From: a virus
Lineage: Duplodnaviria > Caudoviricetes
Length of the DNA stretch: 58,206 nucleotides
Virus record (IMG/VR): IMGVR_UViG_3300027668_000020
Location: 1-58,206 of that record
Direction: 5' to 3' (one strand)
Part shown: positions 1-58,206 of the stretch, piece by piece
Layout of the letters: each line of letters opens with the position of its first letter
How positions within the stretch are numbered: the first letter of the stretch is position 1
Made by a program: the position numbers and the translations under genes
Notes under the pieces: generated by a model
Told to the model about the DNA's origin: nothing
The model's input: only the letters and a program-made list of their open reading frames with translations
Databases searched by the model: none

Positions 1-81
1 GCAGAGGACGGCTCACTAGCTACAGACGCTGGCGCAACTCTTGTGTACGTTGATTCAACAATCGGATGGAAGGAGTTATAA
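1..81 (+). CDS. C-terminal fragment of a tail fibre protein (5'-truncated)
   Basis: Frame 1 reads AEDGSLATDAGATLVYVDSTIGWKEL*. The LVYxDxxxGW ending is typical of fibre beta domains, and the stop lies just before the next ATG. Confidence 0.7.
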   Translation, partial: AEDGSLATDAGATLVYVDSTIGWKEL

Positions 82-82
82 A

Positions 83-868
83 ATGGCTGTTATTTTAGGA
101 AAGGGTGGCTCTGAGTCATTCCCTACATTTTTTTTACATAAGTCCCAGACATGGGTTCCACCTCAAGACGGCAAAATAATGATTCACGTTATTGGCGCAG
201 GTGGCGGAGGTTCTGGTTACACTGGAACTCCTCGCTCTGGAGCCGCTGGAGGATATTGTAAAAAGAACACTTTAGCTGTGACTACTTCAGGCTCTTTTGT
301 AGTTGTAGTAGGCGCTCACGGCAACGGCACTGCGGGAGCCGATGGTCAAGCGGGAGGTAACTCTACTGTTGCAGGCACTGGATTGTCAGCTACTTTAACG
401 GCCAACGGTGGTGCGGGAGGTGGAGCTACTTCAGGAACTCCTGCGGGCGGGTCAGCCTCAAATGGTGATGTAAACAACACTGGGGGCGCGGGACAGTCTT
501 ATGGCGGTGGAGGTGGAGTTGGTTTAACAGGGACTGGGGAGCAAGGAAGTGCTTACAACTCCACTTATCGTGCAGGAGGGTGTGACGTAGTTGGGGATTT
601 TTACTCTTCAACTATGGGCCAATTAGCTGGCGGGAAAGGGCCACTGGCTGTTTTTCAAAACGAATGGTCTGGTTACGCACCTCAAAGAGCAGAACCTTTG
701 TCTGGGGGCGCTCAGAACTGGACGGGTTCAACTAGCGGCGGGCAGGTTAGCGGAGGCGATGGTGGCCTTGGCGGTGGTGGCGGTCAAGGTAGACACGGAA
801 ATGGCGCGACATCTAATAGAGGCGGTGATGGCGGTAACGGTGTCGTTGTAATCCAATACATCCCATAA
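83..868 (+). CDS. glycine-rich tail fibre tip / adhesin-like protein (copy 1)
   Basis: Many GxGG runs, VIGAGGGG near the N-terminus and GGDGGNGVVVIQY at the C-terminus. AGGAG at 71-75 favours ATG 83 over the ORF-track start at 41. Confidence 0.75.
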   Translation: MAVILGKGGSESFPTFFLHKSQTWVPPQDGKIMIHVIGAGGGGSGYTGTPRSGAAGGYCKKNTLAVTTSGSFVVVVGAHGNGTAGADGQAGGNSTVAGTGLSATLTANGGAGGGATSGTPAGGSASNGDVNNTGGAGQSYGGGGGVGLTGTGEQGSAYNSTYRAGGCDVVGDFYSSTMGQLAGGKGPLAVFQNEWSGYAPQRAEPLSGGAQNWTGSTSGGQVSGGDGGLGGGGGQGRHGNGATSNRGGDGGNGVVVIQYIP

Positions 869-878
869 GGAGAATGAA

Positions 879-1175
879 ATGAAATATAATATTAAAGATG
901 CTGATGGCAACATCACAAATACCATCACTGCTGACGCTGAGTTTGTTGCAGCTAACTTTGACCACTATGAGCTTTGGGTAGCACCTACACCCGCAGAGCC
1001 TACAGCAGAAGAAGCTGCCCGTAACTGGCGTGATGGCGAACTCTCATCCACAGACATAGCAGCCACAGTATCTGACTATCCAAATGCAGCAGCTATTATT
1101 ACTTACCGTACAGCCTTACGTAACTGGCCTGCGAGTGATGACTTTCCAGCCACGCGGCCAACTTTAGGGAGCTAA
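879..1175 (+). CDS. tail fibre assembly chaperone-like protein (copy 1)
   Basis: WRDxEL..TD...YRTALRNWP motif of Tfa/gp38-like chaperones, AGGAG RBS, directly follows the adhesin gene. Confidence 0.7.
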   Translation: MKYNIKDADGNITNTITADAEFVAANFDHYELWVAPTPAEPTAEEAARNWRDGELSSTDIAATVSDYPNAAAIITYRTALRNWPASDDFPATRPTLGS

Positions 1176-1178
1176 GAA

Positions 1179-1793
1179 ATGGCGACTACACAGGTATCAA
1201 GCAGTCTTATAAAAGACGCATCAGTAACCGCAGCTAAGATGGCAGCGAACAGCGTAGATAGCGCACAGTATGTTGATGGTTCTATTGACACTGAGCACAT
1301 CGCTAACGGTCAAATTACTGTTGGTAAAATGGCGGCGAACAGCGTAGATAGCGCACAGTATGTTGACGGTTCTATTGACACTGATCACATCGCTAACGGT
1401 CAAATTACTGTTGGTAAAATGGCTGCTAACAGCGTAGATAGCGATCAGTATGTTAACGGCTCTATCGACGCTATTCACATTGCAGCTAGCGCAGTTGGTA
1501 CGGCTGCTTTAACAGCTACTATAGCTGCTGGTATTCCCACAGCCGCTGTAAGCAGCAACGGCAACGCTACGGCTAACACGCATCACTTTGTATCTTCGGC
1601 TGGTGTAACGCTAACGCTTCCAACGCCTACAGTAGGTATGCGAGTTTTTATAACTGTTGGAAACTTTGTAAACACCGTGGTTGGTCGCAATAGCAGCACC
1701 ATTGTAGGACAATCTTCAGACTTAACAATAAACGTAGCTAATATGTCAATAGGACTTATTGGTACTTCAACTTCGGCGTGGGTGTTTATCTAA
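1179..1793 (+). CDS. short tail fibre protein with 30-aa repeats
   Basis: KMAANSVDSxQYVDGSID repeats and a C-terminal TLTLP...W beta domain. Confidence 0.7.
   Translation: MATTQVSSSLIKDASVTAAKMAANSVDSAQYVDGSIDTEHIANGQITVGKMAANSVDSAQYVDGSIDTDHIANGQITVGKMAANSVDSDQYVNGSIDAIHIAASAVGTAALTATIAAGIPTAAVSSNGNATANTHHFVSSAGVTLTLPTPTVGMRVFITVGNFVNTVVGRNSSTIVGQSSDLTINVANMSIGLIGTSTSAWVFI
1236..1483 (+). repeat. 90-bp coding tandem repeat (~2.7 copies)
   Basis: Near-identical units start at 1236, 1326 and 1416. Confidence 0.95.
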
Positions 1794-2770
1794 TGAGTAA
1801 TTTAACAGATTTAATTTCAGCAGGCGGGGGCGGTGGCTCACCTTTCCCATTAATGGTTTTTCAGCAATCACAAACGTGGGCGTGTCCTACAGCAATGGAG
1901 GCCCTTGTTTTCGTTATAGGTGCTGGCGGGTCAGGAGCGTTCAATAGAAGTAACAACACTAGCAGTCGCTCATGCTCAGGTGGCGGTGGTGGTGGTTGTG
2001 TAGTTTCAAAACTAACCCTTGCTGCACAAAACTACACTCTTACGATTGGTGCTGGCGCTCAGTATGTAAGTACTGCTAGTGGAGCTAATGGCAACGCTGG
2101 TGGAAATTCTGCAATGTCTGGCTCTGGCATGACAACCATGACAGCAGGCGGTGGAGCAGGCGGTAAGATGGATTCTCGTAGTACAGCAACCGCAGGTGGC
2201 TCTGCATCTGGCGGTACGGTTATGAACAATGTAGGCGGTGCTATTGCGGCACAAGCTGCCGGACAGTACACGACATCAGGTGGCGGTGGTGTAAGTCTTT
2301 GGGGTGGTAATGCTGATGGCACGTGGAACACTGCTTCAACACAATCACAGGTTGGTGTGGGAGGCTCCCCCATAGGTAAGTCTGGTATATACGCAAGTAA
2401 TCCAGAGTACCGTAGTGACTCGTCGTATAACTTCTACCCTAATCAGCCTGTTGAGGTTACTCCTTTTCCAACAATTAAGTTTTATCAGCACTCTTCTCGC
2501 CTTGCATGGGGTAGTAACTCTTTTAACAGTTCTGGACATACAGGGTTTATGTCAGATGAAGGTACTAACTATAACGCTTTAGGTAACTCACCCTTTACAG
2601 GAGGGGCAGGTGTGTCCGGTGGAACGGGGGGCGCATACTTCAGAGCAGCAGGAGGAATTGCTGGCGCTGGCGGTGGTGGTGTGAACTGTGATTCCAGCCC
2701 TGCTGGGGGGGTATCTGGTGGCGGTGGCGCTGGGTTGATAATAGTATGTCCAATAAGCATGGGAGCTTAA
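1793..2770 (+). CDS. glycine-rich tail fibre tip / adhesin-like protein (copy 2)
   Basis: Paralogous to 83..868 (SQTW.P, VIGAGG, GGNS..SG.G). Start is coupled to the upstream stop (TAATG at 1791-1795). Confidence 0.75.
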   Translation: MSNLTDLISAGGGGGSPFPLMVFQQSQTWACPTAMEALVFVIGAGGSGAFNRSNNTSSRSCSGGGGGGCVVSKLTLAAQNYTLTIGAGAQYVSTASGANGNAGGNSAMSGSGMTTMTAGGGAGGKMDSRSTATAGGSASGGTVMNNVGGAIAAQAAGQYTTSGGGGVSLWGGNADGTWNTASTQSQVGVGGSPIGKSGIYASNPEYRSDSSYNFYPNQPVEVTPFPTIKFYQHSSRLAWGSNSFNSSGHTGFMSDEGTNYNALGNSPFTGGAGVSGGTGGAYFRAAGGIAGAGGGGVNCDSSPAGGVSGGGGAGLIIVCPISMGA

Positions 2771-2771
2771 A

Positions 2772-3068
2772 ATGAATATTTATTCAATTACAGACGCAGA
2801 CGGTGTCTGGGTAAACACCATTGTTTCGACACTTGAGTTTGCACAAGAAGAGTACCCTAATTGCACTTATGCTGTGCAAGAAAGCCCCGCTATTCCGGCA
2901 GAAGAAACTGAAAGGCAATGGCGGGATGAAGAACTAACGTCAACAGACACAGCTTCGCAAATACCAGACTGGCCGAATCGTGACAACATTCTAAGCTATA
3001 GGACTGCATTGCGTAACTGGCCTGCTAGTGATGACTTCCCTGCAACTCGGCCTACTTTAGGTAGTTAA
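2772..3068 (+). CDS. tail fibre assembly chaperone-like protein (copy 2)
   Basis: The last 23 aa are identical to those of 879..1175. Confidence 0.7.
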   Translation: MNIYSITDADGVWVNTIVSTLEFAQEEYPNCTYAVQESPAIPAEETERQWRDEELTSTDTASQIPDWPNRDNILSYRTALRNWPASDDFPATRPTLGS

Positions 3069-3070
3069 AA

Positions 3071-3523
3071 ATGATTGTTGAAATCACTATGGTGGTGGGT
3101 GCTTTAAAGACTCTTAATGCAGGAATTAAAACTGTTAAAGAGTCCGGTAATCACTTGTCCGACATAGCTGGTATTTTTTCTACACTGACCGAAAGTAAAC
3201 AGGCAGTAGAGAAGATTGAACATGAAGCCAAGGAAGGTACGCATGTTCTTTCACAACAAGAAGCCCTAGAACTTGCATGGGCCAAGAACGAAATCCGCGA
3301 ACGCGAAAAAGAATTAAAGAAAATTACTCCACGAGAAGTGTGGCGCGATATGTTGTCTATACAGCATAAGTCGTTAATGGAGTATAAGACTAAGATCGCC
3401 AAAGAAAAAAAGGCTATAGCCAAGAAAAAACAAGCCCTGTCTTCTATTGTTGAGGGTGTGTTTTTCTGGTCTTTACTAGCGTCAATAGCCTTTGGAGCTT
3501 TATACTACTTTGGGGTGATATGA
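3071..3523 (+). CDS. coiled-coil protein with C-terminal membrane anchor
   Basis: Helical charged body and hydrophobic C-terminus (GVFFWSLLASIAFGALYYFGVI). Confidence 0.6.
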   Translation: MIVEITMVVGALKTLNAGIKTVKESGNHLSDIAGIFSTLTESKQAVEKIEHEAKEGTHVLSQQEALELAWAKNEIREREKELKKITPREVWRDMLSIQHKSLMEYKTKIAKEKKAIAKKKQALSSIVEGVFFWSLLASIAFGALYYFGVI

Positions 3524-3618
3524 GTAACTTTGACCCTAAAAATCCTGATGACTGGAAAGGGTTAGGCGTTGTACTACTAATTGGCCTTTTATTTTTTATA
3601 ACATATGTAGGAAAGTAA
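3520..3618 (+). CDS. 32-aa single-TM peptide (not in ORF track)
   Basis: MSNFDPKNPDDWKGLGVVLLIGLLFFITYVGK*. ATGA overlap upstream, and the stop abuts the next ATG. Confidence 0.55.
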   Translation: MSNFDPKNPDDWKGLGVVLLIGLLFFITYVGK

Positions 3619-3804
3619 ATGACTACCATGAAAGAACTTAGCGCCAAACAAGTAGCTCACGAGAAAGAATGTTTGGTTCGTTATGAGAATATAGAACGTA
3701 GGCTAACCGATGGTAGTAAAAGGTTTGACCGCTTAGAGAACATGTTGTGGGGAATATACCCCATGCTTATCGGCCTATTTGCCCTTACAAAATGGATACA
3801 ATAA
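3619..3804 (+). CDS. small coiled-coil + TM protein of the lysis region
   Basis: HEKEC..RYE.IE.RL..G..RFDRLE followed by a TM helix; lies upstream of the holin. Confidence 0.6.
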   Translation: MTTMKELSAKQVAHEKECLVRYENIERRLTDGSKRFDRLENMLWGIYPMLIGLFALTKWIQ

Positions 3805-3805
3805 T

Positions 3806-4183
3806 ATGTTAGCTCAATTGATCGGCCCAGTTTCTAACTTACTAGATAAATTCATTCTAGACAAAGATGTTAAGGCTAAGTTGTCTCACGAAATTAGCAC
3901 GATGGCAGAGCGCCATGCTCAAGAGTTAGCCAAGGGCCAGTTAGAAGTTAACAAGGTTGAGGCTGCACACAAGAACATGTTTGTTGCTGGCTGGCGACCT
4001 GCTATTGGCTGGATTTGCGGATTTGCTCTAATGTACTCTACTATCCTATCTCCTATTCTTGGCATCTGGTACACAGTTCCACCTGTCGATAGCTCCCTGC
4101 TTACTACTGTGCTGATGGGTATGCTAGGTCTAGGCGCTATGCGTACTGTGGAGAAGACCAAAGGCGTTCAGAGAGAAAAATGA
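3806..4183 (+). CDS. holin (GTA-type 3TM holin family)
   Basis: FVAGWRPAIGW motif, TM segments and LGLGAMRT.EK ending; adjacent to the endolysin. Confidence 0.8.
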   Translation: MLAQLIGPVSNLLDKFILDKDVKAKLSHEISTMAERHAQELAKGQLEVNKVEAAHKNMFVAGWRPAIGWICGFALMYSTILSPILGIWYTVPPVDSSLLTTVLMGMLGLGAMRTVEKTKGVQREK

Positions 4184-4521
4184 GGTACTTCAGCCGAGCA
4201 GACTTTGATTGCCAAGAGACGGGCAACAATGAGATGTGCAACGACTTCCTAGAAAAGCTAGATGAACTACGGCATGTCTGCGGCTTCCCGTTTCACATTA
4301 CTAGTGGTTACAGGGACAAGACCCATAGCATAGAGGCAGCCAAAAAAAATCCGGGCACTCATGCACGGGGGATTGCCTGTGACATCAAAATCTCCAATGG
4401 AAACCAAGCATATGCTATCATTAAGTACGCGCAATCAATGGGCTTTAATGGTATAGGCGTAGCTAAAACCTTTATTCATGTAGACACTAGAGAGACTACT
4501 CCAGTGGTATGGTGCTACTAA
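4180..4521 (+). CDS. endolysin, peptidase M15A family
   Basis: ITSGYR, H.xG.A.D and FIHVD zinc-ligand motifs. Confidence 0.88.
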   Translation: MRYFSRADFDCQETGNNEMCNDFLEKLDELRHVCGFPFHITSGYRDKTHSIEAAKKNPGTHARGIACDIKISNGNQAYAIIKYAQSMGFNGIGVAKTFIHVDTRETTPVVWCY

Positions 4522-4539
4522 AACACTTACAGGTGTGAT

Positions 4540-6393
4540 ATGCCACTAAAGAAATTACAGTTAAAAGCAGGAGTTAACCGCGAAAACACTAGATATACTA
4601 GTGAAGGCGGTTGGTATGAAAGCGATAAGGTAAGGTTCAGGCAAGGTATGCCTGAGAAAATAGGTGGGTGGCAGCGTATATCTACGTCTACTTTTCTAGG
4701 AGCGTGTCGTTCTCTACACTCGTGGGTGACTCTTACTGACTTTACTCTGACAAGTGTAGGTACAAACCTTAAATACTACCTTGAAAACGGAGGAGCGTAC
4801 TACGATATTACTCCTATACGCGCCACTGTCACGCTTACTAACCCGTTTGCCACATCTTCGGGTAGCCCAACAATAGTAACTGTTACCGACGCTAATGGGG
4901 AATACAAAAATGGAGACTTTGTTACTTTCTCTAACGCTTCTGCGGTAGGAGGACTTACTTTAAATGGTGAGTTCCAAATAACGTACACTACAGGTAACAC
5001 ATATACTATTGTATCACCTTCATCCGCAAGCTCCGCAGCTACAGGTGGAGGCACGGTTACTGCTGTCTACCAAATAAATTCTGGGTCAGAATTAGAAATC
5101 CCATTACGGGGCTGGAGTGCAGGTGCATGGGGCGAAAGTACATGGGGTAACGGCGGAGCTAGTACAGAAAGCCTTCGTATATGGAGCCAAGGTAACTTTG
5201 GAGAAGATTTAATACTTGGACACAGGGGTAGCCCTGTGTTTTTCTGGGATGCTTCTGCTAACACTCCTTTAGATAATCCTGCTACGTTACTTAGCGCAGA
5301 GTCGGGGGCATCTAATGTGCCTACAGCACAGAACATAATACTTGTATCAGACATTAATAGGTTTGTGTTTTGTTTTGGTGCAAACCCGTTAGGTACTAAC
5401 GTACAAGACCCTATGTTAATTAGATGGTCTGACCAAGAAGACGCTACTAACTGGACGCCTACCGCAACTACTCAAGCGGGTGATCTAAGACTATCTAGAG
5501 GCTCCGAAATAGTAGCCGCAGAGCAGACTAGGCAAGAACTGCTAGTGTGGACTGATTTCTCTGTGTACTCGTTACAGTACGTAGGCGCACCTGTGGTATG
5601 GGCAGCGCAGCTTGTGGGCGAGAACTCTTCTATAATGTCTCAGAACAGTGTAGCTGTAGCAGATAACGTGGCCTACTGGTTTGGTAAAGACAAGTTCTAC
5701 ATGTATGACGGAGGAGTAAAAGTACTCCCTTGCGATGTAAAACGGTACGTATTTAGCAATATAAACAGAGCCAATATAGAACAGGTATTTGGTAGCACCA
5801 ACGAAGGGTTTGATGAGATATGGTGGTTCTACCCCTCCTCTGGTAGCAACGAAAATGACAGGTACGTTGTGTACAACTACGTACAGAAAATATGGTACTA
5901 CGGTAACTTAGCGCGTACAGCTTGGTTAGACTCTGGCATAGGAGCCTTTCCTGTAGCCGCTACTAACAGTCATAACTTAGTACAACATGAGGTAGGGCTA
6001 GACGACGCCGAAACAGGCACCACAGTGCCAATAGTAGCCTCTATAACCTCTGCACAGTTTGATCTGGATGAGGGAGACAAATTCATGCTAGTGTCTCGGA
6101 TGGTACCGGACATAACCTTTGAGGGGTCTACGGCAGACTCTCCTGTGGTAAACATGTCTCTATCCGCACTACAAAACTCTGGTTCTGGGTTTAACGATCC
6201 CCTATCTGAAAGTGGTAACAGTGGTGGTTCAGTAATTAGGACAGCCGCCTCACCCGTAGAGAAGTTTACTGAGCAGATATACCTGCGTGTGAGAGGTAGA
6301 CAGGTTAGCTTTAAGGTAGAATCTACCGCTGTAGGAGTAACATGGCAGTTAGGCTCACCTCGTATTGATATGCGTCCAGACGGGAGAAGGTAA
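4540..6393 (+). CDS. tail tube/nozzle (stabilisation) protein, beta-propeller type
   Basis: 617 aa, Trp/beta-rich, IRWSDQED motif and PDGRR ending; precedes the ejection proteins. Confidence 0.65.
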   Translation: MPLKKLQLKAGVNRENTRYTSEGGWYESDKVRFRQGMPEKIGGWQRISTSTFLGACRSLHSWVTLTDFTLTSVGTNLKYYLENGGAYYDITPIRATVTLTNPFATSSGSPTIVTVTDANGEYKNGDFVTFSNASAVGGLTLNGEFQITYTTGNTYTIVSPSSASSAATGGGTVTAVYQINSGSELEIPLRGWSAGAWGESTWGNGGASTESLRIWSQGNFGEDLILGHRGSPVFFWDASANTPLDNPATLLSAESGASNVPTAQNIILVSDINRFVFCFGANPLGTNVQDPMLIRWSDQEDATNWTPTATTQAGDLRLSRGSEIVAAEQTRQELLVWTDFSVYSLQYVGAPVVWAAQLVGENSSIMSQNSVAVADNVAYWFGKDKFYMYDGGVKVLPCDVKRYVFSNINRANIEQVFGSTNEGFDEIWWFYPSSGSNENDRYVVYNYVQKIWYYGNLARTAWLDSGIGAFPVAATNSHNLVQHEVGLDDAETGTTVPIVASITSAQFDLDEGDKFMLVSRMVPDITFEGSTADSPVVNMSLSALQNSGSGFNDPLSESGNSGGSVIRTAASPVEKFTEQIYLRVRGRQVSFKVESTAVGVTWQLGSPRIDMRPDGRR

Positions 6394-6587
6394 TGTCGGT
6401 AGATTTTACAGACTACGGAGTAGAGTTTGTTGCTCCCTTATTACCTAGCCCCCCTGATGAGTATAGTAAACTAGCGTTTGAGAAGTTTAATAACTCTCTA
6501 CGTTTGTACTTTAATCAGTTAGACCAAGCACTAAGAAATGATACACTGGTGCTCCAATCTGAAGCTACGAGTTGGTTTATAAGCTAA
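6393..6587 (+). CDS. small virion protein
   Basis: Translationally coupled at both ends (TAATG); LPxPPxEY...LRLYFNQLD. Confidence 0.6.
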   Translation: MSVDFTDYGVEFVAPLLPSPPDEYSKLAFEKFNNSLRLYFNQLDQALRNDTLVLQSEATSWFIS

Positions 6588-6907
6588 TGGCAAATACATA
6601 TATAAACGCGAAGGTCGATCTAACTGGAACTAGTGTAACTACGTTATATACCTGTGCAATTTTGACTACGGGCATAGTTAAATCCATATTAGTATCAGAA
6701 GACTCTGGCAACGCCGACACTATAACGGTAACCATAACTAACGGTTCTACTGTACACAGCCTATTTAATGTTAAACCCGTTGGCGCTAACGCTACAGTAG
6801 AGTTATTGACCGCTCCGTTGGTAGTGCAGACGGGAGAGATATTAAAAGTAACCGCAGCTACTGCAAATAGACTACATGTGGTAGCAAGCATACTAGAGAT
6901 TACGTAA
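6587..6907 (+). CDS. small beta-rich virion protein
   Basis: Coupled start at TAATG; MANTYINAK...ILEIT. Confidence 0.6.
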   Translation: MANTYINAKVDLTGTSVTTLYTCAILTTGIVKSILVSEDSGNADTITVTITNGSTVHSLFNVKPVGANATVELLTAPLVVQTGEILKVTAATANRLHVVASILEIT

Positions 6908-9900
6908 TGACTGTAAAGATTCCTGCTAGAGATAAAGATGCCGATAATTACTTTGATTTCCTTGGTGACGAATACACAGGGTTTGACTACGTAGCGCCGC
7001 CTCTATCTCAGACTGATGCGTTCTTAGCATGGAAAGATGCGGTAAACACAGACCGTGGGTCAGACGAGTACAGCCTCCAGCGTTATCCTGACCAAGACGA
7101 ATTTTCCCTAGGTAAAATGGATATACCCTCGTGGTATCCTGAGTCTTATGCAGCCTATAAAAAAGCTGGGGGTGCTCCTTCTGGCACTCGTCTAATAGAA
7201 GAATCGCGTAATAACGCAGAGCAAAATCTAGCCGCTTTTACCCAGACCCTAATAGAGAACGGTGGTGCAGGTGGCATAGAAAACATAGACTTCGATAATA
7301 TCGACAGTATGCTGGAAGAACTTTCAGGTACTCCTTTTGATGTAGATGCGTTGTTTGCAGATACTAGAGCCTTTGAAGGGCAGACCATAAAAGATCAAGA
7401 GTGGTTTACCCCCGAAAGAGAAGCGTTAGTCCGTAAGTTCTTTGAAGGGCAGGTTAACGACTTTACAGATAGAGGTTCGCTAGTAAAGTCTCAGACTTGG
7501 CAAGAAGCTAAGAACGCTTTAGCTAGTGGCGTAGACCCAGATAACGTATTCTCAGAACTAAAAACTCTGTCAAACAAGTCTCACGATGACTTCGCTGCGA
7601 TGGACTTTAACACTAGCGGTGCCAATGGTGGAGTAGGGCCACAAGCAGCATTTAGAGAGTTTGCTGATGACCACTACATTCAGACTTACAACGAGTTTAA
7701 TACTGACCTAAACACCCTACGAAGAGAAGACCCCGATGCGTTTCAAGCAGCTTACGAGTTCTTACCTGTATCAGGAAGACTAGGTTACCTTTATGGTATA
7801 AAGACGAAAGGAGGCATATCCGATGGGCAGTACGAAGGTTTGTACATGTCGGAGGTTAATTCCTATGCAAAAGAAACTCAAGACCCCTACGCCCCTAGAT
7901 ATGTAAGTGTTGAGGGTAAAACATACTTATACAAGCCTTCTGGTGACCCCAACAGTGGAGAAGACCCCGCACCTATAGACGTTCAGCGCGACTTATACAC
8001 CCCTAGTTTCTACCCTAAGATGGAAGCTGGTAACAACGACCAATTAAGCGGGTTTCTAAATAATGTAGGATCACCTTCAAGAGATAGAACTCGCGATTTC
8101 GACGATACTGCTTATGATTTCTTTGATCCTGTAATTACAGTATTACAGACAGGTTTGGCTATAGCCGCTGCAATGACTGGTAACTCCGCTCTAGCGGTAC
8201 AAATAATGAGCGCAAGCGCCGCTGTGGGGGCAGCATACACGGGGGTAAAAGCTGTTGCGGGGGAAACACTACATGTTTCAGATTGGTTACGCGCTACTCC
8301 TTTTGTAATAGAGCAAATTAACATTGCCACAAGGCCCGTGGCTACGGCTACAAATGCAGTGCCAACATTAACTGTGGCTCCTCCTACTATACCTCAGACA
8401 TTATCCGATTGGGGTAATATATTTGGAGTAAGTGTGCCCGGTTTTATAGGAAGAATACCTATAGTCCTTGGTGGCACTTTAGAAGGCGCTATGAACGCAG
8501 GGTTTGCAAACGCTCCTTTTACTCTTACGGGGTCAAATCCCATAGGCGACCTTATAAAATTAGGGTCTGCTGTTTTTGGCAATCCCCGTGCTGGAAGTTC
8601 TTCTGCTGGTGGTGGTACGTGGGGAGGAATACCATCGGGCGTTATAGTTAACTTTATGGGGAGTATGGAGAACTCTGGGGTAGACCTTACTAATTTCAAA
8701 GAAAAATACCCTTGGACAGGGTTAAATGAAAGTGGGATGCCCATTGGCGATTACGCCCCCGCATTTGAAGATTTAATGCGTATCTATAGAAAAGAAGATC
8801 CTGTAGCTTTTGCAGAAGCTATTACTGCTGAAGACGTTGACCCTAGCATAGCGGAGGTAGTAGGGGAAGACACAGTTAATGTTGCTCAGTTCTTAGTAGA
8901 TGCTCGAAAATTGGGCCAAGACCCCGCTATTGCAGGCACTGCTTACGGCGACTTTATGAACGAAGTTGACCAGTTTTTTATTGCTGCCGTGCTAGAAACT
9001 GGGGGTAACATACTTACTCAGGTAAATGGCGTGCTTATGTTAGGGCAGATTGATCCTAACAACACAAAACTAGCTGGGTGGGCACAAACTTTGCTTGATC
9101 TGTCTGACGAAAACAAGTCGGACACTCTAAAAGAATCTATGCAAGCCGCGAGAGACTACGAAGCTAGCTTTGAAGACAAAGTATATTTTGAAGCTGAAAG
9201 TGAAGAAGAAGTAAAGAATGGCAATGCTTACAAGCAGACTGAAGTTCTTCTTGCAAGACGAGTAGCCGCAGGAAATATGTCTCAAGAAGCTATGGATAAG
9301 CAGCTAAAAAACATTGTTGATGGAGCGAAAAACTCAGCCGATACTTATAACGATATAATTAATGGAGTAATGTCTACTCTTGGGAGTATGGCGAACGCCC
9401 CTCTAGCTACCTCTTATGAGATATTAACAGAAGCTGGAGAAGAGACGGTTAACTTTGCCGTCTCTAGTAAAATAGGTTTAATGGCTAAAGGTCTAGCTGG
9501 AGCGAAAGCGATTTCTCGTAAATTAGACGTGAAAGAGATTACTGACGACGTTCTAGCTAAGTTAAACAAGGTAGAAAAGTTTGCTGCTCTTTCTGCTTCT
9601 ACTATTATGGACATAGCTGAAGCAGTGGGTGGAGAGTCGGCGGGGGCTTACAACGAAGCTATAGCCACACAAGAAAAGGTTGAGACAGAAGCTATACATG
9701 CCTCCGCCGAATTTAACGCTGCTATGAAAGCAAACAACTCGCTTGTTCAATCGGGAGCTATGTCTGAAGAAGAGTATCAGGCAGCGGCTAGAGCGTATAC
9801 GAGAGAGAAGTTAGATGCTAACAGCGGTGCACTAAGACGGCAGACCGTTGCCGCTGACTTGGCTTTAAAGACGGGTTTGTTTGCCGGAGGTATGACAATA

Positions 9901-12897
9901 GCCTCAAACATGGTTCTTGGAGATGCTCTAGACAAAAAAGTATTTACCGAGATGCTAGGCAAGAAAGCAGATATGGTTACAGACCTGTCGGCAGGGTTGC
10001 TGAAGAGAGCGGAAATTTGGGCAAAGAAAACTGGAAAGGCAGTAAAGGCATGGTTTAAGCCTGCTGTAAAAGAGGCGGGATCGGAAGGTGGGGAAGAAGG
10101 TGGTGTGTCTACGTTTAAAAACACCCTGCTAAAAGAGATTGACCCGTCTATCAAGGTGGCAAGGACAGCCGCAGGAGATACCGTTAAAGGCATCGTAATA
10201 AGTACTGGTGTTACTGGTTCCCTAGGCTCCGCAGCAGCGTTAAACAATGCGCTAAATAACGTGGGTATACCCACTGGTAAAGACGCTGACGGTAACTTCC
10301 CTGACTGGATGAACAGTGCCAACGGTACTGACTATATGAAAGACTATGGGGCTGCACCAGAAGGATATGTAGACCTCCCAGATGCAGACGTAGCTACTCG
10401 TGCGCTAGCCAACCTTAACGCCCCTATTAATACCGCCCTGCAAACCAACCCTGACGGTACCGCTGTTTTGACTGAGCAAGGTATTAAGGACACGTTTGCT
10501 GTCGCAGGACTAGACCCAGAAGAGTTCCCCCGTTCCTACGCTACGTTGATGAACCATGTGTATGACGAGAACTATACGAGTCCATCCGAAGCCGCCTCTG
10601 CATTTGACGATGCAGGGTACACACCGTCTCAAGAAGAAATAGATGCTTATATTGGCGAGACTTACGGTAATGATGCCATAGATCAAGCAATAGGTGACTA
10701 TGTAGACCCCCGCCAGACAACTAGAGATGAAGTAGAAGAGTACGCTAGAGAAGCGGGTATAGAGTTAAGTGATGCTCAGATACAACAGCTTGTAGGGCAG
10801 TATGACAACTCTATGGGTGACGATGAGCGATTTACACAACTAATATCAAACGATCCCGACCTATCTGTCCTTTTTGATCCCGATTCTACTAGTGGCACAC
10901 AAACCCTAGATACTGATGGGGACGGTATTATTGACTCAGAAGATGATGACGATGACGGCGATGGCATCCTTGACACAGATGACCAATTCCCACTGCTAAG
11001 TAGTTATGAAGACGAAGATGGTTCTATTGTTGTTACAGAGATAGACGGCTCTACAACTATATATGACTTAGACGAGAACGGTGACCCTGTAGTTAGACTT
11101 CCTGATAATACTGATGGTACTCAAACTATTCCGCTTAAAGAAGGAGACACTTCAGAAGTAGACGCGGATGGAAATACTGTTGTAACTAGTGTAGATGGTA
11201 CTGTGTCTGTATATTCCCCTGATGGCACCTTAATTACTAGTAACCCCGCTAATGCTGTCAATCCTGCTACTGTTGATACTGATGGAGATGGGGTGCCAGA
11301 TGTAATTGATTTTGCTCCTAATGACCCTAGCGTAACTGTTGATCCTAATCCTGCTGAAACTACCTATACTGCTGGTACCTACGTTGATCCTGATGGAGAT
11401 GGAGTATTTCAATTAGTTGGGGAAGATGGGAAAACCTTATCAGGTGAGTTTAACGAAGACGGTACTCCTGTTACTTTAAATGCTGACGGAAGTACAACTA
11501 CAACTGTTGTCAACGATGACGGAAGTACAACTACAACTACTATTAATACTGATGGTACTACAACTACAACTACTACCAGTGCTGACGGTACTACTAACAC
11601 TACCAATAACATCGACAACAGTGTTACCAATAACACTACTAATAACACTACCACTATTAACAACAACGGCTTAAATTCAGACGCTGTAGCCGCTATGTTG
11701 GATGATTCTATTGGTAAGCCCGCTACTGATAACGAACCTGCTACGGGGTTATATTCCGAGTTAGAGGCGCTAGGGCTTAACGACCAGCAGATACTAACCT
11801 TTATAGGGCAACCCGCAGGCTTAGACGCTGAAGGTAATGTCATACCTGCTACGGGGCTGTATGCCGAGATAACGGACGTAAACGGCAACATTACCGCCTC
11901 TAAGAACGAAGTACTAGGCGCTATAGGTGATCCTGCTACTGATACTTCTCCTGCTACAGGTATATTTGCAGGCTTAGACTTACAGACTGGTGACATTCTT
12001 AGCGGCACTCAGGGGCAGATAGACACACAGACTGGTGTACTAACTACGGCTATAAGCAAAACTGAAACAGCTATAACCGATCAAGCTGCTAAGTTTGAAA
12101 AAGCGGGTATGGCCCGTGATGCAGCCATCCAGTCGGCTATAGACCAAGTTGGTGTTGATCTAGGGCTAACGCGGGAGCAGATACTTACCCAGATAGGCGC
12201 TACCGAAGCTAATATTACTACTAAGATAGGTCAAGCTGTTGACCAACTATCTGGTGAAATAGACGTAGTAGCAGACTTTGTAGGTAAGCCTATAGGTGAA
12301 GTCACCGATGCTGACATAGACTTTGTTGCTGATATACTAGCGCAGCAGGAAGTTCTTACTGAACAAATGGTTTATACCGACCAACAATTGCAGTATGATG
12401 TTAACCAAGACGGCGTTATTGACATAAATGACCAAACCATGCTAGAAATGGCTCAGTCAGGTCAGGATGTAGACCTTGGGAGTATGTTTAACCCTACGGG
12501 CTTGTATGAGGTAAATCAACAGACTCAGCAAGATATACTGACTGCTCAAGAGTTAAACACTCAGCAGAACTTAAACATACAAAACCAAATAGAAAACACC
12601 AGAGCACAACAAAGACAGGAAAGAGGGCAGGAACGGCTAGTAGAAGACTTGATTAACTACACTCCGCAAACAGCCAGTACACAACAGATGGGCGTGGCTA
12701 ACATAGACTATCTGTATGATGTTGGGGGGCAGGACATATTTGCCCCTACTAACAGAACGCAGAGATTTAGCCCTTACGGAAATAGCAACGCCGTCCCTGT
12801 TAACCAGAGCATACAAACGCAGAATGTAAGAAGAGCGGCGCAAGGTGGTTTACTTAAAAGAAACGACTCGCTGTTAAAATTATTAGGAGAAGAATAA
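6907..12897 (+). CDS. 1996-aa putative internal virion/ejection protein with Ca-binding-type repeats
   Basis: Long ORF in the ejection-protein position. Contains DxDGDG repeats, a Thr/Asn-rich tract, an EF-hand/dockerin-like DVNQDGVIDIND motif and a terminal AAQGG. Confidence 0.65.
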   Translation: MTVKIPARDKDADNYFDFLGDEYTGFDYVAPPLSQTDAFLAWKDAVNTDRGSDEYSLQRYPDQDEFSLGKMDIPSWYPESYAAYKKAGGAPSGTRLIEESRNNAEQNLAAFTQTLIENGGAGGIENIDFDNIDSMLEELSGTPFDVDALFADTRAFEGQTIKDQEWFTPEREALVRKFFEGQVNDFTDRGSLVKSQTWQEAKNALASGVDPDNVFSELKTLSNKSHDDFAAMDFNTSGANGGVGPQAAFREFADDHYIQTYNEFNTDLNTLRREDPDAFQAAYEFLPVSGRLGYLYGIKTKGGISDGQYEGLYMSEVNSYAKETQDPYAPRYVSVEGKTYLYKPSGDPNSGEDPAPIDVQRDLYTPSFYPKMEAGNNDQLSGFLNNVGSPSRDRTRDFDDTAYDFFDPVITVLQTGLAIAAAMTGNSALAVQIMSASAAVGAAYTGVKAVAGETLHVSDWLRATPFVIEQINIATRPVATATNAVPTLTVAPPTIPQTLSDWGNIFGVSVPGFIGRIPIVLGGTLEGAMNAGFANAPFTLTGSNPIGDLIKLGSAVFGNPRAGSSSAGGGTWGGIPSGVIVNFMGSMENSGVDLTNFKEKYPWTGLNESGMPIGDYAPAFEDLMRIYRKEDPVAFAEAITAEDVDPSIAEVVGEDTVNVAQFLVDARKLGQDPAIAGTAYGDFMNEVDQFFIAAVLETGGNILTQVNGVLMLGQIDPNNTKLAGWAQTLLDLSDENKSDTLKESMQAARDYEASFEDKVYFEAESEEEVKNGNAYKQTEVLLARRVAAGNMSQEAMDKQLKNIVDGAKNSADTYNDIINGVMSTLGSMANAPLATSYEILTEAGEETVNFAVSSKIGLMAKGLAGAKAISRKLDVKEITDDVLAKLNKVEKFAALSASTIMDIAEAVGGESAGAYNEAIATQEKVETEAIHASAEFNAAMKANNSLVQSGAMSEEEYQAAARAYTREKLDANSGALRRQTVAADLALKTGLFAGGMTIASNMVLGDALDKKVFTEMLGKKADMVTDLSAGLLKRAEIWAKKTGKAVKAWFKPAVKEAGSEGGEEGGVSTFKNTLLKEIDPSIKVARTAAGDTVKGIVISTGVTGSLGSAAALNNALNNVGIPTGKDADGNFPDWMNSANGTDYMKDYGAAPEGYVDLPDADVATRALANLNAPINTALQTNPDGTAVLTEQGIKDTFAVAGLDPEEFPRSYATLMNHVYDENYTSPSEAASAFDDAGYTPSQEEIDAYIGETYGNDAIDQAIGDYVDPRQTTRDEVEEYAREAGIELSDAQIQQLVGQYDNSMGDDERFTQLISNDPDLSVLFDPDSTSGTQTLDTDGDGIIDSEDDDDDGDGILDTDDQFPLLSSYEDEDGSIVVTEIDGSTTIYDLDENGDPVVRLPDNTDGTQTIPLKEGDTSEVDADGNTVVTSVDGTVSVYSPDGTLITSNPANAVNPATVDTDGDGVPDVIDFAPNDPSVTVDPNPAETTYTAGTYVDPDGDGVFQLVGEDGKTLSGEFNEDGTPVTLNADGSTTTTVVNDDGSTTTTTINTDGTTTTTTTSADGTTNTTNNIDNSVTNNTTNNTTTINNNGLNSDAVAAMLDDSIGKPATDNEPATGLYSELEALGLNDQQILTFIGQPAGLDAEGNVIPATGLYAEITDVNGNITASKNEVLGAIGDPATDTSPATGIFAGLDLQTGDILSGTQGQIDTQTGVLTTAISKTETAITDQAAKFEKAGMARDAAIQSAIDQVGVDLGLTREQILTQIGATEANITTKIGQAVDQLSGEIDVVADFVGKPIGEVTDADIDFVADILAQQEVLTEQMVYTDQQLQYDVNQDGVIDINDQTMLEMAQSGQDVDLGSMFNPTGLYEVNQQTQQDILTAQELNTQQNLNIQNQIENTRAQQRQERGQERLVEDLINYTPQTASTQQMGVANIDYLYDVGGQDIFAPTNRTQRFSPYGNSNAVPVNQSIQTQNVRRAAQGGLLKRNDSLLKLLGEE

Positions 12898-14597
12898 TGG
12901 GTTGGTGGGATACTTTTACAAAAGGCGCTATAGACTACGCTACAACAGGTACTACTGGTAACTCGATAGGGGATGCGGCGGCGGATGCGGCGTTGGGGTA
13001 TGCTCTAGATAAAACGGGCGTTACAGCCTCCATGCAACCGAATATAGCCTCCGTAGGCTATCAAGGCGGTATACCATCGTACAAAGCGGTTAGAGAACGT
13101 GTACCTACTAACCAAGATCGGCGTGCTGGTGGACAAAACCAAAGGTATTTCACAGACACGCAGTTTGCTATGGGCGAGAAAGGGTTTAAGGAATCTAGAC
13201 CTAAGAGTATAGAAGAAGCCAAGGCAAGGGCTATACTTGATCGTGACACGCTGGGGCAACGTAATATGCAGCAAATCCCGCAATCGTCTATGACTCAACC
13301 TACACAGGCTATGGCTGCTGGTGGTATAGCTTCGGCCTACAATAGACCCCATAACGGGTACTACTTAGGTGGTGTAACCGATGGCATGGCAGACGAAGTA
13401 CCAGCAAGTATAAACGGTACACAAGAAGCTCGTCTAAGCGATGGTGAGTTTGTTATCCCTGCTGATGTAGTTAGTCACCTAGGTAACGGTAACTCTGATG
13501 CTGGCGCACAGCAACTGCACGGTATGATGGACAACGTGCGTATGGAACGTACTGGAAACCCAGAACAAGGTAAACAGATAGACCCCAACAATTTTATGCC
13601 TAAGATGTCTCAGGGTGGCGGGATAGCTATGTATCAAAACGGCGGGCCTATACGGAAGTTTAATGTGGGAGGTGAGACTGACACTACTAGTGCAGACCCC
13701 AATGCTGTGGCTCTTGACCCTAATGTAGGACGAAAAACAGGAGTAGAGTCCTCGCTATCTAGTTGGGCGGGGCCATATGTAACAGATATGCTAGGTAAAG
13801 GTGCTGCTTTAGCTGAAACACCTTATCAAGAGTTCCAAGGGCCGTTGACTGCTGGCACGTCTGACTTACAGCAGAAATCTTTTGAAGGTATTGGAGCCTT
13901 ATCTGCCCCTGCTAACATGGGCGTAGATACGTTTGATGCTACTCAAGCTCAGAAGTACATGAACCCGTATCTAATGGCGTCGATCAATCCTCAGATAGAA
14001 GAAGCTCGCCGTCAGTCAGAAATACAACGTGTATCAGATGCTGGACGACTAACTAAAGCTGGCGCGTTCGGGGGTTCTCGTCAAGCAGTTATGGAAGCCG
14101 AAGGTAATCGTTCGCTTGGAGATCGTATAGCGGACATAACAGGGCAGGGCTACGCCTCTGCATACGACAAAGGTCTAGCGCAGTTTAACTTAGAGCAAGG
14201 TAACCGTAATAAGTATGGGTTCGACGTTCTAGGTGGGCAGGGGACAGCAGGTGCTACTCAACGTGCTCAGGAGCAGCAAGGTCTTAGTGCTGACATAGCG
14301 CAGTTTGAAGAGGAGAGAGATTTCCCTTACAAGCAGGTGCAGTACATGCAGTCACTATTACAGGGTCTACCTCTAGAAGCCCAGTCTATATCGTACTCTC
14401 AACCTAGCGACTTCCAGAAAAATATGGAAGCTGTAGGCGGTGTAAGTACAATGCTTCAAGATTTGTACGGTGGTGGTACTAAGGATACTTCGATGGCTGG
14501 TTTTGGTAGTGCGACTCCACAGCAGATAAACCAAGCGTATATTGATAACCCTAATGTTACTCCCGCAGAAATAGCAAAACAGTATCCCGGCACATAA
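12897..14597 (+). CDS. putative ejection (pilot / DNA-transfer) protein
   Basis: Gly/Gln/Ala-rich, ARLSDGEFVIPADVV motif, YMNPY and AFGGSRQ motifs, several xxGG tags. Confidence 0.65.
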   Translation: MGWWDTFTKGAIDYATTGTTGNSIGDAAADAALGYALDKTGVTASMQPNIASVGYQGGIPSYKAVRERVPTNQDRRAGGQNQRYFTDTQFAMGEKGFKESRPKSIEEAKARAILDRDTLGQRNMQQIPQSSMTQPTQAMAAGGIASAYNRPHNGYYLGGVTDGMADEVPASINGTQEARLSDGEFVIPADVVSHLGNGNSDAGAQQLHGMMDNVRMERTGNPEQGKQIDPNNFMPKMSQGGGIAMYQNGGPIRKFNVGGETDTTSADPNAVALDPNVGRKTGVESSLSSWAGPYVTDMLGKGAALAETPYQEFQGPLTAGTSDLQQKSFEGIGALSAPANMGVDTFDATQAQKYMNPYLMASINPQIEEARRQSEIQRVSDAGRLTKAGAFGGSRQAVMEAEGNRSLGDRIADITGQGYASAYDKGLAQFNLEQGNRNKYGFDVLGGQGTAGATQRAQEQQGLSADIAQFEEERDFPYKQVQYMQSLLQGLPLEAQSISYSQPSDFQKNMEAVGGVSTMLQDLYGGGTKDTSMAGFGSATPQQINQAYIDNPNVTPAEIAKQYPGT

Positions 14598-14624
14598 CAG
14601 AATTTAAAGTTTTAGGAGATAGAC

Positions 14625-16553
14625 ATGCAACAACCTAGTGGAATTATGGGCGCAGCGGCTAAAGGCAACAGTGCTGATGCTAGCTTGGGTGGCTTGGCGC
14701 AGGGCGTAGATACTAAAGTAGAAGCCTACCGAAACAATCCTCAAGCACTAGAAAAGCGATTGCAGGGTAATCAGCAACTTATAGATTTGCTCGCCCTTCA
14801 AAAGGTTAAGTCTGAGAAAGAATCAGCTAAGAACCAGCTATTACTAAGCGAGCAGCAAAACCCTAACACTATAGCCCAACAGCTAGAAGCAGAAGTTGTA
14901 GGTATGAACAAGGACGAAATGTCTAAGCAGACCGCTGGGATACTAGGTCAACGCCAGAAACAACAACAGAAGAACATGCAACGTACTGCTAAAGGTGCTT
15001 CACAGGGTGCTCCTGTGATGGCCGCTCGTGGTGGCCTCATGCCTTTACCTCGTCAGAACATGGCTAATATGGCTCAAGGTGGGATTATTGGATATGACGG
15101 TGGTGGCCCAGTAGGACATGCTCACCCACCTACCGCTGCTCCCGCTACTGCTCCTACTGCTCCTGCTATAGACTCTGCTACTGAAGCTAAGTTGATTAAG
15201 GCGCTTGGTAAAGACTATCAACAGAAACTTGCTGGTATGTCAGAAAAAGCAAGAAAATCAGCAGTGGCAGGTCTTAAACTTAGCAGTGAAATGATGGGTC
15301 GCCTAGATCAAGTTATTGATGCAGTAACCTTTATTCCTAGAAAGATTGGAGAGGGCATAACAGCGGTTTCGGATGCATTCAGAGTCTCGCCGACTGGGCA
15401 AGCCTTACTTGGAGAGTATGGATATGAACCGAAATCGAAAGTTGAGAAAGAGCGAGTCACGCCATTAACTTTCGAAGAGTTACAAGCTGGAGCGGTACCT
15501 AAGTCTGTTGTCCCTCCTACTGTTACTGAGCCTGTTGTCACTACTACCACTGCTCCTACAAAGATTAAGCCCGATCCAACTATTGAAGAGAAGATAAACA
15601 CGGTTATGGCTGGCACTGGAACCCCTACCGCTGTAAACCAAAATGCGGTGTCAGATAGACTGGAAGAATCTGGGATTACGTCTAAACTACAAGAACAGAT
15701 GGCGGGCAAAGAAAACCAAACCGTAGTCGATAACTCTGAAGCAGCTAGAAAAAGAGCTGATTTAGGTAGTAGACGCGAAGAGAATAGGGCGGAAGCAGAG
15801 ACAGGTATAGCTACCTTGAAGGATATGACCACAGCCGCTAAAGACCCTGATAAGTTACGTAGGGAAAGAAGAAAAGGTATATTCGCTGGCGCTGCTCGTG
15901 CTGGTGGTCGGGGTATACTAGACGCGTCCATGAACATGGATAGACAACAAGAAAACTTCGGCTTCAGTAAACAACGAGAAGCAATGGCAGCTACGAATGA
16001 AAAAATAAAGAACGATCTTACTGCCTCCAACATAAGCCAGACTTCAGCAGATAAAGTGTACGGCGCTCTTACCAAAAGTTCTAGTGACGCTATGGCTGTC
16101 ATGGCTAATGTCACCGCCCAAGACGTAGAAGCGGCGGATAGACAGATAAAGCAAGCGTTTGATGAAAAGAAGCTTGTAATAGACGCGGGAATTAAAGGTA
16201 TTGAACTAGAACTAGAAAAACAGATGGTGGACGCTAAGGGCCAAAGCAATAAATTAGTCGCTATACAAATCCTAACTGATGCCGTACTTACAGCTAAAGT
16301 AGAGCAGGAGAAACTAGCTGCTGAAGTACTTTTGGGAGAAGGCGCGGCGATAGATGCCCGTTTCAAGGAGTGGAAAGATAGTGGCGAAGTCGAGCCGTTC
16401 GAGTATAAAAATGATGTAGAAAAAGCCGAACATATTGCTTACACAGGTATGCAAGATAAGTTACAAGACGCTGGTAAAGCATTTACAGAAGCGACAACTT
16501 TGTTGAAGGAATTTACGAGTGACAATAAGTCTGGTACATTTGGCGGCAAATAA
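14625..16553 (+). CDS. putative internal virion/ejection protein
   Basis: AGGAG RBS, helical Ala/Gln/Lys-rich sequence with MAARGG and MAQGG tags. Confidence 0.6.
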   Translation: MQQPSGIMGAAAKGNSADASLGGLAQGVDTKVEAYRNNPQALEKRLQGNQQLIDLLALQKVKSEKESAKNQLLLSEQQNPNTIAQQLEAEVVGMNKDEMSKQTAGILGQRQKQQQKNMQRTAKGASQGAPVMAARGGLMPLPRQNMANMAQGGIIGYDGGGPVGHAHPPTAAPATAPTAPAIDSATEAKLIKALGKDYQQKLAGMSEKARKSAVAGLKLSSEMMGRLDQVIDAVTFIPRKIGEGITAVSDAFRVSPTGQALLGEYGYEPKSKVEKERVTPLTFEELQAGAVPKSVVPPTVTEPVVTTTTAPTKIKPDPTIEEKINTVMAGTGTPTAVNQNAVSDRLEESGITSKLQEQMAGKENQTVVDNSEAARKRADLGSRREENRAEAETGIATLKDMTTAAKDPDKLRRERRKGIFAGAARAGGRGILDASMNMDRQQENFGFSKQREAMAATNEKIKNDLTASNISQTSADKVYGALTKSSSDAMAVMANVTAQDVEAADRQIKQAFDEKKLVIDAGIKGIELELEKQMVDAKGQSNKLVAIQILTDAVLTAKVEQEKLAAEVLLGEGAAIDARFKEWKDSGEVEPFEYKNDVEKAEHIAYTGMQDKLQDAGKAFTEATTLLKEFTSDNKSGTFGGK

Positions 16554-16564
16554 GGAGTTAGTTA

Positions 16565-19500
16565 ATGCCTTACTCAGTACGATCTGAAGACGGGTATACT
16601 TTAAACGGTATACCTGACAACCTAGAACCTAATGACCCTCAAGTACTTGCGGAACTAGACAAACTGCGTGCTAAGAATGCTGCCCCACAAAAAGTGGCGA
16701 AGCCTCGCCCTAGTAGAGCGTCGAGTAGAATAGCCGAAGAAAGCTCTGGTATTATAGGTAACATACTAAAAGGTTTCGGTTCTGGTGCGACAGGTATGTT
16801 GGAGTCCGCTGCTTTAGGTGCAGCTACCCTGCTAGAGGAAGAGGCGGAGCTAGAAGCTCGTAGCAAGATAAGAGAAGCATTTGATATAGACATGCTCAAA
16901 GGAGCAGATCAAGACTCTATAGCTTACAAATTAGCTTCGGGTATAGGTTCTATAGCCGCATTAGCCCCCGCCGCATTAGCTGGCCCTGCTGCTTTACCTG
17001 TGGCTGGTGTCGTAGCTGCTGGTGCTGGTGCTGGTGAGGCTAGTGAACGTGCGCGTGCGTACGGTGCTACCGAAGACGAACGTAATATAGCTGCCCTTAA
17101 AGGTACGGCTATCGGCCTCACTGAGCTAGCTCCTTTTGGCAGGCTTGCTAAAGGTTTAAGTAGAGGGGCTAACAAAGCCTTTGACATGCCCAAAATAGAT
17201 GCGGGTGTAGATAAGGTACTTGACCTGCTCGGCCCTAAAGCTGTAACAAGCATTAACTCTCGTATTAGAAACGTAGCTGGCACTGGCCTAGTAGAAGGCG
17301 CACAGGAAGGCGCGGCTGCTATTTTACAAAACCTCACAGAACAAGGCTATAACCCAGAACAAGTACTGGTAGACACTGGCGTTCTAGAAGAAGCCGCTAT
17401 TGGCGGTGGTGCAGGTGCAATACTCCAAGCCCTAGCAGACGTTATAGGTGGTAGAAGGGGCGTAAGGCAAGGAACTGGCATCGAAGGTGACTCCGCCGAA
17501 ACCGCTGGGGTGGAAGAAGCTACTCTCCCCGTCACTGAAGAGACCGATGCAGACGTTATTGCAAAAAGCAATGCCGAAGAAGCAGAAGCAGCTATACAAG
17601 AAACAGAGGCAAAAGTAGTAACAGAAGCAGACTTAGAAGAAGTAACGTCGGAAGAGCCAAGGCTCGGTGCTACTGAAACTGAGACTGAGACTGAAGCTGC
17701 GACTGTCTCTTTTAATATCCTAGAAGAAAAGTCGGCGAATACTGACGTAGATGTAACTCAAGAGGTTACACAGAGAACCTCTCAGGGAGTTAGCCAAGAA
17801 GATGCTATTGCAGAGGTAAACACGTTAGTAGACGCCAAGATAGCGGAGCAAGCAGATGCTGGAGTTCTTGACGAGACAAGAAGTAGAGATAGCGTTCCTG
17901 TTGTTAAAGAAGCACCCCCAGAAACCGAAGTCATTACCACCGAATCTGAAACAGTTGTCGATGGAGGAGTGGACAACACTGAACAAGGCGCTACAGATAC
18001 TGCTAAAGGAGAAAGCGGAAAGCCCTCTACACTAGCGCAGGCTATGAGCACGTTGAATGGCAAGCCTGTGACGTATCAAGCTGGCAGTAGAGACAGCGAA
18101 GCAGAGGTGGCTAGAAAGAGAGGTAAGAAAGAACTAACTGCTTTTGAGAAGGCGGAAGAGTTGAAAGTCTCTCAAGAGTTTAATCGTAGCCAGTCTGGTA
18201 AAGCGCCCATTATGAATAGGGCTAAGAATGTAGGAATAAACTACGACGCTGAAAAACAAAACCTAAGAAAGAACCAAAAAGTTTCTGCTAAAGAAGCTGA
18301 CAAGCTAGTTACAGCCAAAGTAGAAGCCAAAGAAAAAGAAATTGTCGCTAAACAAAACACTATTAATGAAGTACTTGGTGTTTCTGCTATAGAAGCTGTT
18401 CCACAAGATAGCCCTAACTATTCCACTGATGTGGAGACTATCACGCCTAAACTTGTTAAGGAGCTAGGTCTTACAGGTAGAAATAAAGTCTTTGGTGATA
18501 AACTTATATCAGCATACCAAGAGACAGGTTCTCCTGAAATAACGCGGGGAGACTTAGCAGCCGTACTTAGGCAAGCAGATGAGAATACTCAAGTTGTTTT
18601 TGAGAACGCTAAGGATACTATACTCGCTCGTGAAGTTAAGAAACCTGAATCTCAACAACTCGATGAAGTAGCTGTAGAGAAAGAAGCTCGTAAGTCTATC
18701 AACGGTATGTTAAGCCTAGACAACAAAGGTAAGGCGTACGTAAACAAGCACGTAGGCCAGCGTGCAAAACCCAAAGAAAAAGCTCCAGATACAACTCCGA
18801 AGACGGATGACGTGCGTGATAAAGCTATCCTCAAGAAGGCGGGAAAAACTATAGGGTCAGAAAAAGGAGATGCTGCTGGTAAGCCTCTTACCCCCCAACA
18901 AATAACTGAAAGGTCGCAGGAGGTAATTGACACAGAAGGATTAGAACAGTTTGTAGAACCTAACCTCCGCGTAGCCCCAAAAGACGAAACTTCAGATCAG
19001 AAAGTAGAACGACTACGTTTGTTAGCCAAAGAAGATCAAGCATTTGTTGACCAAATAGAAGACAGGTTAGCTGGGGCTACTGCAATTGACTTAGATATCA
19101 CGCTACTGCCTAAAAGCTACATAAACGAGTTAGACGGTGTGGTTACTGGAGACATACAGAAACTTGTTAGGAAAGGTGACCTTCGTGGGGCATTGATGGC
19201 GTTAAGTGGAGCTTCCACAGACTCCCGCGTTAAAAAGATTGCCCGTGTACTAGCTACAGCCGTAGGCGCTGCAAAGGTTAAGACTGCTGACGGCCCTGAT
19301 TCGTTTGTGTCAAAGGATGGCACGCTATACATTGCCGAAGGGCCAGTGTACATACACACGTTACTGCATGAGGCCACTCACTCGGCAGTAAATAAAATAC
19401 TAGACAACAAAGGTAGCCCCGCAACTAGAAAACTAGAGCAGTTGTTCAAAGAAGTAAAACCTCAACTAGACTCCGCTTACGGCGCTAAAAACCTCAAAGA

Positions 19501-22500
19501 GTTTGTCTCTGAGGCCATGAGTAACTCTGCGTTCCAACAGAAACTGGCAGGTATGAACCCTGATGGCTCTCCTATTGGGGCGTTGGAGAGGTTCTTTAGA
19601 ATCATAACTAACTTTGTACGTGTTTTGTTAGGGGCTGACACTAAAACCACTGGCTCTGCATTGGATGCGACTGACCAAGCTATAATCTCCTTATTAGCCA
19701 CATCTCCTGACACCCGTGGAGCAGGTAGTACTTACGCTAACGCTACTCGTGATGGTGTAAAGAAGATAATAAAAGATTTAGGGTTAATACAAAAAGGGTT
19801 CCCAGCCCCCACGCCTAAGTTCAAAAAGCAGTTTGGGGAGGACGGCGCTACGTGGTTAGACAGCGTTGAGTCACTAGTTACTAAGTTCGAAGCGTTGCAG
19901 TTACTAGATACGCAGGCTCTTGGGGACGTAGCGGAAGCACGGGGCTTCGGAAACTTAGGTAACTTACTACACAAATCAATCCAAAGACTGCGTGGGGGCA
20001 TGGACGAATCGGACGTGTACGTAAGAGAGCGAGTGCAGACCGTTGCTCGTTGGGCGCAGAAAAACCCTGAGAAGAACAAAACGTTAGGTCAGTTAATTTA
20101 TAGTAGAGAGTATGGAGCTACCATATACCAAGTAGACCCTACGCTAAAAGAAGATGCAGCAAAGAAAAAGTATGGTTCTGGCTCTGACAACTTTATGACG
20201 TGGAAAGAGCAGCGGAACGACTGGAATGCTCTAGGTAAAGACGGACAAGACACATACGTGTACCTACGAGATACGTACCGACAGCAGTATCAGAGCATGA
20301 AAGCTATTATCACAGGCCGTATGGAAGAGGTGGTAGGTAAGGAAGAGGCGGACAAGCTAACGACTAGTGTATTTGACAAGCTGTTCGACAAGAACACTCT
20401 AGATGTCTACTTCCCACTGGTACGTAATGGCAAGTTTAAACTATCCTACGTACCTAAGAAGACGGGTCAAGTAACCCCTGACCGCGATAACTATGTGGTG
20501 GAGATGTTTGAGAACGCGGCTGACCGTAACAAAGCTAAGAATGAAGCTATAGCTTTGGGTGCTACTGGGGTAGAAACCGTGGACGGAAATATATCTGCGA
20601 GTGATTTCCGTAAGAACGCCCCTGATGGAGGGTTCGTGAACGAAGTGCTTACTATTCTACAAAAGAATGGCGTAAATAGTACCGTACAAGATGACGTTAT
20701 GAACTTGTTTATAGATTCATTGCCTGAAACTGCCCTCGCTAAAAGCCTTAAAGGACGAACAGGTATAGCGGGATACGACAGTGACCCTGTTGCGGCTATG
20801 AGAAGTAAGGCTTTCGATATAGGTCGCCAAGTACAGAGAATAAAGTACGCTGGAAACATACGTGCTATAACGTCTGAGATAGACAAGGTAGCTAGGAAAC
20901 TGGAAGTAAACAACCCCAACAGCGGAACTACTAGTTCTATCGCCAAAGATATGTTGGCGCGAGCAGACTTTGCCGTCAATGGCGCGGGTAATAAGTTTGT
21001 GGAAGGAATAGTTAAAAACATTAACCAAGTGGCCTTTATCTACACTATTGGATTCAATGCTTCGTCCGCTATAGTTAACTTGAGTCAGTTACCTCTTGTG
21101 GTTGGCCCTATGTTAGGTGCTGAGTTTGGACATATTAAAGCAGGTAGGGCCATGAAGGAGGCTACGGCTTTGGTTAAGTCATCTGGTAATACGTTACAGT
21201 CTTACTTTGACATGACTTTGAATAAAGCTACCGGAGAGTATGAGTACACCCTAAAGAAAGGGCTAGACCCCAAGATAGAAGCGGAGTTTAAAGACCTAGA
21301 GGTATTGGTGACTATGGCTTCAGGGCGATCCTACCTAACGCAGTCGTATTTAGCTGACGCATCGGGGTTAGATGAAGGTACACAAACGTTCGAGTTCATT
21401 AAAAAGAAATTTGGTGTGGAAGCATCAGGACGTGTAAATCAGGGTAATGTAGGGGCTAAAATACTAAACAGCGTATCTTCCCTGTCGGCAATTATGTTTA
21501 ATGCTGGAGAGAAGTTTAACCGACAGGTGACTTTGTTATCTGCCTACAAGCTGTCACTAGAAAACGTACAGACCAGAGAAGGTAAGAAAAAGAAAGAGGA
21601 TCAGCTATCGACAACCGATATGCAGAAAGAAGCCTCTGAAGATGCTCTTTATAAGTCTATGGAGTATAACGGTGGTGCGGTACTAGAGACAGGTTCTAGA
21701 GTGTCTCAGCAGGGCTTTGGGCGTGTAGCGTTTATGTACAAGAACTACGGTTTTCGTATGTACACCACTATGTTCAAGACGGGTAAACAAGCCCTAGAAC
21801 TTAGCTTTGCTCCTAAGAAGGGAGAGACTGCGGCACAGAAAGAAGAACGTATACGTCAGAGAAAGATAGCTTGGGGCAAGTTACGTGCTATCCACCTATC
21901 CTCTCTTTTGATAGCGGGTATACAAGGTATGCCTATATACGGCGCGGTAGCTTTGTTTATAGACCTTACTATGCTGGAAGATGACGAGGATGATGCAGAT
22001 ACCGTAATCCGCAAGTACTTTGGTGAAGGTTGGTTCAAAGGGCCAGCAGTAGACGCTCTGGGAGTAGACTTCTCTAAACGTGTTAGGTTGAATAGCCTAT
22101 TGTTTGAGGCGAACAGGTATAGTAGAGACTCATCTCTGGAAGAAAGTATACTTTACCATATCGGTGGCCCCGCATTGAGTACTGGAAAGAGGATGGAGCG
22201 TGCGATTAACGACTTCTCTGAGGGAAATATACAGCGTGGTATAGAGAGCGCCCTTCCCGCAGGACTCACAAACTTGTACAGGAATAGCCCACTAGGCAGG
22301 TTCCAACAGGACGGAGCTATGGAAACTCGACGCGGGGACGTTATATACGATGACTTAAATGCGGGAGACTTCTTTGCTGGTATGGTGGGCTTCCCTCCCA
22401 CAGGCTACACGTTTGCTCAAGAGCAGTCGAACGTAGAGCAGCGTATAAACCGATCTGTAACTAAGGAAAGGTCTAAGTTGCTGAAAGAATACTACGTAGC

Positions 22501-22729
22501 ACGTAGACAGGGTGACTACCCTGAGTCTAGAGAAATAAAGAAGAAAATGCGGGAGTTCGGTAAGAAACATCCAAGCGCACGAATAACGTACGATTCTTTG
22601 AAACGGTCTTACAAAGGACACCTACGTACCACGGCTAAGATGCACAATGGCACTACGCTAAGTCCTATGATGAAGTCGGTGTTAGAGGCGGAACGACGAG
22701 AGTACGATACTTCTAGTTTGTTTGACTAA
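16565..22729 (+). CDS. 2054-aa large polyvalent ejection protein with zincin-like HExxH domain
   Basis: AGGAG RBS; TLLHEATH with downstream EFVSEA; Ala/Gly-rich N-terminal membrane-like segment; last gene of the + arm. Confidence 0.7.
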   Translation: MPYSVRSEDGYTLNGIPDNLEPNDPQVLAELDKLRAKNAAPQKVAKPRPSRASSRIAEESSGIIGNILKGFGSGATGMLESAALGAATLLEEEAELEARSKIREAFDIDMLKGADQDSIAYKLASGIGSIAALAPAALAGPAALPVAGVVAAGAGAGEASERARAYGATEDERNIAALKGTAIGLTELAPFGRLAKGLSRGANKAFDMPKIDAGVDKVLDLLGPKAVTSINSRIRNVAGTGLVEGAQEGAAAILQNLTEQGYNPEQVLVDTGVLEEAAIGGGAGAILQALADVIGGRRGVRQGTGIEGDSAETAGVEEATLPVTEETDADVIAKSNAEEAEAAIQETEAKVVTEADLEEVTSEEPRLGATETETETEAATVSFNILEEKSANTDVDVTQEVTQRTSQGVSQEDAIAEVNTLVDAKIAEQADAGVLDETRSRDSVPVVKEAPPETEVITTESETVVDGGVDNTEQGATDTAKGESGKPSTLAQAMSTLNGKPVTYQAGSRDSEAEVARKRGKKELTAFEKAEELKVSQEFNRSQSGKAPIMNRAKNVGINYDAEKQNLRKNQKVSAKEADKLVTAKVEAKEKEIVAKQNTINEVLGVSAIEAVPQDSPNYSTDVETITPKLVKELGLTGRNKVFGDKLISAYQETGSPEITRGDLAAVLRQADENTQVVFENAKDTILAREVKKPESQQLDEVAVEKEARKSINGMLSLDNKGKAYVNKHVGQRAKPKEKAPDTTPKTDDVRDKAILKKAGKTIGSEKGDAAGKPLTPQQITERSQEVIDTEGLEQFVEPNLRVAPKDETSDQKVERLRLLAKEDQAFVDQIEDRLAGATAIDLDITLLPKSYINELDGVVTGDIQKLVRKGDLRGALMALSGASTDSRVKKIARVLATAVGAAKVKTADGPDSFVSKDGTLYIAEGPVYIHTLLHEATHSAVNKILDNKGSPATRKLEQLFKEVKPQLDSAYGAKNLKEFVSEAMSNSAFQQKLAGMNPDGSPIGALERFFRIITNFVRVLLGADTKTTGSALDATDQAIISLLATSPDTRGAGSTYANATRDGVKKIIKDLGLIQKGFPAPTPKFKKQFGEDGATWLDSVESLVTKFEALQLLDTQALGDVAEARGFGNLGNLLHKSIQRLRGGMDESDVYVRERVQTVARWAQKNPEKNKTLGQLIYSREYGATIYQVDPTLKEDAAKKKYGSGSDNFMTWKEQRNDWNALGKDGQDTYVYLRDTYRQQYQSMKAIITGRMEEVVGKEEADKLTTSVFDKLFDKNTLDVYFPLVRNGKFKLSYVPKKTGQVTPDRDNYVVEMFENAADRNKAKNEAIALGATGVETVDGNISASDFRKNAPDGGFVNEVLTILQKNGVNSTVQDDVMNLFIDSLPETALAKSLKGRTGIAGYDSDPVAAMRSKAFDIGRQVQRIKYAGNIRAITSEIDKVARKLEVNNPNSGTTSSIAKDMLARADFAVNGAGNKFVEGIVKNINQVAFIYTIGFNASSAIVNLSQLPLVVGPMLGAEFGHIKAGRAMKEATALVKSSGNTLQSYFDMTLNKATGEYEYTLKKGLDPKIEAEFKDLEVLVTMASGRSYLTQSYLADASGLDEGTQTFEFIKKKFGVEASGRVNQGNVGAKILNSVSSLSAIMFNAGEKFNRQVTLLSAYKLSLENVQTREGKKKKEDQLSTTDMQKEASEDALYKSMEYNGGAVLETGSRVSQQGFGRVAFMYKNYGFRMYTTMFKTGKQALELSFAPKKGETAAQKEERIRQRKIAWGKLRAIHLSSLLIAGIQGMPIYGAVALFIDLTMLEDDEDDADTVIRKYFGEGWFKGPAVDALGVDFSKRVRLNSLLFEANRYSRDSSLEESILYHIGGPALSTGKRMERAINDFSEGNIQRGIESALPAGLTNLYRNSPLGRFQQDGAMETRRGDVIYDDLNAGDFFAGMVGFPPTGYTFAQEQSNVEQRINRSVTKERSKLLKEYYVARRQGDYPESREIKKKMREFGKKHPSARITYDSLKRSYKGHLRTTAKMHNGTTLSPMMKSVLEAERREYDTSSLFD

Positions 22730-22764
22730 AAAAACTCCCTGCCGCCTCGGAAACGGACAGGGAG
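22728..22764 (-). terminator. intrinsic terminator at the convergence of the two arms
   Basis: On the - strand, CTCCCTG..CAGGGAG stem followed by T7. Confidence 0.75.
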
Positions 22765-22778
22765 AAAGGGATAAACTG

Positions 22779-22994
22779 CTATAGGGTACGCCAAACACGT
22801 ATCCCTAACATATCATCTTGTATTATAACTCTTATTTCTAACTGCCAACACCTACGTTTAAATATATCTTTGCACTGCGCTATAGCTTTCTGAGTGTTTA
22901 TACAGGGTACAAAGACTGAGGCTCCTACAACCATACTGCCCCAGTCTATAACTACCTTAACTCCATCAGGGTCAAGGTCATCTAGTTTAAGCAT
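22779..22994 (-). CDS. hypothetical protein
   Basis: 71 aa, overlaps the primase stop; W..M.VG.SVFVP...GIRVWR. Confidence 0.65.
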   Translation of the reverse strand: MLKLDDLDPDGVKVVIDWGSMVVGASVFVPCINTQKAIAQCKDIFKRRCWQLEIRVIIQDDMLGIRVWRTL

Positions 22995-25809
22995 CTACGG
23001 GCGTGTCTACAGACGTTTTAGAGCAGTCTACAGCCAATACTCTCGACGGAGGTAGTTGGGTAGATGTACCCTTAGTTAGCCGCATAGTGACTGTCTTAGC
23101 CGCCATATGCGAAATCAAATCCGCCTTAAACGAGCTGTAGTTTATATCCTGCTTACCGCACCATGCTTTCAAGGGCTTGGGGGTTAAGTATAGAATCTTT
23201 ACATCCGTCTCGTATCTACCTACCAAACGTACTCTTGGATCAACTTCGGGTATCACTAACTCGTCTAAGCCGTTATCTTGCGGCTTTCGTAGATCATCGG
23301 TGCTACGTATCTTTAGGATGCTACCCCAGTTCTCGTGCAGGTAGTTGTTTAGCGTCTCTTGCACAGATGAAGTCATATCACTCACGTTCCTTAGATTTTC
23401 TTTTAGCAGTCCTAGTGAGTAGTTCATTAGCGGCTTCGGTAAGTAGGGTAGTAGACCTAGACGATAGGCTATCATAGCGCCAGTAATCGTACAGGCTACA
23501 CCTGCTGACCAGAAACGGTTCTCTGCTTTAAGCCCAGCCTCCTTGTCTATAGCTTTCTGTACCTTTCCCAGTAAAGCCCTGACCGCTTCTAGGTTATCTA
23601 TAACGTACTGTATATAGATAATACCCGCATGACCGTACAACACCTCTGCGTTTTGAGCATGGGCATCAGTAAGGTGTTTAGTCTCCGACTCGTTAAACAA
23701 CTTCGTAGCCTTAGTCTCCATCATCCTCTGGGCTTCTGCTTTCGGCATAGCCTTAGCTAAACTAACTTTCTCGATGATACTAGTGTTACCTGTTGTTACC
23801 GTTAGAAGGCTCCAAGGCTCACCCCTAGCACGTTCTATGTTACCTCCACCAGCCATACGGTTCTTCTGCCTACCTCCAGATAGTTGATAGATCATGTCAG
23901 AAAGTTCGTCTGCTTTGGCGTTAGTCATCTCATCAATGTACAAAGGCAAGTTATGGTACACCTCCCCGCGTAACATCCTAGAGTTTTGAGTGTCGTTCTT
24001 CTCTATCACCAACTCTTTTGGCTTGCCCCACACCGAAGCCGCTACGTACATAGCTGTCGTTTTGCCTAAACCAGACTCTGTACTGTGTACATGAAAGCCC
24101 GAACAAGCTATTGGGGACAGAGCCATAAGAGGAGAGCCGAAACTTGTAGCTACAATGTATTGGTGTAGTTCAAAGCCATCACGGTTATAGAAGCCAACCA
24201 TCTCCTTCCACTCTTCCATAGTGCCGCTTGGCTCAAAGGCATGAAACAAGTCTCTGGTTGGCGTAGATGGAGGGTTAGACTCTATGCGATCTGCAAATAT
24301 TTCTTTATCCCCAAGCACGAAAGACTCAAAGTCATCACCTGTCCAACCGAACTGCCTACGTGCGTGTTGAGTAGCGGTGGTTGCCTGTAACTCGTTAACC
24401 CACCTAGTCGTGTAATTCATAATGTCATCCATTTTAGTAACAGCTACACCGTGTAAAGCCATCTGTTTGCGAAACTCCTCTCTAGAAGTTACAGCGGTTA
24501 GAGGTACAGTAAACTCTCTGACCCCGTCCACAGGCAGATGAAGACGCATAACTATACCCTCACCGGATTCAACGTCCTGTATACGTTTAACTACATACAA
24601 GTCGTTATGGTAGATAAGTTTTTCATCCATATCCCCATCGTCGTTCTTAGTGCGTATGTATACACCACCCGTAGCACCTCGGAAGTAGGGTTTAGGGTAA
24701 GGAGGTATAACGTATGTAGTACTAACACCGGAGTCTTTCTCCATAGAAACTACGTTATCTTCTTCTTCCGCTTCCTTAACACGTTGTCCTAGTACTATAG
24801 GAGAACCTATCTTACCCCAGTGTTTACAGTCTGTGCATACGTCAGGTCTGTTATCGTTGAACGTATCGCACCTGTGAACATGTTTTGTTGTGTCATACTT
24901 ACTATCTGTTTCTGCGGGATCGTAGTCATCGTACCCCCGTGATATTTTATGTGCGCCTTCTCTACCACCATCTACACAGTGTTTTATGATAGACACAGCG
25001 TCAAACCACAAGGGTTCGCTAATCTCGTTAGGGTTCTTGAGTACGTGCGCTATCTGAGCACAGCCATCTCCCCGACTAGTCTTGGCGATAATATCCTTAA
25101 AGTAGTTCTCTTTGTTTTTGTACAGCCCTTGCACCACCGCACTAAACTCTTCTATAGGCGAGGGAGCTGGTATCGGGTCATAACCTAGTAGTTCAGAGAA
25201 ATCATCGAAGTTAACCAAGTCCTGCTCTGTATTACCAAAGTACCCAACTTTAGAGGGGGGATCAGTTTTGTGATTATGCGTAGAAGGTATACGTAGTATC
25301 CTAGCCGCATCTGACGTTACTGCGTGGTCGCATATAAGCCCGTGGGTCTTAGTTAAAGCCTTTAGGCGTACAGCTACAGGGAACCAATCGTCATACGTCA
25401 CAGGTTCAGACAGGTGCCAGTAGACATGTATACCGCGACCTGAGTTAACAAGTATAGGTATGGGCAGACTAAGGGTCTTACAGAACTCTTGTAGCGCGAC
25501 TACCGCCTTTTCCTGAGTAAGGTACCCTTTATCTTCATCGACTTTAGTTTCACCGCAATCGATGTCAAAGAACAACGACTGTAGTTTATGTACGTTAGAA
25601 ACCTTCCGCGAGGTAGGCTCTTTAAATGTTGCTAAGGCAAAGTAACAGTCGTATCCATCTGCATCTAGTTCGTGCGCTTTGTCTATCATCTGGTCTATAG
25701 AAGACACCAACTTCTGATATGGTGCCCCGCCAGCTTTTTTGTTATGCGCCCAAATGCAGTATAAACCGCTATCAGCTAAAGCCCTTTGCAAAAATGATTT
25801 AGTATTCAT
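22987..25809 (-). CDS. primase-helicase (AEP/RepB-like N-terminus + DUF927-type SF3 helicase)
   Basis: FFDID, SGRGIHVYW and RILRIP primase motifs; Cys cluster; Walker A SGLGKT; Walker B YIDE. Confidence 0.85.
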   Translation of the reverse strand: MNTKSFLQRALADSGLYCIWAHNKKAGGAPYQKLVSSIDQMIDKAHELDADGYDCYFALATFKEPTSRKVSNVHKLQSLFFDIDCGETKVDEDKGYLTQEKAVVALQEFCKTLSLPIPILVNSGRGIHVYWHLSEPVTYDDWFPVAVRLKALTKTHGLICDHAVTSDAARILRIPSTHNHKTDPPSKVGYFGNTEQDLVNFDDFSELLGYDPIPAPSPIEEFSAVVQGLYKNKENYFKDIIAKTSRGDGCAQIAHVLKNPNEISEPLWFDAVSIIKHCVDGGREGAHKISRGYDDYDPAETDSKYDTTKHVHRCDTFNDNRPDVCTDCKHWGKIGSPIVLGQRVKEAEEEDNVVSMEKDSGVSTTYVIPPYPKPYFRGATGGVYIRTKNDDGDMDEKLIYHNDLYVVKRIQDVESGEGIVMRLHLPVDGVREFTVPLTAVTSREEFRKQMALHGVAVTKMDDIMNYTTRWVNELQATTATQHARRQFGWTGDDFESFVLGDKEIFADRIESNPPSTPTRDLFHAFEPSGTMEEWKEMVGFYNRDGFELHQYIVATSFGSPLMALSPIACSGFHVHSTESGLGKTTAMYVAASVWGKPKELVIEKNDTQNSRMLRGEVYHNLPLYIDEMTNAKADELSDMIYQLSGGRQKNRMAGGGNIERARGEPWSLLTVTTGNTSIIEKVSLAKAMPKAEAQRMMETKATKLFNESETKHLTDAHAQNAEVLYGHAGIIYIQYVIDNLEAVRALLGKVQKAIDKEAGLKAENRFWSAGVACTITGAMIAYRLGLLPYLPKPLMNYSLGLLKENLRNVSDMTSSVQETLNNYLHENWGSILKIRSTDDLRKPQDNGLDELVIPEVDPRVRLVGRYETDVKILYLTPKPLKAWCGKQDINYSSFKADLISHMAAKTVTMRLTKGTSTQLPPSRVLAVDCSKTSVDTPVDA

Positions 25810-25829
25810 ATCCGCATCCGAGAGGTAAG

Positions 25830-25881
25830 GTAGCAGGGGTGCATATGCACCCTCTTCGGTGTATTAGTTACGCCTAGCTAC
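25830..25881 (-). ncRNA. candidate three-way-junction leader RNA upstream of the primase
   Basis: P1 GTAGC/GCTAC encloses GGCGTA/TACACC, a GAA linker and a 16-bp perfect palindrome (25837-25852). Confidence 0.35.
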
Positions 25882-25903
25882 AGGTTATTAGAGGGGGGAG
25901 GTT

Positions 25904-26647
25904 TTACCCGTCCCAATTATCCACGATAGATGCTAAGTCTTTGTCTTCTTCTTTTGGTGCTACGGACTTCTTCTTAGCTGTTTTCTTAGGTTGCTCTATA
26001 GGAGCTTCTTCCAGTGTATCATCACCGAACAAGTCATCAGATACTACAACAGGTTTTTGGTCAGCATTAACTTGTGCTGAAGCTACGTTAGCGGTAACGG
26101 TTTCAAACGGGTTACCACTATCCATCTCAAATCCATCTGCTACAACACCGAACGGTGAGGCGGCTTCCATAGGTAGGTACTTGATAACCTGTACAGCACG
26201 TAAGCGAACAGATACACCTGCGTCACGCATATTGTAAGGGTAGAAAGTAACAGCTACGTTAGCAGTACTGCCTGTGGTTAGCTTAAAGTCTTCTGGTAAC
26301 TCTTTACTCTTAGCATCGAACTGCTTCGGAGGATTAGTAGCGTCCTTGCCGTAGGAGGCTTTCAGTACAGCTTTACCTACGAAGGTACCACTTTCTTCTT
26401 TTTCAAAGGGAAAATCAATCTTCTCAGGCCATCCTTTCTCTTTGGCTTTAATATAAGCGTCAGACATTTGCCCATACAGAGCCTTGGCCTGATCCTTGCT
26501 CATACGAAACTTAGTCTCGTACTTAGCGCCATCCTCAAATGCATCACAGGGTACGCTCTTACCGTTCTCACCTGCGGAAGCATCATACCGATAAGGCTGG
26601 TTGATACGAGGGTAAAGTATTTCTACGTTTTCAATTATATAACTCAT
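25904..26647 (-). CDS. single-stranded DNA-binding protein (T7 gp2.5-like)
   Basis: GVSVRLRAVQVIK OB-fold motif and an acidic C-terminal tail ending in DNWDG. Confidence 0.7.
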   Translation of the reverse strand: MSYIIENVEILYPRINQPYRYDASAGENGKSVPCDAFEDGAKYETKFRMSKDQAKALYGQMSDAYIKAKEKGWPEKIDFPFEKEESGTFVGKAVLKASYGKDATNPPKQFDAKSKELPEDFKLTTGSTANVAVTFYPYNMRDAGVSVRLRAVQVIKYLPMEAASPFGVVADGFEMDSGNPFETVTANVASAQVNADQKPVVVSDDLFGDDTLEEAPIEQPKKTAKKKSVAPKEEDKDLASIVDNWDG

Positions 26648-26648
26648 G

Positions 26649-27317
26649 CTACATTCCTTTCTTGGTTGCGTTTAATTCAAAACCTTCTACTACTGCGAAT
26701 GGAGACTTAGGTTCCGCAGATACATCTAAGCTAATAGCCTTGAGTGTATCGGGGTGGTTCTTCAACTCTGAAACCTTTTCTGCCTCGCCTTCATACAGAT
26801 ACCGTATCGGTCTAAAATAAAGTTTAGGGATCGGACTATCTTCATCAAAATACACCCGCGTTACTAAACGGGTTGCTACCCAACCTCTGCTAGACAGAAA
26901 CTTAACATAGTCTTGCATCGGCAAGTGTACACCGTTACCTCTACCATATATCGAAGTAGCGGGTAACTGTAGTTGGATTACCTTATCTAGCTCATCTGTA
27001 AATACTACAGCTAGACGTTGGGCAAACCTACAAGCACGTCCGCGATTACTCCCTGACCCACGTATGTTCTGTGGGCAATCCATACAACGGGCGGCTTGCT
27101 TGCTCTCTTGTGGTACATCTTCAGACGGTCTTTGCGTATCCGCTGACCAGCACGTAGGTGCTGATGATCTGTTGGGGTCGTAAGCATTTTCAAAATATGA
27201 CCTTGAGATCGGGGCCGCGTTGACCACTACAATGTCCACAGAGGAACCTTCTATGGTAACGGATTCCAAATTATCCACAAGAGAAAACTTCCTACCATAT
27301 AAACTAATTCTTCGCAC
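26649..27317 (-). CDS. Cys-containing replication protein, possible second SSB/annealing protein
   Basis: CWS, CMDCPQN and RACR Cys cluster; located in the replication module. Confidence 0.55.
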   Translation of the reverse strand: MRRISLYGRKFSLVDNLESVTIEGSSVDIVVVNAAPISRSYFENAYDPNRSSAPTCWSADTQRPSEDVPQESKQAARCMDCPQNIRGSGSNRGRACRFAQRLAVVFTDELDKVIQLQLPATSIYGRGNGVHLPMQDYVKFLSSRGWVATRLVTRVYFDEDSPIPKLYFRPIRYLYEGEAEKVSELKNHPDTLKAISLDVSAEPKSPFAVVEGFELNATKKGM

Positions 27318-27318
27318 A

Positions 27319-27642
27319 TTACATGTCCTCGTCGAATAGTTCTTCTATATCAACGGACTCAACTACCGCTTTTGAATCCTTTTCCTGTACATGTTTAGCT
27401 ACCCTAATCTCTGCCACCTCTTGTGCATTCTTAGGCTTTGCAGAGTTACCAGATACTGCTGACCCGTTAGATAGCAAGGCGCTAGTGACATCTGAGAGTT
27501 TAAACCTGTACGTGTTACCTGCCTTAATAAAGGCGCTTCGGGGTATATGCCCCTTGCGTATCCATAGCCGTATGGTTGTTACCGATACTGAAAAGTGCTC
27601 GGCTAGAACCTCTATGGGCACAAAAACTTCTGCATCACTCAT
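27319..27642 (-). CDS. excisionase/MerR-like HTH DNA-binding protein
   Basis: LAEHFSVSVTTIRLWIRKGHIP...GNTYRF. Confidence 0.8.
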   Translation of the reverse strand: MSDAEVFVPIEVLAEHFSVSVTTIRLWIRKGHIPRSAFIKAGNTYRFKLSDVTSALLSNGSAVSGNSAKPKNAQEVAEIRVAKHVQEKDSKAVVESVDIEELFDEDM

Positions 27643-28037
27643 TATTTTTTCCTCACCGCTACTGCGTATTCTGAATCTACATTAAGACCTCTTGGTACAA
27701 GGTCGGGATTATCTTCTAAAAACTGCCGGACATTACCTTGGTTAAGACGCTTGTCGAAGAACTCAGGTACATCATGCTCTTTAACAAACTTATACATAGA
27801 CTCCCAATCGCTAGTCCAGTACCTAGTCTTAACTGACCTATAGAATAGACCTGCGGAAGTCTTGACACTCTCTACGCCTTGCTCCTCGCAGTATGTGAGA
27901 AGTGCCGATTTAACCTTCTCTAGTTGAGTTATAAGTACTTCGTCCTTCTCTTTAAACTCTGATGTCAACTCTACTCTCTTAGCCTTGATCTTCAAGTAAG
28001 TCTCAGTCAACTTCTCGGCGGTTACGTTACCACTCAT
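27642..28037 (-). CDS. conserved phage coiled-coil protein
   Basis: 131 aa; SVKT..G, DW..MY.FV, L.KR pattern seen in phage replication modules. Confidence 0.65.
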   Translation of the reverse strand: MSGNVTAEKLTETYLKIKAKRVELTSEFKEKDEVLITQLEKVKSALLTYCEEQGVESVKTSAGLFYRSVKTRYWTSDWESMYKFVKEHDVPEFFDKRLNQGNVRQFLEDNPDLVPRGLNVDSEYAVAVRKK

Positions 28038-28066
28038 AACTTCTTCCTTTTATTGACGGGATGTTC

Positions 28067-28095
28067 ACTTTAATGGCTCTTTATGCCCTAGTCAA
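28067..28095 (-). promoter_or_regulatory. sigma70-type promoter
   Basis: TTGACT-N17-TAAAGT upstream of 28037. Confidence 0.55.
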
Positions 28096-29623
28096 GTATT
28101 TCTTTATAGAGATCGATCATTTTTGTGTGAACGTCTATTCTACTATCTAATAGTGTGTAAACACGTTTCTCTACGTTCGATCCTTGTAACTGTACGATGG
28201 TACATTTCTGGTCTTGTCCTGATCTATGTACACGGGCGTTTGCTTGAGCATAGGTTTCTAGAGAACTAGTCGGCCCCCACCATACCACCGTATTCGCCGC
28301 AGTTAGTGTTACCCCATGCGCTGCTGATTGAGGTTGGATAACTAACACTTTGGGGTCGTCTTGCTCTTGGAACTGTTTAAATATCTTGGTACGGTTGGGT
28401 GCGCTAACGTCCCCACGAATTACCTCTGTAGATATTTTATCTTCTCGTAACTTGTTTGTGAGTATGTCTATCGTATGTTTGAACGGAACGAAAACTAATA
28501 CCTTCTTACTAGACTCATCAATTACTTCTCGTAATACCTTATATCTATGCTTTATATCAAACTCTAAAGCATCCCCTTCGTCGGTATACACGGCACCACT
28601 GGAAATCTGTAGTAACTTGTTCATGTTAACAGCGGCATTGACAGCGGTTATCTGTTCGCCCGCCGCCTGCATAACCATCTTATTCTTTAGTTCGGTGTAG
28701 TACTTCTTTTGCTGACGTGTTAACTCTACCTCACGTTTCACATACACCATTGGGGGTAAGTCTAGGCACTCGTCTTTTGTAAATCTTATAGCAGGTTGCA
28801 GTGCGTTATATACTGTATCTGTAGCTGTATCCTTAGCCACCCACTTAAAATTAGTTACCTTACGCATCACTTGGTCGCGGAAAGAACTAAAGAACTTAGG
28901 CACACTGTGGGGATTAATTAGTTTAGCTAACCCGTACGCGTCTAGGGGACTCTGTGCCGCAGGTGTACCCGTCATCATCCATAGCCATGTGTCTGGTTTA
29001 AGTAACCTGTTTAGGGTCTTCCACCTAGTAGTTTGGGGGTTCTTATAGTGAGTAGCTTCATCCACAATTACTAAGTCGAACCCACCGTTAGCTATGGTAT
29101 CTTCTACAATAGCCAGCCCGTCATAATTTATTACTACATACTCCGCGCCGTTATCTATTATCTTTCTGCGTTTGGCGGCTGACCCGTAGGCCACGTCCAC
29201 TGTCCTGTGCATGGCAAACCTAAATAAATCGTCACGCCACGCGGAATCCATTATAGATAGAGGGCATATGATTAGTACTCGGTTAATCTTCCCCACATTA
29301 AGTAAGTAGTCTGATGCCCATATAGCAGAGGCTGTCTTACCTGTACCTTGTTCGTTAAAACAAAAAGATTTCCTGTGTAGGGTCATAAAAGCCGCAGTAG
29401 TCTTTTGGTGATCGAAGGGAGTGTACTGCCCCGTCCACTCGTACTTACCCTCGATGGGGGAAGGTGCCTTGATGTTAAGGTTTCGGAGTACATGGGTTTC
29501 TTCTATGCCCCAGTTAACTAAGACTTGGTTGTCCGCTAACTCCTTGCTCTTTGGAATTACCGTAGTCACTTGACTAGGGTTGCGAAGACGTAACAATAAC
29601 GCCCTGTTGTCTACTATCTGCAT
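28088..29623 (-). CDS. SNF2-family (SF2) helicase
   Basis: EQGTGKT, DEAT, TGTP and QANARVHRSGQ motifs. Confidence 0.9.
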   Translation of the reverse strand: MQIVDNRALLLRLRNPSQVTTVIPKSKELADNQVLVNWGIEETHVLRNLNIKAPSPIEGKYEWTGQYTPFDHQKTTAAFMTLHRKSFCFNEQGTGKTASAIWASDYLLNVGKINRVLIICPLSIMDSAWRDDLFRFAMHRTVDVAYGSAAKRRKIIDNGAEYVVINYDGLAIVEDTIANGGFDLVIVDEATHYKNPQTTRWKTLNRLLKPDTWLWMMTGTPAAQSPLDAYGLAKLINPHSVPKFFSSFRDQVMRKVTNFKWVAKDTATDTVYNALQPAIRFTKDECLDLPPMVYVKREVELTRQQKKYYTELKNKMVMQAAGEQITAVNAAVNMNKLLQISSGAVYTDEGDALEFDIKHRYKVLREVIDESSKKVLVFVPFKHTIDILTNKLREDKISTEVIRGDVSAPNRTKIFKQFQEQDDPKVLVIQPQSAAHGVTLTAANTVVWWGPTSSLETYAQANARVHRSGQDQKCTIVQLQGSNVEKRVYTLLDSRIDVHTKMIDLYKEILD

Positions 29624-29649
29624 CTTTTTACTCTCTTGTTAACATGTTT

Positions 29650-30010
29650 AGCTAGGGGTATCTACGACCCCGTCGTCCCGGAGGGGACAAGTGTTTATTA
29701 AAAACCCTGCTTCGTTCACCGATAGGGTCAGGTCGGTATCATGGGATAAAGGAAAAACTCCCTGAACTGCCTAAATTTTTACGCGTAAAATACCCACTCG
29801 GAGGACACGTTTATATTTTTAGACGCATCTAGGCAACGTCTCTTCACACCACACACATACCAAATAAGGCATACATATAATACTAAATGATCATTTCCCT
29901 TTAGGGCTAACCCTAAGTAGAATGCCGCCTCCAAACAATTACCCAGAGGCACCCGTGATAATTTTCATGCTCATATTCGTTGTTCTATCTCTATCCGCAG
30001 TGGCGGCTCA
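29650..30010 (-). ncRNA. structured 400-nt intergenic region, candidate ncRNA/leader
   Basis: No ORF >=60 aa; several hairpins and an H-type pseudoknot at 29704-29767. Confidence 0.4.
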
Positions 30011-30023
30011 AGACTTATAACTT

Positions 30024-30305
30024 TTACGCTATCTTACCCTTACTTATCCTACCACCTGCGGTACGGTTTTTCTTTTTGCTTTGTATAGTATAACCGTCTT
30101 TGTTACTACCACCCTTTGCTAGGGCTACGTTATGGGCTAAGTCTCTACCCTCGCGCTTATCGGCTATGCCGTTTTTGTTAGCGTCTTTACTGCTACTATC
30201 TACCTTCCGCCTGAGACGTTGACGTTCCATACGTCTCTCGTGCGCGGGGCTACCTACGGGAGGGTTCTTTTGTTTCTTTCGATCTGCTTTATTCTTGTAC
30301 GGCAT
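30024..30305 (-). CDS. small basic HNH-like protein
   Basis: DLAHNVALAKGGSN...KNR degenerate HNH motif; start MPYKNK is coupled to the upstream stop. Confidence 0.6.
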   Translation of the reverse strand: MPYKNKADRKKQKNPPVGSPAHERRMERQRLRRKVDSSSKDANKNGIADKREGRDLAHNVALAKGGSNKDGYTIQSKKKNRTAGGRISKGKIA

Positions 30306-30976
30306 TAGTTTCTCCCGTTGTACACACATTCTGTCACTATACAGTGACGTTTACACAAACCACTTTGGTTCGCATTCCATACATCTTTCTTATACGCTTG
30401 CTCCATACGACTGTAATCGGCAAGCCACTTAGCCCATAGCTTAGACTCGTCCTTCTTGTAGTACTTGTCCTTTACAAGCTCGTTACATACTACAAACAAC
30501 AATCCGCCCTTCACTGTCTCTAGCTTTGGGTACATCTTAAACAAGCTCATAGCCATTAGTTCTAGCTGCCCTTTGTCTGCGTACCTAGTGTTCTTACTAG
30601 TCTTGTAGTCTATTACCCACGCCAACTTAGCTTCTCTATCAAGGATAACTAAGTCAGCGATACCTCGCCACCACACGTTATCATCTCTAAACCCACACGG
30701 CTCAAGGTTCTCAGTGAGTCCCATCTCCAGCTCACAAATCTTCTCTCCTTTCTTAGCGAGTAGGGCATCTAAAACATCTTTACAGTAACTGTACTTAGCT
30801 GGTAGAGCTGTACCATCCCTAACGTATTCTTCTGCCGCCAAGTGTACAGCGGTGCCGTATAGCATAGCTTCTGTCTCAGGTTCCTTGTAGTCCTTAGCCA
30901 TCTTGAGGTGGTAGAACTTCTTAGGACATTGTTCAAAAGACTTTATCTTCGAGAAAGACCACGGGGCTATGTTCAT
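30305..30976 (-). CDS. PD-(D/E)XK exonuclease (Cas4/RecB-like)
   Basis: WSFS...CP, GTAVH, GIADL, IDYKT, QL motifs and a C-terminal CxxxC..C cluster. Confidence 0.85.
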   Translation of the reverse strand: MNIAPWSFSKIKSFEQCPKKFYHLKMAKDYKEPETEAMLYGTAVHLAAEEYVRDGTALPAKYSYCKDVLDALLAKKGEKICELEMGLTENLEPCGFRDDNVWWRGIADLVILDREAKLAWVIDYKTSKNTRYADKGQLELMAMSLFKMYPKLETVKGGLLFVVCNELVKDKYYKKDESKLWAKWLADYSRMEQAYKKDVWNANQSGLCKRHCIVTECVYNGRN

Positions 30977-31224
30977 TCTTTTTCCCCTAGCATTGTTGCG
31001 GCCACTATTAATTCCTCTATAAGAGAGTGTAGCATGTCGGGGGTTAAGATTATTCTATCCTTGTGAGTTGTGGCCCCGTCTACCTCCACTTGCTCTACAA
31101 GTATAACGTCTCCCCCGTTGCTGTCCTCCCCCACAACTATAGTTAAGTAGCTGCCCTCTGTTTCTAAGGGAGGAGAAGTTGACTTGTCTTCCCTAAACTT
31201 GTTTATGTCCGTAACTTTACTCAT
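30973..31224 (-). CDS. hypothetical protein
   Basis: 83 aa with ATGA overlaps at both ends. Confidence 0.6.
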   Translation of the reverse strand: MSKVTDINKFREDKSTSPPLETEGSYLTIVVGEDSNGGDVILVEQVEVDGATTHKDRIILTPDMLHSLIEELIVAATMLGEKE

Positions 31225-33089
31225 TCACAATCTCCATATGCATTAGCCATACCAGACTCGCAGTCTAGCGGTAGCCCCTCTGCCCAATCAGGGGTCTTAC
31301 GCATACATGCTTCTATATAGGCTTGGGCCTCGTCAGCTTCTACTGTAGGCACGCAACATACTATAGAGTCGTGTACAGTAAGGACTGCCCGATACTTCTT
31401 AGTTATGTCTACCAACTGATCGCCAATAATACACCGCGCAAACGCTTGGCATATGTTCTCTACTACCTTACCACCATATATACGGGTTCGGCCTCTACGG
31501 ACTTTGTAATCGAACTCAATACCTTGTTCGCCCTGCGTCCACTCTAGATCATCATAGCGCATAAATAACCCAGAAGGTAATTTTACATACCCCTGACACG
31601 CATACAGATGCTGCTCACCGCTATCCCAGTCGCCCGTTGATTTGTACTTTATGATCCCGTTAGGGCCAAAGCTACCTGAGTGTTTACGGCGAGACATCTC
31701 CACTAACATGTTCTGACAGCTACGCCATAGTAAACTTATATTGTTGTTAGCTTCCCGATAAATCTTAACTACCCTACGCCCTTCGTGCAGTGGCATGTCT
31801 ACCCCAAACGTCTTTAGCTGATCTACAAACCGTTGTGCCCCCATACCATATCCGCAACCTAGGATGGTAGTCTTACCTACAAACCTTTGTTCCTTAGTTA
31901 CCTTGTCCTCTGACACGTTATAGATAGTAGCCGCCATCTTAATATATACATCTTCCTTGTTGGTAAACGCTAATATCAAGTCATCCTGTCCTGCAAGCCA
32001 CGCCAGTACTCGCGCTTCGATCTGCGAGGAGTCACAATCAATAAGTGTGTACCCTTCGGGAGCAATGATACTCTTCTTTAACTTCTTACCGTGTTGCCCA
32101 CGACTAGGTAGGTTCTGTATGTTGATCTTATCATCGCCACCCCACCTACCTGTATGTGCGGCATAATATCTTATGGGTATGGGCAGCAGACCACGACTAG
32201 CTATACCTATGAAACGCTCAGTGCGGCTCTCTTCTAACGTACTCTTGGTGCCCAGCCTTGTAGTAACGAGTGACTGTACACGAGGGTCTTCGTGGTCTAA
32301 TAGTGCCTTGAACTCCTCATCAGACTTAGCGAACGCAAAGGTCTGCTTACCTGTAGTGAGACTAGTCTTCATGGGCGGCACTACACCTAGCCCCCCAAGC
32401 AATTCGGCAAACTTAGGGTTGCTCATTAGTTCTTTCTTGGTCACACCAGAAGATGCTATAAGGTCTTCTTTAACCTGTCTGGTGTTTGTGAGATGCTTCT
32501 CTAGTAACGGTACGTCTAGTTCTAACATAGGCTCTGTAAACATACGCAGGGTACGGTCTATGATACGTAGCTCCTGCTTGGGGAAACGCTTACCCATTAT
32601 AGAGAACAGCTTGTAGGTTAACTCTACGTCATTAACGCAGTAGTCCCCGTACTTATCTAACTCTTCGGCAGTAAAATCTTCGCGCTTCTTACCTACAGCG
32701 TTTAATACTTCTGTCCCTTTGACACCAACTTTATATCTTTCTGAGAGTACATGTAACGAGCCACCCACCTCCACACCGTGTAGGGCACGAGCGATACATA
32801 GAGTATCAGTGTACAAGCGAGGGTGAACATCAAAAATCCAAGAAAGGATAGCGCCATCAAACAAAGTGTTGTGAGCCAAAAGCACGCTATCAGCCCACTT
32901 GTAAGTATGTAGATAATCTTTGATCTCAGTACGTGTTCCACTAGCCCACTCCGTGTCTCCATTGTTCAGTTTAACACCTACTCCGATCACCTCAAAACGA
33001 GGGTCACGGATGTAGGATTCTGTTGTCATCTTACGCAAAGAGAAGTCTTTGTCATAATACGTTTCAAAGTCTACGGTTATTAAATCCAT
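31221..33089 (-). CDS. polA: DNA polymerase family A (3'-5' exonuclease + polymerase)
   Basis: ExoI DFET, motif A DSSQIEAR, motif B R..GKTTILGCGYG, motif C VHDS. Confidence 0.93.
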   Translation of the reverse strand: MDLITVDFETYYDKDFSLRKMTTESYIRDPRFEVIGVGVKLNNGDTEWASGTRTEIKDYLHTYKWADSVLLAHNTLFDGAILSWIFDVHPRLYTDTLCIARALHGVEVGGSLHVLSERYKVGVKGTEVLNAVGKKREDFTAEELDKYGDYCVNDVELTYKLFSIMGKRFPKQELRIIDRTLRMFTEPMLELDVPLLEKHLTNTRQVKEDLIASSGVTKKELMSNPKFAELLGGLGVVPPMKTSLTTGKQTFAFAKSDEEFKALLDHEDPRVQSLVTTRLGTKSTLEESRTERFIGIASRGLLPIPIRYYAAHTGRWGGDDKINIQNLPSRGQHGKKLKKSIIAPEGYTLIDCDSSQIEARVLAWLAGQDDLILAFTNKEDVYIKMAATIYNVSEDKVTKEQRFVGKTTILGCGYGMGAQRFVDQLKTFGVDMPLHEGRRVVKIYREANNNISLLWRSCQNMLVEMSRRKHSGSFGPNGIIKYKSTGDWDSGEQHLYACQGYVKLPSGLFMRYDDLEWTQGEQGIEFDYKVRRGRTRIYGGKVVENICQAFARCIIGDQLVDITKKYRAVLTVHDSIVCCVPTVEADEAQAYIEACMRKTPDWAEGLPLDCESGMANAYGDCE

Positions 33090-33092
33090 TGC

Positions 33093-33356
33093 CTACACCG
33101 TGCCAACCTTAAACGCTTCGCAAAACGCTTTTACCTCCTCCTTAGATACCCCTGTGTCCTTGGAGGTATATGCTACTGTGTTACTACCCTGCACAGGGTC
33201 AGTAAAGTATTCATATAATCGTCTCAAGTTCTCAGAACTAATTTCTATACCATTCAATACATTCATCGTTTGTTTCCTTTTTGGCTTGTTGAATACGTTG
33301 TCCCAGTTATCCCAGAACGTCTCGGCTGTTGGACGTTGGCGACTACCCTTACCCAT
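33093..33356 (-). CDS. hypothetical protein, possibly two fused small ORFs
   Basis: MGKGSRQRP..F..NWD.VF peptide, then an internal RBS + ATG at 33266. Confidence 0.5.
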   Translation of the reverse strand: MGKGSRQRPTAETFWDNWDNVFNKPKRKQTMNVLNGIEISSENLRRLYEYFTDPVQGSNTVAYTSKDTGVSKEEVKAFCEAFKVGTV

Positions 33357-33675
33357 TTTCAACTTCCTCTATTAACTTGTTTAGGTACCACTGCGCCTTC
33401 TTGAGGTCTTCTAACGGCTTACCCTTACGCTCGTACCTCCAAAGGTATTTCAGACATGCACCTTTACAGTACCCTTGGAATGCTTCGGCAGTCATGCTTG
33501 CTTCTATACCCTCAATACATTCGATGTTGCCATAGGTGTAGTGACTTGGGCTGTTAACATTGTCTTCCATGCTGCCCTTGAGTAAACCCCACGATTCTAG
33601 CCCTGTCTTTTCTATAGCGGGGGCGTCTTCTCGTAATCTATCCCAGTCTTGTGGTGTTGCGTCATTAATGCTCAT
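33349..33675 (-). CDS. DUF3310 family protein (T7 gp1.7-like nucleotide kinase)
   Basis: VNSPSHY..G.IECI...KYLWRY..KG...EDLKKA.WYL. Confidence 0.85.
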   Translation of the reverse strand: MSINDATPQDWDRLREDAPAIEKTGLESWGLLKGSMEDNVNSPSHYTYGNIECIEGIEASMTAEAFQGYCKGACLKYLWRYERKGKPLEDLKKAQWYLNKLIEEVENG

Positions 33676-33982
33676 CGTGCTGTCCTCTGAAGCCTGTTCC
33701 CGATACTAGGGCCACTGTGTCATGCATGTTGACTTCACTTACTACTAGCGCAATACCGCCAGCAGATGCAATGTCGGTTAGGTTTTTGTATTGCAGGGGG
33801 GTAGGTTTGTTCTTCCCTGCCTTACACTCAATGCCAAAGAACTTTCCCTCATGGCACCCTATGATGTCAGGTACTCCACTACGTCCGTATCCGCCTGTCA
33901 TGGGATAGAAGTAGTAAGCACCCATCTGTTTAAGGTAGGTCGTTACTACCTTCTTTACTCTTGCTTCGGGGGTTGAAGCCAT
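33665..33982 (-). CDS. VRR-NUC nuclease / Holliday junction resolvase-like
   Basis: TPE..VK, GVPDI, IECKA and LQ motifs. Start MASTPE has a GGAG RBS; the ORF-track start at 34105 is too long. Confidence 0.85.
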   Translation of the reverse strand: MASTPEARVKKVVTTYLKQMGAYYFYPMTGGYGRSGVPDIIGCHEGKFFGIECKAGKNKPTPLQYKNLTDIASAGGIALVVSEVNMHDTVALVSGTGFRGQHDEH

Positions 33983-34080
33983 TTTCTTTCTCCGTAAACT
34001 ATTATCTCGTAACAGTCGTATACCGTAGCTAGTAAGAAACTTATTATGAACGCGCCTAAGAATATCATTTCCCATTGCAT
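33955..34080 (-). CDS. 41-aa membrane peptide (not in ORF track)
   Basis: AGGAGG RBS; MQWEMIFLGAFIISFLLATVYD... Confidence 0.55.
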   Translation of the reverse strand: MQWEMIFLGAFIISFLLATVYDCYEIIVYGERKWLQPPKQE

Positions 34081-34205
34081 ATCTTCCTCCTAAGCCATAT
34101 AGCATTGAGTTCCTGTCTCTTAGTTTCCTTGGTAGCCTTCTTACCTGTCTTGTTCTTCCAAGCTACGTATTCTGCTTTAGGACATCTCTTCTCTCTCATA
34201 CTCAT
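34065..34205 (-). CDS. 46-aa basic peptide (not in ORF track)
   Basis: AGGAG RBS directly after the palindrome at 34217; MSMREKRCPKAEYVAWK... Confidence 0.55.
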   Translation of the reverse strand: MSMREKRCPKAEYVAWKNKTGKKATKETKRQELNAIWLRRKICNGK

Positions 34206-34209
34206 ACTC

Positions 34210-34503
34210 CTATTCTGTAGGGAATGTCCCTACAACCCAATACACGTTGGCGTCGATTCGCTTACCAACACCCTCTATCCAAGTCATTGGTGGGTCGTAC
34301 TCACATATACTTAATACACTTAGCCGTCCTTGTAACCATTTAGGAACAGCCTCATTAGTAATATAGCCCCCCTCGAAGGGGGAGTCAACACATTCCATAC
34401 CTATACATGTAACATTTAGTTCATTAGTATCAGTATGTACCTCAACGCGATACATAATGTCCTTTGGTGTACTATCGTAGCTAAACGTGTTATGCGTAGA
34501 CAT
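34210..34503 (-). CDS. early hypothetical protein
   Basis: 97 aa; shares a domain with the C-terminus of 34490..35458. Confidence 0.7.
   Translation of the reverse strand: MSTHNTFSYDSTPKDIMYRVEVHTDTNELNVTCIGMECVDSPFEGGYITNEAVPKWLQGRLSVLSICEYDPPMTWIEGVGKRIDANVYWVVGTFPTE
34217..34233. repeat. GTAGGGA-ATG-TCCCTAC palindrome, copy 1
   Basis: Read directly; lies in the last codons of 34210..34503, just before an RBS. Confidence 0.95.
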
Positions 34504-35458
34504 AATATACCGTGTCCATAGCGCGACGACCTACGGTATCAACAAAGTCACCCACATCACAGATAGATAGTACCGACAACTTACCTTCTATTTCTTCGGG
34601 TAGGGTTTCTTGCCCATACGTACGAGTACCATGCACCTTGTCCACCATTCCCGAATACTCTCTAATACTTCGGGCTATTGACGTAACATCAGTAAGGCGT
34701 ATAACGTCATACTTTACCTCCTCTCTACGTACGTAAACACGTACGGCATACAGGTCTATACAGGTAGTTCCTATCGCGTCTTGAATCTTTATAGCTTCCC
34801 TTACCTTGGTTACCTTGTCCTTGACATCATTACTTAGGAACGCGTGGTGAGTATCCACTAGGTGACAAAGCTCCTTCCACACCTCTGTCCGCTGTCCCTC
34901 TCTAATCCCGTCAGTAGTCAACCCCAGTTCATTAAGGTTAACCCTTATAACGGAACGGTTACTGGCTGCCTGTTTGTTGATAGTATAGAGGGTATCTTCA
35001 AAGGTAGCCGCCACCACATCTTCGTGGCTTATAGGTAGAAGGTATCTGTTGGCGTTGCGAGTAGCTGTGGTTATATTCCCCGTCACCTTTAGTCGGCGTT
35101 GCATCCTGTAGTCATCGTACTTGCCATTGGATATTTTGGGGGAGTATACGGCAAACTTTGAGTCTCCCTCACGCCCAACAGAGTAGTCTCCGTAACCTAC
35201 CCAACCCATGCAGAACACATCGGTGGGGTCATACACGTAGAACTTCCTAGCCGCCTCATGTCTACGAATAGTAGTAGCAAACTTACAGCCTCTAAAACCT
35301 ACACTCAGTAGATAGTCTAGTAAAAAAGACTCAAAACCACCTTGGCGGTTTGGGAACAGTGACCAATTAGGATCACGTAGGTCACTGTGGGTAAAAACAA
35401 CAAACTTTTCTTTATCTGTATCTAATTCCTGTACGCAGGGTAGGTCGCTATTCATCAT
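34490..35458 (-). CDS. early hypothetical protein
   Basis: 322 aa; GGAG RBS supplied by the repeat flank. Confidence 0.75.
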   Translation of the reverse strand: MMNSDLPCVQELDTDKEKFVVFTHSDLRDPNWSLFPNRQGGFESFLLDYLLSVGFRGCKFATTIRRHEAARKFYVYDPTDVFCMGWVGYGDYSVGREGDSKFAVYSPKISNGKYDDYRMQRRLKVTGNITTATRNANRYLLPISHEDVVAATFEDTLYTINKQAASNRSVIRVNLNELGLTTDGIREGQRTEVWKELCHLVDTHHAFLSNDVKDKVTKVREAIKIQDAIGTTCIDLYAVRVYVRREEVKYDVIRLTDVTSIARSIREYSGMVDKVHGTRTYGQETLPEEIEGKLSVLSICDVGDFVDTVGRRAMDTVYYVYA

Positions 35459-35462
35459 ATTT

Positions 35463-35489
35463 CTCCGAGTTGGTAGGGAATGTCCCTAC
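35463..35489 (-). repeat. palindrome copy 2 with CTCCGAGTTG flank
   Basis: CTCCGAGTTG GTAGGGA-ATG-TCCCTAC fills almost all of the 33-bp intergenic gap. Confidence 0.95.
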
Positions 35490-35491
35490 AG

Positions 35492-36379
35492 TTACTTTGT
35501 TTTGTACTCTTGGTACGAGTTAGTGAACGTACCCTTATGATTTACCCACGCATTGAACTTGGCGCGGAACTTCTTAGGGTCACTTGTTAGGCTGACGTTA
35601 ATCACCGAATTTATAGCCATACTATGCCAGTACCTGTTACCCATGCTATCTGCTAGTTCACATAGGAACGCGTGTACCATAGTGGTACGTTGCTCGTGTT
35701 GCTCTTCTACTAACATGTCTCTGAACGTGTCCCCACCCATACGACCAGCCTCCATCCTAGCCTCGCGGTTAGACTCCCAGTTCATAGTGCCCTCAAGTAT
35801 GGGGGTCATAGTCCATGCCCAGTGTAGGTATTCATCGATAGCTTTTTTGTACGGTGCCTTGGCTTCTTTGTTAACACGTACACGTGTGACAGGTATAGGG
35901 TGTTCATCACTGGACAGTGTCCAAGGTGCGTAATGTCTGTGCCCCGCTACAGAACTGTTAGTCCTTCCTGCGGTAAACACTACAGGCTTGCGCTCATCCT
36001 TGGGTAGGTAGTAGCGGTTGCTTACTAGATGAAGTATGTACTGCTTGCCGTTGTCTACTATGAACCGCATACCCATAGGCATACACCGCTCAAGGAACGC
36101 GTACCTACCATTGTGCGCGTAGTCACCTGTCTCGTTACGAAACCATACTGTGTCAGTGTTATCGTCATTACGAACCCAGACCACTGCGGCAGTGTGCGAC
36201 TGTTCATGCTCCCCGCGATCTGATAACACGTACTGGTGTGGTGATACCTTGACGATACATTCCCACTTACGTCTGCGATCGCCGAGAGGCACTATGTTAG
36301 TACCCCTGATTGGTTTGGTGTTGTTGTACAAATGTTCCACGTGAGTGAAACTGTCTAGCCCATAATCATACATAGCCAT
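35492..36379 (-). CDS. early hypothetical protein
   Basis: 295 aa; KPIRG...PLG.RR N-terminus; coupled to the upstream stop. Confidence 0.75.
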   Translation of the reverse strand: MAMYDYGLDSFTHVEHLYNNTKPIRGTNIVPLGDRRRKWECIVKVSPHQYVLSDRGEHEQSHTAAVVWVRNDDNTDTVWFRNETGDYAHNGRYAFLERCMPMGMRFIVDNGKQYILHLVSNRYYLPKDERKPVVFTAGRTNSSVAGHRHYAPWTLSSDEHPIPVTRVRVNKEAKAPYKKAIDEYLHWAWTMTPILEGTMNWESNREARMEAGRMGGDTFRDMLVEEQHEQRTTMVHAFLCELADSMGNRYWHSMAINSVINVSLTSDPKKFRAKFNAWVNHKGTFTNSYQEYKTK

Positions 36380-37629
36380 TACAAGTCCCTCGATTTAATA
36401 TGTACACGTTTACCTACAGTGGGGTTAGCGTTCTCGTTGTCCAAGATAGTCCACAGTACAGGGAACTTCCAGTCTCCCCAGCCCCCGTACAGGTACCCGT
36501 CAGTCAGTACGATAGCGGCTTGTGGACTAATACCGTTCTTAGCCATGTACTCAGTAAGGCACGTAACGTCTGTGCCTCCACCTCCACGCGGCTTGGTAGA
36601 CTTGACTAGCTGCGCCATCTCGTTCATCTCATAGGTTTCATCCCCTACCACAGAACTACCCCAGTACAGTACTCGTACCTTGCTGACCTTGACTGTTGCA
36701 AGTATCTCTGCGACTGCGGATAACATCAAAGTAAGCTCCCGTTGCCCTATCGAACCTGATGTATCGGGGGCAAATACTAGCTCATCCACCCGTTCGCTAT
36801 ACCTAGAGGGCATATACACGTCCTGCCCTAGCAACCTGCGGTTGGGTCTAGCCCATGTAGAGTAATCGTTGCCCCTACACGTTGACTGTACAAAGTCACG
36901 TAGTACATCACGCCAGTTGACCTTGGTCTTGAGTAGCTCATCTATGTCACGCGGTACATCGGCACCCATCTTACCAGCCGCCATTGCTCCTTGACGTATA
37001 GCTTCATCGATGTCACGTTCCAAGTCCTTGGCTTCTTCTTCCGATAGCTCCTGTGCCCCCTCCCAGTCGTGTTCGTCGAAGCCTGTTCCCTCGTCAGTAG
37101 GGGATTCCCTACCATCACCGTCACCACCACCACCATCACCATCGTCCTCATCAGCAATCCTTCGCATGTCTTCGTCTAGGTCACGCGCATACTTGAGTAT
37201 GTTGAACACCTGTGCGGTGTCCATGTCCCTATACTTCTCATCGACCAGCGCACCTTCCGGTAGTACCGCAAACCCGTCCGTGTTGGCATCCCGTATCTTT
37301 ATGTTGATCACGTAGTCCATAGCCATGTTAGCCAGAGCAGCGTCTTCTTTCCATAGATGCTCCCATGTTCGTAGGTGGCGGTACAGCTTGTGGTAGTTCT
37401 CATGTAACACCACCCCACGTAATTCGGCATCGGTAAGGCCAGCCACAAACTTACGCCCGTACTTCTCATCCCTCCCGTTAGTACACGCTGTGGGTAAGTT
37501 GTCTTCGATGACCTTATCTCCGATCATTAGTACTGCTGCTAGGGCGGTGTACCTAGGCTCCCCTAGTATCTTAACGACTGCCTTGGTCAGTCGCTGTTCT
37601 TCTGTCAGTCCATCACTGTTTAGTAACAT
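36379..37629 (-). CDS. DUF2201-type metallopeptidase + vWA domain protein
   Basis: TACTNG, HENYH (HExxH), N.AMDYVIN, acidic linker, MIDAS DTSGS, GGGTD and LTDG. AGGAG RBS favours ATG 37629. Confidence 0.88.
   Translation of the reverse strand: MLLNSDGLTEEQRLTKAVVKILGEPRYTALAAVLMIGDKVIEDNLPTACTNGRDEKYGRKFVAGLTDAELRGVVLHENYHKLYRHLRTWEHLWKEDAALANMAMDYVINIKIRDANTDGFAVLPEGALVDEKYRDMDTAQVFNILKYARDLDEDMRRIADEDDGDGGGGDGDGRESPTDEGTGFDEHDWEGAQELSEEEAKDLERDIDEAIRQGAMAAGKMGADVPRDIDELLKTKVNWRDVLRDFVQSTCRGNDYSTWARPNRRLLGQDVYMPSRYSERVDELVFAPDTSGSIGQRELTLMLSAVAEILATVKVSKVRVLYWGSSVVGDETYEMNEMAQLVKSTKPRGGGGTDVTCLTEYMAKNGISPQAAIVLTDGYLYGGWGDWKFPVLWTILDNENANPTVGKRVHIKSRDL
37097..37112. repeat. palindrome copy 3 (16-bp variant), intragenic
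   Basis: GTAGGGGATTCCCTAC; 37097-37116 is the exact reverse complement of 41800-41819. Confidence 0.85.
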
Positions 37630-37768
37630 TGCATTTCTCCTGTGTAGGGACATTCCCTACCATCTTGTGTACGTCTACCAACAACAGCCTAGCTTGCTTG
37701 CGCTCTCGTTTGGTAATGAGGCGGGTAAGGTAACCCCGCGTTGATCGTGTCTGGCGACTGTCTCTCAT
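37613..37768 (-). CDS. 51-aa basic peptide (not in ORF track)
   Basis: ATGA overlap with the AAA stop; MRDSRQTRSTRGYLTRL...VGNVPTQEK... Confidence 0.45.
   Translation of the reverse strand: MRDSRQTRSTRGYLTRLITKRERKQARLLLVDVHKMVGNVPTQEKCNVTKQ
37644..37660. repeat. palindrome copy 4
   Basis: GTAGGGA-CAT-TCCCTAC, 2-3 nt from the vWA gene RBS. Confidence 0.95.
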
Positions 37769-38862
37769 TTCTTGTCACTTGAGAACATGTACCCGTTATT
37801 CCTACACCAATCAGTAAACCTGCTGTTACTCATAACAGCGTTGCGGTGAGGATACTTGGCGTGTCGCGCACCATGTACAAACAGACCTTGCGCTTCTGTA
37901 TCTAGACGTGCCATGTATATCATCCAAGCATCTACCCATTCGCGGTTCATAGATTGTAGGGATCGATACACCACCATACATACAGTGGCGTCTTTCGAGG
38001 GTATTGTGGCGTTGTGAGGGTCATCCTTAATAGATTGTAGACTAGGTAAGTCATCACCGAGCTTTACGAATGCCATAAGAGCCTTGGCACCGGACGCACC
38101 AATAGTACCTATGAGGGCATTGGTCAGTAGGTCATCATCTAAATGCTCACGCTCCAACAGAATATCCGATGCCGCGTGTAGGGATCGAGGCGTTACAAAC
38201 TGACTACCGGATGGTGCCTGTGGGTGGTATATGTACGGGTTGTCATCAGGGTTCTGCACATCAGAGAATGATTGAAACAGTGCAGGGTTGTCCTTAGCCC
38301 AGCCACACAGTACAGGGTCTAGCCCATTGGGTATCGCAAAGTTAGCCAGCCATTCCATGTTAGCTTGCTTCTTGAGTCGTAACCTAGTGACGCGGTTACA
38401 GGCATGGGCAGGTAGTGTGTCACCTAGATTCTCTGCACCTAGGTTAGAGGTAGCGAACACTATAGACTCAGGGTGTAGCGTGTAATCACCTATCTTACGC
38501 TCCAACATCAGGCGCAGTAGCCCATTGAGTATCTCGCGCTCTGCCTTACCGACCTCATCGATCATCAGTATCAGCTTGACGCCTAGGTGTACACCCAGTT
38601 CTTCGTTGGTCAGGTACTTGACGTAGCCTGTGCCATCGTCCATATGTTGTATCTTAGGTATAGTTATATCGCCCGGAACCTTGGTCGTACAGTCAAAGTA
38701 ACAGAGTATATGATCAGGATGCTTCTCACCTATAGCTGCTAGTGCGGACGATTTGCCCTCACCCATGTCACCTTCCATCACTACGGTGCGCTTGTGCCCT
38801 ATCCTTGAGATTAGAGTCACGGCTTGGGGTATAGTCGATGCGTATATATGTTCTGCGTTCAT
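37765..38862 (-). CDS. MoxR-like AAA+ ATPase
   Basis: Walker A GDMGEGKS, Walker B LMIDE, ATSN, NR and TPRS motifs; adjacent to the vWA gene. Confidence 0.88.
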   Translation of the reverse strand: MNAEHIYASTIPQAVTLISRIGHKRTVVMEGDMGEGKSSALAAIGEKHPDHILCYFDCTTKVPGDITIPKIQHMDDGTGYVKYLTNEELGVHLGVKLILMIDEVGKAEREILNGLLRLMLERKIGDYTLHPESIVFATSNLGAENLGDTLPAHACNRVTRLRLKKQANMEWLANFAIPNGLDPVLCGWAKDNPALFQSFSDVQNPDDNPYIYHPQAPSGSQFVTPRSLHAASDILLEREHLDDDLLTNALIGTIGASGAKALMAFVKLGDDLPSLQSIKDDPHNATIPSKDATVCMVVYRSLQSMNREWVDAWMIYMARLDTEAQGLFVHGARHAKYPHRNAVMSNSRFTDWCRNNGYMFSSDKK

Positions 38863-38869
38863 GTTATTT

Positions 38870-38896
38870 CTCCGAGTTGGTAGGGGATGTCCCTAC
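38870..38896 (-). repeat. palindrome copy 5 with CTCCGAGTTG flank
   Basis: CTCCGAGTTG GTAGGGG-ATG-TCCCTAC fills the 36-bp intergenic gap. Confidence 0.95.
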
Positions 38897-38898
38897 GG

Positions 38899-39837
38899 TT
38901 ATAGGTCAAGTGAAGGTAAGTTAGCGATAACGTCATCTATAGACGCTTTGGTTTCGGCACGCAGGGTGGGGGATGTTCTTAGTCCGTCTGCGGTAACACC
39001 ACGAACAGAGTCTTCTAGACTCCTGCGTATCGCCTCCTGCTTACTGTCTCCTGTCACGTTGCACGACTTTAGTAGGTCGATAACATCTAGCACGTTGTCT
39101 ACCAGACTACCCTTGAACACTAGGGCACCTGTCGAAGGCGATACGTACTCACCTGCTTCTGGTTCACGTAGTCGCTCAGACATATTGGACACAGCTACGT
39201 GTACACGTTTCCACATGCTGTTCATAGCCCCGTCAAATCTGGCGTTGTGGTACTTGTTCATGTGGTCTTTGAGTACCTGCGTCTGCTCGTTACCCACGCT
39301 AATGCGGAAGTCGTTTGGGTCAGAGATAGAGAAGTATGCTATCCGAAACTCAAACTTGTCTGCTAGGGACTCAGTAGTCGGGTAGTCCGCTGCGTTGTGC
39401 AAGTCACCCAGTCGTGCATTCTCTTGAGCGCGATCCCAGTCGTACGCTCCAAGGAACTCTCCTTTCAATCGGTAGAACTCCCCCTGCATATCGGTCATCA
39501 ACTCGTTGTACTTGAAATACGTTTCAGTAGGTAACATACGATGCCCCATGTCATTCCAAGGTAGGGTCATTGCGTAGTGTAGGTTGCGTGCGTTACTCGC
39601 TAGAGTATGAAGTGCCTTGAGAGAAGCACTATCACCCAGTAACACCTTACCGACTGTCGCGGTATCCTTGTTAGCGTTGTTGTCCACTACCACCTTGGCG
39701 GATGCCGCCTTGTCTTTCTTGGTATTTCTGCCCCACTTGCTGCACGTATGCTCTACTAGCATGGCAGACGAACTGATTGAGGGAAGGCTTATCTCTGGTG
39801 CTTCGTTTAGGTTTGATGCTTCGTTTAAGTTAGTCAT
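38899..39837 (-). CDS. early helical protein (possibly DUF3150-like)
   Basis: TLPW...G.R.LP and DYP motifs; upstream of the AAA-vWA pair. GGAG RBS favours ATG 39837. Confidence 0.65.
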   Translation of the reverse strand: MTNLNEASNLNEAPEISLPSISSSAMLVEHTCSKWGRNTKKDKAASAKVVVDNNANKDTATVGKVLLGDSASLKALHTLASNARNLHYAMTLPWNDMGHRMLPTETYFKYNELMTDMQGEFYRLKGEFLGAYDWDRAQENARLGDLHNAADYPTTESLADKFEFRIAYFSISDPNDFRISVGNEQTQVLKDHMNKYHNARFDGAMNSMWKRVHVAVSNMSERLREPEAGEYVSPSTGALVFKGSLVDNVLDVIDLLKSCNVTGDSKQEAIRRSLEDSVRGVTADGLRTSPTLRAETKASIDDVIANLPSLDL

Positions 39838-39871
39838 GTTATTGCTCCGAGTTGGTAGGGACATTCCCTAC
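39831..39871 (-). repeat. palindrome copy 6 within a 41-bp repeat
   Basis: Matches 40230-40270 at 40 of 41 positions, including the RBS and start codon. Confidence 0.95.
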
Positions 39872-40030
39872 GATAGATGACGCGGCTGCGTCCGTTGATA
39901 TAAGGTATGCACATAGGCAGACCATAATGATTGCGCCAACAGTCAACCCGCGAAGGTAACTTCTTTGGCACTGCTTGTTTAGCAGGTAGGCATCTGCGGC
40001 ATTGATAGCCTCACGTTGTAGGTCGTCCAT
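39839..40030 (-). CDS. 63-aa early membrane protein
   Basis: TM segment GLTVGAIIMVCLCAYLI; the C-terminus is encoded by the repeat. Confidence 0.6.
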   Translation of the reverse strand: MDDLQREAINAADAYLLNKQCQRSYLRGLTVGAIIMVCLCAYLISTDAAASSIVGNVPTNSEQ

Positions 40031-40236
40031 TACTCACCCCCTAGTTCGACTATCATGCCGATCATCTGCTCGCGGTTAGTAGGGCATTCCCTACGGACTA
40101 GCCTATCGCGCCAGCTATCTCTGCCTTGTACTTCTCGCTCCTTGCGGTCAAACATATCTTTATGAAGCTCAAACATTTCACGTAGTTGTTCATCTATGCC
40201 TTGCGCTACAGTCTCTTGCTCTGTTGGTATAGTCAT
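40030..40236 (-). CDS. early hypothetical protein
   Basis: First gene after the strong promoter; GGAG RBS favours ATG 40236. Confidence 0.6.
   Translation of the reverse strand: MTIPTEQETVAQGIDEQLREMFELHKDMFDRKEREVQGRDSWRDRLVRRECPTNREQMIGMIVELGGE
40079..40094. repeat. palindrome copy 7 (degenerate, intragenic)
   Basis: GTAGGG-CAT-TCCCTAC with a degenerate flank TGCTCGCGGTTA. Confidence 0.85.
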
Positions 40237-40270
40237 GGTATTGCTCCGAGTTGGTAGGGACATTCCCTAC
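40230..40270 (-). repeat. palindrome copy 8 within the 41-bp repeat
   Basis: Core at 40254-40270. Confidence 0.95.
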
Positions 40271-40317
40271 AGTAAAAGTAAAGGGACACAGCGTCCCCGC
40301 CCCGTAATGGGATTACC

Positions 40318-40346
40318 AGTATAACACACCTAGCTAAACATGTCAA
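40318..40346 (-). promoter_or_regulatory. strong sigma70 early promoter
   Basis: TTGACA-N17-TATACT with an extended -10 TG. Confidence 0.85.
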
Positions 40347-40425
40347 GTTGTCTACTGTTATACCCAAACGTGACTAACGGTGTATTGTTACACATTGTTA
40401 CACATTGTTACGTAGGGTAGGCTTG

Positions 40426-40438
40426 TAAGTCCTTGATA
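40426..40438 (-). promoter_or_regulatory. IHF binding site
   Basis: TATCAAGGACTTA matches the WATCAANNNNTTR consensus exactly. Confidence 0.55.
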
Positions 40439-40646
40439 ACGCTCGAATGTTACAATGTTACGTTTTTGAGGGAAATATAGGGGGAAATAATTCGCTCTAA
40501 CCCCCTCGAACGAATTTGTCACAGTGTGTAGCTTCGCCAATAAGACCCTATATATATTCAAAAAAATGTCACAAAGTAATGTATATTAAAAAGACACATA
40601 ATTAATCACTTTTAGCTAGGTTTTTTTGGGCATAAGGCTTCACTGC

Positions 40647-40683
40647 CCGACACGATCCGACACGATCCGACACGTTCCGATAC
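40647..40683 (+). repeat. 10-bp tandem repeat CCGACACGAT (~3.7 copies)
   Basis: Read directly. Confidence 0.9.
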
Positions 40684-40752
40684 TGTGACATTTTTTTGTA
40701 ACATTGCATTACAAACACGTAACATTGCGGGGTAAAATGTAACATTGCTCTG

Positions 40753-40769
40753 GTAGGGACATTCCCTAC
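40753..40769. repeat. palindrome copy 9
   Basis: GTAGGGA-CAT-TCCCTAC at the right edge of the origin-like region, with no gene start next to it. Confidence 0.95.
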
Positions 40770-40776
40770 GTCTGAC

Positions 40777-40847
40777 GCTCAACGCTAACAAGGAACTGGT
40801 CTTGGATGGGCGTCTGCCTAGATGCTCAACGCTAACAAGGAACTGGT
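40777..40847 (+). repeat. 24-bp direct repeat GCTCAACGCTAACAAGGAACTGGT x2
   Basis: Copies at 40777-40800 and 40824-40847. Confidence 0.9.
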
Positions 40848-40871
40848 ATCCGATTCACTTTTTTACAGGCG

Positions 40872-40894
40872 AAAAAAAGCCCCTCGAAAGGGGC
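40872..40894 (-). terminator. intrinsic terminator
   Basis: GCCCCT-TTCG-AGGGGC followed by T7, just after the stop at 40900. Confidence 0.85.
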
Positions 40895-40899
40895 GGTGA

Positions 40900-41100
40900 T
40901 TATTGCCAGCTTAGAATGTGATCGATGATAGACTTAGGCGTGCCTAGCTTAGACTGTGCTAGATGGCGCTCTAGTCTAAGGTCAATCAATATGCTGTCAA
41001 TGGTATCGCTAGCGCGGCCAGACAATGTGAGATCGTTCTGGCATGCGTGAAGCGCGGTGATGGTATCCTCAATAAGTTTTATTTGTGTGGAAGGTTTCAT
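40900..41100 (-). CDS. immediate-early hypothetical protein
   Basis: 66 aa, GGAG RBS, terminator downstream. Confidence 0.65.
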   Translation of the reverse strand: MKPSTQIKLIEDTITALHACQNDLTLSGRASDTIDSILIDLRLERHLAQSKLGTPKSIIDHILSWQ

Positions 41101-41152
41101 AATATGTTACTCCAGTAGTGGGCCATCCGTGGCCCTGTTAGGTTAGGTTAGG

Positions 41153-41776
41153 TTAGTGTTTGGGTTCGGTAGGCTCGGCGGCCATTGCCGCTATCACGAG
41201 ACCTAGCGCATGGTATGAAGGGCCGCCCTCTTTTAGCTCCAGTTCATTGGCTATGTTCTCGAACTGTTTACCTAGCGTAGCGTAGGTAGTGCGTAGTCTA
41301 GTAAGCGCCTTTGTATCGTCGGCAATGTCCTTCTCATCGTCCGACATGTCCTCGCGTTTGGCTTTGTCCAGCCGCTTACCAACCGCGTTACGGGTATCCT
41401 TTAACCTAGATGCCGCCTGTTTTTTGGCGTTCATCACCGCGACCCGTTCGGGATTGGGTGAACCATCTGGCAGCTTGGTTGGCATGGTTGCAGGGTCTAT
41501 AGCGGCTAGCGCCCTAACCTCATCCGGTAGCATGGCGTCGTGCACCACTAGCATATCGGCGTATAGTTCGGGACTGGCTAGCGATCCCTCGGTGGTATTG
41601 CTTACCAGATATAGTAAGGTATTCTCGGGATAGGCTTTGCACAGTAGAGAGCATAACCTATCTAGGGAGGTGTCTTTATTGATGGCCGATTCAGTGCATA
41701 CAATATCGGCGGTAGAATATGCCAGCATAGCGTTGGCGACGGTCTTAGATAGTACGTTAAGAGTTAATGTAGTCAT
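41153..41776 (-). CDS. immediate-early hypothetical protein
   Basis: 207 aa helical protein, AGGA RBS; first gene of the - arm. Confidence 0.7.
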   Translation of the reverse strand: MTTLTLNVLSKTVANAMLAYSTADIVCTESAINKDTSLDRLCSLLCKAYPENTLLYLVSNTTEGSLASPELYADMLVVHDAMLPDEVRALAAIDPATMPTKLPDGSPNPERVAVMNAKKQAASRLKDTRNAVGKRLDKAKREDMSDDEKDIADDTKALTRLRTTYATLGKQFENIANELELKEGGPSYHALGLVIAAMAAEPTEPKH

Positions 41777-41803
41777 TGTAATTATTCCTATTAATGATAG
41801 ATG

Positions 41804-41819
41804 GTAGGGAATCCCCTAC
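41804..41819. repeat. palindrome copy 10 (16-bp variant)
   Basis: GTAGGGAATCCCCTAC in the leader of 41153..41776. Confidence 0.85.
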
Positions 41820-41856
41820 ATACACAGAGCAGCACCATTGCCGCTTTGATGGGTCT

Positions 41857-41865
41857 AGTATAACA
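41857..41865 (-). promoter_or_regulatory. extended -10 promoter
   Basis: TGTTATACT, the same 9-mer as in the 40318 promoter; poor -35. Confidence 0.5.
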
Positions 41866-42103
41866 GGTTTAGGTAGGTATGACGGTTCCCAGACCCTACC
41901 CGCCCCCCACCGCCCGCTTGCTATATATGGGACTCCACGCTTGTATGTATTACTAATCCACACGAATATTTTACTTTTTCTCGGATTCTGACCCCCACCC
42001 CCCTATTTGAGGCCGTACCCCCCATCCTTTTTTAAAATCCCTTGTAGAAAAAATTTTTTTCTGGTATATAGGTGTCTTCGGTTTAACAACCTGCGATTAC
42101 AAT

Positions 42104-42712
42104 ATGACTTTATCCCTCGATCCAGAGTTAGGTGTCCCGTTATCTGATGGGCCACGTAAGATAGATTTAACAAAGCGTACGAAAGCTGCGGCTAATACCG
42201 CGCTAGAATTGGCAGAGCACGGCCTAGATTTATTCCCTAACAAGGATGACAAGGACGTAGCCTCTAAGTTAGCTGCTTCCTATGCTGCTGACCCCGCCAA
42301 AACCTCTAAAACTGCAAGTGCTGCTCGGATGTCTACCCTGACTCCGGCTTCGATAGTACTTACAGACAAGATTCTTACCGAGTTTGGACGTTCCGTAGTA
42401 GAGAACTCCATGCACATTCGGCACCTAGTGACTAACAAGCTGATCCTAGAGACAGAAAACCCTGATCCTCGCACCCGAATCCGTGCTTTGGAGCTATTAG
42501 GTAAGATTTCTGACGTGGGGTTGTTTGCAGAGAAGTCAGAAATAACAATCACCCACCAATCTACAGACGATTTGAAGACTAAACTGCGTAGGAAACTAGA
42601 AAAGCTAGTCCCTGTGGAGGAAGAAGCCGAGGATGCAGTGTTCCTAGACGGGGAAGCACTGGATTTAGAGGAAGAATTAGGGTTGGGTGGTGAGTTCTAT
42701 GACGACGACTGA
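42104..42712 (+). CDS. terS: terminase small subunit (putative)
   Basis: Directly upstream of TerL; RIRALELLGKISDVGLF motif. Confidence 0.65.
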   Translation: MTLSLDPELGVPLSDGPRKIDLTKRTKAAANTALELAEHGLDLFPNKDDKDVASKLAASYAADPAKTSKTASAARMSTLTPASIVLTDKILTEFGRSVVENSMHIRHLVTNKLILETENPDPRTRIRALELLGKISDVGLFAEKSEITITHQSTDDLKTKLRRKLEKLVPVEEEAEDAVFLDGEALDLEEELGLGGEFYDDD

Positions 42713-44255
42713 GGCCGTTCCCGACTTTTCCGAGGAAGACATCCAGAAAATGTTGGATAACTTAGACTCTTTCTCTGAAGATGAGGTCATGGAGATAGAT
42801 AGGTTGGTAGATGAGCTATCGACTAGAAAACAGAACCAGCTATCCTACGACGACTTGATAGAATTTTGCAAGGCCATGATGCCTGACTTCATTGTGGGCA
42901 AGCACCACCGCATTTTGGCCGACCTACTCATGGAAATTGAGAGTGGAGTGAAGGATAGAGCCTGCGTAAACATCCCCCCACGTCACGGCAAGTCCCAATT
43001 GGTGTCTATTTTCTTCCCAGCGTGGTATTTAGGGCGTAATCCCAACAAGAAAGTGATGATGGTGTCGCACACAACCGACTTAGCGGTAGATTTTGGCCGT
43101 AAAGTACGTAATTTGATCTCTACACCCGAATACCTAGCCATATTTCCCACTGTAAAGCTAGCAAGTGACTCCAAATCAGCGGGGCGTTGGAATACTAGTG
43201 TAGGTGGAGAGTATTATGCGTGTGGTGTTGGTTCGGCACTAGCAGGTCGTGGTGCTGATCTACTGCTTGTAGACGACCCCCATTCAGAGCAAGACGTGAT
43301 TAACGGTAACTTCGCCGTATTTGAGAAGGCTTACGAGTGGTATACGTTCGGTGCTCGTACACGTCTGATGCCGGGGGGTAGTGTAGCTATTATCCAGACT
43401 AGATGGCACATGGACGACCTAACAGGGCGTGTTGTTAAGGACATGGCCCAGAACGAGCGATCTGACCAGTTTGAGGTCATAGAGTTCCCCGCTATACTAG
43501 AATTTGAGGACGAAGACGGGGAAATAGAAGAAAAACCTCTGTGGCCTGAGTTCTTCGACCTTGAGGCTCTGTTACGTACCAAGGCGTCTATGCCTACGTT
43601 CCAGTGGAATGCCCAGTACCAGCAACAGCCCACCGCCGAAGAAGCCTCTATAGTAAAAAGAGAGTGGTGGAAGTGGTGGGAGAAGGAGAATCCTCCCGCG
43701 TGTGAGTACATAATCATGTCACTCGATGCTGCGGCAGAAAAGCACAACCGAGCGGACTATACTGCACTGACTACTTGGGGAGTGTTTTTCAATGAGGAAG
43801 AAAACGCGTATAATATTATATTGCTTAATAGTATTAAGCAGCGTATAGAGTTCCATGAACTCAAAGAACTAGCGATGCAAGAGTACGCAGACTGGGAGCC
43901 AGACTCGTTTATTGTGGAGAAAAAGAGTTCTGGTGTGGCGCTATATCAAGAAATGAGACGTATGGGGCTACCTGTGTCTGAATATACTCCTCATAGGGGG
44001 TCTGGTGATAAACTAGCGCGTTTGAACGCGGTATCTGATATTGTAGCGTCTGGATTATGTTGGGTTCCGCAAACTCGATGGGCTGAAGAAGTCGTAGAAG
44101 AGATCGCGGGATTCCCGTTTATGAGCAACGATGACTTGGTGGACTCGACTGTAATGGCGTTAATGCGCTTCAGACAGGGCGGGTTTATAAGGTTACCTAC
44201 CGATGAGCCGGAAGAACAGAAGTACTTCAAGCGGCGAGCAACTGGGTATTATTAA
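42699..44255 (+). CDS. terL: terminase large subunit
   Basis: Walker A PPRHGKS, Walker B LLVDDP, QTRW, YQQQP, nuclease SLD and DDLVD motifs. Confidence 0.95.
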   Translation: MTTTEAVPDFSEEDIQKMLDNLDSFSEDEVMEIDRLVDELSTRKQNQLSYDDLIEFCKAMMPDFIVGKHHRILADLLMEIESGVKDRACVNIPPRHGKSQLVSIFFPAWYLGRNPNKKVMMVSHTTDLAVDFGRKVRNLISTPEYLAIFPTVKLASDSKSAGRWNTSVGGEYYACGVGSALAGRGADLLLVDDPHSEQDVINGNFAVFEKAYEWYTFGARTRLMPGGSVAIIQTRWHMDDLTGRVVKDMAQNERSDQFEVIEFPAILEFEDEDGEIEEKPLWPEFFDLEALLRTKASMPTFQWNAQYQQQPTAEEASIVKREWWKWWEKENPPACEYIIMSLDAAAEKHNRADYTALTTWGVFFNEEENAYNIILLNSIKQRIEFHELKELAMQEYADWEPDSFIVEKKSSGVALYQEMRRMGLPVSEYTPHRGSGDKLARLNAVSDIVASGLCWVPQTRWAEEVVEEIAGFPFMSNDDLVDSTVMALMRFRQGGFIRLPTDEPEEQKYFKRRATGYY

Positions 44256-44266
44256 GAGGTTAGATA

Positions 44267-46729
44267 ATGGCAATTGAAAAAAGTTTATATGCAGCCCCTG
44301 AAGGACTGGACGAAGAAGCAGTCGAGGGAGAGATGGTCGAGCAGGAACTAGAGATCGAGATTGTTAACCCCGACATGGTTACGCTGTCTGACGGTAGCAT
44401 GGAGATTACTTTGATTCCTGAAGCTGGTAGCCTAGAGTCTGTAGCTTTTGACGCTAACCTAGCGGAAGAACTAGACGAAGACTACCTAGCGGAACTTGCC
44501 GGAGAGCTTATAGACTTAATAGACTCAGACGTGGATAGCCGTAAAGACTGGGCTGATACATATGTTAAGGGTCTAGACATTATTGGGTTCAAGCAAGAAG
44601 AGCGTACAACTCCTTGGGAAGGCGCATGTGGTGTGAACTCTACTGTCTTAGCCGAAGCAGCCATTCGTTTCCAAGCAGAGACTATGAGCGAGACTTTCCC
44701 TGCGGCTGGCCCCGTACGTGTGAAGGTGTTAGGAGAAGAGACAAAAGAAAAAGATGAAGCAGCCCAACGTGTAAAAGCGGACATGAACTATGAGCTTACA
44801 GAGAACATGGTTGAGTATCGTCCAGAGCACGAGCGGATGCTATATAGCCTAGGACTGGCAGGATCGGCGTTTAAGAAGGTTTACTTCGACCCCAGCCTAG
44901 GTAGACAGACCGCTATCTATATTCCCGCAGAAGACGTTATCGTGCCATACGGCGCGTCTAACATTGAGTCTGCCGAACGCGTTACCCATATAATGCGTAA
45001 AACTAAGAATGATATACGTAAGTTACAGGTAAATGGATTCTACCGTGACATAGATTTAGGTGAACCCCAAGCATACCATACAGATATAGAAGAGAAGAAA
45101 GCCGAAGACGGTGGGTTTTCGCTTACAGATGACAACCGCTATGCGATGTATGAAGTACACGCAGACCTAGTTATCGAAGGTGATGATGTAGAAGGCGAAG
45201 AGATTGCCAAGCCTTATGTCGTTACAATGGAGCGTGGTAGCAGTGAGATTCTAGCTATTCGCCGTAACTGGGACGAGGAAGACAACCTAACACTCAAGCG
45301 TCAACATTTCGTACACTACGTATATGTGCCCGGATTTGGCTTCTACGGCCTTGGACTGATCCACATCATAGGTGGGTACGCTAGAGCTGGAACCTCGCTT
45401 ATACGGCAATTGGTGGACGCTGGTACGCTATCTAATCTTCCGGGGGGCTTAAAGACCCGTGGATTACGTATTAAAGGTGATGACTCCCCCATCGAGCCGG
45501 GCGAGTTTAAAGACGTAGATGTACCCTCCGGCAGTATTCGTGAAAACATCATGCCCCTTCCTTATAAGGAGCCAAGTCAAACTCTACTAGCTTTGCTAGA
45601 CCAGATCACTAATGAAGGTCGTCGTCTAGGCGCTATTAGTGACATGAACATTTCTGACATGTCGGCCAATGCCCCAGTAGGTACTACACTAGCTTTGCTA
45701 GAACGTACGTTGAAGCCTATGGCAGCGGTACAAGCCCGTGTCCACTACGCCATGAAGCAAGAGTTTAAGATGCTCAAGGCTATTATGGCAGAGTACGCCC
45801 CCTCTGAGTACGGCTATGTGCCCGTTAGAGGGGAAGTATCCGCACGTAGGGAAGACTATAGGTTAGTAGACGTTATCCCTGTTAGTGACCCTAATAGCTC
45901 CACAATGGCGCAGCGGGTAGTACAGTATCAAGCTGTCTTACAGATGGCACAGCAAGCCCCGCAGATTTATGACCTGCCGCAACTACACCGTCAGATGATT
46001 GATGTCTTAGGCATTAAGAACGCTGATAAGTTAGTTCCAACAAAAGACGATGTAAAACCAACCGATCCTGTAAGCGAGAATATGAACGCGCTAACAGGTA
46101 CCCCTATAAAAGCCTTTATCTATCAAGATCACGAGGCTCATATAGCGGCGCACCAATCATTCATGCAAGACCCAATGATTGCCCAAACCATCGGTCAGAA
46201 CCCCCAAGCACAGCAAATCATGGCGTCGTTACAGGCGCACATAGCAGAACACCTAGGGTTCAGATACCGCACGCAGATGGAAGAGAAGCTGGGAGTACCG
46301 TTACCTGCACCTAATCAAGAGATGTCTGAGGACATGGAAGTGCAGTTGGCTAGAGTTGTAGCTACTGCGGGTAAACAGCTAACTCAACAGCATCAGCAAG
46401 AAGCTGCACAGAAACAAGCGCAAGAACAACAGCAAGACCCAGCGTTCCAGTTACAGCAAGCGGAGCTACAGGTTAAGCAGCAAGAAGTACAACGTAAAGC
46501 CCAGAAAGATCAGGGTGATATGCAGATAAAGCAAGCCGAACTACAACTTAAAGCCCAGAAAACTATGGCTGATACTCGTATAGACGAGGCGCAGCTTGAT
46601 ATAGACAGGCAGGAGTTGGAGCTTGACGCCCAGAAATCGGGTGCAAAACTAGCTGCCGACAGACGAACAGCTAACACTAAACTTGACCTCGACTTACTAA
46701 AAGAGGCCAAAAATAAACCAAAGGAATAA
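44267..46729 (+). CDS. portal protein with Gln-rich C-terminal coiled coil
   Basis: 820 aa after TerL; GSAFKKVY and FYGLG motifs; P22-like barrel tail. Confidence 0.88.
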   Translation: MAIEKSLYAAPEGLDEEAVEGEMVEQELEIEIVNPDMVTLSDGSMEITLIPEAGSLESVAFDANLAEELDEDYLAELAGELIDLIDSDVDSRKDWADTYVKGLDIIGFKQEERTTPWEGACGVNSTVLAEAAIRFQAETMSETFPAAGPVRVKVLGEETKEKDEAAQRVKADMNYELTENMVEYRPEHERMLYSLGLAGSAFKKVYFDPSLGRQTAIYIPAEDVIVPYGASNIESAERVTHIMRKTKNDIRKLQVNGFYRDIDLGEPQAYHTDIEEKKAEDGGFSLTDDNRYAMYEVHADLVIEGDDVEGEEIAKPYVVTMERGSSEILAIRRNWDEEDNLTLKRQHFVHYVYVPGFGFYGLGLIHIIGGYARAGTSLIRQLVDAGTLSNLPGGLKTRGLRIKGDDSPIEPGEFKDVDVPSGSIRENIMPLPYKEPSQTLLALLDQITNEGRRLGAISDMNISDMSANAPVGTTLALLERTLKPMAAVQARVHYAMKQEFKMLKAIMAEYAPSEYGYVPVRGEVSARREDYRLVDVIPVSDPNSSTMAQRVVQYQAVLQMAQQAPQIYDLPQLHRQMIDVLGIKNADKLVPTKDDVKPTDPVSENMNALTGTPIKAFIYQDHEAHIAAHQSFMQDPMIAQTIGQNPQAQQIMASLQAHIAEHLGFRYRTQMEEKLGVPLPAPNQEMSEDMEVQLARVVATAGKQLTQQHQQEAAQKQAQEQQQDPAFQLQQAELQVKQQEVQRKAQKDQGDMQIKQAELQLKAQKTMADTRIDEAQLDIDRQELELDAQKSGAKLAADRRTANTKLDLDLLKEAKNKPKE

Positions 46730-46732
46730 GAT

Positions 46733-46930
46733 ATGGCTAATACCGTCTTTGACGTGCTAAAAAAGAAAATCGGGGATGACATGTCCTCCGCACAAGAATT
46801 TCTAGGTAATGGAGGAGCTAAAGACTTCGCCCAATACAAAGAAATAACAGGAATGCTACGAGGTCTCACTTCCTGTTTGAATCATGTAAACGACCTCTCG
46901 CGTAATTACTTGGAAGATGACAATGACTGA
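46733..46930 (+). CDS. small conserved head-region protein
   Basis: 65 aa; G.AKDFA.YK...G..RGL. Confidence 0.65.
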   Translation: MANTVFDVLKKKIGDDMSSAQEFLGNGGAKDFAQYKEITGMLRGLTSCLNHVNDLSRNYLEDDND

Positions 46931-47309
46931 TTTAAGTGCTGATCCAAAGCAAGAAACGACAGAAGAAGATTTTGAAAACCAATTACCTACTCCCGTGGGT
47001 TATAGGCTATTAATAGCCATGCCGGAAGTAGATGATACATACGGTGAAAGCGGCATCATTAAGTCTAGTAAAGAAATGCACAACGAATACATCATGTCTA
47101 CCATCGGGCTTGTGCTCGACATGGGAGAGCAAGCGTATTCGGATAAAGAGCGGTTCCCGACTGGCCCTTGGTGTAAGCAGGGTGACTACGTAATGTTCCG
47201 TATGAATACAGGTACACGGTTTAAAGTAGGTGGTGTTGAATATCGTTTAATGAACGATGATTCGATTGAAGCAGTTGTAGCCGATCCTCGTGGCGTAACA
47301 CGAGTGTAA
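46923..47309 (+). CDS. groES: co-chaperonin GroES-like protein
   Basis: PVGYRLLI, ESGII, G.V..MG, K.GDYV, YRLMNDDSI.AVV. Confidence 0.88.
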   Translation: MTDLSADPKQETTEEDFENQLPTPVGYRLLIAMPEVDDTYGESGIIKSSKEMHNEYIMSTIGLVLDMGEQAYSDKERFPTGPWCKQGDYVMFRMNTGTRFKVGGVEYRLMNDDSIEAVVADPRGVTRV

Positions 47310-47319
47310 GGAGTAGATT

Positions 47320-48327
47320 ATGCCGTTCCAAAAAGTTGAATTTGAATTTCCCGAAGACGAAGATAACAACAAAAATGATATTGAGATCGAGTCTAGTGAG
47401 GCTATTGAGATAGACCTTTCAGGTAAACCGCCCAAAGAAGAAAAGCCTGCTAAAGAGGCAAAGGAAGAAGATTATGAAATCGAAGTTGTTGACGATGTAC
47501 CGAAGTCTGATCGTAACCGTAAGCCTTCAACTCCTCCAAATGAGGTTACAGATGAGGAGTTGGAAGATTACTCTGAGAAAGTACGTAACCGGATTAAGCA
47601 CTTCAGCAAAGGCTACCACGACGAACGTCGCGCCAAAGAACAAGCCCACCGCGAAAGACAGGAGCTCGAAAGTTTCGCAAAAACGCTCGTCGAAGAAAAT
47701 AACCAGCTAAAGGGTACAGTAGATAAAAATCAAGCAGCATTACTAGAACAAGCTAAAAGAACTGCTGCGGGAGAGGCATTACTTGCTAAACGCCAATATA
47801 AACAGGCTTATGAGGCAGGAGACGCTGATAAAGTACTTGAAGCACAAGAAAAGCTCAATGCTGCTAACATAAAAACAGATAAGCTAAAGAATTTTGAACC
47901 TCCTGCTTTACAAACAGAGGACAATGAGGTACAACTACCTCAAGAACGTGCAGCTCAAGCCCCCCAAGTGGATGAACGAGCGTCTGATTGGGCCAAGGAA
48001 AATACTTGGTTTGGTTCAGACCAAGAAATGACTGGGTACGCTATGGGACTACACGAGAAACTTGTTACTGATGGGGTAGACCCGTCAAGTGATGAATACT
48101 ACGAGACTATAAACTCTCGTATGCAGAAGCTGTTCCCTGACAATTTTGAAGGGGAAGCAGAGGAAACCGAACATAAGCGACAGTCAAATGTGGTTGCCCC
48201 CGCAACGCGGAGCACAGCACCCAAAAAGGTGCGTTTAACGCAGACACAGGTAGCTATAGCTAAAAAACTCGGTGTTCCATTAGAACTATACGCCAAAAAG
48301 GTTGCTGAAGAGATGAGGAGAGTATGA
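47320..48327 (+). CDS. capsid scaffolding protein (putative)
   Basis: Acidic N-terminus, coiled coil, W...N.WFG, terminal IAKKLGV..E.YAK; lies between portal and capsid. Confidence 0.7.
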   Translation: MPFQKVEFEFPEDEDNNKNDIEIESSEAIEIDLSGKPPKEEKPAKEAKEEDYEIEVVDDVPKSDRNRKPSTPPNEVTDEELEDYSEKVRNRIKHFSKGYHDERRAKEQAHRERQELESFAKTLVEENNQLKGTVDKNQAALLEQAKRTAAGEALLAKRQYKQAYEAGDADKVLEAQEKLNAANIKTDKLKNFEPPALQTEDNEVQLPQERAAQAPQVDERASDWAKENTWFGSDQEMTGYAMGLHEKLVTDGVDPSSDEYYETINSRMQKLFPDNFEGEAEETEHKRQSNVVAPATRSTAPKKVRLTQTQVAIAKKLGVPLELYAKKVAEEMRRV

Positions 48328-48776
48328 TGGCTGAGAACAGAATTAACCGCGAGAACGTCACCCGTGAAAAAACGGCCCGCAAAAAGGCTTGGATAAAGCC
48401 GGAGGTTCTACCTTCGCCTACTCCAGAGCCGGGTTATGCATTTCGCTGGATTCGTGTAAGTACGCAAGGTAATGTGGATGCCACTAATGTCTCATCTAAA
48501 TTGCGTGAAGGCTGGGAACCAGTAAAAGCATCGGATCACCCCGAAATAACTATGGTCACCGTCGAGAACGAGAAGTTCAAAGACAATGTAGTTATAGGAG
48601 GACTAATGCTATGCAAGGCTCCAGAAGAACTCACTCAAGAGCGCAATGCTTATTACTCTGAACAGAGTAAGGCGCAAATGCAGTCAGTTGATAACAGCCT
48701 AATGCGGGAAAATGATCCACGTATGCCGCTATTTAATGAGCGGAAATCGAAAGTTACCTTTGGTAAGGGAACTTAA
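48327..48776 (+). CDS. conserved head-region protein
   Basis: FRWIR, LREGWEPV and GGLMLCK motifs. Confidence 0.7.
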   Translation: MAENRINRENVTREKTARKKAWIKPEVLPSPTPEPGYAFRWIRVSTQGNVDATNVSSKLREGWEPVKASDHPEITMVTVENEKFKDNVVIGGLMLCKAPEELTQERNAYYSEQSKAQMQSVDNSLMRENDPRMPLFNERKSKVTFGKGT

Positions 48777-48802
48777 ACTAAATTTTTTATAGGTAAAATA
48801 AA

Positions 48803-49417
48803 ATGGCAACTACAGCCGCTCCTTACGGGTTTGTTCCCGTACGTAAAGCTGACGGTACCCCTTATACGGGTGCTCGTGACGCTTTTCTTATTACTCCTGC
48901 TGGCGTAGCTCAAAATATTGGCTACGGTTCTCTTGTAGAGATCAATGCAGGTTATGTTCAACTAGCTTCTGGCACTGGCGCAGACGCAACTAATAACAAC
49001 CTTGGTGGTAACGCTATCGGCGCACTAGGCGTGTTTGTTGGTTGTGAATACATCAATGCTGAAGGTCAATTGATATTTGCTCAGTTTTACCCTTCAGGCA
49101 CTGCTAACGCTACTGCCTATGTTATAGTCGATCCGGGCGTAACTTTCCAAGTACAAGCTGACGCTGCTATTGCTCAGACTGCTCTTGGTCACAATGCTCC
49201 TTTGACTGGCGCACAGAATGCTTTAACTTCTGTAAACACTACTACTGGTAAGTCTAACATTGCACTCGACGCTACTACTGCGACTGCATCTAGAGCTTTC
49301 AAAGTAATCGGTTTTGTAACTAAAACTGGTTCTACCATTGGCGACGCTAGGACTGATGTCTTGGTTAAATTTAACCTACCGTACCACCAGTTTGGTACCG
49401 GCATCGTAGGAGAATAA
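48803..49417 (+). CDS. capsid decoration / minor head protein
   Basis: APYGF.P and GVFVGCEY motifs, beta-rich, directly upstream of the MCP. Confidence 0.65.
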   Translation: MATTAAPYGFVPVRKADGTPYTGARDAFLITPAGVAQNIGYGSLVEINAGYVQLASGTGADATNNNLGGNAIGALGVFVGCEYINAEGQLIFAQFYPSGTANATAYVIVDPGVTFQVQADAAIAQTALGHNAPLTGAQNALTSVNTTTGKSNIALDATTATASRAFKVIGFVTKTGSTIGDARTDVLVKFNLPYHQFGTGIVGE

Positions 49418-49421
49418 CTAG

Positions 49422-50330
49422 ATGGCTATTTCAAGAAGTCAATTACTAAAAGAGCTACTCCCCGGACTAAACGCATTGTTTGGCCTAGAGTACGCGAAAT
49501 ACGGCGAAGAGCATAAAGAGATTTTCGAGACTGAAACCTCTGATCGTTCTTTTGAAGAAGAAACTAAGCTATCTGGTTTTGGTTCAGCTCCAACAAAATC
49601 AGAAGGTTCTGCAATTGAGTATGATAATGCTCAAGAAGCATGGACTGCACGCTACACTCACGAAACTGTTGCAATGGGTTTCTCAATCACTGAAGAAGCG
49701 ATTGAAGATAACTTGTATGACTCTTTGTCATCTCGTTACACCAAAGCACTAGCTCGTGGAATGGCGTACACTAAGCAAGTTAAAGGCGCTGATATTCTTA
49801 ACAACGCTTTTGCTGCTGCTAATACTTACGGCGACGGACAAGTACTTTGTTCTACTGCTCACCCACTGGTTAACGGCGGTGTTAACTCTAACCGTCCTGC
49901 GGTTGCAGCCGACCTTAACGAAACTTCTTTGGAAGCAGCTATCATTCAGATTTCTGGCTACACCGATGAGCGTGGTCTTTTGATCGCGGCCAAGCCTAAG
50001 AAGCTAGTTATCCCACCTTCCTTACAGTTTGTTGCAACTCGTTTGCTTGAGACTGAAGGCCGCGTAGGAACTGCGGACAACGACATTAACGCTATTATGA
50101 GCAATGGTGCCGTTCCACAGGGTTATGCAATTAACCATTACCTGACTGATACTGATGCATGGTTTATGATGACTGACGTACCTAATGGTTTGAAGCACTT
50201 CGTTCGTAGCCCAATGGCTACTTCTATGGACGCGGACTTCGACACTGGTAACAGCCGTTATAAGGCTCGTGAGCGTTACTCGTTCGGTGTATCTGATCCA
50301 CTAGGTATCTACGGTTCGCCCGGCGCTTAA
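49422..50330 (+). CDS. major capsid protein
   Basis: MAISRSQLLKELLPGLNALFGLEY...RYKARERYSFG, HK97-type; strong terminator downstream. Confidence 0.92.
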   Translation: MAISRSQLLKELLPGLNALFGLEYAKYGEEHKEIFETETSDRSFEEETKLSGFGSAPTKSEGSAIEYDNAQEAWTARYTHETVAMGFSITEEAIEDNLYDSLSSRYTKALARGMAYTKQVKGADILNNAFAAANTYGDGQVLCSTAHPLVNGGVNSNRPAVAADLNETSLEAAIIQISGYTDERGLLIAAKPKKLVIPPSLQFVATRLLETEGRVGTADNDINAIMSNGAVPQGYAINHYLTDTDAWFMMTDVPNGLKHFVRSPMATSMDADFDTGNSRYKARERYSFGVSDPLGIYGSPGA

Positions 50331-50352
50331 TCGCGTAGTAACACGCTGTACT

Positions 50353-50376
50353 AAGGGGGCTTCGGCCCCCTTTTTT
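50353..50376 (+). terminator. intrinsic terminator after the MCP
   Basis: AAGGGGGC-TTCG-GCCCCCTT followed by a T-run. Confidence 0.9.
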
Positions 50377-50380
50377 ATTG

Positions 50381-50410
50381 TTGACTTAAAGCCACACACT
50401 GTGATATGTT
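50381..50410 (+). promoter_or_regulatory. possible sigma70 promoter
   Basis: TTGACT-N18-TATGTT with a TG extension. Confidence 0.45.
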
Positions 50411-50416
50411 TGCCTG

Positions 50417-50495
50417 TATCGGGAAACAATCCGGTGAATCTGACAGACCCGACTGACGACATGTAGACAGATTCTCCTTAACTCACATGTGAGAA
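50417..50495 (+). ncRNA. candidate pseudoknotted leader RNA
   Basis: Interleaved helices TCGGG/CCCGA, GAATCTG/CAGATTC and ACATGT/ACATGT with GAC-rich junctions. Confidence 0.45.
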
Positions 50496-50502
50496 TTCTA
50501 TA

Positions 50503-50973
50503 ATGGCTAATACCACTTTTTCCGGCCCTATCCGCGCTGGTAACATCCGAAACACTATAGGCACAACTGTAGGCACTGACGTTGCTAACGTAGGCTATGT
50601 AGTTACGTGCCAAGACGCATTGCAAACCCTTGCGGGTGGCGCAGTTGCCGCCGTTGCAACAAACATAGTAATCCCCGCAAATTCCAAAATTGTTAACATT
50701 ATTGTTGACATGGTTAGTGCCGCAAACACAACAACAAACATTAGTGTTGGTCAGGTTGGTGGTGGAGCTAGTACGTTTATAAACGCATTGGCATCAGGCA
50801 CTACTGTTGGTATTAAGCCACTTGGTGTTTCTGGTGGTGGAACCTTAGCGTGGGGCAACACGGGCACTTCAGACTTACGTCTTAATATAACGGGTTCAGC
50901 GGCTACTAACGCAGGGTCTGTCCGTATAACCGTAATGTATGCACAGGCGTTTAACACTACAATTCAACCGTAA
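50503..50973 (+). CDS. virion structural protein (capsid fibre/decoration-like)
   Basis: MANTTFSGPIR start, IPANSKI, beta-rich with small residues. Confidence 0.65.
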   Translation: MANTTFSGPIRAGNIRNTIGTTVGTDVANVGYVVTCQDALQTLAGGAVAAVATNIVIPANSKIVNIIVDMVSAANTTTNISVGQVGGGASTFINALASGTTVGIKPLGVSGGGTLAWGNTGTSDLRLNITGSAATNAGSVRITVMYAQAFNTTIQP

Positions 50974-50983
50974 GGAGTAGATT

Positions 50984-51583
50984 ATGTCTTTTTCTTCTGA
51001 CATTCAATCGACATTTATTTCTGCGGCAGTAGCGAGTGCAACGGCTATATCCCTTGCTGCGGGGGTAGGCAACAATGCTGCCCTCTCAATTGTTGGGGGG
51101 AGTCCTTTTACACTTGACGCTGCTAGAAAGATTACTATCACTTGCGTTGGGGATGATGACGCTATTTCCTTTACTATTGTTGGGCTAGACCAGCTAGGAA
51201 ATGCGGCTACAGAAAGTCTCACAGGTACTGATGGTGGTGTATCTACTAGTGTTGGGTACTGGACTTCTATTACCTCTATTACAGCAGTGGGCGATCCCGC
51301 GAATAATGTAAGTGCAGGTACTTCTAACAGCGTAGTAGCCCCCATATTTGGTGGTAGATTACGATTACAGGGTTTGTATGCTGTTAATACAGGTACAGCA
51401 GGTACTATTACATTTAGGGAGACTAGTCCTACAGGAACTATTCGTATGCAATTTGCTACGGTAGGCTCTGCTACTAGTTCTGAATACCCTGACATACCTG
51501 ACGATGGAATACTGTTTAAAGATGGGGGGTATGTAGATTATTCTCCTGTAAACATGTCTTCTATAACTTTATTCTATGCGTAA
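50984..51583 (+). CDS. virion structural protein
   Basis: AGGAG RBS; beta-rich; IPDDGILF..G motif. Confidence 0.65.
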   Translation: MSFSSDIQSTFISAAVASATAISLAAGVGNNAALSIVGGSPFTLDAARKITITCVGDDDAISFTIVGLDQLGNAATESLTGTDGGVSTSVGYWTSITSITAVGDPANNVSAGTSNSVVAPIFGGRLRLQGLYAVNTGTAGTITFRETSPTGTIRMQFATVGSATSSEYPDIPDDGILFKDGGYVDYSPVNMSSITLFYA

Positions 51584-51887
51584 GTACTACAAAAAAGGTG
51601 GAGCGGTCAAAAAATCCCCCGCATGGACTCGCAAGGCAGGTAAGAGCGAGTCTGGGGGGTTAAATAAGGAAGGTGTAGCTAGTTACCGGAGGGCTAATCC
51701 CGGCAGTAAGTTAAAGACTGCTGTAACTACTAAGCCTAGCAAGCTAAAGAAAGGTTCTAAAGCTGCTAACCGCCGTAAGTCTTTTTGCGCTCGTATGCAG
51801 GGCATGAAGAAACGCAACACAAGTTCTAAGACGGCTAACGATCCAAATAGCCGTATTAATAAAAGTCTACGTAAGTGGAATTGTTAG
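51576..51887 (+). CDS. Lys/Arg-rich protein
   Basis: PAW.RK.GK...GGLN..G and RRKSFCARM.G motifs, ending in WNC. Confidence 0.75.
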   Translation: MRKYYKKGGAVKKSPAWTRKAGKSESGGLNKEGVASYRRANPGSKLKTAVTTKPSKLKKGSKAANRRKSFCARMQGMKKRNTSSKTANDPNSRINKSLRKWNC

Positions 51888-51897
51888 GGGAAAGAAC

Positions 51898-52875
51898 ATG
51901 GCATTACCAATATTAGCGGCAGTAGCACGAATGGGTGTTGGCGCGGCAATGAAGAAGTTTGGCAAGGGCGCAGTAAAGAAGGCTATGGATGTCGAGAAGA
52001 AAGTATCCGGCAAAGCTGGCTCTAAAAAAGAGTTGGAAGAACTATCTAGTAAGATGAAGCCTACTGATAAACGAGTCAAAGGTGTTAAAGCTAAAAGTAA
52101 GTCCGCTACTACTAGAAGACGTAACCAGAATGTTAAGGCTAATCAAGCCGCCACGGACTCCGCAAAAACTGCCAACATAAAAAGTGGACGTAAGCGGATT
52201 GGTGCTGCCACATCAGTTGCATCTACAGCGCCTATGTTTATGGGTTCAGATGATAAAAAGATCACTTCTCTCGCTAAGGAATCTACTGGTAACTTTAAAG
52301 CGCAAGACAACGATACTGTTCCTACAGGCGTTAATCTACGTAAAGAAGCAAAATCAGCCGCTAAGATGGACAACAGACAGGGCGTTAAATCTGCGACTAT
52401 GAAGCAAAAGAGTGAGCAAACAAAAACTGCTACTGATGTTCCTAAGCCCCCTACTAAAACTAAGTCAGATCAAAGTCCTACTAGTAAACGCTCGTGGAAA
52501 GACTTTACTGGTAAAGGAGCAGCAGTACGCGCTAAGAAAGCGGGTTTCGATGCTTACATGGGCGCAGACGGCAAAAAGAAAGCAGCCGTATTAAAAGAAG
52601 ACTTAGGCGAGAAAGAAACTTTAGGGCAATTCTTAAACGCCAAAGCTAGAGGTGGCCCTGACAAACCTAAACCCAAGATTAAGAAAATGAACATGGGCGG
52701 CATGACTAACGATCCATCTGTAGCCGCTATGATGCCTAGGAAGAAACGAAAGCCTATGACCCCAGCTCAACGAGCTATGGGTGGTGGCGCAGCTATGCCT
52801 ATGATGAATAAAGGCGGTAAGGTTCGCGGTGCTGGCATGGCTAAAAAGGGCGTACGCGCCTGTAAGATGAGATAA
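51898..52875 (+). CDS. Lys-rich, probably disordered protein
   Basis: Highly basic; ends in GGKVRGAGMAKKGVRACKMR. Confidence 0.7.
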   Translation: MALPILAAVARMGVGAAMKKFGKGAVKKAMDVEKKVSGKAGSKKELEELSSKMKPTDKRVKGVKAKSKSATTRRRNQNVKANQAATDSAKTANIKSGRKRIGAATSVASTAPMFMGSDDKKITSLAKESTGNFKAQDNDTVPTGVNLRKEAKSAAKMDNRQGVKSATMKQKSEQTKTATDVPKPPTKTKSDQSPTSKRSWKDFTGKGAAVRAKKAGFDAYMGADGKKKAAVLKEDLGEKETLGQFLNAKARGGPDKPKPKIKKMNMGGMTNDPSVAAMMPRKKRKPMTPAQRAMGGGAAMPMMNKGGKVRGAGMAKKGVRACKMR

Positions 52876-52886
52876 GGAGAATAGTA

Positions 52887-53597
52887 ATGGCTGTACCTAA
52901 AGGCACTACAAGAACTAACCAGCGCAAACCCAAGGACATGAACGAGGAAGAATTTCTCGCGTTTACTAAGGGTAAAGAAACCCGTAAAAAAGGAAAAGCC
53001 GCTCTTGGTGCAGACATGCGAAAGGGCAAGAAAGAAAAAGTTGCCTCTAAGAAAAAGAAATTTGAAGATAGCCAAGCTAAGAAAAAAGCTGCTTTTGACC
53101 AAAAAGTATCTGAAGACACATATAAAAGTAATGTCAGAAAGTATCAAGCTCAGAAAGAACGAGGAGAAAATAGCTCGCTCGATAAAAAACTTGATAAATT
53201 CGGAGATAATTTGGGTGATAAGTTACGGGGTACCTCTTTGAACAAAGCTAATAACATGACCTCTAGGGATGAAAAAGCCAAGATGCGTGCCCGTAAAGAT
53301 GTTTTAGGGTACAAAGGCGGCGGTCTAATGAAGAAGAAAAAACTAGGAATGATGAAGTACCCCCCTCTTTCCGCTAAAGTGTTTGATGCTATGACAGACG
53401 AGCAAAAAGCAGAATACAAGTTTAAGCAGATGGGTCAAACTTTAGGTGCCTCACCTTCAGAGCCCGTGCCAAAAGCCAAGAAAAAACCTGTTAAGAAGAT
53501 GATGGGGGGCGGAATGGCTAAAGCGTATAAGGAAGGCGGTAAGGTTCGTGGCGCAGGTATGGCTAAGAAAGGCGTACGTGCTTGTAAGATGCGCTAA
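52887..53597 (+). CDS. Lys-rich protein
   Basis: AGGAG RBS; same terminal 20 aa as 51898..52875. Confidence 0.7.
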   Translation: MAVPKGTTRTNQRKPKDMNEEEFLAFTKGKETRKKGKAALGADMRKGKKEKVASKKKKFEDSQAKKKAAFDQKVSEDTYKSNVRKYQAQKERGENSSLDKKLDKFGDNLGDKLRGTSLNKANNMTSRDEKAKMRARKDVLGYKGGGLMKKKKLGMMKYPPLSAKVFDAMTDEQKAEYKFKQMGQTLGASPSEPVPKAKKKPVKKMMGGGMAKAYKEGGKVRGAGMAKKGVRACKMR

Positions 53598-53761
53598 TGA
53601 GACGTTACTACAAGAAAAGCGGCTGTGGCTGTGGGTATAAGGAAGGCGGTACAGTAAAAGACGCTTGTTATACTAAGGTCAAGAAACAGTACAAAGTGTT
53701 CCCGTCAGCATATGCTTCGGGAGCTATCGCTAAATGCCGGAAGAAAAAGGCTGGTAAGTAA
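53597..53761 (+). CDS. 54-aa Lys-rich protein (not in ORF track)
   Basis: MRRYYKKSGCGCGYKEGG...FPSAYASGAIAKCRKKK; TAATG-coupled at both ends. Confidence 0.75.
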   Translation: MRRYYKKSGCGCGYKEGGTVKDACYTKVKKQYKVFPSAYASGAIAKCRKKKAGK

Positions 53762-54054
53762 TGCGTGTATACTACAAGTCTGGTGGTAAGATACGTAAAA
53801 CAGCCAAAGGAGCCTCGTTAAAGCGTTGGTTCCAAGAGGACTGGAAGGACGTTAAAACTGGCAAGGCTTGTGGTAGAAAGAAAGGCGACAAACGAGAAAC
53901 ACCTTATTGCCGTCCTTCTAAGAGAGTATCTGGAAAGACTCCTAAGACCTCTGGCGAGATGTCTAGCGCCGAGAAAGCAAAGAAAGTAGCAGAGAAGAAA
54001 AAACTAGGACAACCAGCAGGTAAGCCTAAACGCGTAACAGCTACCAAGAGATAA
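53761..54054 (+). CDS. Lys-rich protein (DUF5872-like)
   Basis: LKRWFQEDW...PYCRPSKRVS..TPKT. Confidence 0.7.
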   Translation: MRVYYKSGGKIRKTAKGASLKRWFQEDWKDVKTGKACGRKKGDKRETPYCRPSKRVSGKTPKTSGEMSSAEKAKKVAEKKKLGQPAGKPKRVTATKR

Positions 54055-54065
54055 GGACACAAAGT

Positions 54066-54260
54066 ATGAAAGGTGTAAAACACTATAAAAGAGACGGTAC
54101 TGAGCACAAGGGTTCTAGTCACAAGATGGCTGATGGCACTCTGCATACTAACAAGTCTCACACTAAAACCAGTGTAAAGTTATTTCATATGAATGAGCTT
54201 TCTGCCAAGGCTAAAGTTAAAGCTAAGGTAAAGCCCGTTAAGAAAAAATTAGGTAAGTAA
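54066..54260 (+). CDS. Lys/His-rich small protein
   Basis: HY.RDGT.H.G..HKM.DG.LH...H. Confidence 0.65.
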   Translation: MKGVKHYKRDGTEHKGSSHKMADGTLHTNKSHTKTSVKLFHMNELSAKAKVKAKVKPVKKKLGK

Positions 54261-54261
54261 T

Positions 54262-54951
54262 ATGGCTACATCAGGTACTGCTTCATTTAATATGGACTTC
54301 ACGGAGATTGCTGAAGAAGCATTTGAACGTGCGGGCCGTGAGATGCGTTCTGGATATGACCTGCGTACTGCGCGACGTTCTATGAACCTACTCACTATAG
54401 AATGGCAGAACCGTGGAATTAACATGTGGACTATAGAGGAGGGCACACTGGCGCTAGTAGCAGGGCAGACTACTCCTTATGACTTACCCGCAGATACTAT
54501 AGACTTGTTAGAGCATCAAATACGTACAGGAAATGGCAACGCGGCTACTCAGTCTGACCTTACCATAAGTCGTATTAGCGTAAGTACTTACGCGGCTATT
54601 CCTAACAAGTTATCACAAGGTAGACCAATACAGCTATATATTGAGCGTCTTCGTGATGCCCCTAAAGTAAACGTGTGGCCTATACCAGACAACAACAACT
54701 ATATATTGTACTACTGGCGTATGCGTAGAATAGAAGATGCTGGCAGTGGTATAGAGACGGCAGATATGAACTTTAGGTTTTTCCCTTGTCTCGTAGCGGG
54801 ATTAGCGTATTACATAGCGTTAAAACTCCCTGACATGGTTGATAGGGTACCTATGTTAAAGGCGGTATACGACGAGCAGTTTGAACTGGCCGCAGGAGAA
54901 GATAGAGAAAAGACTTCCGCTAGGTTCGTGCCTCGTATAGGGTACGTGTAA
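54262..54951 (+). CDS. head-tail adaptor / tail tubular protein A-like
   Basis: EEAFER.G, ARRS.NL...EW.NRG, GRP, VWP.PD and GLAYY motifs. Confidence 0.7.
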   Translation: MATSGTASFNMDFTEIAEEAFERAGREMRSGYDLRTARRSMNLLTIEWQNRGINMWTIEEGTLALVAGQTTPYDLPADTIDLLEHQIRTGNGNAATQSDLTISRISVSTYAAIPNKLSQGRPIQLYIERLRDAPKVNVWPIPDNNNYILYYWRMRRIEDAGSGIETADMNFRFFPCLVAGLAYYIALKLPDMVDRVPMLKAVYDEQFELAAGEDREKTSARFVPRIGYV

Positions 54952-54953
54952 AC

Positions 54954-55319
54954 ATGGGCAGTCCGTTTGCTTCAGGCAAAAAAGCTATAGCCTTCTGCGA
55001 CGTGTGTGGGTTTCAGTATAAACTGCGAGAACTAAAAGCCCTGATCAGGAAAGGAAATAATACTAACATAAAGGCGTGCCCCGAATGTTGGAATGGAGAC
55101 CACCCGCAGTTGCGGCTAGGAGAGTTCCCTGTAAATGATCCCCAAGCGTTGCGTGATCCTCGTACAGACCAAAGTCTAGGCGAGTCAGGTGATACCAGTA
55201 GTCGGGGTATACAGTGGGGTTGGAGTCCTGTAGGGGGAGGGTTAGACATTTTTGGATTAACTCCCAACGTATTATTAATAAATGGTAATATAGGGCAAGT
55301 AACAATAACTATTTTATAG
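54954..55319 (+). CDS. zinc-ribbon protein
   Basis: CDVCG...CPECW..DHPQ, DPQAL.DPR. Confidence 0.7.
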   Translation: MGSPFASGKKAIAFCDVCGFQYKLRELKALIRKGNNTNIKACPECWNGDHPQLRLGEFPVNDPQALRDPRTDQSLGESGDTSSRGIQWGWSPVGGGLDIFGLTPNVLLINGNIGQVTITIL

Positions 55320-55329
55320 GAGCATTAAC

Positions 55330-55512
55330 ATGCTTAAAGGCAAGCAGTACAAAATGGACAAGAATAAAGACGGTAAGATTTCTGGTGCTGACTTTAAAAA
55401 GATGAATAAAGGTGGTATGGCTAAGATGGGCTACGCAAAGGGTGGTAAAGTAAAAGTACGTGGTACTGGCGCTGCTACTAAAGGCTTGTACGCACGCGGC
55501 CCAATGGCGTAA
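55330..55512 (+). CDS. 60-aa basic protein with an EF-hand-like loop and GG tags
   Basis: MDKNKDGKISGADF, MNKGG, YAKGG, VRGTGAATKG. Confidence 0.7.
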   Translation: MLKGKQYKMDKNKDGKISGADFKKMNKGGMAKMGYAKGGKVKVRGTGAATKGLYARGPMA

Positions 55513-55515
55513 TCC

Positions 55516-56148
55516 ATGAACTATACTGAACTGAAAACTAATATCGAAGACATCTGTGAAAATTCATTTACAGACGCGCAGCTTGCTATGTTTACGCAAC
55601 AGGCCGAGCAGAAGATATATAGCTCAGTCCAGATACCCGCGCTACGTAAAAACGTAACAGGACGTACTCAAGCGAATAATCAGTACTTAACAGTACCTGT
55701 TACTGATTTTCTGTATACTTACAGTTTGGCAGTAATTGACTCTAATGGGTCATTCACGTACCTAATAAATAAAGATGTTAATTTTATACGTGAGGCGTAC
55801 CCTATTGTTACATCCACAGGATTACCGAAACACTACGCTTATTTTAGCCAGAATAGTTTTTTGTTGGGGCCAACTCCTACTAATATATACGATGTAGAGT
55901 TACATTATGGGTACTATCCTGAATCAATAGTCACTGCTGGTACTACGTGGTTAGGCACCGAGTTTGACTCTGCACTGCTTAATGGCGCATTAATTGAAGC
56001 GATAAGATTTATGAAAGGTGAACCGGATACCATAGCTAACTATGAGAAGATGTATTTGCTGTCTATTACCCTATTAAAGAATCTTGGTGACGGTAAGTTA
56101 CGCGAAGATACATATCGTTCTGGGCAATTCAGAACTACACCTAGCTGA
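55516..56148 (+). CDS. second head-tail adaptor-like protein
   Basis: MNY.EL, AE.KI, G.PK.YA, GPTP and LL.G.L.EA motifs. Confidence 0.65.
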   Translation: MNYTELKTNIEDICENSFTDAQLAMFTQQAEQKIYSSVQIPALRKNVTGRTQANNQYLTVPVTDFLYTYSLAVIDSNGSFTYLINKDVNFIREAYPIVTSTGLPKHYAYFSQNSFLLGPTPTNIYDVELHYGYYPESIVTAGTTWLGTEFDSALLNGALIEAIRFMKGEPDTIANYEKMYLLSITLLKNLGDGKLREDTYRSGQFRTTPS

Positions 56149-56158
56149 GTATATTAAA

Positions 56159-56446
56159 ATGTTTGATTTAGCTGTATCAAGTATAGGCTCTGTAGGAGTC
56201 ACTACTACTAACAATAAAGGGCATGATCCTGAGTTCTGGGCGGATATAGCTACCCAACAAATAGTATCTGTAGGTGGAGAATGTCACCCTGTAATAAAAG
56301 AACAGGCTGAAGCGTTTAAACTACAAGTATTTAATGCAGTAAAATATTATATGGACAAGGCTATTGAAAGCGATAGAACTACGCTTGTGGCATTACTTGA
56401 CCAAAACCAACAGCAAGATATTGCTGATATTATTAGGAGACTATAA
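56159..56446 (+). CDS. hypothetical tail-region protein
   Basis: Likely start MFDLAV; coupled to the next gene. Confidence 0.6.
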   Translation: MFDLAVSSIGSVGVTTTNNKGHDPEFWADIATQQIVSVGGECHPVIKEQAEAFKLQVFNAVKYYMDKAIESDRTTLVALLDQNQQQDIADIIRRL

Positions 56447-56883
56447 TGGCGATAAGTCAGGCAATGTGTACATCGTTTAAGAAAGAACTGTTAGAAGGTA
56501 AACACAACTTTTTAGCATCTGGCGGAGATGTTTTTAAGATAGCTTTATATACCAGTTCTTCTGATATTAGCGCAGCAACCGCTGGGTACACTACTAGTAA
56601 CGAAGTAAGTAGCAATGGTACTAGCTACCCTGCAAAAGGTAAGGCATTAGACAGAGTAAACCCTAGTGCTTCTGGGACTACGGGCATGACTTCTTTTGGC
56701 ACATGTACATTTCCGGGTGTTACGCTTACCGCTAGAGGAGCATTAATATACAACGAAGATACTACAGGAGATACTTCGGTCTGTGTATTAGACTTTGGAG
56801 CGGATAAGACCGCTACTAACGGTAGCTTTACCATTACCTTTCCCGCAGTAGGTGCTAGCACCTCTATTATAAGAATAGCGTAA
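56446..56883 (+). CDS. tail structural protein
   Basis: SFK.ELL.G.H, FKIALY, ARGALIYN and VLDFG motifs. Confidence 0.7.
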   Translation: MAISQAMCTSFKKELLEGKHNFLASGGDVFKIALYTSSSDISAATAGYTTSNEVSSNGTSYPAKGKALDRVNPSASGTTGMTSFGTCTFPGVTLTARGALIYNEDTTGDTSVCVLDFGADKTATNGSFTITFPAVGASTSIIRIA

Positions 56884-57191
56884 TGTCCGATCCGGTCACA
56901 GGTTGGGGACGAGGTACATGGGGCGCAGGTACATGGAGTTCAGTTACTCCCATACCCGTCACAGGAGTAGCAGGCACCAGTGCGGTAGGTAATGTAACTG
57001 TACTACCCGTATGCGCTGTATCCGTAACAGGAGTTTCTGCTTCAGGTGCGATAGGTAATGTACTAGCTGGTACATCAGCAAACGTTATTTTAACGGGTGT
57101 TTCAGCTACAGGCGAGATAGGAACAACAAACGTATGGGAACTGATAGACACGTCTCAGCCCAACACTAATTGGCAAGTAATAGCCGCGTGA
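56883..57191 (+). CDS. tail protein with GWG motif and VTGVSA.G.IG repeats
   Basis: GWGRGTWGAGTW and three ~21-aa repeats. Confidence 0.65.
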   Translation: MSDPVTGWGRGTWGAGTWSSVTPIPVTGVAGTSAVGNVTVLPVCAVSVTGVSASGAIGNVLAGTSANVILTGVSATGEIGTTNVWELIDTSQPNTNWQVIAA

Positions 57192-57202
57192 GGAAGTAAA
57201 TA

Positions 57203-58206
57203 ATGGCAACTTATGTTAACGATTTAAGACTTAAAGAGATTGGCACTGGCGAATCTTCTGGTACGTGGGGTACGGAAACAAATGTTAACCTAGAGTTAAT
57301 TGGCGATGCTATGGGTTTTGCGACCAAGGCTATTGCTAACGCATCCACTGCTACGCTAACCATGCCTGATGGAACGGCTACAAACGGCGAACTTCGGTCT
57401 CTTTACCTTAAACTTACTGGGGGCGGCCAAGCATGTACGGTAACGCTTGCACCTAATACTGTATCTAAAGTTTGGATTATAGAAAACGGCACTAGTTATA
57501 CTCTTACATTTACCGCAGGTTCTGGAGCTAATGTAGCGGTTCTTGCGGGACAAACAAAAGTTATCTCCTCCAATGGTGGGGGTAGCGGCGCTATTTTATA
57601 CGACGTTATGACTAATTTGGCAGTAGCAGGGGAGCTTAATGCAGCCTCTGCTTCTTTTAGTGGTACTGGTGCAGTTAAACTACCCGTTGGTTCAACAGGC
57701 CAACGTCCTACCGCAGCAGCAGGTCAGTTCCGGTATAACTCTACTACAGGTAAGTTTGAAGGATACACAAATGCGTGGGGAGACATCGGAGGCGGCGAAG
57801 CTGTCTTTAGTCTAAGCACTATGACAGGTGATGGAAGCGACACAACGCTTTCTATGTCTGTAACACCTGCTTCTGAAAACTCAATACAAGTGTACTTTGA
57901 TGGTGTTTACCAGCACAAAGACACATTTAGCTTTAATAACACAACGCTTACTTTTAGCACTGCTCCAGCAGCGGGTGTAAAAGTAGAAGTACTAATCATA
58001 TCTACTGTCCTTGCTTCTACAACTCCGGGCGATGGTACAGTTACAGCCGCTAAATTAGCTAACGACGCTGTAACATCTCCTAAACTAGCTCACGCTCTTG
58101 ATGTTGTAACTTCAGTAAGTGTAGGTGGCGCGAGTAACGGTGTAATCCTAACACAAGGCGATATAGCCCTTAAAAATGGTGGAACTAGGTCAACAGTTAA
58201 GTTCTA
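57203..58206 (+). CDS. tail fibre protein, N-terminal part (3'-truncated; not in ORF track)
   Basis: GAGG RBS; MATYVNDLRLKEIGTGESSGTWG..., LPVGSTGQRP...FRYN...FEGY, DGVYQ, VTAAKLA; open to the window end. Confidence 0.85.
   Translation, partial: MATYVNDLRLKEIGTGESSGTWGTETNVNLELIGDAMGFATKAIANASTATLTMPDGTATNGELRSLYLKLTGGGQACTVTLAPNTVSKVWIIENGTSYTLTFTAGSGANVAVLAGQTKVISSNGGGSGAILYDVMTNLAVAGELNAASASFSGTGAVKLPVGSTGQRPTAAAGQFRYNSTTGKFEGYTNAWGDIGGGEAVFSLSTMTGDGSDTTLSMSVTPASENSIQVYFDGVYQHKDTFSFNNTTLTFSTAPAAGVKVEVLIISTVLASTTPGDGTVTAAKLANDAVTSPKLAHALDVVTSVSVGGASNGVILTQGDIALKNGGTRSTVKF

Follow-up and report, generated by a model that had tools for sequence, protein, structure and literature searches.

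The early region of the phage genome studied here contains a short palindrome that returns ten times within a few kilobases, which raises the question of what these copies are and by what they are read. The window, that is the whole stretch of DNA that was analysed, is a whole virus record of 58,206 bp from a marine phage, which CheckV rates as 94% complete. When arms of 6 nt and a centre of 3-5 nt were permitted, GTAGGG-N3-5-CCCTAC was found exactly 10 times over 7.6 kb, at all ten positions that had been listed in a first-pass annotation of this DNA, and every copy was located within 34217-41819. There were none in the remaining 50 kb, and none is expected by chance. The claim that the element is absent elsewhere in the genome is borne out, and it holds for the assembled sequence because the window is the whole virus record. 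The exact pattern GTAGGGANNNTCCCTAC gave 6 matches in the window and 0 in 100 dinucleotide shuffles; when up to 2 mismatches were tolerated 7 matches were obtained, with a mean of 0.22 and a maximum of 2 in the shuffles. Half-sites alone are frequent in the window (GTAGGG 29 times, CCCTAC 22 times), and the other palindromes with 6-nt arms were each single-copy among those listed. Seven copies follow the 17-nt scheme GTAGGGA-NNN-TCCCTAC, with a mismatch in the copy at 38880, and three are 16-mers (41804, 40079 and 37097). In two Tara metagenome contigs, which share 91% and 97% identity with the window, identical palindromes stand at matching places, the imperfect copies included, which implies that the palindromes are not an assembly artefact. 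At the place of palindrome 1 the 91% identical contig (L306) has a full 17-mer.

The genes of the early block lie on the minus strand, and all 10 copies are inside this leftward-transcribed block. Read on the minus strand, 8 of the 10 have a start codon 11-48 nt beyond their end, where the earlier remark had been that six lie just 5' of an RBS; the exceptions are the copy at 40753, in a non-coding region, and that at 37097, inside the vWA gene (Table 1). The common flank CAACTCGGAG that had been noticed at four copies was recovered directly 3' of those at 35473, 38880, 39855 and 40254, in the arrangement CAACTCGGAG-N7-ATG, and palindrome and RBS together form a unit of 30-44 nt common to these four. 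The other copies have different RBS contexts. On the sense strand the window copies are not followed by a T run, nor are they preceded by a conserved 5' flank.

Table 1. Palindromes and neighbouring features of the early region (positions in the window).
Feature	Position	Strand	Description
Candidate promoter P1 for X	41857..41865	-	Extended -10 TGTTATACT, then 6 nt, then conserved leader start ATCAAAG
Palindrome 1	41804..41819	-	16-mer, GTAGGGGATTCCCTAC on sense strand; leader of first early gene X; 27 nt from its end to ATG 41776; centre at ~+39 from predicted P1 start
First early gene X	41153..41776	-	207 aa; proposed sequence-specific reader
Terminator-like hairpin	40879..40894	-	Intrinsic type with T run; end of short first operon
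~30-bp motif, two copies	40774..40854	-	(G)ATACCAGTT-N10-GCGTTGAGC; family D18
Palindrome 2	40753..40769	-	17-mer within 640-bp non-coding region
Candidate sigma-70 promoter P2	40318..40346	-	TTGACA-17-TATACT, 11/12 consensus matches, TG before -10
Palindrome 3	40254..40270	-	17-mer, then CAACTCGGAG; 17 nt to ATG 40236; ~+49 from P2
Palindrome 4	40079..40094	-	16-mer; 3' end of small ORF starting 40236; 48 nt to ATG 40030; also kept in L307
Palindrome 5	39855..39871	-	17-mer, then CAACTCGGAG; 17 nt to DUF3150 gene start 39837
Palindrome 6	38880..38896	-	17-mer, one mismatch at innermost pair, then CAACTCGGAG; 17 nt to AAA ATPase gene start 38862; identical variant in L307
Palindrome 7	37644..37660	-	17-mer; 14 nt to likely vWA gene start 37629
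Palindrome 8	37097..37112	-	16-mer inside vWA gene, in frame; Gly/Asp-rich linker just before HDWEGA motif
Palindrome 9	35473..35489	-	17-mer, then CAACTCGGAG; 14 nt to 322-aa gene start 35458
Palindrome 10	34217..34233	-	17-mer; last codons of 97-aa gene; 11 nt to ATG 34205

The short first operon consists of X and a 66-aa gene, and an equivalent of the terminator-like hairpin at its end is present in L017. P1 is a candidate promoter of X read from the sequence; its layout (-10, 5-8 nt, ATCAA) was found in 9 further loci, of which L046 is a false anchor. Palindrome 2 is located directly 3' of the second copy of the ~30-bp motif and is followed by three GCAATGTTAC repeats. This motif is kept across palindrome types and was found in 36 of 81 sequences; in relatives the palindrome ends 7-8 nt before its ACCAGTT in 32 of 43 cases. 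Two of the copies have one of the two best promoter-like sites (40346-40318 and ~41865-41857) 30-50 nt upstream, and none was seen within or beside the other eight. Matches to the sigma-70 consensus were not enriched in the early region (7 seen vs 12.9 expected from shuffles). The vWA start given by the ORF finder, 37653, is an ATG in the centre of palindrome 7, and at the vWA linker position equivalent to that of palindrome 8 the loci L028 and L020-22 have a palindrome of their own.

The palindrome system is not confined to one phage. Conservation in relatives had been set beforehand as a test in the first-pass annotation, and 74 of 80 related IMG/VR loci were found to carry their own multi-copy palindrome of like geometry, mostly of 17 nt. 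Its sequence is lineage-specific, with 13 types among the related loci; GGTAGTCCRYGGACTACC and GTTAGGGAATTCCCTAAC are examples of other types, which would be non-cognate for the X of the window, and several types start with GTAG. Across the types the arms measure 6-8 bp and the centre 1-5 nt. A length of 17 nt was found for 180 of 193 GTTAGTG copies and for all 51 TTATGCG copies, and in L007 18-mers account for 5 of the 12 copies. Each related locus has 5-18 copies; four relatives that are 94-100% complete have 8, 8, 5 and 7, each set being confined to 6.5-10.6 kb. The sites are orthologous across the 13 types (in the non-coding region as well as ahead of X and of the DUF3150, ATPase, vWA and 322-aa genes), and the gene order around them is kept. 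An SD with a start codon was present at most 70 nt away on the sense strand for 220 of 425 distinct copies, 153 of these at 10-24 nt, compared with 16 on the opposite strand and 122 of 521 random positions in the controls. Frequently a one-sided CAA or AAA is seen 3' of the palindrome. Palindromes of relatives often come directly after terminators, and in L072 a strong terminator precedes one of them.

Natural swaps connect the palindrome type with gene X. In three independent pairs of loci (L072/L044, L031/L010 and L028/L021), the DNA of which is 89-98% identical over 14-20 kb, the palindromes differ between the partners at every site. At 6 of 7 paired sites in L072/L044 the near-identity of the flanks reaches the palindrome edge or stops a few bases short of it. 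What does not align in the swap pairs is a single segment composed of gene X and its own palindrome, and X is the sole non-homologous gene within the spans compared in the three pairs. An identity test of X was made on 73 locus pairs with an ATPase at least 90% identical: X was 57.7-100% identical in the 63 pairs of the same palindrome type and 5.6-19.9% identical in the 10 pairs of different type, ranges that do not overlap. When the palindrome type was placed on the tree of X (41 loci) it changed 12 times, which is the minimum for 13 types, and on the ATPase tree of the identical 41 loci it changed 14 times. Related phages exchange X and the sites together, as a set resembling lock and key. 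The first-pass annotation had named the HTH at 27319 as a candidate binder, which found no support; X (41153-41776) takes its place as the sole non-homologous gene in the spans compared, the L072/L044 alignment ending short of the counterpart of the HTH gene. The other candidates named, the uncharacterised early proteins, do cover X, which had not been singled out among them. We propose that X is the sequence-specific reader of the palindromes, and on comparison of the sequences this is likely since it is the sole non-homologous gene in the swaps and its family has no known domain, invariant residue or recognised fold. A host factor as determinant of the palindrome type is unlikely, because genomes so similar over the compared regions, which exclude the tail genes, differ in this type. 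It is also conceivable that the specificity determinant lies beyond the 14-21 kb over which the swap pairs were compared.

For X a helical N-terminal domain (residues 11-91) and a long helical hairpin (109-183) were predicted, with a pLDDT of the model of 88.7. No match was found in Pfam or the PDB, an HTH or other DNA-binding domain of Pfam was absent, and X belongs to no transposase or recombinase family in Pfam or PHROGs. Fold searches with the model yielded generic helical matches only. The family comprises 599 clusters at 50% identity, and its members are all ~160-240 aa among the 150 listed. Weak matches to phrog_12501, 'HTH DNA binding protein', occurred in 2 of 31 X homologues (L019 residues 70-170, E 7.9e-4; L014, E 3.8e-3), which speaks for DNA as the target. 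The alignment of 32 homologues (A1) contained no invariant residue and hence no catalytic motif. X looks like a binder and not like an enzyme.

The sites are non-random, keep their position across relatives and switch their lineage-specific sequence together with gene X. The first-pass annotation had considered a regulon of the early genes based on an operator or an RNA hairpin, and sites that are position-kept and change in concert with one phage gene speak for a regulon of this kind. We give an even chance to the reading that the ten palindromes form an operator-like regulon in which double-stranded DNA would be read by a symmetric binder. From the sequences we infer that X binds the sites, that its target is DNA rather than RNA, and in which direction it regulates. 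The sites are proposed to be the cis half and the 207-aa X the trans half of a phage-specific regulon. X would be produced first, from the host-type promoter P1, and would bind as a symmetric dimer to 17-bp sites made of two 7-bp half-sites and a 3-bp centre. The sites bound would be one in the control region of X itself, a second in non-coding DNA and one at nearly every cistron boundary of the early and middle operons. In an operator-like manner X might control its own expression and slow down or time transcription through the early region, for which the mycobacteriophage stoperator repressors and lambda Cro are the nearest models.

The main alternative, which we consider less likely, is that X instead binds RNA hairpins with a 7-bp stem and a 3-nt loop in the early transcripts, directly 5' of the ribosome sites, and in this way controls translation, the stability or processing of the mRNA, or read-through at terminators. 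Lambda N/boxB and the translational operators of the coat-protein or RegA type act on RNA in this manner. The restriction of the window copies to the leftward-transcribed block, the 11-48 nt that separate 8 of the 10 from a start codon and, in relatives, the peak of this distance at 10-24 nt on the sense strand only are all consistent with it. Folding predicts a hairpin of ~-9.5 kcal/mol that leaves the SD free, the loop length is off by one in some copies, and terminators are present in the operons (40894-40879 in the window and the strong one before a palindrome in L072). In addition, palindrome 1 of the window lies between P1 and gene X, which recalls the layout of lambda with nutL before N. 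The duplex reading is less at ease with some of this: the placement tied to translation starts and the one-sided CAA or AAA both fit an RNA-level role, the half-site spacing varies and a hairpin tolerates a change of length more easily than a rigid dimer, and it is not obvious why a lytic phage should obstruct each of its early genes with a roadblock. Nevertheless, the stems are conserved and the loops free or flipped, which is the opposite of what known RNA-hairpin readers require. The asymmetric centre is found in both complementary forms (ATG 4 and CAT 2, C 11 and G 3, AC 8 and GT 4, ACT 7 and AGT 5), as expected of a twofold-symmetric duplex site, and the overall length is fixed within a palindrome type. 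The 77 mismatched pairs comprise 11 sense-strand wobbles, 9 antisense wobbles and 57 others, so G-U is not in excess. Hybrid half-sites that break the stem, for example GTTAGTG...CCCTAAC, persist at one site in several loci. Predicted anchors of the X promoter were obtained in 10 of 40 loci, one of them false, and in 6 loci of 4 types palindrome 1 precedes the predicted start, at -62 to -72 (and -103), which places it upstream of the transcript. Furthermore, 2-3 copies per genome are in the non-coding region, 7-8 nt from the 30-bp DNA motif, and some are inside coding sequence, distant from any start.

The sharp swaps might also be taken to mean that the palindromes serve as joints for recombination or are small mobile elements (PeSL-, REP/RAYT- or attC-like) by which early genes become exchangeable, or which are copied round the genome by X. 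Precise replacement of the palindrome between near-identical genomes, with flanks identical to the edge, has a cut-and-paste look, and gene X moves with its own palindrome. REPs begin with GTAG, as several types do, and four window copies share the palindrome and RBS unit. Sharp edges may, however, also result from branch migration stalling at heterology during homologous recombination, and a kept gene order with orthologous sites across 13 types does not suit a mobile element. Among 183 distinct indel or replacement junctions of >60 bp in the early regions, 36 had an edge at most 25 nt from a palindrome, where position alone would account for an estimated ~13%. The exchangeable cassettes of the first-pass annotation, with breakpoints of gene gain and loss at the element when relatives are aligned, found no support in these counts and the kept gene order. 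X itself lacks a catalytic motif and is outside the transposase and recombinase families. As to the remark in the first-pass annotation that no recombinase or RAYT is evident, no integrase or RAYT was detected when minus-strand genes were scanned by Pfam and PHROGs and plus-strand genes by PHROGs. In bacterial genomes the matches listed were single and scattered, with no clustered copies among them. On balance this explanation is improbable. Very improbable is a role as N4-like hairpin or other compact promoters for an unrecognised phage RNA polymerase, with X as specificity factor. The stem-loop dimensions do match those of N4 early promoters, a C-A step follows the element so that a short SD-containing leader would result, palindromes often come directly after terminators, and the giant virion ORFs of 1996 and 2054 aa are largely without annotation. 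Yet neither Pfam and PHROGs nor a search of PDB sequences with the two giant ORFs found an RNA polymerase; the 2054-aa protein is polyvalent and LPD39/DarB-like, and the 1996-aa ORF had no match in Pfam, PHROGs or the PDB sequence search. Good candidate sigma-70-type promoters stand ahead of the operons, the symmetric element is found in both orientations, and copies exist inside genes. It is equally hard to believe that the palindromes are passive structural hairpins which stabilise or insulate the mRNA, with no dedicated reader and with an identity due to duplication or gene conversion. Moderately stable hairpins at cistron boundaries would fit, as would the extended flanks common to four copies, which suggest duplication. 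This does not account for one stem per genome vs another at every site in 97%-identical relatives, nor for a switch that coincides with one gene, and the 61-nt contexts fold no better than shuffles (z -0.49 to -1.21).

The parallels drawn in the first-pass annotation can be sorted accordingly: mycobacteriophage stoperators and SAS/ESAS are the closest known systems, whereas N4, REP and PeSL elements each fail at least one defining feature, provisionally so for N4. N4-type hairpin promoters are used by a phage-encoded virion RNA polymerase that recognises specific loop bases, in one orientation and at few copies at the genome end. Here the loop is variable or flipped and ten copies include two inside genes, a comparison that is only provisional because the N4 features were taken from general knowledge. 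REP/RAYT systems have many copies in the host chromosome and go with an HUH/Y1 transposase whose catalytic residues are conserved; X is without an invariant residue or Pfam family, and a transposase was absent from the genome in the Pfam/PHROGs scan. Lambda N/nut has two sites per genome, at which the hairpin loop and a neighbouring boxA, both conserved, are recognised; found here were instead a free or flipped centre, no conserved 5' flank and 10 sites. Lambda Cro/CI operators are 17-bp near-twofold-symmetric sites with a less constrained centre, and in lambdoid phages the reader is the first gene of an early operon and is exchanged together with its sites. The operator-like regulon proposed here resembles them in its 17-bp symmetric sites, its first-early-gene reader and the joint exchange in similar phages, but X is ~200 aa with no HTH detected in Pfam. 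Lambdoid operators are clustered at two promoters within one contiguous immunity cassette, whereas the present sites alternate with conserved genes along 7-10 kb, and each of them has to change in a swap.

PeSLs of T4-type phages are likewise repeated stem-loop elements between early genes. They are described as a strong sigma-70 promoter with a terminator stem-loop that marks insertion/deletion breakpoints (PMC2839356); the present element includes neither a promoter nor a T run, and 36/183 junctions are near it. The SAS of Cluster K is a 13-bp asymmetric SD-containing repeat a few bp before the starts of some non-structural genes; an inverted repeat, with a consensus that differs between subclusters, stands ahead of about half of these repeats, and the ESAS is a pair of imperfect 17-bp inverted repeats separated by a spacer of 4-13 bp (PMC3203893). 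Common to both systems are sites kept at orthologous genes and an inverted-repeat sequence that differs between lineages, and the repeated motif by RBS and start codons (PMC3203893) has a partial counterpart in the window. The window arms, by contrast, are 7 bp round a 3-bp centre, and the constant part is the palindrome and not a 13-mer, the RBS flank CAACTCGGAG being present in 4/10 copies only; where that report describes the repeats, no cognate gene is named and no function assigned (PMC3203893). The stoperators of Cluster A (L5, Bxb1) are described as 13-bp asymmetric sites, mostly in one orientation (PMC6550527), and their reader in these temperate phages is a monomeric repressor with two domains (PMC6550527, PMC9283540). 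The reader of such a system is an HTH immunity repressor and blocks elongation. Sites here are twofold symmetric, of 16-17 bp, in both orientations and limited to the early region, and their partner gene, first of the early genes and from an un-annotated helical family, belongs to an apparently lytic phage, no integrase having been found by Pfam/PHROGs. As in Cluster A, many short sites are dispersed in transcription units beyond promoters, and a lineage-specific motif covaries with one phage protein (PMC6550527, PMC9283540). Since the motif of each lineage covaries with one phage protein, the related phages fall into specificity types.

The virus record (58,206 bp) is complete or nearly so (CheckV 94%), and its gene blocks and some neighbouring features are listed in the table. 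Ten copies of a GTAGGGA-nnn-TCCCTAC palindrome had been reported by the first-pass annotation between positions 34217 and 41819. When the arms were set to 6 nt and the centre to 3-5 nt, a scan confirmed this observation, in place and in exact number, and no second recurring 6-nt-arm palindrome was among those listed for the window. The motif GTAGGGANNNTCCCTAC gave six exact matches in the window versus 0 in shuffles, and with at most two mismatches seven times (shuffle mean 0.22). Seven copies are 17-mers and three are 16-mers. On the minus (coding) strand a start codon lies 11-48 nt beyond the palindrome end in eight copies; the remaining two are found in a 640-bp non-coding region and, in frame, within the vWA gene. 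The shared flank described for four copies was borne out as well, as CAACTCGGAG-N7-ATG follows four of them. Two contigs from Tara, which share 91% and 97% identity with the window, have the same copies, the imperfect ones among them. An RBS context, ACTCGGAG(A/C)AAT, was seen at 35459-35472, at 38866-38879 and at other places in the window, and also at 4066-4090 of the related locus L073. Because the palindromes that it follows in L073 are of a different type (GTCTACA), it is a translation-start context conserved in this phage group and does not belong to a palindrome unit. The window contained no Rfam families or tRNAs, and megablast gave no match to cultured phages for 33000-43000. In IMG/VR the exact palindrome of the window gave, in the 80 listed loci out of 100 stretches, single scattered matches only, apart from two very large contigs in this set that were matched twice.

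Features of the virus record and their positions
Feature	Position	Strand	Remarks
Tail, lysis and giant virion genes	1-22729	plus	
Replication and early genes	22779 to about 41963	minus	
Terminase, portal and capsid genes	from 42007	plus	
Non-coding region, 640 bp	40237-40878	minus	partly AT-rich; between first-operon terminator and candidate promoter P2
Two giant virion-module ORFs	6907-12897 and 16565-22729	plus	
Duplicated 98-aa genes resembling tail-fibre-assembly genes	879-1175 and 2772-3068		tail module
Three tandem 90-nt coding repeats	1235-1504		tail module
33-nt coding repeats inside the 1996-aa ORF	11472-11667		tail module

A search of IMG/VR with the AAA ATPase encoded among the palindromes of the window yielded 96 relatives, of which 80 loci (48-59% identity) were kept. 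The palindrome of the window occurred in multiple copies in none of the 80. A recurrent palindrome of their own was found in 74 of these loci, and 13 types could be distinguished; L053, L056, L071, L074, L080 and L081 had no assignable type. The commonest type is GTTAGTG-NNN-CACTAAC, and others are TGTAGTGA-N-TCACTACA, GGTAGTCC-NN-GGACTACC, GTTAGGGA-W-TCCCTAAC, GTGTAACA-S-TGTTACAC and TTATGCG-NNN-CGCATAA. Judged by comparison of these loci, the element itself is conserved, but its sequence is specific to each lineage. A length of 17 nt was measured (with 7-nt arms) in 400 of 521 copies across the loci, and within types in 180 of 193 GTTAGTG and in all 51 TTATGCG copies. The palindromes occupy orthologous places: ahead of the first early gene, inside the non-coding region, and ahead of the genes for DUF3150, the ATPase, vWA and the 322-aa product; the copy inside the vWA gene sits at the same linker in three types. 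Every copy lies inside 6.5-10.6 kb in the four relatives that are 94-100% complete, which have genomes of 58-66 kb.

The palindrome types were not all monophyletic on the ATPase tree. This exposed three pairs of loci (L072/L044, L031/L010 and L028/L021) that have near-identical ATPases and different types. Whole-locus alignment showed these pairs to be 89-98% identical over 14-20 kb, and the sole stretch that did not align, 0.7-1.1 kb in length, consisted of the first early gene and the palindrome before it. Of the seven paired sites in L072/L044, six were replaced within near-identical flanks that extend to the palindrome edge or end a few bases short of it, and the seventh, at the first early gene, sits in the non-homologous segment. 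At the protein level every real gene but this one had a close counterpart in the span shared by L072/L044 and by L031/L010. Its counterpart in the window lies at 41153-41776 and encodes 207 aa; the product is called X here. The gene for X could be identified in the window and in 45 of the 80 related loci (46 sequences in all); L060 (wrong ORF), L052 (124-aa fragment) and L008 (garbled frame) were excluded from the pair comparison and the trees, and two untyped loci from the trees as well. The comparison covered 73 locus pairs with ATPases at least 90% identical. The first-gene identity was 57.7-100% in the 63 pairs of the same type versus 5.6-19.9% in the 10 pairs of different type. The first-gene tree required 12 type changes, the lowest number possible, versus 14 for the ATPase tree, both trees being of the same 41 loci. 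That the palindromes form a regulon over the early genes, as had been proposed, is therefore supported, and since the types switch with the first early gene in the three pairs, this regulon can be tied to X. A host factor is unlikely to set the palindrome type in place of X, because the type differs between genomes that are near-identical across all compared regions (these regions do not extend to the tail genes).

The proposal that the palindromes are recombination joints that make the early genes exchangeable cassettes was not supported, as breakpoints of related loci lie near a palindrome at only 36 of 183 junctions. Cassettes of the PeSL type, which by definition comprise a promoter and a terminator (PMC2839356), were not supported either, the elements of the window having neither. 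REP elements mobilized by a RAYT are improbable: no transposase was found in the genome by Pfam and PHROGs, and X lacks catalytic residues. Bacterial genome contigs scanned for the palindrome gave, among the matches listed, single matches only, with no host copies seen among them. Against N4-type promoters it was noted that no polymerase was found by Pfam, PHROGs or PDB sequence searches, that the element is symmetric and flippable and that copies occur inside genes.

The X proteins form, across all types, a single alignable family 165-215 aa in length, and apart from the start methionine none of its residues is invariant. This favours a binder over an enzyme. No Pfam family was detected above noise in its members, and the family profile did not match PDB sequences (E at least 0.29 in profile searches). 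Its 56 database homologues are all unnamed, and a full profile search enlarged the family to 599 clusters at 50% identity. Relatives of X were found neither among phages by tblastn nor, for the X of the window, in IMG/VR. The AlphaFold model, a confident one (pLDDT 88.7), predicts a small domain of helices and, after it, a helical hairpin of 35 residues. With this model Foldseek returned nothing at E <= 0.001 from PDB or BFVD, the wide VIA search with the full model retrieved generic helical hairpins only (Z <= 7.7), and a protein atlas search gave unnamed viral clusters only (best score 0.89). When the N-terminal 105 aa were modelled alone (pLDDT 69.7) the best fold match, at Z 6.1, was at noise level. 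Two X homologues, one at E 7.9e-4 over 100 residues and the other at E 3.8e-3, weakly matched a PHROG annotated as HTH DNA-binding protein, which is a lead only.

Whether X would read its sites as duplex DNA or as RNA was weighed on the features of the palindromes, and the balance tips modestly towards duplex DNA. A symmetric X that would recognize the duplex is somewhat favoured by the length, which is fixed within a type. The palindrome centre is free in the GTTAGTG type and is otherwise constrained, but relative to the gene both complementary forms occur (ATG 4 and CAT 2 in the window; C 11 and G 3, AC 8 and GT 4, ACT 7 and AGT 5), which was counted for duplex DNA and a symmetric binder. 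Among 77 mismatched pairs 11 were sense-strand wobbles, 9 antisense wobbles and 57 other; this lack of a G-U preference at unpaired positions was counted likewise, as was the persistence of stem-breaking hybrid sites (for example GTTAGTG...CCCTAAC) at one position in several loci. The promoter of X was predicted from an extended -10, 5-8 nt and a conserved ATCAA leader, an anchor found in 10 of 40 loci, including a false one inside a palindrome (L046). In six loci, which belong to four types, the first palindrome is found at -62 to -72 or -103 relative to this promoter, outside the predicted transcript and thus counted for DNA, and in three loci including the window it is at +31 to +48. Furthermore, the palindrome end precedes a conserved 30-bp DNA motif by 7-8 nt in 32 of 43 cases in the non-coding region, a fixed spacing that also speaks for the duplex. 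RNA as the target of X, to which somewhat less weight is given, would be in agreement with the SD and start codon within 70 nt (mostly 10-24 nt) on the sense strand in 220 of 425 distinct copies, versus 16 on the opposite strand and 122 of 521 random positions. In addition, CAA is found on one side only, after the element, the centre length is off by one base in some copies, and the predicted hairpin is stable and leaves the SD free.

The 640-bp non-coding region looks like an origin or a regulatory hub. It holds GCAATGTTAC three times at 40748-40698, three copies of ATCGTGTCGG-like repeats and GTAACAATGT three times at about 40412-40385, and repeats of AATGTTC or AATGTTAC are seen at the equivalent place in relatives. 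The motif of about 30 bp, (G)ATACCAGTT-N10-GCG(T/C)TGAGC(C)T, is located at 40774-40854 and is conserved across all palindrome types. Of 81 sequences 36 have it, with 1-3 copies each, and as a rule it follows a palindrome at a distance of 7-8 nt; it does not fit a sigma-70 consensus and had no Rfam match. The divergent intergenic region between terminase and early genes (about 41890-42030) contains the G-runs GGGGGGTGGGGGTC and GG(T)GGGGG..GGTAGGGT together with a conserved GATTAGTAATACATA box, at the same place as in L010, L017, L028, L044, L069 and others; the G-runs might be a G-quadruplex or a regulatory element. The predicted X mRNA start, the conserved ATCAA(A/G)(G/A)CG..CAAT, is found at 41841-41850 and in the leaders of L054, L065, L069 and L082, and in several relatives it pairs with a downstream ..TTGAT to give a 5'-terminal hairpin. 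As to the giant ORFs, the one of 2054 aa has an LPD39 domain and a match to a DarB-like polyvalent protein, and the one of 1996 aa has no match in PHROGs, Pfam or PDB sequences.

Good candidate promoters of host type are found ahead of two operons, the first one and that of DUF3150, ATPase and vWA. The palindromes are placed downstream of these promoters and then at cistron boundaries, which implies that they are not sigma-70 promoters themselves. The most economical model is that X would be made first, would bind its own control region and would then bind the dispersed sites, by which early and middle transcription would be tuned or shut down. Specificity has diversified between phages that are nearly identical, and this suggests that co-infecting relatives are in conflict or incompatible. 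A more far-reaching reading, which we regard as doubtful, is that X and the palindromes constitute a self-contained specificity module that is swapped by marine lytic phages, and that each swap is followed by the rewriting of all 7-10 dispersed sites, exact to the base pair, with the intervening genes remaining 97-100% identical. Such rewriting could be an active process of copy-paste or gene conversion by which the sites are made uniform and matched to the resident X. Alternatively, incompatibility selection could be so strong that numerous very small divergent islands persist in spite of rampant recombination. If the module reading is true, natural populations of lytic phages would be partitioned by palindrome type, the types acting as 'mating' or immunity types, and X would represent a novel class of nucleic-acid binders that are sequence-specific and whose specificity is easily retargeted.

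An analogous palindrome, GGTTCAG-N-CTGAACC, was found in the cultured freshwater Synechococcus phage MinM2 (OQ594354.1; TerL 41.6% and DUF3150 28% identical to those of the window). Its 33 copies at <=1 mismatch are spread across the whole 65-kb genome and are densest in the early region; they stand directly before RBSs, most of them between a stop codon and the next RBS, and the record annotation has no feature for them. No relation was detectable between the first early protein of MinM2 and X. The records of the Planktothrix phages Pag-Yong1 and Pra-JY27 are identical to that of MinM2 in length and match statistics; no mention of Pag-Yong1 was found in the literature, and Pra-JY27 was likewise absent among the matches listed. 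The Pelagibacter phage HTVC027P (TerL 46.7% identical) had no comparable palindrome in its first 50 kb, so that the system is not present in all TerL relatives. The MinM2/Pag-Yong1 group offers an experimental handle for studies of transcription and binding. A published description of the palindrome system was not found in a literature search of sources outside subscription journals.

The analysis links an abundant and entirely unannotated family of phage proteins to a short, defined candidate target with 13 natural specificity variants, a natural series from which the retargeting of nucleic-acid recognition could be learned. Near-identical phages that differ at every site and in one gene show the evolution of a dispersed regulon in uncultured marine phages, and the swapped pairs hint at incompatibility types among lytic phages. 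Diversification of this kind is seen in immunity types. The proposed action of X resembles that of Cro in lambda. The nearest described architecture is that of the SAS/ESAS of Cluster K mycobacteriophages, the function of which is likewise open (PMC3203893). X and its dispersed sites can further be likened to the stoperator repressors of Cluster A mycobacteriophages (PMC6550527, PMC9283540).
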